NCBI GenBank assembly: GCA_049522075.1
Contig: JBEKOE010000014.1
Span: forward strand, 4,284-36,283
Direction: 5' to 3'
Length of the DNA stretch: 32,000 nucleotides
DNA from: Candidatus Acidiferrum sp.
Lineage (GTDB): Bacteria > Acidobacteriota > Terriglobia > Acidiferrales > UBA7541
Shown: positions 1 to 32,000 of the stretch, one piece after another
Numbering within the stretch: position 1 is the stretch's first letter
How the letters are laid out: the number at the start of each line of letters is the position of its first letter
The notes under the pieces: generated by a model
What the model saw: only the letters and a program-made list of their open reading frames with translations
Told to the model about the DNA's origin: nothing
The model's database searches: none
Program-made: the position numbers and the translations under genes

Positions 1-2
1 CC

Positions 3-1577
3 GGGCACACCACCATCTCCATCTGGCCGAAGGCGGCGCCTGGGATTCAACCGAATCCGGGCCCAGAGATCGACACCACGACTGCCAAAGACAATCTGAT
101 CGCCGGCAAGCCGCTCATTCGTCTCGGCAACGTTTCTGCACCAACTCTCACCCTCTACACACCGACGGGCAACAACACCGGCGCGGCCGTTGTGGTGTTT
201 CCTGGAGGCGGCTACCGCATCCTGGCCATCGACCTGGAAGGTACCGAAGTGTGCGAGTGGCTTAACTCCGCCGGTATCACGTGCGTGCTGCTCAAGTACC
301 GCGTGCCGGATTCGGGCCCCTATCCAAAATCCAGTGCGGCGCTCCAGGATGCTCAGCGCGCGCTGGGTATTGTTCGCTTGCACGCCACGGAGTGGCATAT
401 CGACCCGCACCGTATTGGCGTGCTGGGCTTTTCCGCAGGAGCCCACCTCGCTGCGGCGCTGAGTACGCACCTCGAGCAGCGCCTCTATGATCCGGTGGAT
501 GCCGCTGACCAGGTGAGTTGCCGGCCGGACTTCGCCGTGATCGTCTATCCGGGCTACCTGGCACTTGAAGAGCAGAACTTCGCGCCCAATGCGGACATCC
601 ACGTCAGCGATAAGACGCCACCCTCGTTCATCGTGCAAGCCGAGGATGATCCGGTGCACGTGGAGAACGCGACCGTCTACTTCCAGGCGCTCAAGAACGC
701 CAAGGTTCCGGCGGAACTGCACATCTACGCGGAAGGTGGACACGACTATGGCCTGCGCCGCACGGCACTGCCAGTCACCGCCTGGCCCAAGTTGGTGGAA
801 GCCTGGCTCGGCACAGTTCAAATGCTGCCGACATCCTCGGACGTCGAGATGCGACTGCCTGCGGATGTCGCGGCGGCTCTGGACCGGCTGACACCCTACC
901 AAAAGTCCCAGTTGGAACGCGTCTACAACGACTGGGCCTTCCTGGCGAAATACCGTGACGCCGATAAGGAGTTGCCGCCGTCGGCGGCAGGGGAAGTGCG
1001 CGTGGTGTTCATGGGAGATTCCATCACGGAAGGCTGGGGGCAGAGCGGTGCGGCAACCTCGCCGGACCGCGCCGCGTTTTTTCCGGGCAAGCCGTATGTC
1101 AACCGCGGCATCTCCGGGCAGACTACACCGCAGATGCTGGTGCGTTTTCGCCATGATGTGATCGAACTGAAACCGAAAGCGGTCGTCGTGCTTGCGGGAA
1201 CAAATGATATCGCCGAGAACACGGGGAAGATGACTCTGGAGGAGATAGAGGGCAACCTTGCCTCCATGAGCGAACTGGCGCGAGCGAATGGGATTCGAGT
1301 TGTATTGTGTTCGGTATTGCCGGCCAGCGAATTTCATTGGCACAAGGGGCTTGAGCCCGCCCCCAAGATCAAGGCGCTAAATGCGTGGATCAAAGAGTAC
1401 GCGGCGAAAAATGGTTTCGTCTATGTGGATTACTATTCACGCATGGCCAACAGCGAAGGGGGTCTTGGGCCGGAGTTGAGTCCGGATGGCGTCCACCCAA
1501 ACAAAGCGGGATACGAAATCATGGCGCCACTGGCCGAGGCGGGAATCGTGGAAGCATTGAAGAAGCCGGTTCGGTGA
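3..1577 (+). CDS. Two-domain esterase: alpha/beta-hydrolase (esterase/lipase type) fused to a C-terminal SGNH/GDSL hydrolase; 5' end cut by window edge
   Basis: Frame 3 is open from base 3 (...NTGAAVVVFPGGGY lies upstream of and across the first listed start at 192). N-half: PGGGY oxyanion-type motif, nucleophile elbow GFSAGAHLA, EDDPV and GGHDYG (Asp/His region). C-half: SGNH blocks FMGDSITEGWG, GISGQTT, VLAGTNDI, DGVHPNKAGY. Stop at 1575-1577. Confidence 0.85.
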   Translation, partial: GHTTISIWPKAAPGIQPNPGPEIDTTTAKDNLIAGKPLIRLGNVSAPTLTLYTPTGNNTGAAVVVFPGGGYRILAIDLEGTEVCEWLNSAGITCVLLKYRVPDSGPYPKSSAALQDAQRALGIVRLHATEWHIDPHRIGVLGFSAGAHLAAALSTHLEQRLYDPVDAADQVSCRPDFAVIVYPGYLALEEQNFAPNADIHVSDKTPPSFIVQAEDDPVHVENATVYFQALKNAKVPAELHIYAEGGHDYGLRRTALPVTAWPKLVEAWLGTVQMLPTSSDVEMRLPADVAAALDRLTPYQKSQLERVYNDWAFLAKYRDADKELPPSAAGEVRVVFMGDSITEGWGQSGAATSPDRAAFFPGKPYVNRGISGQTTPQMLVRFRHDVIELKPKAVVVLAGTNDIAENTGKMTLEEIEGNLASMSELARANGIRVVLCSVLPASEFHWHKGLEPAPKIKALNAWIKEYAAKNGFVYVDYYSRMANSEGGLGPELSPDGVHPNKAGYEIMAPLAEAGIVEALKKPVR

Positions 1578-1597
1578 GGCCGCCCTCGCGTCCTCTA

Positions 1598-2467
1598 TCA
1601 TCGATTATCAACAGCGTGCACCGCATCACGCTCAACCTGCTTTACAATGGCTGGCGTCAGATCGGCTAGATTCGGGGAAAGTCGTACAGATAACAGCAGC
1701 AGATCAGGCGTTTCTCCCATAAGGATCGCCACTCCCCTAATGGGGCTAGCATCTTTCTTCAACCTTGAGTTTGTTCCCAACCCGTCTGTATTGGCTGGAG
1801 TTTGGTATTCGACGATCTCCTTACTTCGATAAGTCAGTTTGTCTTTTGGGTACGGACCAAACGGAAACGAGCTTGCTGGTTCAGTTCCTTCTTCAATCAC
1901 CTTCTCAACGAAAGCTTTGTGGGCCGGAAAAACACGCGCAATCGTGCGGGCAACGCCAAATCTCCCCGACGTCTCTCCACTTTCCCCCGCAATTTCAATC
2001 ACCGGCCCTGCAAAACCGCTCCAGGTGGTCGAGAACAAATTGTCGGTGCTGATCTGTTGCGAGCTTAGATATAAAGCGTACCCATTTGACCCATACACAC
2101 CAAAACAGTACCAGCCGCGCGGAGCAAGAACGCCGAATCCCTGTTCTGCCCTGTAATAAGCAAGCCGGTGAGCCGCTTCGGCGGCTATCGGCAACACTCT
2201 GCTCTTGCCATTTGGTGCGTCCACCGGCCCGCCCTGACCATCAGCTCTGCATCCTACGAATGGAACGTGAGCACCTGGTTTTTGGGGTGATGCTGCCGCA
2301 ACTATCGACTGTGCCGATGACGAAAACTGCGCGCACGCCGCGAGTGCCAGGAGGATCACGCTGCCGAGGCCGAGCAGAGAAAACAGAAAACTACCTGAGA
2401 TACGGTCGAAGGCACCAGCCACATAGCACGTCCAGCCCTGGATTTGGTTGCTCGGAGCAGTTTTCAT
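1598..2467 (-). CDS. Hypothetical protein with N-terminal membrane anchor or signal sequence (~289 aa)
   Basis: ORF 1598..2878 (-). The first 137 codons are Pro/Ala/Arg-rich, overlap the transketolase 3' end and look non-coding. I therefore start at the internal ATG 2465-2467 (MKTAPSNQ...), which is followed by the hydrophobic stretch SFLFSLLGLGSVILLALAACA. No family recognised by eye. Confidence 0.55.
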   Translation of the reverse strand: MKTAPSNQIQGWTCYVAGAFDRISGSFLFSLLGLGSVILLALAACAQFSSSAQSIVAAASPQKPGAHVPFVGCRADGQGGPVDAPNGKSRVLPIAAEAAHRLAYYRAEQGFGVLAPRGWYCFGVYGSNGYALYLSSQQISTDNLFSTTWSGFAGPVIEIAGESGETSGRFGVARTIARVFPAHKAFVEKVIEEGTEPASSFPFGPYPKDKLTYRSKEIVEYQTPANTDGLGTNSRLKKDASPIRGVAILMGETPDLLLLSVRLSPNLADLTPAIVKQVERDAVHAVDNR

Positions 2468-2654
2468 GGATTGTTGTCGGATTGTACCAGAAACGCCAAA
2501 TCCAAAGCAGGCGAAGATCCAGAAAGCCAAGTCCCGATAAACGCCACAGCTGGAGAAGTGTATTTCAGAGGTTCCGCGATGAAGGCAAAGGCGTTCGCAT
2601 AGGGGAGTAGGTCGTGTTGGGAAGTGACCGCATCCGCGCGCGCGGGGGCGTGTG

Positions 2655-4913
2655 TCAGCGGAGCACGGGATTGGCGCGGCAGGCGGGGCAGATGAAGGGG
2701 GAGTTGTGGCTAACCTTGGCCCACTCGATGCGGCAAACGGCGCAAACCTCCAGGGATTGGTATTCGCAGTCGGCGCAGAGTTCGTCGGAAGGCAAGGGCG
2801 ACTCCTTGGCATATTCAGCGGGTGAGATTTTGGCGCCGCAGCGGGCACAGTGAACTGCTGAGGCCGCGGTGGAGGCAATTGGGGCGGAGGGAGCGAACGA
2901 TGCTGTCAGTTTCCTGGCGAGAAGATCGAGGACACGCTTGGCGAGATGTTCCGCAGTGAGGCCAAAGTGCTGGACGAGTTCCCAGGGATTCCCGGAAATG
3001 CCGAAACGATCGGCAACACCGACCATGGCGAGTTGCAGCGGAAGGCGAAAATCTTGGCGTTGCTGAAGAATGGCTCCGGCCACGATATTACCGAAGCCGC
3101 CGACCTGATGTTCTTCCGCGGTGACCACGACGCGGGTTTCTTCCGCGGCGCGCACCAGGGTGGGAATATCCAGCGGCTTGACGGTGTGAACATTCACGAC
3201 ACGCGTTTCGATGGCGTACTCCTCCTTCAGAAGCCAGGCGGCGCGCATCGCTTCGGGAACCATGGGGCCGCAAGCAATGATGGCTACGTTCTCGTGCTCG
3301 TTCTTGTAGGCAGGACCCGAGAAAGTCTCAAAGGCATCGATAAATTTAGGCTGTACGCCGCGGTAGCGAATGACGTTAGCGACGCCGAATTCATACGGCG
3401 TATCGGGTTTGGTGACGATGGGCGTGGCTTCGCGGGCGAAGCGCAGGTAGCAGGGACCATGCAGCTTGAGAAGTGAATACTCGGTGGCCTTTTGCGTCTC
3501 GACGGAATCACACGGCACGACCACGTGCATGTTCGGCAGAATGCTGGTGAGAGTAATCTCTTCGAGAGCCTGGTGCGTGGCGCCATCCGGACCGACGGAA
3601 ATGCCGCCGTGGGCGCCGGCGATTTTCACGTTGAGATTGGAGTAGCAAATGGTGGTGCGGATCTGGTCCCAGGCGCGGCCGGAAGCGAAGACGCCATAGG
3701 TGCCGGTGACGGGGATGAAGCCTTCGCGGGCCAGGCCGGCGGCGACGCTCATCATGTTTTGCTCGGCGATGCCGACGCTGAAGACGCGGTTGTAGCGTTC
3801 CGGATGCTTACTCTCAAAATCGGTGATGCGGATGGAGCCGGAAATGTCTGCGTGCAGTGTGACCACGCGGGGATCTTCTCCAGCGCGTTCCAGGCCGCGG
3901 CCAAAGCCCATGCGCGTGGGGTCCATATCGACTTTCATCGAGTCGCGGGCGTTCCACCAATATTCGAGCACGAACTTGGGGATGCCATCTTTTGCTTTGT
4001 GCGCGACGTCGGCGGCGTTTGCGGCAGCGCGCTTCAGCAGGGCATCCACGCGGGCGCGCGGAAAATCGGGAGTGAGCAGCTCGGGCAGGGCCTTTTCAAA
4101 TTGTTCTTTCTTCGGCGGCGTGCCGTGCCAACTCGCCTCATTTTCCATGAAGGAAACGCCCTTGCCCTTGATGGTGCGGGCGAGGATTACGGTGGGCCGG
4201 CCGGTGGTTTGGCCGGCACGCGAGAAGGCGTCTAGGATTTGCGCGAAGTCGTGGCCATCAATGGAAATGACGTTCCAACCGAAGGCCGCATATTTTTCCG
4301 CGAGCGGCTCAACGTTCATCACGTCTTTGACCCAACCATCGATCTGCAGACGGTTCACATCAATGATGGCGCAGAGGTTGTCGAGCTTGTGGTGCGCCGC
4401 GGACATCGCGGCTTCCCAGACGCTGCCTTCCTGCTGTTCGCCGTCGCCCATGATGACGTAAACGCGGTGAGCTTCGCCGCGGAGCTTTGCGGCAAGGGCA
4501 CTGCCCACAGCGGCGCCGAGACCTTGACCAAGCGAGCCGCTGGAAATTTCCACGCCGGGAACTTTCAACCAATTGGGATGACCTTCAAAGCCTGAGCCGA
4601 GTTGGCGCAAGAGCACCACATCGTCGAGCGGGAAATAACCGGCTTTGCCGAGCGCGACGTAGAGCGCGGGTGCTTTGTGGCCGGCGGACCAGAACACACG
4701 ATCGCGCTCGGGCCAGGCGGGATTCGCGGGATCGTGATTGAGCACGTACAAATAGAGAGCGGCGGCGATGTCCATTACGGAAAGCGTGCCGCCGGGATGG
4801 CCGGAGCCAGCGGCGAAGATACTGACGATGTCCATGGCGCGCATTTCAGCGGCGGCGGCCTGCAATTCAGGGAGGGTCAACTGCGGGCCACGGCGGTTCG
4901 TGGTGGGATTCAT
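2655..4913 (-). CDS. Transketolase with N- and C-terminal halves fused in one polypeptide, plus a 64-aa C-terminal 4xCxxC tail
   Basis: ORF 2655..5003 (-). The internal ATG at 4911-4913 is preceded by GGAG (aaaGGAGttcctcacATG). Motifs: GSGHPGGTLS and the TPP-binding GDGEQQEGSVWEA in the N-half; a pyrimidine-binding/C-terminal domain (GIAEQNMMSVAAGLA, VVTAEEHQVGGFG) in the C-half; then the tail CARC...CADC...CAVC...CPAC. Confidence 0.9.
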   Translation of the reverse strand: MNPTTNRRGPQLTLPELQAAAAEMRAMDIVSIFAAGSGHPGGTLSVMDIAAALYLYVLNHDPANPAWPERDRVFWSAGHKAPALYVALGKAGYFPLDDVVLLRQLGSGFEGHPNWLKVPGVEISSGSLGQGLGAAVGSALAAKLRGEAHRVYVIMGDGEQQEGSVWEAAMSAAHHKLDNLCAIIDVNRLQIDGWVKDVMNVEPLAEKYAAFGWNVISIDGHDFAQILDAFSRAGQTTGRPTVILARTIKGKGVSFMENEASWHGTPPKKEQFEKALPELLTPDFPRARVDALLKRAAANAADVAHKAKDGIPKFVLEYWWNARDSMKVDMDPTRMGFGRGLERAGEDPRVVTLHADISGSIRITDFESKHPERYNRVFSVGIAEQNMMSVAAGLAREGFIPVTGTYGVFASGRAWDQIRTTICYSNLNVKIAGAHGGISVGPDGATHQALEEITLTSILPNMHVVVPCDSVETQKATEYSLLKLHGPCYLRFAREATPIVTKPDTPYEFGVANVIRYRGVQPKFIDAFETFSGPAYKNEHENVAIIACGPMVPEAMRAAWLLKEEYAIETRVVNVHTVKPLDIPTLVRAAEETRVVVTAEEHQVGGFGNIVAGAILQQRQDFRLPLQLAMVGVADRFGISGNPWELVQHFGLTAEHLAKRVLDLLARKLTASFAPSAPIASTAASAVHCARCGAKISPAEYAKESPLPSDELCADCEYQSLEVCAVCRIEWAKVSHNSPFICPACRANPVLR

Positions 4914-5221
4914 GTGAGGAACTCCTTTGGCCAACACTGAGCGAGAAGACTCAGCGGTTGTGGGGATTCGCCCGGTCCGGCGAGGGGGGTAAGCCCAAGC
5001 CATAGGAACGGGCCAAGCAGCACCGCTGGCATAATCCGCGTAACACTAGGCAAGTCAATACGTTAAGCGGATAAGCGGTAGCAGATCTGCGGGGCCAACC
5101 CTTCCCACGAATCGGGAATCGGCAAGCCACTGAAGGGGGAGGAGCAAGAGGACGGCCAGAGCGATGGAGATTGCAGAACGAGGATGGCACTGGGTTAGCA
5201 GCGGGCGCGGTCAGCGGAGAG

Positions 5222-5641
5222 TTACTTTTTGGAGAGAGAACGGATGTAGTTGACCACGTCCCACATCTGGCCGGGTTTCATGCGCCCCGCTTCGCCTGTC
5301 ATTTGGCCTTTGCCATCGGCGATGATGGAATAGATTTCTCCGTCGGGCAGAGCTTTCAGGGACGCCGGGTCACGGTAATCACGAAGCGTCAGATTCATGG
5401 TTACGGCTAGCTCGCCGCCGCCGGCACCCTCTTTGCCGTGGCACATAGCACAATCTGAAGTGTAGGCCTTTTTCCCAATGGCCAAAGAGCGGGGCGTGGG
5501 CTTGACGGGATTCACTCGCTTCGCTGCCGCGGGAGTAGTCTGTGAGCCGGGAGCAGGCTTGTCGTCGGGCGGCTTGCTGAGATCCTGGGGAAAAGCGCAC
5601 AGGGGCAGCAGTAGAAAAAGAAAAGACGGAAATAATTTCAT
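5222..5641 (-). CDS. Secreted class I c-type cytochrome
   Basis: N-terminal signal peptide MKLFPSFLFLLLPLCAFPQ, a single heme-binding CAMCHG motif, and downstream Met candidates (GQMTGEAGRM) for the axial ligand. 139 aa. Confidence 0.85.
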   Translation of the reverse strand: MKLFPSFLFLLLPLCAFPQDLSKPPDDKPAPGSQTTPAAAKRVNPVKPTPRSLAIGKKAYTSDCAMCHGKEGAGGGELAVTMNLTLRDYRDPASLKALPDGEIYSIIADGKGQMTGEAGRMKPGQMWDVVNYIRSLSKK

Positions 5642-5899
5642 GGCCAGATCTCCCTAATCGACAGGTCGCGTCAACGGTGCATCGGGCCTGATGAAACCAA
5701 GTATAGTCCTCCGGGCGGGCGCAAACTGTCCATAATTGAACAGCCGGCGGGAACCGCTCACTTCAGGCGCTGAAACAGTTGACGCGACACGCGTAGTGGG
5801 GAGTTGAAAAGCCTAGTGTGCATGTTTCATGGAACCACATCTCCCAATCCTTTTTTGTTACAGTTTGTTTTCGTGCGATTCATTGATCGGGGGCAGGGC

Positions 5900-7924
5900 A
5901 TGAGGAAGATTGTCACTTTATTGGCGGCAGGCGTTTTGAGTGCGGGCGTTTTGCTGGCGGCGAAATCGCACACGCCGAAGATCGATGCGCAGAGGATTCG
6001 ACAGCACGTGAAGTATTTGTCGAGCGATGCGCTGGAAGGGCGCGGCACAGGGCAGAAGGGGGGCGACGCTGCCGCGGACTACATCGCGGCGCAATTCAAG
6101 AGATATGGGTTGAAGCCCGCCGGGGAGAACGGCACATACTTCCAGAATGTGCCCCTGGTGGGAGTGAAAACTTTGCCGGAGACGAGCTTTGCTCTGGTGC
6201 CGTCGAGCGGGGAGCCGCTGGTGCTGCGGAACCTGGACGATTTTGTAACCAGCAACGAGACGCAGACGGCGAGCGCGGAGATTGATGCGCCGATTGTTTT
6301 TGTGGGCTACGGCATCACGGCGCCGGAAGAAAAATGGGACGACTACAAGGGCTACGACCTGAAGGGAAAAGTGGCGCTGCTGTTTGTGAACGAGCCCATT
6401 TCCGATGATCCCAAATTTTTCAAGGGGAAGGCACTGACGTACAACGGGCGCTGGACCTATAAATATGAGGAAACGGCGCGGCGGGGCGCTGTGGCTACGC
6501 TCATCATCCATCGCACGGATTTGGCGAGTTACGGCTGGGAGGTGGTGCGCAACTCCTGGGGCGGGGAGCGGTCCTACTTGAAGCTGGCTGGCACGCCCAA
6601 GCTCGAGGCGGCTTCGTGGATCCAGGAGGAAGTGGCGCGAAAGCTCGTGGGGATGGCGGGACTCGACCTGGACAAACTGTTTCAGCAAGCGCAATCGCGG
6701 GAGTTCAATCCGATCGAGTTGCCGGTGCGCTTGAAGGCGCATGTGGTGAGCGCGCTACGGCCGTTCAGCTCGCGGAATGTGCTGGGGATGGTCGCGGGCT
6801 CGGAGTACAACTACAACAGGGCAGGCGAGGCGGTTCTTTACACGGCGCACTACGACCACTTTGGCATTGATAAGACGAAGAGCGGCGACAACATTTATCA
6901 CGGAGCGATTGATAACGGCACTGGCTGCGGGATTTTGCTGGAAATTGCGCGCGCGTGGGGTGCCACGAAGCCTGTGCCAGTTCGCTCCATTCTTTTCGCC
7001 GCCCTTACGGCCGAAGAGCAGGGATTGTTGGGTTCCGAGTTTCTCGGCAAACACTCCTTGGAATTACCGGTCGATCCGATCTTGGATTTGAATTACGACG
7101 CGCTTGCTCCCATTGGGATTCCTGAAGAAGTTGAGGTGAGCGGCGCAGAACGCACGACGTATTATCCGGCCGTCGAGAATATCGCTGGGGAATTTGGGCT
7201 GACCATTCGGCCCGATGCGCATCCCGAGGCGGGGCATTATTACCGCTCCGATCATTTCAGCTTGTCCCGCGTCGGTATTCCGTCGTTTTCCATTGGGCAG
7301 GGGAGGAAGTTCAAGGACCACGATTTGGCGTGGGGCGAAGCGCAGGCCAAGGATTATGTGGACAACCATTACCACAAGTCTGCGGATGCGTTTCGCGAGG
7401 ACTGGAATTTTGCGGGGCTGGCGAAGATGGCGAGTTTTGGATACGCGCTCGGGCAGGCTGCGGCGCAAGGCGGCGATATTCGGTGGCTGCATGATGATGA
7501 ATTCGAGGAAGCGTGGTACAGAGCGCATTCCGGCGGCCTTGACACTGACGCGCTCTTTGCGGGCCATCCCGAATTTAAACCCGTTCATTTTGAGGGTATC
7601 CGCTATCCGCTGCTCGCGCGGCAAACCGGGATTGGCGGCACGGTTGTGGCGCGCGTGTCCGTGGGCGGCGATGGAAAGATCTCGGAAGTGAAGATCGAGA
7701 AGGGGCACCCTCTGTTGGTGGGGGCCATAGAAGATGTGGTCAAGAAGTGGATATTTGTGACTGGAGCAGAACGCACCTTCGAGCTCACGTGCGATTTTGT
7801 GGTCGCAGATGAGCCGCTCACGACGCGCCGGAGGTATTCCTTCGTTGTGGAACCGTTCCACTTGCGCGTTGTCGTGGAACTTCCCTTAGCGCAGCCTTCG
7901 TCTACTTCGTCCAAGTCGCACTAA
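5900..7924 (+). CDS. M28-family zinc aminopeptidase with PA (protease-associated) insert and a C-terminal TonB-C-like domain
   Basis: ORF 5804..7924. I start at ATG 5900 (MRKIVTLLAAGVLSAGVLLAAKS, a signal peptide). M28 metal-ligand blocks: HYDHFG, DNGTGCGILLEIAR, AEEQGLLGS, HYYRSDHFS. The C-terminal ~119 aa contain IRYPLLARQTGIGGTVVARVSVGGDGKISEVKIEKGHPLLVGAIEDVVKKWIF, a TonB C-terminal-like signature. Confidence 0.85.
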   Translation: MRKIVTLLAAGVLSAGVLLAAKSHTPKIDAQRIRQHVKYLSSDALEGRGTGQKGGDAAADYIAAQFKRYGLKPAGENGTYFQNVPLVGVKTLPETSFALVPSSGEPLVLRNLDDFVTSNETQTASAEIDAPIVFVGYGITAPEEKWDDYKGYDLKGKVALLFVNEPISDDPKFFKGKALTYNGRWTYKYEETARRGAVATLIIHRTDLASYGWEVVRNSWGGERSYLKLAGTPKLEAASWIQEEVARKLVGMAGLDLDKLFQQAQSREFNPIELPVRLKAHVVSALRPFSSRNVLGMVAGSEYNYNRAGEAVLYTAHYDHFGIDKTKSGDNIYHGAIDNGTGCGILLEIARAWGATKPVPVRSILFAALTAEEQGLLGSEFLGKHSLELPVDPILDLNYDALAPIGIPEEVEVSGAERTTYYPAVENIAGEFGLTIRPDAHPEAGHYYRSDHFSLSRVGIPSFSIGQGRKFKDHDLAWGEAQAKDYVDNHYHKSADAFREDWNFAGLAKMASFGYALGQAAAQGGDIRWLHDDEFEEAWYRAHSGGLDTDALFAGHPEFKPVHFEGIRYPLLARQTGIGGTVVARVSVGGDGKISEVKIEKGHPLLVGAIEDVVKKWIFVTGAERTFELTCDFVVADEPLTTRRRYSFVVEPFHLRVVVELPLAQPSSTSSKSH

Positions 7925-7974
7925 GACGATTCACACAAATCAGGGCAACGCAGAGAATTGCGAGGCCGCAGGGT

Positions 7975-8298
7975 GCGAAGAGTCGCCTTTAGCTACAGGG
8001 GCAGGACCGAGGACCGCTGGGGAAAGCAGATTCCTCGCTGCGCTCGGAATGACAAGGGTGTTTTGGCGTTGGCGAGATGGGGTCGAGCGGTGCTCGACTC
8101 CTGCACGGATGGAGAAGACAAAACAAACCCAAGAGCACAGTCAAGAGTGACTGTGCCACTACAGGAACAAGCCGAAGGGCGGCCCGCCTCAGGAGGACGC
8201 GTCCCACGATGAGCAACCCAAGAACCGACCTGAAGGTCGGCCACTACACAAGCAAGAGAGACCCAAGAAAAAGCCTCAGGCCTGAAGGCCTGAGCTAC
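7975..8298 (-). repeat. Cluster of REP-like units: short GC-rich hairpin adjacent to a GTAG tetranucleotide (read on the minus strand), 3 clear + 1 weak copy, same orientation
   Basis: Plus-strand units: cacagtca-agag-tgactgtg+ccaCTACagg (8136-8165); ccgacc-tgaa-ggtcgg+ccaCTACaca (8225-8250); ctcaggcc-tgaa-ggcctgag+CTACag (8275-8300). A weaker unit is gcga-agag-tcgc...agCTACagg (7975-7999). There is also an unrelated hairpin gtcgagc-ggt-gctcgac (8082-8098) and a palindrome ggacgcgtcc. No U-tracts follow the hairpins. Confidence 0.5.
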
Positions 8299-8312
8299 AG
8301 GGCGAGGGGTTC

Positions 8313-8354
8313 CTGATCGCTGGTCGCTGATATCTGATCGCTGATAACTGATAT
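8313..8354. repeat. Six tandem heptamers CTGRTNN (ctgatcg ctggtcg ctgatat ctgatcg ctgataa ctgatat)
   Basis: Read directly from the sequence. Period 7, immediately 3' of the GNAT gene stop codon (8357-8359, minus strand). Confidence 0.85.
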
Positions 8355-8356
8355 CT

Positions 8357-9289
8357 TCAGCGGGGCCAGACGCCGGCGGTGAAGGATTTGACGGTGGAAA
8401 AGCCGAGGCGTTCGTAGAGATGGACGGCGGTGTGATTTTCCGAGGTGACGGTCAGCGTGAGTTCCGTGAACTTGAGGGCGCGCAGGGCTTCCGCCGCCGT
8501 CAGCATGAGAAGACGCCCGAGGCCGTGGCCCTGAAATCCCGGCATGACGCAAATCTGGGTGGTGTGGCCGACGCCGGCCGAAACTTCGCTGGTGAGGACA
8601 GCGCCCACCAAGTCTTCGCTGCCGGGATGGCGCAGGACGAATGAGGCGTTGGGCACGAACTGGCCACAGCCGGGCAGGAGAATAATGTTCTTCAGGAATT
8701 TCAGCGCGCCGTGCTGCGAGCGGTACTGATCATTGATATCGCCATCCACGTGATTCGCATAGGCCAGATAGATCAGCTTGGCGCATGACTCCATGTAGCG
8801 ATCATTCCAGCGATCCAGGCGTAAACCGGAGTTGATGCTCGGCGCACTTTCGGACTTCTTCAGCAGGTCAAAGAGCATGAATTGCCGTGTGTGCAGCCGG
8901 AATCCCTGGTCGCGCAGCGCGTCTTCCACGGGCCCGCCGAAAGGCATGAGTTGAGCTTCGATGCGCTGCAATTGGGGCAGCGCGCGCATGGAGAATAGCA
9001 TTTCATCCAGAAGACGCCGGCCGATGGGCTCCTGATCGCAACTCGGCGAGACAAACAGGTCGCCAATCAGCCCTTTGTGATCCTCCAGCACGTAAAAGGC
9101 ATAGCCCACCGCGATGCCGTGGTCAAAGGCCACGCAGCCGGAAAGAGCGTGCGCCTCCAAAAAGCGCTTGATGAGGTCGGTCGCGCTGCGGTAGTCCCAA
9201 TGAAGGTCCTCGCGCCAATGGCGAGCTTCTTCGAGCAGCAGAGGCTCGATTTGGCGGACAGTCGTCTGGCGCAAGTCAACGATGTTCAT
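8357..9289 (-). CDS. GNAT-family N-acetyltransferase (two-lobed, ~310 aa)
   Basis: ORF 8357..9391 (-). I start at ATG 9287-9289 (MNIVDLRQ...). The C-terminal lobe has an acetyl-CoA-binding-type motif, ICVMPGFQGHGLGRLLM...LTVTSENHTAVHLYERLGF. The N-terminal lobe (GYAFYVLEDHKGLIGDLFV) looks like a second, degenerate GNAT fold. Confidence 0.8.
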   Translation of the reverse strand: MNIVDLRQTTVRQIEPLLLEEARHWREDLHWDYRSATDLIKRFLEAHALSGCVAFDHGIAVGYAFYVLEDHKGLIGDLFVSPSCDQEPIGRRLLDEMLFSMRALPQLQRIEAQLMPFGGPVEDALRDQGFRLHTRQFMLFDLLKKSESAPSINSGLRLDRWNDRYMESCAKLIYLAYANHVDGDINDQYRSQHGALKFLKNIILLPGCGQFVPNASFVLRHPGSEDLVGAVLTSEVSAGVGHTTQICVMPGFQGHGLGRLLMLTAAEALRALKFTELTLTVTSENHTAVHLYERLGFSTVKSFTAGVWPR

Positions 9290-9514
9290 GGATAGGGCGG
9301 CAGAGTGTCCCCCAGCCCAGTAGCCATAATATCCGATTCGGTGCGTGGACCGCCAAATACGAAGCGACGGGGCGATACGAATCGGGCACATGGGGAAGAG
9401 ATGAAAAGGGAGGGGTGCGAAAGCGCATGTTAGGATGCGGCTGTAGCCTGAGCAACGGCTGGGAAAGAAAAGTGAGGCGGCCGTCCAGCAGACCAGCCCT
9501 GAAGCCCAAAGCCC

Positions 9515-10516
9515 ATGTCGATCCTGTACGAACTGCGCTATCCAACACGTTGGTACATGAAACTTTTGACCGTGATTCTGGCGCTGGTGTTTTTTGCCGC
9601 CATCGCCACGGTGGTCATTTCCGGGGTGCTGATCTACTGGATTGTGAAGCCGCAGCGCACGAGTTCAGAGATCAATATGGAGAGTTTTCCGGGGCGTCCC
9701 GATGAAATGGACTTTACGGTGGCGGGCCTGGGCACCCGCAAGGGCTGGTTCTTCCCCGGGTTGCGGGGGGCGCCGACAATCATTCTTTGCCACGGCTATC
9801 AATCCAGCCGGGGCGAATTGCTCACGTTGGTTTCCGCGCTGCAGGACCACCAGTACAACGCGTTCGTATTTGATTTTGCGGCCCATGGCGGGAATGACGG
9901 CTTGACCACGTTCGGCTATCGCGAGTCGGACGAAGTGCGCGCCGCCATCGATACATTGGCCACACGAAATGACGTGGACGCCGAGCGATTCGGCTTGTGG
10001 GGCTACAATCTGGGCGCGTACGCTGCGCTGCGCGAGGCGGAGAAGGACCCTCGCGTGCAGGCGCTGGTGCTCGATTCCGTCTACGACAACCCGAAACAGA
10101 TGGTGAAGATCGGCGTGGAAAAGACCGGCGTGGGCGGATTCCCGCTGATGGTGAGGTCCGCGCAAACGAGTTTTGAGTGGCTGAACTACGCTTACAAGAA
10201 TGATCCGCCGCTTTCCGCAAAGCTGAAACGCATGTCTGACGTGCCGATCCTGTTTATCGGCGCAGCGGATGATCCGGAACTCGCCGCGATAACGCGTGAG
10301 ATGTTCTTGAAGGCGGGCGAGCCGCGCGAACAGGCCATTGTGGCGCACGGGAATTTTGTGAACCTGCCGGATGACGAGAAGCGTATGTACGAAAATCGCG
10401 TGGTGACGTTTTTCCTAACGCGGCTGCCGATCACGAGTGTCGAGCCCGCCCCGGTCAAGCCCGCCCCCAAGGCTGCTGCCCCCAAGAGTGCTCCCGTCAA
10501 CCCCGTTGCTCACTGA
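9515..10516 (+). CDS. Membrane-anchored alpha/beta-hydrolase-fold protein with Asn in place of the nucleophile Ser; Pro/Ala/Lys-rich C-terminal tail
   Basis: TM helix LLTVILALVFFAAIATVVISGVLIYWIV; alpha/beta-fold blocks ILCHGYQSS, FDFAAHGGNDG, nucleophile elbow LWGYNLGAYA (G-Y-N-L-G), LFIGAADDP, VAHGNF. The start is ambiguous (ATG 9515 or ATG 9557, MKLLT...). Confidence 0.75.
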   Translation: MSILYELRYPTRWYMKLLTVILALVFFAAIATVVISGVLIYWIVKPQRTSSEINMESFPGRPDEMDFTVAGLGTRKGWFFPGLRGAPTIILCHGYQSSRGELLTLVSALQDHQYNAFVFDFAAHGGNDGLTTFGYRESDEVRAAIDTLATRNDVDAERFGLWGYNLGAYAALREAEKDPRVQALVLDSVYDNPKQMVKIGVEKTGVGGFPLMVRSAQTSFEWLNYAYKNDPPLSAKLKRMSDVPILFIGAADDPELAAITREMFLKAGEPREQAIVAHGNFVNLPDDEKRMYENRVVTFFLTRLPITSVEPAPVKPAPKAAAPKSAPVNPVAH

Positions 10517-12169
10517 GTCTTCGCGCTGAACTTTGTAGACGAACCAACCGCTCGTTTGGAGTTCGAGCGGATCGGTCGAGCATGTCCACGGCGGTTTCAC
10601 CACGAATCTGCAAGGCTTGGAAGACTGCAATAGGTAGCCTTCTTTCGGTTGATCTGAATCCCACGATTGAATCTCGTTGCGCAAGTAGAAGCTGAGGCTG
10701 AATTGCTGACCGCGTGGCATTGCCGTTACGAAAGTTTGCTCTGGCGGGATCTGCGCGGCGCGCAGTTCTTGCGCGATGGTTTTCCCAGAGGGGTCATAAC
10801 GCAGAAATAATGGCGCCAAATGATTGAAGAAAAGGAGAAGAGCGAGAATCGGAACCACGCAGAGCGAGGACAGAGCGAGTGTGGTTTGCTTTGCGTTTTT
10901 CTTGGCAGCCAAGACCAAGTTTGCGAGACCAAAGAGCAGCATGATCCATCCTGCTCCCGTGGCCGCACTCGCCGTGAATCGATTAGCGCCGAAGTGCAAG
11001 GACCAAAGCACTGGGGCCACAAGGACAATTGGAATGGCCCCGCCGAGTATGAGCAAGCGAAACGTCCACCCCTCTTGCGGAACGAGGCGCACGTAGGCTC
11101 TGGAAAGAAGGAGACCGACAAGAGGCATGGCGGGGAGGATGTAGCCGGGCAGCTTGGATTTGGAGATGGAGAAGAATACGAGACAGAAGATGACCCAGCA
11201 AACGGCGAGGAGCGTGGCGTCGGAGGGGCGACGTTGCGGCCACACGCGCAAAGCCCCATGGAGGGCGGACCAGACCAGCGCCAGGGTCCATGGGGCGAAG
11301 GCGATGAGGAGTACAGGAACGAAAAACCAGCAAGGCTGGATGTGCTGGAATTCGGGGGTGAGGTAGCGTTTGAAATTGTGCTCGATGATGAAGATGCGGA
11401 AGAAATCGGGATTGCGACGGGAACAAAGGATGTACCAGGGGAGGGCGGTAAGACAGAAGCTGGCAATGGCTACCGGGTGGAGGCAGCGGAAGGCGTCACG
11501 CCAGCGTCTGGTGAGTGCCGCCCACAACAGAACGCCACCGCCGGGAAGAACGATGGCGGCGGGACCCTTCGCGAGCGTGGCGAGGCCGAGGAAAAAGCCG
11601 AAGAAAATCAAGGCGAGCCACGTCGTTCGCTGGACGGGCGGCGATTGTTGGTTGCGGGTGAGGCCCAGGATGATGGCCGCAAAGACCAGCGCAATGGTGA
11701 GCGCGCCGGCGAAGGGCATGTCCGTGGCGGCGGCGTGCGAAAAGCCGATCATGCCCACGGTGGTGGGAAGAAGAAGCAGCAACCAGCGCGCGGTCCACGG
11801 ACCATAGACACGCCAGGCCAGCCACGCCATGGCCAGGGTAGCGAGCAGCGCCGCGAAGGCGCTGGGAAAACGCGCCGCGGCATCGGTTACCCCGAAGAGT
11901 TTGAAGCTGAGCGCCGCGCCCCAGTATAGAAGGACTGGCTTTTCAAACCAGGGCTTGCCGTAGAGGCGTGGCGTAACCCAGTCGCCGGATTCGTGCATTT
12001 CGCGGGCAATCCAGGCGTAGCGCGGCTCATCTGGCCCCACAAGGCCGATGGCGCTTAAATTGTGGAAATAGCAGAGATAGAGTGTGGCGATAATGAGGAC
12101 AAGCCAGAGGGCGCGCGCGGCCATCGAGAGGGAATCGCCATCACGGCTGGAGTTGTCAGTTTGTGTCAC
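10415..12169 (-). CDS. GT39/ArnT-like (PMT_2) polyprenyl-phosphate-sugar-dependent glycosyltransferase, polytopic membrane protein
   Basis: 584-aa ORF with many hydrophobic helices. The N-terminal loop GPDEPRYAWIAREMHESGDWVTPRLYGKPWFEKPVLLYW is typical of ArnT/PMT-type GT-C enzymes. Start is GTG 12169 or ATG 12124. The 3' end overlaps the convergent gene by 102 nt. Confidence 0.85.
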   Translation of the reverse strand: MTQTDNSSRDGDSLSMAARALWLVLIIATLYLCYFHNLSAIGLVGPDEPRYAWIAREMHESGDWVTPRLYGKPWFEKPVLLYWGAALSFKLFGVTDAAARFPSAFAALLATLAMAWLAWRVYGPWTARWLLLLLPTTVGMIGFSHAAATDMPFAGALTIALVFAAIILGLTRNQQSPPVQRTTWLALIFFGFFLGLATLAKGPAAIVLPGGGVLLWAALTRRWRDAFRCLHPVAIASFCLTALPWYILCSRRNPDFFRIFIIEHNFKRYLTPEFQHIQPCWFFVPVLLIAFAPWTLALVWSALHGALRVWPQRRPSDATLLAVCWVIFCLVFFSISKSKLPGYILPAMPLVGLLLSRAYVRLVPQEGWTFRLLILGGAIPIVLVAPVLWSLHFGANRFTASAATGAGWIMLLFGLANLVLAAKKNAKQTTLALSSLCVVPILALLLFFNHLAPLFLRYDPSGKTIAQELRAAQIPPEQTFVTAMPRGQQFSLSFYLRNEIQSWDSDQPKEGYLLQSSKPCRFVVKPPWTCSTDPLELQTSGWFVYKVQREDSVSNGVDGSTLGGSSLGGGLDRGGLDTRDRQPR

Positions 12170-12192
12170 GGGTCGTTGGCTCTAAAATCAAA

Positions 12193-12365
12193 CAAGTTGC
12201 TGAAAAAACCGGAGAAGGCTTTCTTCAGGGGCTTCCGCCAAAAATCGGCGGACGCAGAGGGCGCGAAAGCCCATTCGCTTCGGGAGCTTTACGCCGGGGC
12301 CCTTCGAACCTCAGGGTGAACTGAAGCCCCGGCCTCCCAAAGAGAAAGTCTTCTTCAGCAGCTTG
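12193..12365. repeat. MITE-like structured element bounded by ~18-bp imperfect inverted repeats
   Basis: Left arm caagttgctgaaaaaacc (12193-12210) versus the reverse complement of the right arm gtcttcttcagcagcttg (12348-12365) gives 14/18 matches. Internal hairpins: ctgaaaaaa...tttcttcag (12200-12228), ccgcc-aaaaatc-ggcgg, gggc-gcgaaa-gccc, ccggggc...gccccgg. It lies in the divergent GT39 / acyltransferase intergenic region. Confidence 0.35.
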
Positions 12366-12432
12366 CTAAGTGTATCTTGGAATGGTGCAAGTCCGTCATA
12401 CTGGCGCGAAAGGACGGGGATACTTAGCACTG

Positions 12433-13341
12433 ATGAAGGAATGGCTGCAATATGCGGTGGCGTGGAGCGCGGTTAAGACGCTAGGCCTCCTGCCGCGACC
12501 GATGGCGCGAAGCGTCGCGGCAGCAGGGGCACGCCTGCTGCTCGTGGCGCGGCCCAAATTGCGCAAGACTGCGGAGTCTAATTTGCGGCTGGCGTTTCCC
12601 GATTGGACAGACGTGCAGCGCCACGAAGTCTTGCGCAAGATGACCCGCAATCTGGGGTGGATGGCCGCGGAGTTCGCGCGATTTCCGAAGTACACTCGTG
12701 AAAATATCGAGCAGGTCGTCATCCTGGATGGGCATGAGAATTTTCTTGCGGGGCAGAGCCGCAGCAAGGGTGTGCTCTACCTCACCGGCCACATCGGCGC
12801 TTGGGAACTTTCCTCGTTTGCGCACGCGCTTTACGGCTACCCGCTGCATTACATGGCGCGACCGCTGGATAACGAGCCGCTGGACCGCATGGTGAATCAC
12901 TACCGGGGGCTTTCGGGGAACCTGCCGATCTTCAAGAACGAATCGGCGCGCGTGATGCTAAGGGTGCTGAAGGAGACTGGTACGATCGGCATCCTTGCGG
13001 ACCAAAACACCATGCCGGAGGAGGGGGCGTTCGTGGATTTTTTTGGCACCCCGGCTTGTACAACGACTGGAATCGCGCGCGTGGCGCTGCACACGGATGC
13101 CGCGGTGGTGCCGGGCTACGCTTATTGGGATGAAAATCTTCGCAAGTACCGCTTGCGCTTCGAACCGCAAGTGGAATTGGTGCGTACGGAAGATCCCGAG
13201 CGCGACATTCTGGAAAACACCAGACGGTTTACCAAAGTGATCGAGGAGATCATCCGCAAGCATCCCGAGCAGTGGGTGTGGGTGCATGCGAGATGGAAGA
13301 ACCGGCCGCAGGGTGAACCGCCTTTGTATGACTTTTTATGA
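12433..13341 (+). CDS. LpxL/HtrB-family lipid A (Kdo2-lipid IVA) late acyltransferase / lysophospholipid acyltransferase family
   Basis: ORF 12370..13341. I start at ATG 12433 (MKEWLQYAVAWSAVKTLGLLP, an N-terminal anchor typical of the family). Catalytic HX4(D/E) motif LTGHIGAWEL; ILADQN; PEQWVWVHARWK near the C-terminus. Confidence 0.8.
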   Translation: MKEWLQYAVAWSAVKTLGLLPRPMARSVAAAGARLLLVARPKLRKTAESNLRLAFPDWTDVQRHEVLRKMTRNLGWMAAEFARFPKYTRENIEQVVILDGHENFLAGQSRSKGVLYLTGHIGAWELSSFAHALYGYPLHYMARPLDNEPLDRMVNHYRGLSGNLPIFKNESARVMLRVLKETGTIGILADQNTMPEEGAFVDFFGTPACTTTGIARVALHTDAAVVPGYAYWDENLRKYRLRFEPQVELVRTEDPERDILENTRRFTKVIEEIIRKHPEQWVWVHARWKNRPQGEPPLYDFL

Positions 13342-13389
13342 AGAGCAGAGAACCGCTATGTTGAAGCAACAGCAGAGGAGAAGCGGGCA

Positions 13390-14406
13390 ATGAAAAGCAC
13401 AGCGAGAGATGTGGCTCAAGCCGTTGGAGCGAAGGTGGAAGGTGATGGATCGTGGGAATTGACCGGTGTGGCCGCACCGGAGCGAGCGGGGTCGCACGAT
13501 TTGATTTACGTCGAAACGGCAAAGCATGCGGAGCGCGCGGTGGCTTCGGCAGCCGCTTGCGTCGTGGCGGGGGAGGGAATTGCCCTGCCGGGGAAGACGG
13601 TGCTACGCAGTGCGCAGCCCAAGGTGGCGTTTGCAAAGGCGGCGGCAATCCTGTTGGAGCGGCGGCCGATTGCGAGCGGAATCCACCCGACGGCGATTGT
13701 AGCGCCGCTGGCCCGGGTCGCGACGAGCGCGAGCATCGGAGCGTATGCGGTGATCGGCGAGAATGCACACATTGGAGAGGGCACGCAGATCGGGGCGCAC
13801 TGCGTGATTGGCGCAGGATGCTGGATCGGCGAAGATTGCCGCGTGCACCCGCACGTTACACTGTATGCCGGGGTGCGATTGGGAAGCCGCGCGGAGATTC
13901 ACGCGGGAGCCGTCATCGGCGCCGATGGATTCGGGTATGCGTTTGATGGAGAGCGATACTGGAAATTTCCGCAGGCAGGGATCGTGGAGATTGGCGAGGA
14001 TGTTGAGATTGGAGCGAATACGACGGTGGACCGCGGTTCGCTGGATGACACGCGTATCGGCGCGGGTGTGAAGCTGGACAATCTGGTGCACGTGGGCCAC
14101 AACGTCCAGATCGGCGAGCACACCGTGATTGCGGCGCAGACGGGCATTTCGGGCTCCTGCAAGCTGGGGCATCACGTGGTCTGCGGCGGACAAGTGGGCA
14201 TGGGGGAACATTGCACGTTAGAGGATCGAGTGATCGCTGGGGGGCAGGCGGGGATTCTAAATGGCAAGACCGTCCGGAGTGGGGAAACAGTTTGGGGAAC
14301 GCCGGCGCGGCCACTGGAAAAGTTCAAAGAGCAATATGCGCGGTTCGCACGGCTGCCGGAGTTGGCGGAGCGCGTCAAGAAGCTGGAGACTCGCCGGAAC
14401 CTTTAG
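13390..14406 (+). CDS. lpxD: UDP-3-O-acylglucosamine N-acyltransferase
   Basis: 338 aa. LpxD-type N-terminal domain ([19 protein letters not shown]..., AACVVA), followed by a long left-handed beta-helix of hexapeptide repeats (IHPTAIVAP...[44 protein letters not shown]...) and a C-terminal helix. Confidence 0.9.
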
Positions 14407-14499
14407 AGGCAATGGGACATCGAATTCTGGGTAGGACTACCGGGGTGCAATAGTGCCACTTTGCGACAACTCGGGGTCTGAACGGCGGCATCTTATTCG

Positions 14500-14528
14500 T
14501 TGACCGATTTTCCGGGGACAGGGATAAT
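14500..14528 (+). promoter_or_regulatory. Putative sigma70-type promoter for the hopanoid operon
   Basis: TTGACC (14500-14505), a 17-nt spacer, then GATAAT (14523-14528), about 140 nt upstream of the shc ATG. This is the only near-consensus -35/-10 pair I see in the 260-bp lpxD-shc gap. Confidence 0.4.
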
Positions 14529-14666
14529 GGGTACTGCACGTACCGGAGTATTGATTTTCTAGGGTGGTTTTTTGGAAGTGTAAGGCAATAGGGAAGTTAG
14601 CTAAGCTGCTGCTTGCGGCTTAGGATCTTTGGGGGGGTTGTACGTTTCGCTCGAGGGGGAGCCGAG

Positions 14667-16709
14667 ATGGGGTCGTATGTTCGTCTGGGGGAGGAGTTGC
14701 CAGTCGCGCCTGCGCCTGCACCATGGCGGCAGGAGACTTGGGCAGAGCAGGTTGAGAAGGCCGTAGAGAGCGGCACAGAGTATCTCCTGTCCATCCAAGC
14801 TGAGGAAGGGTATTGGCACGGCGAACTCGAAGCCGACACCACCCTCGAATCCGATTACATCTACTACCTTCACGTACTCGATAAGGCCGATCCGGCGCGC
14901 ATCGCCAAGCTGGCCAACTATGTCCGGCGGAAGCAAATGGATGATGGCGGTTGGCCGATTTATCCCGGCGGCACGTCGGAACTTAACGCCACTTCAAAGG
15001 CTTATTTCGCACTAAAGCTGGCAGGGGATTCTCCCGACGCGCCGCACATGGTGAAGGCGCGCGAGGTTGTGCACCGCTTGGGTGGATTGGAACACACGAA
15101 TTCCTACGTGCGTTTTTATCTGGCGCTGGTGGGAGCGGTGGGCTGGGAGCTGGTGCCAGCGATTCCGCCGGAACTGGTGCTGTTGCCGAGCTGGTTCTAT
15201 TTCAATATTTACGAGATGTCTTCGTGGACACGCGGGATCGTAATTCCGATGGCGATATTGTCGTCGGTGCGGCCGGAGTTTCGCCTGCCAGAACACGCGC
15301 GGGTGGACGAACTGTTCAAGGATCCCACGCAGAAGACGGCGGCATTCAACTGGAGCAAGCAGATACTCTCCTGGAAGAACCTGTTTCTGGCGGTCGATCG
15401 CGGGTTGAAGCTGTACGAAAAACTGCCGTGGAAACCGCTGCGGCAAAAGGCCATCAAGGAAGCCAAGCAATGGATGCTGGAGCACATGGAGAGGACCGAG
15501 GGGCTCGCGGCCATCTATCCCTCGATGATGAACTCGATTTTTGCGCTGATGGCGCTGGGGCATGGACCGGAAGATCCGCTGACGTGGCGGGAGATTAAGG
15601 AATTTTCACGGTTTGAAATCGAGGAAGGCGACACCATTCGACTGCAGCCTTGCGTTTCCCCGGTGTGGGATACGTGCATCGCGATGGTGGCTCTTGAAGA
15701 GGCGGGCTTACCGGCGGATCATCCGGCGTTGGTGAAGGCGGCGGACTGGATCCTGACAAAACAAGTTTTGGGCAAGGGAGATTGGCAGGTCAAGAACAAG
15801 GAAGCCGAGCCGGGCGGCTGGGCGTTTGAGTTCCGCAACGATTTTTATCCCGACGTGGATGACACTGCGTTCGTGTTGATGGCGCTGCAGCGGGTGAAAT
15901 TCCCCGACGAAAAGAGGATGGAAGCAGCGATGCGCCGGGGAATCCAGTGGCTGCTGAGCATGCAGAACCGCGATGGCGGCTGGGGCGCTTTTGATCGCGA
16001 TAATGACCGACAGATCCTGTGCAACATTCCGTTCGCGGACCACAACGCCATGATCGATCCTTCCACGGCGGACGTGACCGCGCGGGTGGTGGAATGCCTG
16101 GGGCGGTTTGGGTGGCCCGGCGATCATCCGGTAGTTCACAAGGCCGTGCAGTTCCTGATAAAAGATCAGAGCAAGGACGGATCGTGGTTCGGGCGCTGGG
16201 GCGTGAATTATGTGTACGGTACAAGCGGGGTATTGCGAGCGCTGGAGACCGTGTCGCTGACGGCGCAAGATTATTGCGTGCGGGCTGTCGCCTGGCTGCG
16301 CCAGGTGCAGAAGGCCGATGGGAGCTTTGGCGAGTCGCTGCGCAGCTATGAGGTCGTCTCCAGCAAAGCGCAGGGCAATAGCACGCCATCGCAAACCGCC
16401 TGGGGATTGATTGGATTGCTTGCCGGCGCGGATCCCGACGATCCGGCGATTGCGCGTGCCGCCGCGTATCTGGTGCAGCAACAGAATGCCAACGGTTCCT
16501 GGAGCGAAGAGGATTTTACCGGCACGGGCTTCCCCGGCGTGTTTTATCTGAAATACCACCTCTACAAGCACTCTTTCCCAGTGTACGCGCTGGCTCGTTA
16601 TCGCAATCAGGCCAGCCGCGCGCAGGAGTATTGCGCCGTTAAATTCCGGCCTGGCGAATTCCGCGCGCGCCGCGGGCTGTATTCCGCGCGCGAGCGTAGC
16701 GCATCCTAA
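14667..16709 (+). CDS. shc: Squalene-hopene cyclase
   Basis: ORF 14613..16709. ATG 14667 is preceded by GGGGGAG. Motifs: DVDDTA (the DxDD protonation motif) and multiple QW-type repeats (KQMDDGGWPIY, MQNRDGGWGAF, QSKDGSWFGRWG, QKADGSFGES, QNANGSWSEE). Confidence 0.95.
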   Translation: MGSYVRLGEELPVAPAPAPWRQETWAEQVEKAVESGTEYLLSIQAEEGYWHGELEADTTLESDYIYYLHVLDKADPARIAKLANYVRRKQMDDGGWPIYPGGTSELNATSKAYFALKLAGDSPDAPHMVKAREVVHRLGGLEHTNSYVRFYLALVGAVGWELVPAIPPELVLLPSWFYFNIYEMSSWTRGIVIPMAILSSVRPEFRLPEHARVDELFKDPTQKTAAFNWSKQILSWKNLFLAVDRGLKLYEKLPWKPLRQKAIKEAKQWMLEHMERTEGLAAIYPSMMNSIFALMALGHGPEDPLTWREIKEFSRFEIEEGDTIRLQPCVSPVWDTCIAMVALEEAGLPADHPALVKAADWILTKQVLGKGDWQVKNKEAEPGGWAFEFRNDFYPDVDDTAFVLMALQRVKFPDEKRMEAAMRRGIQWLLSMQNRDGGWGAFDRDNDRQILCNIPFADHNAMIDPSTADVTARVVECLGRFGWPGDHPVVHKAVQFLIKDQSKDGSWFGRWGVNYVYGTSGVLRALETVSLTAQDYCVRAVAWLRQVQKADGSFGESLRSYEVVSSKAQGNSTPSQTAWGLIGLLAGADPDDPAIARAAAYLVQQQNANGSWSEEDFTGTGFPGVFYLKYHLYKHSFPVYALARYRNQASRAQEYCAVKFRPGEFRARRGLYSARERSAS

Positions 16710-16717
16710 GCAAAACA

Positions 16718-17761
16718 ATGCGGTATCCCCTCCGGCTGATCTTCGATTCCGCCAAACATCTCGCTAGACACAAGCTGCGCGGTGAGCGGAAATTCGCCGT
16801 CATGCTTAGGCTAGAGCCCCAGGGCGGCTATGCGGGCACGTGCGGCGGATCGAACGGCGGAAATGGGCAGGCGGCATCGCCGCGCAGGACGCCACTCAGC
16901 GTGGAGCAATGCCTGGCGGCGATGGAGGAGTGCGACACGCCCGTGGTGGCCATCTGCGGCGGCGAACCGCTGGAGTATGAAGGAATCGCGGAGCTGACGC
17001 GCACGATCCTGGACCGCGGCAAGCATGTGTTCCTTTGCACGGACGGCACGCTGATACGGCGGCGCATGCACATGATCCTGCCGGTGACCAGTTTCTTCTG
17101 GAACGTGAGGCTTAATGGCACGGAAACCGTCCACGATTCACGCGCGGGCAAGCCGGGGCAATTCGCGGAAGCGCTGGACGGCGTAAAGGCCGCGAAGAAT
17201 GCGGGCTTTTTTGTGGTGGTGACGTCGACGGTATGCCCGGACACCAATGTGCGGGATCTGGCGGCGCTATATGAGAAGCTGCATGGCATGCACGTGGATG
17301 GTTACATGCTCGCGCCGGCGTACCTTCCCGGAAAAGTTTGCCGGGACGCGAGCGCCAAATTCCACGCCGCGATGCACCAGCGGTTCGCGGAAATCAGCGA
17401 TTCCCTGGGTGATTATAATTTGCTGGTGTCACCGGTCTATTTGGAATACCTGCGCGGGGAACGCGAACTGGATTGCAGCGTGTGGGGGAGCCCGGTATAC
17501 GGGCCGGGCGGCTGGTCTGGTCCTTGCTATTTGCTGGACTACAACCTCGAGAAGAGCTACAAAGCGCTGCTGGAAAATACGCTTTGGGAGAATTTTGGCC
17601 GGGGCATTAACCCGCGGTGTGAGACCTGCTCGTGTCACGCCGGCTTTGAGACGGCGGCTTTGCTGGGAGTGAATCGCAAAACGGGTGATGCCTGGAAGAT
17701 GCTGGCTTGGCAATTCGGCGGCGGATTGGGCGAGAAGCGAGAAAGCGTGCGGAAGCCATGA
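16718..17761 (+). CDS. hpnH: HpnH-like protein (adenosylhopane synthase homolog) lacking the canonical radical-SAM CX3CX2C triad
   Basis: 347 aa, starting 8 nt after the shc stop. HpnH-like blocks: FAVMLRLEP, LSVEQCLAAMEECDTPVVAICGGEPL, FLCTDG, VRLNGTETVHD, and a C-terminal DUF3463-like segment CSVWGSPVYGPGGWSGPCYLL...CETCSCHAGFE. Where HpnH normally has CNLACAGC, this protein reads QGGYAGTCGGSNGG. Confidence 0.8.
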   Translation: MRYPLRLIFDSAKHLARHKLRGERKFAVMLRLEPQGGYAGTCGGSNGGNGQAASPRRTPLSVEQCLAAMEECDTPVVAICGGEPLEYEGIAELTRTILDRGKHVFLCTDGTLIRRRMHMILPVTSFFWNVRLNGTETVHDSRAGKPGQFAEALDGVKAAKNAGFFVVVTSTVCPDTNVRDLAALYEKLHGMHVDGYMLAPAYLPGKVCRDASAKFHAAMHQRFAEISDSLGDYNLLVSPVYLEYLRGERELDCSVWGSPVYGPGGWSGPCYLLDYNLEKSYKALLENTLWENFGRGINPRCETCSCHAGFETAALLGVNRKTGDAWKMLAWQFGGGLGEKRESVRKP

Positions 17762-18765
17762 CGACACTTGTGACGGGGGCGGCAGGATTTCTGGGCAGCC
17801 ATGTGGCGCGGCAATTAGTGGCGCGCGGCGATGATGTGCGCGTACTGGTGCGTGCCTCGAGCAGCAATCGCGCGATCAGCGATTTGTCGCTGGAATACGT
17901 AACGGGGGATCTGCGAGATGCGGGTTCGTTGGAACGCGCAATGAACGGCGTGCAGCGCGTGTTTCACGTGGCGGCGGATTACCGGCTGTGGGCGAAAAAT
18001 CCGCAGGAGATCTACGATTCGAACGTGGGCGGGACAAAAAATTTGCTGGAGGCGGCCAAGCGCGCCGGCGTTGGCCAATTGATTTACACCAGCACCGTGG
18101 CGACGATCGCGGTGGACCGGCCCGAGCTCCCCAACGAATTCACGGAGGCAAAGCTCGAGGAGATGATCGGGCACTACAAGCGCTCGAAATGGATGGCCGA
18201 GCAGGAAGTGTTGAAGGCGGCGAAAGAAGGATTCCCCGCGATTGTGGCAATGCCCACCACGCCGGTGGGGCCGTGGGATTGGAAGCCCACGCCCACGGGA
18301 AAGATCATTCTCGATTTTCTGAATGGGAAGATGCCGGGCTACGTCGATACGGGGTTGAACTTTGTGGGCGTGGAGGAGTGCGCGGCGGGGCATCTGCTGG
18401 TTTCGGAGAAGGGCAAGATTGGCGAGCGGTATTTGCTGGGAGCGGAGAATCTGACGCTGAAGGAAGTGCTGGATACCTTGGCGAGGATCACGGGTTTACG
18501 GGCGCCAGGGATGAAAATCCCGCACTCGGTGGCGTTGGGTGTAGCCTACGTGGAAAGCGCGTTTTCACGATTGCTTGGGAAAGAGCCGGGGATTCCGGTA
18601 GAAGGCGTGAAGATCGCGCGGCACAAGATGTTTGTGGATGCTTCGCGGGCGCGGCGGGAATTGGGATTTCAGCCGGGGCCGGTGGCGGCGGCGCTGGAGC
18701 GCGCGGTGCGGTGGTATCAGGCGAATGGGTATGTGCGGGCGGGGCGGGCGAAGAAGATGAGGTAA
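17758..18765 (+). CDS. hpnA: Hopanoid-associated NAD-dependent sugar epimerase/dehydratase family protein
   Basis: The ATG at 17758 overlaps the hpnH stop as ATGA (17758-17761). Rossmann motif VTGAAGFLGSHV; SDR catalytic YKRSK (YxxxK); extended-SDR layout; position between hpnH and hpnG. Confidence 0.85.
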   Translation: MTTLVTGAAGFLGSHVARQLVARGDDVRVLVRASSSNRAISDLSLEYVTGDLRDAGSLERAMNGVQRVFHVAADYRLWAKNPQEIYDSNVGGTKNLLEAAKRAGVGQLIYTSTVATIAVDRPELPNEFTEAKLEEMIGHYKRSKWMAEQEVLKAAKEGFPAIVAMPTTPVGPWDWKPTPTGKIILDFLNGKMPGYVDTGLNFVGVEECAAGHLLVSEKGKIGERYLLGAENLTLKEVLDTLARITGLRAPGMKIPHSVALGVAYVESAFSRLLGKEPGIPVEGVKIARHKMFVDASRARRELGFQPGPVAAALERAVRWYQANGYVRAGRAKKMR

Positions 18766-18800
18766 AGGAAGTAAAGGATGTGAAGGAAGTAAGTAAGGAA
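18762..18800 (+). repeat. Purine-rich 9-mer tandem repeat (gtaaaggaa gtaaaggat gtgaaggaa gtaa-gtaaggaa) in the hpnA-hpnG junction
   Basis: Read directly. It starts within the hpnA stop codon (TAA 18763-18765) and ends 6 nt before the hpnG ATG. It supplies several AAGGA/GGAAG Shine-Dalgarno-like cores and contains an in-frame GTG (18780) as an alternative hpnG start. Confidence 0.7.
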
Positions 18801-18806
18801 GAGCTG

Positions 18807-19592
18807 ATGAGGGTGCTGGTGACATTTGCGGTGGAAGCGGAATTTGCGCCGTGGCGCAAGCGATGGCCATTCGAGATCGCAGCGGCCGGGGGAATTCGAT
18901 TCTGGCGGGCGGACATCGATGACTGCAACGTCACAGTTCTTTTGACGGCGATGGGGACCTTAGCAGCGGTGTTGACGGTTGACACCTTTTTGCGAAAGGA
19001 GAATGAGGACAAATCCTTCGCTGTTTGTATTTCTAGCGGGCTAGCGGGCGCTTTACGGGAAACACTGGGACCGGGAGATATCATTGCACCACGAATGCTC
19101 GTGCCTGAGACCGTCTACCCGGAGCGGCAAGAGAATCGATTGGAGGTTAATGCGGCATTGCGGGAACTGGCGCTGAAGTGTGGGGCCAAAGGGACTGATT
19201 GTCTTTGGACTGCCGACCAAGTTCTCGTCAAGGCTGCCGATAAGAAGATTTATTCTTCACGGGCAGAAGCAGTGGACATGGAGAGCTTTGGGATTGCCAC
19301 GGAAGCCGGAGCATGGGGATTACGAACCGTAGTCGTCCGGGCAATAAGCGATTCGGTAGTAGAGGACCTCCCGCTAGACTTCAATCGGACCCTGTCGGAC
19401 AACGAACAAATCAGTGTGTCAAAGGTGTTGATCCAGCTGGCGAAGAGGCCGTCGGCAATCCCTGCGATGGTCAAGTTCGGCCTGCAGAGTCGAAGGGCCG
19501 CGGAATCGCTGGCAACGTTTCTGGATAAGTATCTTCGAGAATTAAGCAAAGTGTCTGCATTAAGCGGTTCAAATGAAATGGCGACGCGATGA
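18807..19592 (+). CDS. hpnG: Hopanoid-associated nucleoside phosphorylase/nucleosidase (PNP_UDP_1 family)
   Basis: This is the C-terminal 261 aa of the listed ORF 17988..19592; the upstream part of that ORF overlaps hpnA out of frame. MRVLVTFAVEAEF..., SSGLAGAL, AVDMESFGIA (a nucleosidase-type DMES motif). The alternative in-frame GTG 18780 would add 9 aa. Confidence 0.8.
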   Translation: MRVLVTFAVEAEFAPWRKRWPFEIAAAGGIRFWRADIDDCNVTVLLTAMGTLAAVLTVDTFLRKENEDKSFAVCISSGLAGALRETLGPGDIIAPRMLVPETVYPERQENRLEVNAALRELALKCGAKGTDCLWTADQVLVKAADKKIYSSRAEAVDMESFGIATEAGAWGLRTVVVRAISDSVVEDLPLDFNRTLSDNEQISVSKVLIQLAKRPSAIPAMVKFGLQSRRAAESLATFLDKYLRELSKVSALSGSNEMATR

Positions 19593-20695
19593 GCGGAGCT
19601 GAGACGGTGGTGGAGCAGGTGAGAATGTTGGGGCCAATACCGAAGACGATGCGGGCGGGGGTGTTCCGGGAGAAGGGCGTGGTGCGGGTGGAGGAAGTGC
19701 CTGTGCCGGAGGTGCGGGACGGCGAGGTGCTTATTAAGGTGGCGGCGTGCGGCATCTGCGGCACGGACATCAAGAAGATATTTCAGCGCTACGTGGAACC
19801 GCCACAGATCCTGGGCCATGAGCTGGCTGGAACAGTTGCGGCGCTGGGGCGCGGCGTGACCAAATGGAAATTGGGCGACCGTGTGATGAGTTTCCACCAC
19901 GTTCCTTGCGGGACATGTTTCTACTGCAGGAACCGGCTTTTTTCACAATGCACGCAATACAAAACGACCGGGTTAACGGGGGGGTTCACGCCGAACGGCG
20001 GAGGCTTTGGGGAATACGTGAAGGCGATGCCGTGGGTAGCGGAGCGGGGGATCGTGGCGTTGCCGGACAATGTGACGTTTGAAGAGGCCACGTTCATCGA
20101 ACCCATCAATACCATCATGAAGGCGGTGCAGAAGGCGCGCGTCACGGCTGGCGAGACGGTGCTCATTGCCGGGTGCGGTCCCATCGGCCTGCAGCTTCTG
20201 ATGGTTGCCAAATATGGGGGAGCGCGCATCTATACGAGTGACCCCATGGCCACGCGTCGTGAGAAAAGCTTAAGATTGGGAGCTGTGGAGTCTTTTGACC
20301 CCATAAATGATAAGCTTGTGGAAGCGTTGCACGCACGTACCGAGGGACGGGGGGTAGACGCGGTCCTGGTGGCTGTAGCGCATCCGGCCGTGGTCGCAGA
20401 TGCTTTGGCGGCGGCGCGGCCCGGTGGCAGGGTGCTTCTGTTTGCCGCAAACGACCCTGTCACGAGAATTGAGTTTCCCGCCGCGGCTATAGGGATAGAC
20501 GAGAAAGAAATCTTGGGCAGCTACAGCGCGGCCATGGACATCCAAGAAAGCGCGGCAGCGCTGGTGCTGGAAAAGAAACTGCCGGTGATGGAGATTGTGA
20601 CGCACCGGTTTCCGCTAAGTAGAATCCAAGAGGGCTTGGAACTGGCGGCGAGGCCCACGGAAACTTCGCTGAAGGTCCTGATCACGCACGAATGA
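19589..20695 (+). CDS. MDR-superfamily zinc-dependent dehydrogenase (polyol / threonine dehydrogenase-like), canonical active site
   Basis: The start ATG overlaps the hpnG stop (ATGA 19589-19592); alternative starts are ATG 19625 and ATG 19649 (MRAGVF...). Catalytic-zinc motifs ACGICGTD, GHE and EP; structural zinc CGTCFYCRNRLFSQC; Rossmann GCGPIG. Confidence 0.85.
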   Translation: MSGAETVVEQVRMLGPIPKTMRAGVFREKGVVRVEEVPVPEVRDGEVLIKVAACGICGTDIKKIFQRYVEPPQILGHELAGTVAALGRGVTKWKLGDRVMSFHHVPCGTCFYCRNRLFSQCTQYKTTGLTGGFTPNGGGFGEYVKAMPWVAERGIVALPDNVTFEEATFIEPINTIMKAVQKARVTAGETVLIAGCGPIGLQLLMVAKYGGARIYTSDPMATRREKSLRLGAVESFDPINDKLVEALHARTEGRGVDAVLVAVAHPAVVADALAAARPGGRVLLFAANDPVTRIEFPAAAIGIDEKEILGSYSAAMDIQESAAALVLEKKLPVMEIVTHRFPLSRIQEGLELAARPTETSLKVLITHE

Positions 20696-21807
20696 GAGCA
20701 GCATCCACAAAAAGGACAGAGATGGGGGTGGAAGAAGTGCTGGCCCCGACGAAGATCCTCGTGCCATCAAGAATGACGGCGGCGGTGCTATACGGCAGCG
20801 AAGATCTACGCGTCGAGCAAATCGATGTGCCTGCATTGTCGGCCGAAGAAGTGCTTCTGCGGGTGCGCCTGGCCCTGACCGACGGCACCGACCTGAAGGT
20901 CTGGATACGCGGCTACCACGCGAAGATGATCCGGCCACCGGCGGTGTTTGGCCACGAAGTGGTTGGCGAGATTGTCGCCGTGGGGAAGCGCGTGGACACG
21001 AAATGGCGGCTGGGTACGCGGGTGGTAGCCGCCAACTCCGCGCCCTGCTTCCGCTGCTACCAATGCCGCCGCGGCCAGGAAAATCTTTGCGAGGATCTGC
21101 TTTTTAACAACGGAGCATACGCCGAATACATGCGCATTCCCGGACGCATCGTCCGGGAGAACATGCTGGAAGTGCCGCACTCAATAGACGACCACAGCGC
21201 CGCGCTGGTGGAACCCCTGGCATGCGTGCTGCGCGGGATTCATGAAATGGAAGTGCGCACGGGCGACACGGCTGCGGTGATTGGCTGCGGTCCCATCGGA
21301 CTGAAATTTGTGCGCATGTTGTCGCGTCGCGGCGTACGAGTGATCGCGCTGGCCCGCCGGGAGGCTCCCCTGGAGGTTGCACGCAAGCTGGGTGCCGTAG
21401 CGACCATCAATGTCACCGAGGTTGCCGACGTTGCCGGTGCGGTGAAGGCGCTGACCGATGAGCAGCGCGGGCCGGACTGCGTGGTGGAGGCCGCCGGTAA
21501 TCCCGCGACTTGGCAGCAAGCGCTGGCGATGGTGCGACGCGGCGGGGTGGTGAATTTCTTCAGCGGGCTCCCCAAGGACACGCGGGTGGAAATCGCGCCG
21601 GCCACCATTCACTATTCGGAAATCAAGATTATTTCACCGTTCCATCACACGCCGCGCTTTATCCGTGAAGCGATGGAAGCGATCCGCCGTGGCGATATAT
21701 CGGCCCAGGATTTTGTCACCGAGGAGATTGGCCTGGTCGATCTGCCGCAGGCGTTTGAGCGCATGAAGGCGCGCAGCGGCGAAATCAAGCTGGCCGTGAG
21801 GCCGTAG
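20692..21807 (+). CDS. MDR-superfamily dehydrogenase paralog with the catalytic-zinc Cys replaced
   Basis: The start ATG overlaps the preceding stop (ATGA 20692-20695); the alternative start ATG 20773 (MTAAVLYG...) matches typical MDR N-termini. Structural zinc CFRCYQCRRGQENLC, GHE, VEP and GCGPIG are retained, but the ACGICGTD position reads RLALTDGTD. Confidence 0.8.
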   Translation: MRAASTKRTEMGVEEVLAPTKILVPSRMTAAVLYGSEDLRVEQIDVPALSAEEVLLRVRLALTDGTDLKVWIRGYHAKMIRPPAVFGHEVVGEIVAVGKRVDTKWRLGTRVVAANSAPCFRCYQCRRGQENLCEDLLFNNGAYAEYMRIPGRIVRENMLEVPHSIDDHSAALVEPLACVLRGIHEMEVRTGDTAAVIGCGPIGLKFVRMLSRRGVRVIALARREAPLEVARKLGAVATINVTEVADVAGAVKALTDEQRGPDCVVEAAGNPATWQQALAMVRRGGVVNFFSGLPKDTRVEIAPATIHYSEIKIISPFHHTPRFIREAMEAIRRGDISAQDFVTEEIGLVDLPQAFERMKARSGEIKLAVRP

Positions 21808-21823
21808 GCAGGACCGATGTTAC

Positions 21824-21851
21824 GTGACCTGTGAATCGTGATTCGTGAAAC
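21824..21851. repeat. Four tandem heptamers GTGANNY (gtgacct gtgaatc gtgattc gtgaaac)
   Basis: Read directly. Located in the 102-bp gap between the second dehydrogenase and hpnC/D, the only sizeable intergenic gap inside the operon. Confidence 0.8.
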
Positions 21852-21909
21852 CCGGACCTTCGATTGGTTCAGCCCACTGTGATCAAATGAATGAGGAAGT
21901 TCTTCGCTG

Positions 21910-23859
21910 ATGCTGTGTCCAGACGAGCTTGAAATTGCTGCCAGACTGCCGACCAACGGGTGCGCGGCAGATGAAGCGCAAGCGTACACGCGGTGGCTGG
22001 CGACGCACCACTACGAAAATTTCAACGTTGTGTCCTGGCTCCTGCCGAAGGAACTGCACCAGCATTTCTATAATGTTTATGCGTATTGCCGGTGGGCGGA
22101 TGATTTGGGCGACGAAATCCCTGAGAGCGCGCGCGCACTAGAGTTGTTGGACTGGTGGGAGCGGGAGTTAGACGCTTGCTATGAGGGTAGGCCCGTACAT
22201 CCCGTGTTTGTGGCTCTTCGCGAAACGGTGGTGGCCAAGGACGTTCCGAAGCAGCCGTTCGCGGATTTATTGAAGGCGTTTCGTCAGGACCAGGTGGTCA
22301 AGCGTTACGGGACTTGGGAAGGCGTGCTTGATTATTGTGTGTACTCGGCAAATCCCGTTGGGCGGCTGGTGTTGTACTTATGCGGTTACCGGGATGAGCA
22401 CCGACAACGGCTTTCCGATGCGACTTGTACGGCGCTGCAGCTCGCCAATTTCTGGCAGGATGTTTCGCGGGACCTGGAGAAGGGACGAATCTACATACCG
22501 CTGGAGCGGGCCGCGGCGCACGGCGTCAGCGAAAGCGACATTGTTGGAAAGAAATTCAGCGAGCGATATACCTCGCTGATGAGGGAGCTGATCAAGTACA
22601 CGCGAGAGCTTTTTGAAAAAGGCAGGCCACTATCCAGAATGGTGGACGGTAAATTAAGCGTGGATTTGGAGATGTTCAGCCGGGGCGGGCTGGCGGTACT
22701 GGATGCGATTGAAGCGATGGGCTATGACACGCTGAACCGTCGGCCCAAGGTGAGCAAGGGGAAGCAGGTGCGGTTGCTGGGGCGCGCGATGGTAGCGCAG
22801 GTGTTCGAGCGGGGCGGCGAGAATCGCAACGGAGGATTTCCACGCGAGGGGGCACGATTTTCGGTTGCGGATGGAACTTCGCGGGAAATTGCGGCGTCGT
22901 ACGCAGAATGCCATCGCATGGCTCGGGCTGCCCACAGCAACTTCTATCCCGCGTTTTTCCTTCTGCCCAAGGCGAAGCGGGACGGGATTGTGGCGCTGTA
23001 TGCGTTCATGCGCTTGATTGACAATGTTTCTGATGGAGGCGGCAACCTGGCGGAAAAGCAGCGCGGGCTGGCGAGGTGGCGTGCGGCGCTGGATCAGGCG
23101 ATTACCGGGCAATTGCAGGTGTTCGACGGAAACGCAGCGATGGAGTCTCCGGTGGCTACGCTGCCGGGCGCGGAAGAGGTGTTGCCTGCGCTGGTGGACA
23201 CGATCGGCCGCTTCGATATGCCAGCGCGTTATCTGCATGACCTGATTTCCGGCGCGGAAATGGACTTAACGATCCAGGCGTATCCCTCATTCGAGCGACT
23301 GGAGGAGTATTGCTACCGTGTGGCAGGGACCGTTGGACTGACCTGCACGCACATTTTCGGATTTCGAGATGCGAAGGCGCTGGACCTTGCGGAGAAGCTT
23401 GGGCTGGCGTTTCAACTGACGAATATTATTCGGGATGTCCGGGAAGATTACGCGAATGGCCGCGTGTATTTGCCGGAAGAGGATTTGGCGCGCTACAGCG
23501 TGGCGAAAACGGATTTTGGCAGAAACGAAGCCACGCTGGGCGTGCATGAATTGCTGCGGTTTGAGACAGAACGCGCCTGGAGGCTGTACGAGGAAGGCGC
23601 AAAGCTGCTTAGCCTGATTGACGAAGACAGCCGGGGCACGTTGTGGCTGCTGGTGCACACGTATAGCGCGTTGCTGGCGCGGATTGAATCAAAGGATTTT
23701 GCCGTTTTCGGGGAGCGTTTGCGGCTTTCCAAAGCGGAAAAACTGAAGTTGGTTGCCAAGGCGCGTTTCGGGCGCCCTACGGAAGAGAACATACTTGCAA
23801 AGCGTGATCGTGATCGGCGGGGGACTGGCGGGGCTGTCGGCGGGCGTCGCACTGGCTGA
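21910..23859 (+). CDS. hpnC/hpnD: Fused HpnC-HpnD: two tandem squalene/phytoene-synthase-fold domains (hydroxysqualene synthase-like + presqualene diphosphate synthase-like)
   Basis: A single 649-aa ORF. Domain 1: HHYENFNVVSWLLP, YCRWADDLGDE, NFWQDVSRDLEKGRIYIP. Domain 2: SNFYPAFFLLPKAKRDGIVALYAFMRLIDNVSDGG, NIIRDVREDYANGRVYLPEEDL. The domains are joined by a Gly/Arg-rich linker (ERGGENRNGGFPREGARF). Confidence 0.85.
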   Translation: MLCPDELEIAARLPTNGCAADEAQAYTRWLATHHYENFNVVSWLLPKELHQHFYNVYAYCRWADDLGDEIPESARALELLDWWERELDACYEGRPVHPVFVALRETVVAKDVPKQPFADLLKAFRQDQVVKRYGTWEGVLDYCVYSANPVGRLVLYLCGYRDEHRQRLSDATCTALQLANFWQDVSRDLEKGRIYIPLERAAAHGVSESDIVGKKFSERYTSLMRELIKYTRELFEKGRPLSRMVDGKLSVDLEMFSRGGLAVLDAIEAMGYDTLNRRPKVSKGKQVRLLGRAMVAQVFERGGENRNGGFPREGARFSVADGTSREIAASYAECHRMARAAHSNFYPAFFLLPKAKRDGIVALYAFMRLIDNVSDGGGNLAEKQRGLARWRAALDQAITGQLQVFDGNAAMESPVATLPGAEEVLPALVDTIGRFDMPARYLHDLISGAEMDLTIQAYPSFERLEEYCYRVAGTVGLTCTHIFGFRDAKALDLAEKLGLAFQLTNIIRDVREDYANGRVYLPEEDLARYSVAKTDFGRNEATLGVHELLRFETERAWRLYEEGAKLLSLIDEDSRGTLWLLVHTYSALLARIESKDFAVFGERLRLSKAEKLKLVAKARFGRPTEENILAKRDRDRRGTGGAVGGRRTG

Positions 23860-25207
23860 AGCGGGCTGGCGCGTGAGACTGTTCGAGCAGCGGCCATTTC
23901 TGGGCGGCCGGGCAACCTCCTACGTGTTGCCCGACGGCGAGCATGTGGACAATTGCCAGCACGTGACGCTAGGGTGCTGCACGAATCTGGAAGATTTCTA
24001 CCGGCGCGTGGGTTCCGCGGACAAAATCAAATTTTTCGATCGCCTGTTATTTCAGGATCCTCAAGGGCGCACGGGTGAAATGCAGGCCGGATTGTTGCCC
24101 GCACCGTTCCACATGCTCGGGTCGTTCGCGACATTTGCGCCGCTGACGCTGGCGGACAAATATTCCATTGGCCGCGCGATGATGGACATTCTGCGGAGCA
24201 AAGGGAAGCCGAAGGATCTTGAGGAAGCGGGCGGCATTTCGATGCTGGAATGGCTGCGGCGGCGCAAGCAGACGCCCGGCGCGATGGAGCGCTTTTGGAA
24301 GGTTGTTCTGGTGAGCGCGCTGGACGAGGAACTGGACCGCACCGATGCCCGCTATGGCGTGGACGTATTCTGGAAAGGATTCCTTTCGAATCGCGCCGGC
24401 TATCGTATGGGAGTTCCCGGGGTTCCGCTGGCGCAACTCTATGACGGCTGCAAAGCAGCAATCGAGCGCCGGGGCGGGGAAGTGAATCTGCGGGCGCCGC
24501 TGCGCGCGATACATCTGGCTGACGGGGCTATGAATGACGTGGAATTTGATGGGGGGCGCCGAGAAAGCGCCGATGCCTATGTATTTGCGCTGCCGCATGA
24601 GGCGCTTGCCGATCTTTTGACTGAGGAAATCAAGCGGCTCGAGCCAGCGCTCGCCAATCTGAGCAACATCCGCGTCGCGCCGATCACCGGCGTGCATTTT
24701 TGGTTCGATCGCGAAGTCATGCGAGAGCCGTTCGTGACCCTAATGGAAACCACGACGCAATGGATCTTCAACAAGACCGCGCTATATGGAACGGCGAACG
24801 GCGCCTCTGGAGAAAAAGGGCAATATCTACAGTTGGTCATCAGCGCATCCTACGATCTGCTGCAAAAGCCCCGGCAGGAGATCATTGATATGTGCCTGGC
24901 GGAGGTGCGGCAGGCGCTACCCGCAGCGCGCGAGGCCGTCCTGACCAAAGCCACGGTGATCAAGGAAGCCGCAGCTACATTTTCGCCGCAACCTGGCGTG
25001 GACCGTTGGCGTCCAATACAAGAGACCTCGATTCGCGGAATGTTTCTGGCGGGAGATTGGACGGCGACCGGCTGGCCCGCAACAATGGAAGGCGCGGTGC
25101 GCAGCGGCTATCTGGCTGCGGAGGCGGTTCTGCGGAAAGCGGGGACGCCAAAGACGATTCTTCAGCCGGACTTGCCGCCCGATGGATTGGTGAGGATGTT
25201 CTGCTAG
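23795..25207 (+). CDS. hpnE: Hydroxysqualene dehydroxylase (FAD-dependent amine-oxidase fold)
   Basis: ORF 23753..25207 has no ATG near the 5' end. Candidate starts are TTG 23753, TTG 23795 (preceded by GGAAGAG) and GTG 23804; all overlap the hpnC/D 3' end (stop 23857-23859). FAD Rossmann VIVIGGGLAGLSAGVALAEAGWRVRLFEQRPFLGGRA; C-terminal FLAGDWTATGWPATMEGAVRSG. Confidence 0.85.
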   Translation: MQSVIVIGGGLAGLSAGVALAEAGWRVRLFEQRPFLGGRATSYVLPDGEHVDNCQHVTLGCCTNLEDFYRRVGSADKIKFFDRLLFQDPQGRTGEMQAGLLPAPFHMLGSFATFAPLTLADKYSIGRAMMDILRSKGKPKDLEEAGGISMLEWLRRRKQTPGAMERFWKVVLVSALDEELDRTDARYGVDVFWKGFLSNRAGYRMGVPGVPLAQLYDGCKAAIERRGGEVNLRAPLRAIHLADGAMNDVEFDGGRRESADAYVFALPHEALADLLTEEIKRLEPALANLSNIRVAPITGVHFWFDREVMREPFVTLMETTTQWIFNKTALYGTANGASGEKGQYLQLVISASYDLLQKPRQEIIDMCLAEVRQALPAAREAVLTKATVIKEAAATFSPQPGVDRWRPIQETSIRGMFLAGDWTATGWPATMEGAVRSGYLAAEAVLRKAGTPKTILQPDLPPDGLVRMFC

Positions 25208-25524
25208 GGCGAGGGAGATGCAGATTCGCTTTGCAGGAATGAGCCCAGGTGGCGTTCGCGGAGAGTAAGGCCCTGCGTTGCTTGATCCAGTGCCTGGTAG
25301 GCTTCGCGGTGAGTGTTCTTGAAGTCGTTGTAGGCCAGTTCGGAGTCCCAGAAGTCCATGGTGCAGTAGATTCCCGGGAGGGAGGTATCCTGTAGGAGGC
25401 GAGTCATCTGGAAGTGCGGGCCGCTGCGAAAGAGCCGAACCCAGTTACCCTGGGGGCCATAGACTCTTTCAAACGCAGGCTCGCTTCCCGGCTTGACTTC
25501 AAACTCCCATAGGACTACAAACAT
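25204..25524 (-). CDS. Small ABM (antibiotic-biosynthesis-monooxygenase/ferredoxin-like fold)-type protein
   Basis: 106 aa. The MFVVLWEFEVKPGSEPAFERVYGP...W...FKNTHREAY pattern is typical of ABM-domain proteins. Its stop and the hpnE stop share the palindrome CTAG (25204-25207). Assignment is by pattern only. Confidence 0.65.
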   Translation of the reverse strand: MFVVLWEFEVKPGSEPAFERVYGPQGNWVRLFRSGPHFQMTRLLQDTSLPGIYCTMDFWDSELAYNDFKNTHREAYQALDQATQGLTLRERHLGSFLQSESASPSP

Positions 25525-25660
25525 AGAGGTCCCATCTTCTGCCCTCGCTTTGTGGCATCCCAGGATAACTTCAACCGGGAAGACTGGTGTGCAGAGCTAG
25601 GTAGCAATCCGATTGGATACATGTCGGTATCAGAACCGTTTTAGTCCAGTGGTGTAAGAA

Positions 25661-26191
25661 TTGGAAGCGGCAATCCGTCGAGGCTGGCGGACGGAGGCAT
25701 TTGTGGATCGCAAGTACGGCCATCGCGGGTATCGCGAAGCAGAAAAGCAGGAGAAGCACGAAAAGAAGGACCGGCATGACCGCAAGCCGCCACAGGGCGG
25801 CCCACGCGGTGCCAGCGATCATCTGGGCCCGCGGACGCCCCGGATGGTAGGGACGGTTACGCGGGCGCGATGTTCCAATTGCGGTGCGGTGCTTGTTGCT
25901 GGTTTTGATGCCAAGGGCAAATGCCCCAAATGTAATTCTGAGCTGCATTGCTGCAAGCAGTGCCGCTTCTTCGATTCGGGCGCCCAGTTTGAGTGCACGC
26001 AGTCCATTCCCGCTCGCATTTCCCCCAAGGATGCCAAGAACGAGTGCGCGTTGTACGAATTCCGCATGACCGTGGAAAAGGACACTGCACCCACCTCTTA
26101 CGCGCAGCCCGCTCAAGTGGCCGCCGAAGCTTCTTCCCCCGGACGTCCGCCAGATGCGCGGCAAGCGTTCGAGAACCTCTTCAAGAAATAG
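25661..26191 (+). CDS. Hypothetical zinc-ribbon protein with Lys/Arg/Glu-rich N-terminal region
   Basis: CSNCG...CPKC...CCKQC...EC cysteine pairs, a charged N-terminus (DRKYGHRGYREAEKQEKHEKKDRHDRK) and an acidic/Pro-rich C-terminus. The start is uncertain (TTG 25661 or GTG 25703). The antisense 197-aa ORF looks like a high-GC shadow. Confidence 0.6.
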   Translation: MEAAIRRGWRTEAFVDRKYGHRGYREAEKQEKHEKKDRHDRKPPQGGPRGASDHLGPRTPRMVGTVTRARCSNCGAVLVAGFDAKGKCPKCNSELHCCKQCRFFDSGAQFECTQSIPARISPKDAKNECALYEFRMTVEKDTAPTSYAQPAQVAAEASSPGRPPDARQAFENLFKK

Positions 26192-27143
26192 AGCGTTTCG
26201 CTTTCTTTGCCGCTGGCGCGCCCAGAGAAAATAGAGTCGGCTCCGCGGGCATCTCGCTGGCGATTTTTTCCAGCTCCGGATAGTGCTGCCGCAACGGTTC
26301 CGGCACCTTCACCTTGCTGCCCTTCAAAATACTGATGAGCTGTAGGGCGTTGACCACGGCTTTGCCCTGGTAGTGATTGTTGGTGACCACGAAGGTATTG
26401 CGGGTGTGTTGATTCACGGTGCGAATGCGCGCGACCCAAGGATCAAGTTCTTCCTCTGAATAGAGGTAGTTGTAGCGTTCGTGAGCTGGCGCGGCGGCAT
26501 TGTCGCTGAACCAGGTGTCGTAGCGCCGCCCGTGCAGGCGGACATAGCCGACGGACGAAGTGCTTGAGGCGGAAGGCTCTAGGGAACGCCCGATAATCGG
26601 CTGGTCGATATTGCAGAAGCCGGCGTTGCGCTCGCGGAGGAGGGCGAGAGTTTCCTCGGTCTGCCAGGAGGCATGGCGCAACTCCACGACCAGAGGGTAG
26701 TCGGCGAACCTCTTCAGCACCGCGGTTAAATAGCCGACGGTTTCTTTTGTACAGTGAAAAGAAAAAGGGAACTGCAGCAGCACCGCGCCCAGCTTTTCCG
26801 CTTGGCGCAGAACGTCAAAACCCGCGCGAACCGCTCGTTCGTCTTCGGCTGATGCGGAGGGATCGTGGGTGAACTTCTGCCACAGTTTCGCGGTGAATAG
26901 AAACGCCGGATTCGCCGAGACGCGCTCGGCCCAGAGCGCGGCGTGATCCGGGCGCAGGGGCTGGTAGAAGGAAGTATTGATCTCGATGGTGTCGAAGAAT
27001 TCGGAAAGATACGCGGCCTCATGAAATCCCTTGGTGCGCCGCGCGGGATACACGTAGCCCGACCAGTCTGCGTAGGACCAGCCTGCCGGTCCGACGCGGG
27101 TTTGCCTTGGCACTTGTGCCTCAGGTTTAGCTGTCTTTTTCAT
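26181..27143 (-). CDS. DUF72 (UPF0759) family protein
   Basis: 320 aa. Signature N-terminus VGPAGWSYADWSGYVYP...FDTIEINTSFYQP, then LLQFPFSF and YVRLHGR, typical of DUF72. Confidence 0.85.
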   Translation of the reverse strand: MKKTAKPEAQVPRQTRVGPAGWSYADWSGYVYPARRTKGFHEAAYLSEFFDTIEINTSFYQPLRPDHAALWAERVSANPAFLFTAKLWQKFTHDPSASAEDERAVRAGFDVLRQAEKLGAVLLQFPFSFHCTKETVGYLTAVLKRFADYPLVVELRHASWQTEETLALLRERNAGFCNIDQPIIGRSLEPSASSTSSVGYVRLHGRRYDTWFSDNAAAPAHERYNYLYSEEELDPWVARIRTVNQHTRNTFVVTNNHYQGKAVVNALQLISILKGSKVKVPEPLRQHYPELEKIASEMPAEPTLFSLGAPAAKKAKRSIS

Positions 27144-27348
27144 GAGCTTTGTCCGTGTCCTACTGGATGGAACTCCTGGTGCAGGTTACGTTAGCCTAGA
27201 AATTCCCGGGGTATCTGTCAACGCGCACCTTGCGCGGCAGGATTGCGCGGTACGAGACCGCCTGCTATGCTCAAGCCATCATGCGGTGCAGAATCTTGAC
27301 TGCGTCGCTAGCCTGCCAGATTCCGCGTTGTTTCCTATGGGTGCAACC

Positions 27349-27687
27349 ATGAACGTTTCGATAAGCTACAAGCATGTTGATGCGCAGCAAGCTGTTGCGA
27401 CTGAACTGATGCGTCGTCTGGACAAGTTGGGAAGGCTCCTGAGAAGCTACGAGCCGGATCTGATTCAGTTGCACGGGGTATTCACCAGGAATCAGAGGAC
27501 GGAGGAGCAGTCCTGTTCCCTGACGCTCTCGCTTCCATCGGGCACACTACACGCCACCGGCAGTGGCAAGAATATACTAGCGGGCTGCAAGAATGCCTTC
27601 AGCGACATCGAATCACAGATCAAAAGACACCAGGCACTGCTGCGGCGCGAGCACGACTGGAAGCGCAAGCGCCGCAAACGCACCTAG
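27349..27687 (+). CDS. hpf: Ribosome hibernation/ribosome-associated inhibitor factor (HPF/RaiA/YfiA family, short form)
   Basis: Internal ATG 27349 of ORF 27142..27687. MNVSISYKHVDAQQAVATELMRRLDKLGRLL...LHATGSGKNILAGCKNAFSDIESQIKRHQALLR matches the beta-alpha-beta-beta-beta-alpha HPF pattern (MxIxIxGxHVxV...L...KH). Basic C-terminal tail. Confidence 0.8.
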   Translation: MNVSISYKHVDAQQAVATELMRRLDKLGRLLRSYEPDLIQLHGVFTRNQRTEEQSCSLTLSLPSGTLHATGSGKNILAGCKNAFSDIESQIKRHQALLRREHDWKRKRRKRT

Positions 27688-27932
27688 CCATCCCGAATAA
27701 TTTCCGGGAATAGCTCGATTGGGCGATAGTGGGCCGAGCCGTACCAGTTTTTGTGAGGTGGGCTGTGCCTTTTGTGGGGCCAGGCGGAAGGAGTTGCTGG
27801 CGCTCGTCTGGCGGAATGGTCATGGTAAACTGAATAGAGTGCATCATACGAAACGCGCGTGCCGTTACGCGCCGTCAATGGGCCGCGTGCAGAGACGCTG
27901 AACTTGGCCAGCGTTCGAAATTGCGCGAATTT

Positions 27933-28007
27933 AGGGGCGTAGCTCAGTGGTAGAGCAGCGGCCTTTTAAGCCGAAGGTCGTGGGTTCGATCCCCACCGCC
28001 CCTACCA
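27933..28007 (+). tRNA. tRNA-Lys (anticodon UUU), CCA encoded
   Basis: Manual fold: acceptor AGGGGCG/CGCCCCT (7 bp), U8, D-arm GCTC-AGTGGTA-GAGC, anticodon arm GCGGC-CTTTTAA-GCCGA (anticodon TTT), variable AGGTC, T-arm GTGGG-TTCGATC-CCCAC, discriminator A, CCA. Confidence 0.95.
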
Positions 28008-28390
28008 ACCATCTTGTTTTCCCATAAGAATTTAGCGATTTGCCGAGGCGACAAAAGGCGGCAATAAGAGCCTCATGGGTGGCACCTATGGGTCAGGCCA
28101 ACGCGAACTCGCCAGCGAGGCAGAAGTGCTGCATAACCTTATTCTATAGGTGCTCAGTCCGACAGATGGAATTCACCGGCAATGATTTTCGGGCAATGGT
28201 TCAAAGGGTTGCCAGCGGCCTCTACCGTGACAGTGAAAAATCTATCGGTAACTGCCTGAAACTACGCGGCACGGATGGCTACCACAACCGCGCTTTGGAA
28301 CCACAAGGAACAAATATTGGATCATGAATGGACCAAGAAATGGACTCTGCCGTGGAACGCAAAGGCACGCGCTTGAAATCAGCAGAGACT

Positions 28391-28447
28391 TTGCAGTGTG
28401 ATCTCTGCAAGTGTGGCCTATGGGTCCGATCCCCATCGCCCGCTCCG
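28391..28447 (+). other. tRNA-like 3' fragment (anticodon-arm-like hairpin + T-arm + acceptor 3' strand) resembling the 3' end of the upstream tRNA-Lys
   Basis: Hairpin ttgcag-tgtgatct-ctgcaa (8-nt loop), then atggg-tccgatc-cccat (a perfect T-arm-like stem-loop), then cgcccgc. tgggtCcgatccccaTcgcccG matches tgggtTcgatccccaCcgcccC of the tRNA-Lys at about 21/23 positions. No matching 5' acceptor strand or D-arm, so it is not a functional tRNA. Confidence 0.45.
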
Positions 28448-28595
28448 TAAACCCTGTTGACGCGGTCGGCTGTCTAATTTAGAGGAGAGCGTTGGATGTT
28501 GGACCTACGTTCTCGGTGGCCTTCGGTTCCGGTTCTGCGCACGTACGGGATCGGCTTCCGGACTATTCGCTGGGTATCAGAGGCAAGAGAAATTC

Positions 28596-29006
28596 CTACA
28601 GTCTCTCGCGCTCTGCAACGGCGAGTTGGCCCAATTGAATCCCCGTCTGATTTCCTCCCAGAACGCGGACGAACAAACCCACACGATCAAGCGGCCTGAT
28701 TCGCGGGGACAGATGGAGGGTCACCTGCACGGGCAAACCCGTCGGAAGGGTACGATGAGCCTTAAGCAAGATCCCGCCCAGGCCGATGTCAATCGTTTCA
28801 CCTTCCAATTCTTCTGGTCCGTGCTTGAGCCGCGCCTTACACCAAAACCCCACGCGCCTGCTCCGCCCTCTGTCATTTTCCATCGTTCCCTGGGTCGCCC
28901 GAACGAGCCTTAACAAACAGTCTCTGTCGATGGGCTTATACAGAAAAAAGCTTGCGCCGGCTTCAAATCCTCCGTTGAGCTTGGTTAGAGGGCAGCCAAG
29001 ACACAC
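28596..29006 (-). CDS. PilZ-domain protein; the N-terminus is the remnant of a receiver (REC) domain, so possibly a pseudogene
   Basis: PilZ motifs RGRSRR (RxxxR) and DIGLGG (DxSxxG-like), then beta-barrel-like alternation. The N-terminal GASFFLYKPIDRDCLLRLV resembles REC beta5-alpha5 (GA..YL.KP). The start is GTG 29006 or internal ATG 28883. REC-like sequence continues upstream but is closed by an in-frame TAG at 29094-29096. Confidence 0.55.
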   Translation of the reverse strand: MCLGCPLTKLNGGFEAGASFFLYKPIDRDCLLRLVRATQGTMENDRGRSRRVGFWCKARLKHGPEELEGETIDIGLGGILLKAHRTLPTGLPVQVTLHLSPRIRPLDRVGLFVRVLGGNQTGIQLGQLAVAERERL

Positions 29007-29345
29007 AGACGAGTTTTCCCGCTTGACAGATTCTGTAGTCGGCGGTAAAAAAATAATGGCCGGGTTTTTTACGGTTTTTATACCCCCCTTCCGCTACGTT
29101 ACACGGCTGCCGTACCCTACCTGCCGCGTTGCGTTTCAAATTAGAGACCTGAAAGGCGATCAATGGTTTGGCCGAGCCATCTCCTCGGGTCATCAGTCTG
29201 CGAGCAGAGGTTAGCCTCTGCAGTCCTGTACCCCCCCGGCAGTGTGATCTGCCTTATAAGGCCCCCGTAGGCTCATTCATTTCCTCCAGTCTTTTGCCCC
29301 AGACGGAGTCAGCTCTTTGCAATAAGTTTCTAAGAGAGGTGTTCA

Positions 29346-32000
29346 ATGTCGCCGGAAGTCACTCAAGCAGCACAAGGAGCGGATAATCTGGACAACGCGC
29401 AGCTCCTGAGCGTGCTCATGGCTTTCAAGAAGGGGGATTTTTCCGCGCGCATGCCGCTGGACCGCACGGGCGTGGCCGGCAAGGTCGCGGACACCCTGAA
29501 CGAAATCATCGCCTACAAGCAAGATCTGGCGCAGGAGTTCGAGCGCGTGAGTCAAGCTGTGGGCAAAGAGGGCAAGATCTCCCAGCGCCTGAACATGAAC
29601 GGAGAGGTCAGTGGAGCTTGGAGCACAATCCTCAAATGTACGAACTCGATTATCGCTGACCTTTTGCAGCCCATTACCGAATCCGCCCGCGTGATTGGAG
29701 CGGTCGCCAAAGGAGACCTGACGCAGACCATGACCGCGGAAGTCGAAGGGCGCCCGCTGCAAGGAGAGTTCCTGCAGGTGGCGAGCGTGGTCAACGGGAT
29801 GGTCGAGCAACTCGGCACCTTTGCCGGGGAGGTCACCCGGGTGGCCCGTGAAGTGGGTGCCGAGGGCAAGCTCGGCGGGCAGGCCGTCGTCAAGGGCCTC
29901 ACGGGCACCTGGAAGGATTTGACCGACAATGCCAACTCGATGGCCGCCAACCTGACCAACCAGGTGCGCAACATTGCGGAGGTAACCACCGCGGTGGCCA
30001 GCGGCGACCTTTCTCGAAAAGTCACCGTGGACGTGCGTGGGGAGATCCTGCAACTCAAGGACGCGGTGAACACCATGGTGGATCAGTTGCGGGTGTTCGC
30101 GGCCGAAGTCACGCGCGTGGCCCGCGAGGTAGGCACGGAAGGCAAGCTGGGCGGGCAAGCCGTCGTGCTCGGGGTGGGCGGTACCTGGAAGGACTTGACC
30201 GACAGCGTGAACTCCATGGCCGCCAACCTGACCAATCAGGTGCGCAACATCGCCGAAGTGACCACGGCCGTGGCCAACGGCGATCTGGCCCGCAAGATTA
30301 CCGTCGAGGCCAAGGGCGAAATCCTGGGCCTCGCCGATACCATCAATGCCATGGTGGACCGGCTCAATGCCTTCGCCAGCGAGGTCACGCGCGTGGCGCG
30401 CGAGGTGGGTACCGACGGCAAGCTCGGCGGCCAAGCCCAAGTCCAAGGCGTAGGGGGAACGTGGAAGGATCTAACCGAGAACGTCAATCAGATGGCACGG
30501 AATCTTACGGACCAAGTGCGCAACATCGCCGAGGTCACCACCGCAGTGGCCAACGGGGACCTGAACCGCAAGATCACCGTGGAGGCCAAGGGCGAGATCC
30601 TGGAACTAAAGAACACCATCAACACCATGGTTGATCAACTCAACGGCTTCGCCAGCGAAGTGACCCGCGTGGCCCGCGAGGTGGGTTCCGAAGGCAAGTT
30701 GGGCGGCCAAGCCCTCGTCCCTGGGGCGCAGGGCACCTGGCGTGACCTGACCGACAACGTCAACCAACTTGCCGCCAATCTCACCACGCAGGTGCGCGCG
30801 ATTGCCGATGTCGCCACCGCAGTCACTGCCGGCGACCTGAGCCGCTCCGTTGCCGTGGAAGCGGCAGGCGAGGTGGCGTCCCTCAAGGACAACATCAACG
30901 AGATGATCCGCAATCTGCGCGACACCACGCAGCGTAATTCCGAGCAGGACTGGTTGAAGACCAACCTGGCGAAAGTCACCCGCACCTTGCAAGGGCAGCG
31001 TGACCTGTTCACTGTTTCCAAGCAGGTGCTCTCCGAGCTGGCGCCCCTGGTCAGCGCCCAGCACGGTGTCTTCTACCTCGCAGACAGCGGGGGCGATGGC
31101 GCCGGGACGGCCCTGCGGTTGCTCGGCAGCTACGCTTACAAGGAGCGCAAAGACTCTTCCAACATAATCAAGCTCGGAGACGGGCTTGTGGGGCAATGTG
31201 CGCTGGAGAAGGAGCGCATCCTGCTCACCAACGTGCCCAGCGACTACGTTCAGGTGAGCTCCGGACTCGGGCAGGCTGCGCCGCAGAACATCGTGGTTCT
31301 CCCGGTGCTCTTCGAGGGGCAGGTGCGGGCGGTGGTCGAGCTGGCCTCTTTCAACCGCTTCACGGAGACGCAACTCGCTTTCCTGGAGCAACTCACCGAG
31401 AGCATCGGCATCGTGCTCAACACCATCTCGGCCACCATGCGCACCGAGGAACTGCTCAAGCAGTCACAGGCCCTTACCGAAGAACTGCAAAGCCAGCAGG
31501 AGGAACTGAGCGAAACCAACAAACGGCTGGAAGAGCAAGCCCGCAGCCTGAAGCAGTCGGAAGGCTTGTTGAAACAACAGCAGGGGGAATTGCAGCAGGC
31601 CAACGAAGAGTTGGAGGAGCGCGCCGGGCTGCTGGGTCAGCAGAAGGCCGAGGTGGAAACCAAGAACCGCGAAGTCGAGCAGGCCCGCTTGATGCTGCAG
31701 GAAAAGGCCGAACAGCTCACACTCACCTCCAAGTACAAGTCCGAATTCCTCGCCAACATGTCCCACGAACTGCGCACGCCTCTCAACAGCATGCTGATTC
31801 TCTCCAAAATGCTCGCGGAGAACAAGGAAGGCAATCTCACCGAGAAACAGAAGGAACAAGCGAAGACCGTCCATGCGGGCGGTGCGGACTTGCTGGAACT
31901 GATCAACGACATCCTCGATCTGTCCAAGATCGAGTCGCGCACCGTGGGTCTGGAGGTCGAAAGCGTGCTCTTTACGGAGCTGCGCGAATACGTGAAACGC
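29346..32000 (+). CDS. Cytoplasmic sensor histidine kinase: poly-HAMP array - GAF - long coiled coil - HisKA (3' end beyond window)
   Basis: Not in the ORF track because no stop is reached. ATG 29346 is preceded by GAGAGG, and the frame is open for 885 codons to base 32000. Four 92-aa repeats [21 protein letters not shown].[37 protein letters not shown]...GEI..L...IN.MVD.L..FA, preceded by degenerate HAMP-like units. GAF-like segment VFYLAD...[19 protein letters not shown]...[19 protein letters not shown]. Heptad-rich linker, then the H-box [15 protein letters not shown]. No TM segment. Confidence 0.9.
29829..30932 (+). repeat. Four tandem 276-bp (92-codon) coding repeats inside the histidine kinase gene
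   Basis: Repeat units start at 29829, 30105, 30381 and 30657, each beginning GA(R)GT(S)AC(S)CG(S)GTGGC(S)CG(Y)GA(R)GT. Period is exactly 276 bp. Roughly three-quarters nucleotide identity by eye, with many third-position differences. Confidence 0.9.

What the first reader, a model, noticed from the sequence alone, without database searches (positions are those of the whole stretch)
16811..16894. HpnH homolog without the radical-SAM CX3CX2C iron-sulfur motif
Canonical HpnH has ...LEP.FRCNLACAGCGKI... shortly before the conserved LSVEEC...GGEPL block. Here the equivalent 28 residues read LEPQGGYAGTCGGSNGGNGQAASPRRTP. Only one Cys remains, in a Gly-rich low-complexity patch, and neither alternative frame restores the triad, so this is not a simple frameshift. 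The rest of the protein (the GGEPL SAM-binding block and the C-terminal DUF3463-like Cys cluster CSVWG...GPCYLL...CETCSCH) is well conserved. As written, the protein cannot ligate the SAM-cleaving [4Fe-4S] cluster in the usual way, yet it occupies the hpnH slot and hpnG (which needs adenosylhopane) follows it. There are four possible explanations. A functional hpnH paralog may exist elsewhere. This may be a non-catalytic partner. It may use unconventional cluster ligation. The pathway may be decaying.
Basis: partly seen in the sequence, partly recalled or inferred. Interest (0 to 1): 0.7.

Follow-up and report, generated by a model that had tools for sequence, protein, structure and literature searches.

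The report
HpnH ortholog lacking its iron-sulfur motif
In a whole lineage of uncultured soil Acidobacteria, the gene in the slot of the radical enzyme that starts hopanoid side-chain synthesis (HpnH) has lost its iron-sulfur-binding cysteines but is still kept by selection, so databases that call it a working HpnH, and lipid predictions built on that, are probably wrong for this group.

Summary
ORF 16718..17761 (+, 347 aa) is an HpnH homolog whose residues 32-59 read LEPQGGYAGTCGGSNGGNGQAASPRRTP. It has no CX3CX2C, and neither alternative frame restores one.

It is not an error or a decaying gene:
- All 167 distinct relatives I examined lack the motif, including 59 GTDB species of Candidatus Acidoferrales/Acidiferrum. 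They carry a Gly-rich loop of 11-29 residues with 0-3 Cys.
- The sister clade, in identical synteny (shc-hpnH-hpnA-hpnG-ADH-ADH-hpnCD-hpnE), keeps an invariant LEPLHACNLTCTGCGRIREY. The cluster-less gene is therefore the positional ortholog of canonical HpnH, and the motif was lost once.
- Outside the loop it is under purifying selection (dN/dS about 0.10; loop 0.45, against 0.05 in canonical relatives).
- Markers of radical catalysis are relaxed or replaced: the second Gly of GGE, the Cys106-equivalent hydrogen donor, N109D, H131K/R and N169T/S.
- Four C-terminal Cys stay invariant, and a new Cys208 is invariant in the metagenome alignment (95% of GTDB species).

I read it as a pseudo-radical-SAM protein that cannot cleave SAM reductively and now has a non-radical role in the hopanoid module. 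I found no second canonical hpnH, but I could not search whole genomes. NCBI and JGI still name it HpnH.

The parts
14613..16709 (+). shc (squalene-hopene cyclase). This is the maximal ORF from TTG; an ATG at 14667 is an alternative start.
   Evidence: TIGR01507, 782.5 bits. It lies directly upstream of the HpnH slot in every related locus with enough sequence.
16718..17761 (+). Cluster-less HpnH ortholog (347 aa): radical-SAM-fold core plus DUF3463 domain, without CX3CX2C.
   Evidence: Positional ortholog of canonical HpnH. dN/dS 0.12. The AlphaFold core 60-200 has pLDDT about 90-97, and the best PDB fold matches are the radical SAM enzymes BlsE, SkfB, SuiB and anSME.
16730..16777 (+). N-terminal helix (residues 5-20), conserved in both the cluster-less and canonical clades. 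A membrane-association role is my inference.
   Evidence: Predicted helix 5-20 in both models. The MRYP/MRFP N-terminus is conserved.
16820..16894 (+). Degenerate former cluster-binding loop (residues 35-59, QGGYAGTCGGSNGGNGQAASPRRTP). It lies inside the flagged 16811..16894.
   Evidence: It replaces the invariant HACNLTCTGCGRIREYKST of the sister clade. In 167 distinct relatives the loop is 11-29 aa, 27% Gly, with 0/1/2/3 Cys in 18/70/59/20 proteins. Loop dN/dS is 0.45, against 0.05 in canonical relatives.
16958..16972 (+). GGEPL (residues 81-85), the SAM amino-group motif of radical SAM enzymes. Intact in the window, relaxed at its second Gly across the clade.
   Evidence: G82 is 100% in canonical proteins but 71-83% in the clade (substituted by A, R, N, P, S, D). 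G81, E83, P84 and L85 stay (nearly) invariant.
17036..17047 (+). C107-T-D-G. C107 is the equivalent of Cys106, the hydrogen-atom donor of Zymomonas mobilis HpnH. N109 of the canonical TNG has become D.
   Evidence: C107 is 97-100% conserved in canonical proteins but 69-86% in the clade (S, Y, H, T, L, F). N109D is a fixed difference. The role of Cys106 is from Sato et al. 2021, as cited in PMC12583986.
17339..17341 (+). Cys208, a cysteine gained by the cluster-less clade: invariant in alignment A1, 56 of 59 GTDB species, and Q/M/A in the sister clade.
17474..17635 (+). C-terminal DUF3463 cysteine set (C253, C270, C301, C304 invariant; C306 variable). Probably a retained structural or auxiliary metal site.
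   Evidence: The four Cys are 100% conserved in the clade and at least 94% in canonical HpnH.
17758..18765 (+). hpnA (hopanoid-associated SDR/epimerase). Its start overlaps the stop of the cluster-less hpnH by ATGA.
   Evidence: TIGR03466, 445.9 bits. Overlap seen in the sequence. Conserved in synteny.
18807..19592 (+). hpnG-like PNP/MTA-nucleosidase-family gene (261 aa). It scores below the HpnG cut-off.
   Evidence: TIGR03468, 104.6 bits against a cut-off of 187.1. The VDMESF and RAISD motifs are kept. The slot is hypervariable in both clades.
19589..21807 (+). Two tandem Zn-dependent alcohol-dehydrogenase-family genes (19589..20695 and 20692..21807), part of the conserved operon.
   Evidence: Pfam ADH_N and ADH_zinc_N. 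Present in every locus of both clades that extends far enough downstream.
21910..25207 (+). Fused hpnC-hpnD squalene-synthase-like gene (21910..23859) and hpnE amine-oxidase-like gene (ORF 23753..25207; start uncertain).
   Evidence: Pfam SQS_PSY in two stretches, and Amino_oxidase. Synteny. The fused hpnCD was reported for subdivision-2 Acidobacteria in PMC5462960.

Best explanation
The ORF is the lineage's ortholog of HpnH, the radical-SAM adenosylhopane synthase. In the ancestor of one Acidoferrales/Acidiferrum clade (apparently subdivision-2 Acidobacteria) it lost the three cysteines that hold the SAM-cleaving [4Fe-4S] cluster. The former cluster loop drifted into a variable Gly/Ser/Asn-rich linker. 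The rest of the protein (N-terminal helix, radical-SAM barrel core, DUF3463 domain with four Cys) stayed folded and under purifying selection, and it acquired its own fixed residues.

Shown: the motif is absent across the clade. The gene is a positional ortholog of canonical HpnH. The motif was lost once. Selection persists. Residues needed for radical chemistry are relaxed.

Inferred: the protein can no longer cleave SAM reductively, so it does not make adenosylhopane by the known mechanism. It survives as a pseudo-radical-SAM protein with a non-radical job in the shc-hpnH-hpnA-hpnG operon. The most likely job is binding a hopanoid and/or a nucleoside ligand, or scaffolding for its operon partners. 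A corollary is that these bacteria probably make C30 hopanoids but not adenosylhopane-derived C35 bacteriohopanepolyols by the canonical route.
For: - Motif absent throughout the clade. None of the 120 best homologs (65-99% identity) or the 59 GTDB species loci has CX3CX2C. Of 167 distinct proteins, 88% have fewer than 3 Cys in the loop and 18 have none; no Cys spacing is conserved.
- Positional orthology. The sister clade (21 GTDB loci, 45-48% identity) has an invariant LEPLHACNLTCTGCGRIREY in the same gene order: PMT_2, lipid-A acyltransferase, LpxD, SHC, HpnH, HpnA, HpnG, ADH, ADH, HpnCD, HpnE.
- Single loss. In a neighbour-joining tree the cluster-less proteins are monophyletic and sister to the canonical clade, on a 1.7-fold longer path (0.325 against 0.192).
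- Still selected. dN/dS is 0.10 outside the loop and 0.45 in the loop. In canonical relatives the loop is 0.05 and the rest 0.13.
- Constraint pattern inverted. Median identity within the clade is 0.67 for HpnH and 0.88 for SHC; in the canonical clade it is 0.82 for HpnH and 0.68 for SHC.
- Catalytic markers relaxed or replaced. G82 of GGE falls from 100% to 71-83%. The Cys106 equivalent falls from 97-100% to 69-86%. N109D, H131K/R and N169T/S are changed. There are 21 fixed differences, plus a gained Cys208 (99% of metagenome proteins, 95% of GTDB species).
- Fold retained. AlphaFold core pLDDT is about 90-97, and the top PDB hits are radical SAM enzymes.
- Operon coupling. There is a 9-base gap after shc and an ATGA overlap with hpnA.
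- No second HpnH-like gene lies within 10 kb in any of 80 loci, and none was seen on the clade's Mb-scale contigs in three protein searches.
Against: - hpnA, and an hpnG-like nucleosidase that keeps its catalytic-looking motifs, remain in the operon and under purifying selection. If no adenosylhopane were made, hpnG would be expected to decay.
- PMC5462960 reports side-chain tailoring genes (hpnI, hpnJ, hpnO) in some subdivision-2 genomes. That would imply a working route to C35 hopanoids.
- E83, P84 and L85 of GGEPL, T108, G110, H139 and D194-G195 stay invariant. Some SAM-like or nucleoside ligand may therefore still be bound.
- About 60% of members keep the first two Cys positions, more than pure neutrality would suggest.
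- I could not search whole genomes for a second hpnH.
- There are no biochemical or lipid data for any member; no cultured representative was found in the literature search.
Confidence: 0.6

Rival explanations
1. A second, canonical hpnH elsewhere in these genomes makes adenosylhopane. The cluster-less copy would then be a non-catalytic partner, regulator or spare.
For: hpnG-like and hpnA are retained and selected. PMC5462960 lists downstream side-chain genes in some subdivision-2 genomes, and one subdivision-2 bin had two hpnH hits. My searches were not exhaustive: protein searches list only the best 120 hits and the GTDB scan keeps only the best 80 of 196.
Against: The cluster-less gene sits in the ancestral shc-adjacent slot, so a canonical copy would have to be a relocated duplicate or a horizontal acquisition. 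None of the 21 canonical loci returned by the GTDB scan comes from an assembly that also holds a cluster-less copy. Every canonical locus with enough upstream sequence, including two on Mb-scale contigs, lies in the shc slot, with no 'stray' copy. No canonical hit shares a contig length with the cluster-less clade's contigs of 1-7 Mb, which include two complete chromosomes. No canonical protein in the 50%-identity representative library was listed at more than 39% identity, and the closest found in GTDB are 45-48% identical, so there is no recent paralog.
Confidence: 0.2
2. The protein is still an adenosylhopane synthase and holds its SAM-cleaving cluster through unconventional ligands. Candidates are the remaining loop Cys plus invariant C65/C72/C208, the C-terminal Cys, or a partner protein.
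For: Seven Cys are (nearly) invariant in the clade: C65, C72, C208, C253, C270, C301, C304. C208 is a clade-specific gain. Most of GGEPL is kept. Twenty of 167 members have three loop Cys. Radical SAM enzymes with non-canonical Cys spacing exist (my own knowledge, not tested here).
Against: Eighteen members have no loop Cys and 70 have one. Where three occur, their spacing varies (3-4, 3-7, 3-1, 0-10 and others). C65 and C72 are equally conserved in canonical HpnH, which already has its own triad. Residues that radical chemistry should keep invariant, the Cys106 equivalent and G82, are relaxed.
Confidence: 0.12
3. The gene is a decaying pseudogene in a pathway that is being lost.
For: It is the fastest-evolving well-aligned gene of the operon within the clade: dN/dS is 0.12-0.17, against 0.03-0.05 for shc. 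The loop is strongly relaxed.
Against: The full-length ORF of 332-352 aa is intact in 57 of 59 species loci; L060 is cut by the contig end and L054 has a deletion. dN/dS is 0.10 outside the loop. More than 100 positions are invariant and 21 are fixed clade-specific residues. It is translationally coupled to its neighbours.
Confidence: 0.02
4. Sequencing or assembly error in this window.
For: None beyond the local G+C-rich, low-complexity sequence.
Against: The same loop type occurs in independent short-read and long-read assemblies from many studies, including a 99%-identical protein. Neither alternative frame restores the motif.
Confidence: 0.01

Closest known systems
Canonical HpnH (adenosyl-hopene transferase / adenosylhopane synthase, TIGR03470; characterised in Streptomyces coelicolor, Zymomonas mobilis and Methylobacterium)
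   Same: Same family model (253.6 bits, above the cut-off) and the same Radical_SAM + DUF3463 architecture. It has the same N-terminal helix and the same four C-terminal Cys, and it occupies the same operon slot next to shc.
   Different: No CX3CX2C. It scores about 180 bits lower than neighbouring canonical orthologs. The Cys106 equivalent and the second Gly of GGE are relaxed. N109D, H131K/R and N169T/S are changed. Canonical chemistry needs reductive SAM cleavage by the cluster (PMC13459092).
Canonical HpnH of the sister Acidiferrales/Terriglobia clade (for example loci L062 and L064-L083, and proteins P0409-P0528)
   Same: Closest relatives with an intact motif (45-48% identity). The 11-gene synteny is identical, so they are true positional orthologs.
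   Different: They have an invariant LEPLHACNLTCTGCGRIREY, score 431-437 bits on TIGR03470, and are 80-82% identical within the clade. They carry an extra Gly/Asn-rich C-terminal tail of 35-55 aa. Position 208 is Q, not C.
TIGR04347 'pseudo-SAM/SPASM protein' of haloarchaea (NCBIfam family name)
   Same: By its curated name, a radical-SAM/SPASM-fold family that lacks a functional SAM-cluster motif. It gives a weak hit to the barrel core of this protein (43.4 bits). It is the nearest named precedent for a 'pseudo-radical-SAM' protein.
   Different: An unrelated lineage and context. The score is far below its cut-off of 525. I did not examine its sequences, so the resemblance rests on the family's name only.
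BlsE (PDB 7vob) and other twitch/SPASM radical SAM enzymes (SkfB, SuiB, anSME)
   Same: Closest solved folds (Foldseek E = 7e-12 for 7vob; sequence match over residues 66-180).
   Different: All of them have the CX3CX2C cluster. Identity is only 13-18%, and their substrates are unrelated.
MqnE (aminofutalosine synthase)
   Same: [quoted passage not shown]
   Different: Not a close homolog. It bears only on what the window protein can no longer do.

Membership tests
HpnH (TIGR03470 equivalog, adenosyl-hopene transferase) | Whole-protein score above the curated cut-off (225.05 bits) | tested here: met
   253.6 bits. Clade members score 243-245 and canonical neighbours 431-437. The more divergent cluster-less P0124 scores 164 and fails.
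HpnH (TIGR03470 equivalog, adenosyl-hopene transferase) | CX3CX2C motif ligating the SAM-cleaving [4Fe-4S] cluster | tested here: not met
   Absent in the window and in all 167 distinct clade members.
HpnH (TIGR03470 equivalog, adenosyl-hopene transferase) | Conserved Cys (Cys106 of Z. mobilis HpnH) that reduces the C22 radical intermediate | tested here: inconclusive
   Present in the window (C107), but only 69-86% conserved in the clade against 97-100% in canonical proteins. Its role is taken from the literature.
HpnH (TIGR03470 equivalog, adenosyl-hopene transferase) | C-terminal DUF3463 domain with conserved Cys | tested here: met
   PF11946, 101.1 bits. C253, C270, C301 and C304 are invariant.
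HpnH (TIGR03470 equivalog, adenosyl-hopene transferase) | Hopanoid gene-cluster context (next to shc, with hpnA and hpnG) | tested here: met
   Gene order shc-hpnH-hpnA-hpnG, identical to the canonical sister clade.
HpnH (TIGR03470 equivalog, adenosyl-hopene transferase) | [quoted passage not shown] | not testable with these tools
   Needs an enzyme assay or genetic complementation. Sequence evidence argues against it.
Radical SAM superfamily (PF04055) | Partial TIM-barrel radical-SAM core fold | tested here: met
   PF04055, 46.3 bits over residues 53-187. The AlphaFold core is confident, and the Foldseek top hits are all radical SAM enzymes.
Radical SAM superfamily (PF04055) | Three-Cys site with an open iron for SAM | tested here: not met
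   No alternative conserved triad is plausible from the topology (inference).
Radical SAM superfamily (PF04055) | GGE motif for the SAM amino group | tested here: met
   The window has GGEPL. Across the clade the second Gly is relaxed to 71-83%.
Pseudogene | Disrupted reading frame or neutral evolution (dN/dS near 1) | tested here: not met
   The ORF is intact in the window and in 57 of 59 species loci. dN/dS is 0.12 overall and 0.10 outside the loop.

The most novel reading that the evidence does not exclude
The cluster-less protein is the only HpnH-type gene in these genomes and the operon still produces extended (C35-type) hopanoids. Attachment of the adenosyl/ribosyl side chain would then proceed without an intrinsic radical-SAM cluster. 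One route would be polar attack of the diploptene double bond on C5' of SAM, with Cys208 and other clade-specific residues in the active site. Another would be a cluster supplied in trans by a partner. Either would be a new way to make the C30-C5' bond, and a rare case of a radical SAM scaffold repurposed for non-radical chemistry.
Probability: 0.1. Interest if true: 0.9.

Novelty: new variant of a known kind. Interest (0 to 1): 0.65.

Why it matters
- HpnH is the accepted genetic marker for the ability to make C35 bacteriohopanepolyols, the precursors of the extended geohopanes used as biomarkers. Recent surveys treat TIGR03470 hits as reliable (10.1101/2025.07.29.667474).
- In this clade of at least 59 species of soil and peat Acidobacteria, with no cultured representative found, every protein scored here (window 253.6 bits; two clade members 243 and 245) passes that model by 18-29 bits and several are named 'adenosyl-hopene transferase HpnH' by NCBI and JGI. 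Yet they lack the cofactor-binding site without which the known reaction cannot occur.
- The published conclusion that subdivision-2 Acidobacteria encode the complete pathway rests on BLAST hits to hpnH (PMC5462960). It should be re-examined if those genomes belong to this clade.
- For enzymology, this is a well-populated pseudo-radical-SAM family under selection, with a canonical ortholog in identical context as a built-in control. That makes the questions 'what does a radical SAM fold do without its cluster?' and 'what else does HpnH do besides catalysis?' directly testable.

Tried and rejected
- Frameshift or sequencing error. Both other frames were translated and 167 distinct relatives examined. 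Rejected.
- Tandem-repeat slippage as the origin of the Gly-rich loop. No repeat was found.
- A second hpnH inside the window. tblastn with the ORF and with a canonical sequence recalled from memory (unverified, used only as a probe) found only this gene.
- A second copy near related loci. None within 10 kb in 80 loci.
- A second copy on the same contigs or assemblies.
  - I compared the contig lengths of canonical hits from two protein searches (a planctomycete-type query, and an Acidiferrales-type query) with the clade's long contigs.
  - One search was partly wasted, because the nearest canonical representative turned out to be planctomycetal.
  - Two canonical hits on Mb-scale contigs proved to be ordinary shc-slot genes of other genomes.
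- Taxonomy of representative proteins through cluster look-ups. These gave few names.
- AlphaFold confidence as evidence that the loop is disordered. The control model of a canonical ortholog at equal alignment depth also has pLDDT below 50 in its cluster loop (residues 39-54) and is poorer overall (mean 59 against 72). Loop pLDDT is therefore uninformative. Model coordinates are not returned, so Cys-Cys distances could not be measured.
- Solved structures. There is no HpnH structure; the best sequence hit is BlsE.
- Literature. I found no paper on a cluster-less HpnH, on pseudo-radical-SAM HpnH, or on hopanoids of Acidoferrales.
- The first dN/dS script timed out and was rewritten. In one search dS is near saturation (about 1.2), so I rely on the pairs with dS below 1.
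- Promoter and terminator scans were at chance level.
Full report
**1. The observation**

The window carries an ORF at 16718..17761 (+, 347 aa). Its residues 32-59, encoded by 16811..16894, read LEPQGGYAGTCGGSNGGNGQAASPRRTP. That stretch has one cysteine and no C-x3-C-x2-C. The two other forward frames give no Cys triad, and there is no tandem repeat.

The protein scores 253.6 bits on NCBIfam TIGR03470 (HpnH equivalog, cut-off 225.05). It matches Pfam Radical_SAM over residues 53-187 only, that is downstream of where the cluster motif should be, and DUF3463 over 202-327.

**2. Context**

The gene sits in a hopanoid operon:
- shc (14613..16709, TIGR01507, 782 bits);
- the HpnH-like ORF, 9 bases downstream of shc;
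- hpnA (446 bits);
- an HpnG-like nucleosidase-family gene (104.6 bits, below its cut-off of 187);
- two Zn-dependent alcohol-dehydrogenase-family genes;
- a fused hpnC-hpnD gene and hpnE.

Upstream lie LpxD, a lipid-A acyltransferase and an ArnT-like PMT_2 glycosyltransferase. A fused hpnCD was reported as typical of subdivision-2 Acidobacteria (PMC5462960). No second HpnH-like sequence exists in the 32-kb window.

**3. The variant is clade-wide**

A search of 5.8 billion proteins returned 599 homologs. The best 120 are 65-99% identical and about 345 aa long, and none has CX3CX2C.

A scan of one genome per GTDB species found 196 relatives, of which the best 80 loci were kept.
- Fifty-nine loci (60-92% identity) come from MAGs named Candidatus Acidoferrales, Acidoferrum or Acidiferrum. 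They include Ca. Acidiferrum typicum UBA7541 and two complete chromosomes. All 59 lack the motif.
- Over 167 distinct sequences the loop is 11-29 residues long and 27% glycine. It holds 0, 1, 2 or 3 Cys in 18, 70, 59 and 20 proteins. No spacing is conserved and none is CX3CX2C.
- The window's closest relatives differ at position 38 (Y, C or R), as expected for a weakly constrained site.

**4. It is the positional ortholog of a canonical HpnH**

The other 21 GTDB loci (45-48% identity; labelled Ca. Acidiferrales or Terriglobia) encode 373-403-aa proteins with an invariant LEPLHACNLTCTGCGRIREY. Their gene order is the same across all eleven genes, from PMT_2 to hpnE. Two further canonical genes on Mb-scale contigs show the same order.

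Between the two clades SHC is 61-78% identical and HpnA 62-78%, but HpnH only 45-48%. In a neighbour-joining tree with the loop excluded, the cluster-less proteins are monophyletic and sister to this canonical clade. That group also includes a more divergent 315-aa protein, P0124, which NCBI calls hypothetical. Path lengths from the common ancestor are 0.325 for the cluster-less clade and 0.192 for the canonical clade. The motif was therefore lost once, in place, in the ancestral hpnH gene.

**5. Selection**

I computed Nei-Gojobori dN/dS on pairs with dS below 1.

| Region or gene | Cluster-less clade | Canonical sister clade |
|---|---|---|
| HpnH, whole gene | 0.12 | 0.12 |
| HpnH, loop (residues 35-59) | 0.45 | 0.05 |
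| HpnH, rest of protein | 0.10 | 0.13 |
| SHC | 0.033 | 0.098 |
| HpnA | 0.089 | 0.182 |
| ADH2 | 0.036 | 0.106 |

The protein is clearly maintained, while the former cluster loop has lost about nine-fold in constraint.

The gene's rank within the operon has also inverted. Median amino-acid identity within the cluster-less clade is 0.67 for HpnH and 0.88 for SHC. Within the canonical clade it is 0.82 for HpnH and 0.68 for SHC. This rules out a pseudogene. It fits a protein that changed its job.

**6. Catalytic markers**

Residues that radical chemistry should hold fixed are relaxed or replaced:
- The second Gly of the GGE motif is 100% conserved in canonical proteins and 71-83% here, substituted by A, R, N, P, S or D.
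- The equivalent of Cys106, shown by Sato et al. 2021 to reduce the C22 radical (cited in PMC12583986), drops from 97-100% to 69-86%.
- N109 becomes D, H131 becomes K or R, and N169 becomes T or S.

Other residues stay invariant: E83-P84-L85, T108, G110, D194-G195, C65, C72 and the four C-terminal Cys (C253, C270, C301, C304); H139 is nearly so (98%). The clade has 21 fixed differences of its own. It also has Cys208 (99% of the metagenome proteins, 56 of 59 GTDB species), where the sister clade has Q.

This pattern suggests that a folded, ligand-binding protein is preserved and that reductive SAM cleavage and radical quenching are not.

**7. Structure**

An AlphaFold model built from a 37-sequence alignment has pTM 0.76. 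The beta/alpha core (residues 60-200) has pLDDT about 90-97. Foldseek places it with the radical SAM twitch/SPASM enzymes BlsE (7vob), SkfB, SuiB and anSME. No HpnH structure exists.

The loop is modelled with low confidence. The same is true of the intact cluster loop in a control model of a canonical ortholog, so this says nothing.

From the strand and helix order, C72 lies at the bottom of beta2, while C80, C107 and C208 lie at the top of the barrel. A relocated triad made of C65, C72 and C208 therefore looks unlikely. This is an inference; I had no coordinates.

**8. Is there a canonical hpnH elsewhere?**

I could not scan whole genomes. The indirect evidence is negative:
- No HpnH-like gene lies within 10 kb of any of 80 loci.
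- No assembly appears in both the cluster-less and canonical sets.
- Every canonical locus with enough upstream sequence occupies the shc slot, so no 'stray' copies were seen.
- In three protein searches, no canonical hit lies on the clade's contigs of 1-7 Mb.
- An exhaustive search of 50%-identity representatives listed no full-length canonical protein above 39% identity to the window protein; the closest canonical proteins found by any search are the 45-48% identical sister clade.

I put that at about 0.2.

**9. Mechanism**

[quoted passage not shown] Without the ligands, and with the hydrogen-donor Cys and GGE relaxed, this protein most likely cannot do that.

I therefore read it as a pseudo-radical-SAM protein retained for a non-radical function within the shc-hpnH-hpnA-hpnG module. 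The function is most likely ligand or hopanoid binding, or scaffolding (confidence 0.6). The function itself is inferred.

The main tension is that hpnA and a catalytically plausible hpnG-like gene persist. This leaves three possibilities open:
- a hidden canonical paralog;
- unconventional cluster ligation (0.12);
- non-radical or partner-assisted side-chain attachment, which is the most novel reading (about 0.1).

**10. Comparison and novelty**

By score, architecture and context this is an HpnH-family member. It fails the defining cofactor motif, so it should not be filed as an adenosyl-hopene transferase. NCBI and JGI do name it so.

The nearest named precedent for a radical-SAM fold without its cluster motif is NCBIfam TIGR04347, 'pseudo-SAM/SPASM protein'. 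I judged that by its name only.

I found no paper describing a cluster-less HpnH or hopanoids of Acidoferrales. The published inference of a complete bacteriohopanepolyol pathway in subdivision-2 Acidobacteria relied on BLAST hits to hpnH.

I rate it a new variant of a known kind, with interest 0.65.

Noticed in passing
window 18807..19592 (+); loci L004-L083 at the equivalent slot: The hpnG-like slot is hypervariable. The window's product is only 38% identical to that of its nearest relative L004, although flanking HpnA, ADH1 and SHC are 95-98% identical. Its best match among the GTDB loci compared is 54%. Several subtypes alternate within both clades (median identity 0.38 and 0.42), while the VDMESF and RAISD motifs persist. 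This looks like repeated cassette replacement or recombination at one position of an otherwise conserved operon.
   Followed up: partly
window 19589..21807 (+): Two tandem Zn-dependent alcohol-dehydrogenase-family genes sit between the hpnG-like gene and hpnCD. They are conserved at 82-99% identity to the window's copies within the clade and are present in both clades wherever the locus extends that far. They are not part of textbook hopanoid clusters and may be the 'unknown gene' reported after hpnA-hpnG in PMC5462960.
   Followed up: partly
window 10415..14406: An ArnT-like PMT_2 glycosyltransferase (minus strand), a lipid-A acyltransferase and LpxD lie directly upstream of shc. In most related loci of both clades that extend far enough upstream they appear in the same order. 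This suggests that hopanoid and lipid-A genes are linked in this lineage.
   Followed up: partly
loci L018, L025, L029, L049, L051, L054, L059, L063 (and L062, L073, L082 in the canonical clade): MAGs of the SMAG_U series that carry this Acidoferrales-type 20-kb synteny are labelled as other phyla (Limnocylindrales, Baltobacteraceae, Verrucomicrobiia, Eisenbacteria, Methylomirabilota, Dongiaceae, Eremiobacteraceae, Dormiibacterota, Binatia). These are probably binning or labelling errors.
   Followed up: no
P0124 (315 aa, Candidatus Acidiferrum sp., contig 24,665 bp): A more divergent cluster-less branch. Its loop is shorter (GKRPSPENPKRKT) with no Cys. It scores 164 bits on TIGR03470, below the cut-off, and NCBI calls it hypothetical. 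It groups with the cluster-less clade in the tree. I could not look up its gene context.
   Followed up: partly
loci L062, L064-L083, about 150 bases at the 3' end of each hpnH: Canonical HpnH proteins of the sister clade carry a Gly/Asn-rich low-complexity C-terminal tail of 35-55 aa. The cluster-less clade lacks it.
   Followed up: no
window 16910..16933 (C65, C72) and 16955..16957 (C80): Canonical HpnH proteins conserve three further Cys just after the cluster loop (C64, C71 and C79 are invariant in the sister clade; 85-91% in a wider set). I found no function assigned to them. The cluster-less clade keeps the first two invariant and relaxes the third to 69%.
   Followed up: no
window 2655..5003 (-): A 781-aa transketolase-family ORF that also matches the N-terminal domain of DXP synthase. 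It may be relevant to isoprenoid precursor supply.
   Followed up: no
window 29343..30446 (-), 30606..31391 (-), 1598..2878 (-): Three ORFs of 260-425 aa with no Pfam match at E <= 1e-5.
   Followed up: no

Follow-up and report, generated by a model that had tools for sequence, protein, structure and literature searches.

Among the major membrane lipids of bacteria are the bacteriohopanepolyols, from which geohopanes derive, and the enzyme that converts ribosylhopane into bacteriohopanetetrol (BHT) has had no assignment in the literature for over a decade. To our knowledge, no family is defined for a ribosylhopane reductase, whose activity is known only from cell-free extracts, the primary papers reportedly being Bodlenner 2015 and Liu 2014. 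A comparable redox sequence is that of the polyol pathway, in which an NADPH-dependent aldose or ketose reductase is combined with an NAD+-dependent polyol dehydrogenase, as in the pairs xylose reductase/xylitol dehydrogenase and aldose reductase/sorbitol dehydrogenase. The polyol dehydrogenases of the MDR type usually act on secondary alcohols and ketones, aldose reduction being usually carried out by aldo-keto reductases. Ribonylhopane has been discussed as an intermediate in the literature, and the statement of the original prediction that the ribosylhopane-to-BHT step lacks an assigned gene still holds in papers from 2025-2026.

The closest described arrangement is that reported by Sinninghe Damsté et al. 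2017 (Front Microbiol 8:968, PMC5462960), whose text and Table S1 list, for subdivisions SD1, SD2 and SD3, a 'Zn-dependent alcohol dehydrogenase (ca. 370 AA)' after hpnA-hpnG, named ug1, and a 'Zn-binding alcohol dehydrogenase (ca. 350 AA)' before hpnC-hpnD-hpnE, named ug2, the function of the two being given as 'not established'. In the same report an hpnC/D fusion is typical of SD2, and hpnA is proposed for the conversion of ribosylhopane into BHT. The window, a stretch of 32,000 nucleotides from a soil acidobacterium, matches this arrangement exactly, in gene order as well as in the sizes of its two dehydrogenases (368 aa, and 361-371 aa by choice of start), referred to here as MDR1 (ug1; MDRa) and MDR2 (ug2; MDRb). 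The gene association was thus published in 2017 and is no new discovery. Four points are absent from that report and are new here, namely the occurrence of the module beyond hopanoid producers, the NAD/NADP split between its members, the codon overlaps and the link to hpnCD elsewhere; judging from the sequences compared, the pair appears to be an older two-gene module. HpnA (TIGR03466) is likewise an NAD(P)-dependent oxidoreductase adjoining hpnG and is the other published candidate for the step, but it is an extended SDR and not an MDR and, unlike the MDR pair, is widespread in the hpn clusters of other phyla.

In window numbering and with all genes on the + strand, the cluster reads shc, hpnH-like, hpnA, hpnG, MDR1, MDR2, hpnC-hpnD fusion and hpnE. 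The squalene-hopene cyclase gene shc (14613..16709, with a start at 14667 according to gene callers; TIGR01507, 782 bits against a cut-off of 431) is the first gene of the co-directional cluster and occupies the same place in the Acidoferrales loci. It is followed by an hpnH-like gene of the adenosylhopane synthase family (16718..17761; TIGR03470, 253.6 bits against 225) which lacks the radical-SAM CxxxCxxC (iron-sulfur) motif: the region reads LEPQGGYAGTCGGSNGGNG, the motif is restored in no alternative reading frame, and the canonical CNLTCTGC is found in 33 related species. The hopanoid-associated extended SDR ('sugar epimerase') hpnA (17758..18765; TIGR03466, 445.6 bits against 368), with a start adopted from gene calls on identical metagenome contigs, precedes an hpnG-like nucleosidase/phosphorylase (18711..19592), which matches PF01048 (PNP_UDP_1) and reaches 104 bits with TIGR03468, below the cut-off of 187. 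The latter is fast-evolving overall with a conserved catalytic core, E44, M190-E191 and S213-D214 being invariant or nearly so in all groups. MDR1 (19589..20695, 368 aa) and MDR2 (20692..21807, 371 aa), both with Pfam ADH_N and ADH_zinc_N, come next, and the cluster ends with the fused hydroxysqualene synthase and presqualene diphosphate synthase hpnC-hpnD (21910..23859, a single ORF; TIGR03464, 519 bits; TIGR03465, 415 bits) and the hydroxysqualene dehydroxylase hpnE (23753..25207, or from 23804 according to gene callers; TIGR03467, 454 bits against 283). The open reading frames and the profile matches of the neighbours bear out the predicted placement of two MDR paralogs between hpnG and hpnC/D. 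The cluster genes were also checked for a transporter or kinase for a soluble substrate, and none is present among them.

The sequence ATGA is found at the hpnG/MDR1 and at the MDR1/MDR2 junctions, and only these two upstream junctions overlap, because a gap of 102 nt separates MDR2 from hpnCD; the overlaps that had been noted at both junctions are therefore correct upstream and within the pair, but do not extend to hpnCD. An alternative MDR2 start, given by gene callers on the identical metagenome contigs, lies 30 nt later at position 20722, behind AAGGA. Among 80 species-level Acidoferrales genomes the 4-nt overlap of start and upstream stop is kept at hpnG/MDR1 in 65 and at MDR1/MDR2 in 68, a conservation well beyond the chance retention of an in-frame start. 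The overlaps are thus real, but the stoichiometric production with the side-chain enzymes, which had been presented as a fact, is a deduction drawn from them.

Both proteins contain the MDR domains PF08240 and PF00107 above gathering scores and share only 29% identity with each other. In MDR1 the catalytic zinc residues C57, H77, E78 and E171, the structural-zinc cysteines 107/110/113/121 and the GxGxxG motif are invariant in 65 orthologues, in agreement with the complete zinc sites and Rossmann motif that had been predicted; D218, at the end of strand beta-2, is equally invariant and of NAD type. In MDR2, H88, E89, E174 and the structural cysteines C119/122/125/133 are invariant across species, and strand beta-2 ends in [AG][RK]R, which aligns with the 'TAR' of 1e3j, the NADP(H)-dependent ketose reductase from whitefly. 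The catalytic zinc site is thus complete in MDR1 and present with a ligand substitution in MDR2, since Asp replaces Cys at position 64 in the window; this position is Cys in 36 species and Asp in 32. From these residues MDR1 would be an NAD-type enzyme and MDR2 an NADP-type, ketose-reductase-like one, with the limitation that MDRb does not carry the NADP-type signature in every lineage, Asp or Glu taking its place in two of them (L093 and L097). The nearest solved relatives handle polyols, sugars or threonine, and the nearest families are TDH, SDH, GatD and ketose reductase, with a further match to Pfam Glu_dehyd_C. Indeed, the pair has in common with the polyol-dehydrogenase branch (TDH, sorbitol dehydrogenase, 1e3j and galactitol-1-phosphate 5-dehydrogenase) the two-domain Pfam fold, the Cys/His/Glu(+Glu) zinc site, the four-Cys structural zinc and GxGxxG, with PDB matches of 105-139 bits. 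It differs from that branch in scores far under every curated family cut-off, in a clade-specific TAGFxPxGGG insertion and an HHxPC motif in MDRa, and in the Asp at the Cys ligand of MDR2 in half of the species. Of all genes in the cluster, the two MDRs show the strongest constraint (dN 0.07-0.2, omega 0.05-0.12, values that do not exceed those of shc), and both are under strong purifying selection.

Within the Acidobacteriota the association of the pair with the hpn cluster is strong. The order hpnA-hpnG-MDRa-MDRb-hpnC/D-hpnE is kept in all 80 species genomes retrieved for the Acidoferrales (subdivision 2, SD2). In the metagenome sample, hpnA is present in 38 of 39 pair-containing loci with sufficient upstream flank, an HpnG-like ORF lies between hpnA and MDRa in 36 of the 38 hpnA-bearing loci, and hpnC/D follows the pair, which is then inside an hpn cluster, in 48 of 49 evaluable loci; a contig at only 43% identity shows hpnA-hpnG-MDRa-MDRb as well. 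The co-directional position among hpn genes is therefore conserved across species, and cultured SD1 and SD3 strains have the same association (Sinninghe Damsté et al. 2017, PMC5462960). According to that report, in SD1 strains with split clusters ug1 remains with hpnA-hpnG and MDRb stands alone ahead of hpnCDE, hpnA-hpnG-ug1 is kept in SD3, and ug2 is missing from Chloracidobacterium thermophilum, which is scored as producing hopanoids and carries shc, hpnH and hpnG.

A distinct scenario results outside these clusters. Vicinamibacteria (SD6), which do not produce hopanoids and have neither shc nor hpnH nor hpnG, carry the orthologous pair in the same order at 45-50% identity; they also retain hpnCDE, which is not adjacent to the pair on the contigs. 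On one contig (L099) the pair lies beside heparinase II/III and an enolase-superfamily gene, a sugar-acid context, on two others (L091 and L093) in unrelated contexts, and in several lineages it stands alone. A restriction to hopanoid producers is ruled out by the SD6 pairs, and the three contigs, as far as they were read, point the same way. In Armatimonadota the order is MDRa-MDRb-x-hpnC-hpnD-hpnE, and the 10 kb read to either side of the pair contain neither shc nor hpnH nor hpnG; a low-GC (39%) lineage has the pair directly before hpnC-hpnD, with no hpnG on the 6.3-kb contig read; L097 has an operon MDRa-MDRb-hpnC-hpnD with overlapping codons, and L170 has MDRb alone ahead of hpnCDE. The cyanobacterial MDRa-like gene is solitary and unlinked to hpn genes, a related MDRa forms a fusion with a nucleotidyltransferase beside a CDP-alcohol phosphatidyltransferase, and a survey of 48 alphaproteobacterial hpn clusters found no further candidate genes nearby. 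The expected co-occurrence with hpnG thus holds inside Acidobacteriota; outside them hpnC-hpnD(-hpnE) are the partners, and hpnG is missing from the stretches read. MDRa/MDRb would accordingly seem, from this distribution, to be an old and mobile two-gene module.

The original prediction had taken the pair for the missing side-chain reductase, and of this claim the cluster association stands, but it does not single out the conversion of ribosylhopane into BHT. The argument from position to this step is weak, because the pair equally adjoins hpnC/D/E and outside Acidobacteria travels with hpnC-hpnD(-hpnE), because it is carried by the non-hopanoid Vicinamibacteria and occurs in a sugar-acid context, because C. 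thermophilum is without ug2 and the alphaproteobacterial clusters are without a candidate, because a single NADPH-dependent aldehyde reduction would leave two conserved enzymes unexplained, one of them NAD-type, and because the association dates from a 2017 report which put forward hpnA for the step. The reductase role is only an idea, with some evidence against it, since the pair occurs in bacteria that make no hopanoids. That the pair, possibly as a hetero-oligomer, is the reductase of hopanoid producers generally is improbable: the adjoining and overlapping hpnG, its conserved synteny across Acidobacteriota, the NADP type of MDR2 and the vacancy of the step speak for it, while SD6, C. thermophilum and the alphaproteobacterial survey all speak against it, a single reduction does not call for two enzymes that are both catalytically intact and opposite in cofactor type, and the substrates usual in the MDR polyol branch are unlike those of aldose reduction. 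The pair cannot be the universal enzyme of this step, a candidate function rejected on the absence of ug2 from C. thermophilum, the neighbourhoods of the 48 alphaproteobacterial clusters and the solitary, unlinked cyanobacterial homologues. Were HpnA the missing reductase of the cluster, as PMC5462960 proposes, the MDRs would act downstream or be unrelated; HpnA matches TIGR03466 strongly, is present in all acidobacteria with shc, hpnH and hpnG and always clustered with hpnG (PMC5462960), and occurs in 42 of the 48 surveyed alphaproteobacteria carrying hpnH, but it is reportedly dispensable for BHT in Burkholderia cenocepacia and some producers of BHT do not have it, and we regard this solution as rather doubtful.

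The deeper link may instead be with squalene synthesis, because in Armatimonadota and the 39%-GC lineage the pair comes before hpnC-hpnD and hpnG is missing from the stretches read, and because in L170 MDRb alone comes before hpnCDE. The pair would then act on a hydroxylated isoprenoid, either an intermediate or a by-product, for instance hydroxysqualene or farnesol, or meet the redox needs of HpnE, and would not serve the C35 side chain, as could be suggested by the L097 operon, the Armatimonadota order, MDRb alone ahead of hpnCDE in L170 and in the split SD1 clusters, and the retention of hpnCDE with the pair in SD6. However, hpnCDE suffice for squalene in E. coli by the account in PMC5462960, which also judges ug2 non-essential for squalene synthesis in C. 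thermophilum and reports ug1 with hpnA-hpnG in SD3; in addition, the pair is apart from hpnCDE on the SD6 contigs and the nearest characterised relatives take polar polyols and not hydrocarbons, which makes this reading unlikely. We consider similarly unlikely an ancestral redox function on soluble sugars or polyols (or their phosphates), such as epimerisation or aldose/ketose interconversion, with the pair in the hpn operon for co-regulation only, e.g. for a head-group precursor of composite hopanoids, or by hitch-hiking. The pairs that are solitary or beside heparinase II/III and the enolase-superfamily gene, the nucleotidyltransferase fusion, and the TDH, SDH, GatD, ketose reductase and Glu_dehyd_C matches fit such a function; 48 of 49 evaluable metagenome loci inside hpn clusters, an hpnG codon overlap conserved over deep divergence, a constraint as strong as that on shc and a cluster without transporter or kinase do not.

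Our best guess, put forward tentatively and as a possibility, is that MDR1 and MDR2 work as a module that carries out two redox steps on the ribose-derived side chain of hopanoids, as predicted from synteny, overlaps, constraint, intact zinc ligands, polyol and sugar relatives and the persistence of ug1 with hpnA-hpnG in SD1 and SD3. The pair would carry out two consecutive redox steps on a vicinal-hydroxyl group, of sugar or polyol type, of a hopanoid-pathway intermediate, and the side chain is the candidate substrate because, of groups of this kind, only the ribose-derived C5 chain that HpnG releases is known to arise from the characterised enzymes of the cluster. The NADP-type MDR2 would reduce a carbonyl, possibly that of open-chain ribosylhopane to give BHT, and the NAD-type MDR1 would oxidise a hydroxyl, possibly the lactol to ribonylhopane or, alternatively, the hydroxyl at C-34, whose conversion into a ketone would allow epimerisation or amination; overall this would resemble a polyol pathway, from aldose via polyol to ketose, on a lipid-bound pentose. 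In SD1 and SD2 the module is flanked within the hpn operon by hpnA-hpnG on one side and hpnC-hpnD-hpnE on the other, and it is read from overlapping stop/start codons. The likeness to the polyol pathway lies in an NADP-type reducer paired with an NAD-type MDR polyol dehydrogenase and in a plausible pentose-derived substrate; the classical reductase is an aldo-keto reductase on a soluble substrate, whereas here both enzymes are MDRs and the substrate would be lipid-bound, and the cofactor split of MDRa/MDRb is not kept in all lineages. Counting against the side-chain module are the SD6 pairs, the other contexts, the hpnCD link, C. thermophilum, the solitary cyanobacterial genes, the non-universal NADP signature and the window's hpnH without its iron-sulfur motif. 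A broader version, in which a general 'pentose-tail' module for 5-substituted 5-deoxyriboses was recruited in Acidobacteria to the HpnG product, MDR2 (NADPH) making BHT and MDR1 (NAD+) oxidising to ribonyl-, keto- or epimerised bacteriohopanepolyols, is rather improbable. If the side chain is their substrate, the MDRs would close a gap in the pathway or add a new tailoring step, and the latter could yield oxidised or epimerised bacteriohopanepolyols of relevance to biomarker interpretation; otherwise they would point to an accessory function in bacterial squalene synthesis that has gone unrecognised, because the module accompanies hpnC-hpnD in other phyla and is retained by bacteria that can make squalene but do not produce hopanoids. 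A conserved and strongly constrained dehydrogenase pair in the hpn operon of dominant soil Acidobacteria provides concrete and cheaply testable genes.

In respect to existing names, L-threonine 3-dehydrogenase (TIGR00692 / NF003808) was considered and rejected, with 172 and 154 bits against 458 and 165 and 152 against 380, the 172 bits being the best score of MDR1 with any curated family and far under the cut-off. The NCBIfam matches of the two MDRs include no curated SDH model, and against human and sheep SDH MDR1 reaches only 122-125 bits, which does not exceed its matches to TDH, an ADH or ketose reductase. The Asp at the catalytic Cys position of MDR2 had been missed in the original prediction. 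JGI names these proteins Sorbitol / L-iditol 2-dehydrogenase.

A co-directional hpn cluster occupies the + strand of the window and comprises shc (14613-16709; TIGR01507, 782 bits), an hpnH-like gene (16718-17761; TIGR03470, 254 bits), hpnA (ending at 18765; TIGR03466, 446 bits), an hpnG-like PNP_UDP_1 gene (18711-19592; TIGR03468, 104 bits, under the cut-off of that model), two genes encoding zinc-dependent medium-chain dehydrogenases, MDR1 (19589-20695) and MDR2 (20692-21807), both with ADH_N and ADH_zinc_N domains, an hpnC-hpnD fusion (21910-23859) and hpnE (ending at 25207). The window sequence reads ATGA at both the hpnG/MDR1 and the MDR1/MDR2 junctions. Gene callers place the start of MDR2 30 nt downstream of the overlapping start, behind AAGGA; we favour the overlapping start, since the 4-nt overlap is conserved across species. 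In a scan for promoters and terminators, sites were no commoner than in shuffled sequence, save for one promoter-like site upstream of shc. The hpnC/D fusion has already been noted in subdivision 2 (SD2) Acidobacteria (PMC5462960), and hpnC-hpnD gives two-piece tblastn matches in the SD1-like loci and in some of the Acidoferrales loci that are more distant.

A genome scan with a narrow alignment of MDR1-type (MDRa) sequences as query, taking one genome per species, returned Acidoferrales only, and yielded 80 loci whose MDR1 is 59–95% identical to that of the window. The single-strand order shc-(hpnH)-hpnA-hpnG-MDR1-MDR2-hpnC/D-hpnE is kept in 80/80 of them, as far as the contigs reach, with the 4-nt start/stop overlap present at hpnG/MDR1 in 65 of the 80 and at MDR1/MDR2 in 68. 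The originally predicted placement of two MDR genes inside the hpn cluster with overlapping junctions is confirmed and robust. An identical MDR1 protein also occurs on dozens of metagenome contigs with unchanged gene order. Proteins with 96% identity and the related genome loci bear names that assign the window to Candidatus Acidoferrum/Acidiferrum in the order Acidoferrales, subdivision 2 (SD2, ‘gp2’) of the Acidobacteriota. For both genes dN is 0.07–0.2 and omega 0.05–0.12, equal to or below the values for shc, hpnCD and hpnE, which indicates that both are under strong purifying selection. A metagenome scan with a profile of MDR2-type (MDRb) sequences gave 80 loci, a sample biased to soil and peat and to the query sequence, in which MDRa lies directly upstream of MDRb in 54/63 evaluable loci, hpnC/D directly downstream of MDRb in 57/70, and the complete pair is followed by hpnC/D in 48/49; an HpnG-like ORF is located between hpnA and MDRa in 36/38. 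The exceptions are of three kinds. One is a lone MDRb in front of hpnCDE (locus L170), and another is a pair in locus L099 (4992-12607), whose MDRa and MDRb share 49% and 48% identity with the window proteins and which stands behind heparinase II/III and enolase-superfamily genes, both on the opposite strand, and is followed by two methyltransferases, one of them PEMT/ICMT-like; hpn genes are absent within 10 kb of this pair. The third kind, MDRb-like singletons (∼47% identity), has neighbours that are housekeeping-like by eye (ThiL-, TsaE-, TsaB-, DedA- and TatD-like) and provided no clue to function.

The hpn association of these genes has been reported before. Sinninghe Damsté et al. 2017 (PMC5462960) described in Acidobacteria a ‘cluster C’ (hpnA-hpnG-ug1) and a ‘cluster A’ (ug2-hpnC-hpnD-hpnE), where ug1 and ug2 correspond to MDR1 and MDR2 and are listed in their Table S1 as ‘Zn-dependent alcohol dehydrogenase (ca. 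370 AA)’ and ‘Zn-binding alcohol dehydrogenase (ca. 350 AA)’, both ‘not established’; ug2 was found in all SD1 and SD3 strains and not in Chloracidobacterium thermophilum. What is genuinely new is that ug1/ug2 constitute an older two-gene module, that they are linked to hpnC-hpnD in other phyla, and, as judged from sequence motifs, their NAD-type/NADP-type make-up in these lineages.

The two enzymes are 29% identical to each other. The closest solved relatives score just 105–139 bits and include threonine dehydrogenases, Thermus ADH, the whitefly NADP(H) ketose reductase, sorbitol dehydrogenase, galactitol-1-P dehydrogenase and an uncharacterised Sinorhizobium enzyme, and both proteins stay far under all the curated NCBIfam cut-offs (TDH, for instance, requires 458 bits, and they score 172 and 154). 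MDR1 belongs to a clade recognisable by HHxPC and a TAGFxPxGGG insertion. Its zinc sites and Rossmann motif are complete, as had been predicted: the catalytic ligands C57, H77, E78 and E171, the four structural cysteines and GxGxxG are invariant among 65 orthologues, as is D218 at the end of strand β2, the usual NAD signature, which suggests an NAD-type enzyme. MDR2 retains H88, E89, E174 and the structural cysteines, and residue 64, the position of the catalytic zinc-ligand Cys, is Asp in the window; the Acidoferrales are divided nearly evenly at this residue (36 species with Cys, 32 with Asp), and the Vicinamibacteria (SD6) have Cys. The end of its β2 reads [A/G][R/K]R, which in the alignment falls opposite ‘TAR’ of 1e3j, a ketose reductase dependent on NADP(H). 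The pair in this lineage would thus combine one NAD-type (MDR1) and one NADP-type (MDR2) enzyme.

When 1.8 billion cluster representatives were searched, the next full-length relatives of MDR1 proved just ∼40–44% identical, and the distinct gene contexts in which they occur are the principal new result. Vicinamibacteria have an MDR1 orthologue (45%) followed by an MDR2 orthologue (45–50%), with no hpn genes within 8 kb. A contig with 43% identity has the order hpnA-hpnG-MDRa-MDRb; in a 72%-GC and a 59%-GC lineage the pair stands alone, the two genes overlapping by 4 nt in the former. In an Armatimonadota MAG (L095, 8946-16323) the order is aminotransferase-MDRa-MDRb-x-hpnC-hpnD-hpnE, and the 10 kb around it contain neither shc nor hpnH nor hpnG; in a 39%-GC lineage (L097, 2000-5838) MDRa-MDRb-hpnC-hpnD form one operon with overlapping codons, accompanied by a convergent hpnH fragment. 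The expectation that the pair clusters with hpnG elsewhere holds for the Acidoferrales and nearly all evaluable metagenome loci; in the stretches read from the Armatimonadota and the 39%-GC lineage the partner is hpnC/D, and the SD6 pairs have no hpn neighbours within 8 kb. Cyanobacterial MDRa-like genes (41% identity), which are widespread, solitary and in unrelated contexts, were set aside as they have neither an hpn link nor a partner gene. Two unrelated lineages have queuosine genes beside the pair: in Vicinamibacteria QueF is located upstream, adjacent in L086 (7601-10102) and one gene off in L085 (6779-10207), and a radical-SAM gene, QueE-like by eye, lies two genes downstream in L093 (2468-6650) and L094. 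A 602-aa fusion of a nucleotidyltransferase and an MDRa-like protein (38% identical to MDR1) adjoins a CDP-alcohol phosphatidyltransferase in L179 (76-2649); this locus resembles a pathway for lipid head groups of the CDP-polyol or polyol-phosphate kind.

The HpnH-like protein of the window (16718-17761) is devoid of the radical-SAM CxxxCxxC motif, the corresponding region being LEPQGGYAGTCGGSNGGNG, and the motif is not recovered in any other reading frame. The gene between shc and hpnA was compared in 75 Acidoferrales species: 33 have a canonical copy (CNLTCTGC), 12, which make up the clade of the window, have a full-length copy that lacks the motif, 16 retain a short remnant and 14 have no gene at this place. 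The motif-less protein could be a pseudo-enzyme, or these genomes may have a canonical hpnH copy elsewhere. The adjacent hpnG (18711-19592) is hypervariable, with 48% amino-acid identity against 86–88% for the flanking genes and a dN of 0.68 against 0.07–0.14; its DNA is only 30–55% identical to that of a relative whose neighbouring genes are 95% identical, and in the motif-less, remnant and absent hpnH groups its evolution outpaces that of its neighbours around five- to ninefold. These two features raised the possibility that the C35 side-chain branch is decaying in the clade, so that the MDRs would not depend on it, contrary to the original prediction. This argument was dropped because the HpnG core is conserved and an hpnH copy elsewhere is possible: the ORF is open and ∼20 core positions, including E44, M190-E191 and S213-D214, are invariant or nearly so in every group, from which HpnG looks functional.

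The association of the MDR pair with hpn clusters is real, deep and broad, so that the pair is likely to function in the biosynthesis of hopanoid or squalene lipids. The association does not point specifically to the HpnG product, since the pair touches hpnC/D as often as hpnG, accompanies hpnC/D outside the Acidobacteria, and persists in squalene-capable organisms without hopanoid side-chain genes, SD6 strains and MAGs having hpnCDE, lacking shc, hpnH and hpnG, and making no hopanoids. Its occurrence with hpnC/D outside the Acidobacteria and in SD6 favours a role in the squalene branch, which we regard as rather unlikely overall. In split SD1 clusters and in SD3 ug1 remains with hpnA-hpnG (Sinninghe Damsté et al. 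2017); together with the conserved hpnG/MDR1 overlap, this is a counterweight toward the side chain. A retained soluble sugar or polyol function of the pair is likewise rather unlikely. Our tentative preference, as a possibility and not as the probable answer, is for a module that performs two redox steps on the ribose-derived side chain, since the presence of two intact enzymes with opposite cofactor types points to an oxidation plus a reduction. The NADP-type MDR2 would be the candidate for the reduction of ribosylhopane to bacteriohopanetetrol (BHT), and the NAD-type MDR1 for an oxidation, either of the lactol to ribonylhopane, which published work discusses as an intermediate, or one involving a C-34 ketone.

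The original prediction, that the pair is the missing ribosylhopane reductase yielding BHT, is a reasonable and testable idea without specific support, and our literature search found no paper putting forward ug1/ug2 for this step, still termed unassigned or ‘non-enzymatic’ in papers of 2025 and 2026. In its literal form it is nevertheless very unlikely: the opposite cofactor types speak against a single aldehyde reduction, ug2 is missing from C. thermophilum, which has been scored as a hopanoid producer, and a survey of 48 alphaproteobacterial hpn clusters reported no further candidate genes nearby. The latter two observations are also among the reasons why the association does not point specifically to the HpnG product. 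The pair cannot be the general answer for this conversion. That HpnA is the true ribosylhopane reductase, as has been suggested (PMC5462960), we hold to be unlikely. An epimerase role would have been backed by BHT stereoisomers known from Acidobacteria, but a literature search for these found nothing relevant.

Directly upstream of shc (10415-14406) the window encodes a PMT_2 (ArnT-like) glycosyltransferase, a lipid A acyltransferase and lpxD, a neighbourhood seen in 67–74 of 84 Acidoferrales loci as compared with only 1–2 of the 80 metagenome MDRb loci; lipid A and hopanoids may thus be linked. Further upstream, on the − strand (2655-5003), is a transketolase-like protein of 782 aa with Transketolase_N, pyrimidine-binding and C-terminal domains, a weak DXP_synthase_N match and an additional Cys-rich C-terminal tail of ∼90 residues.
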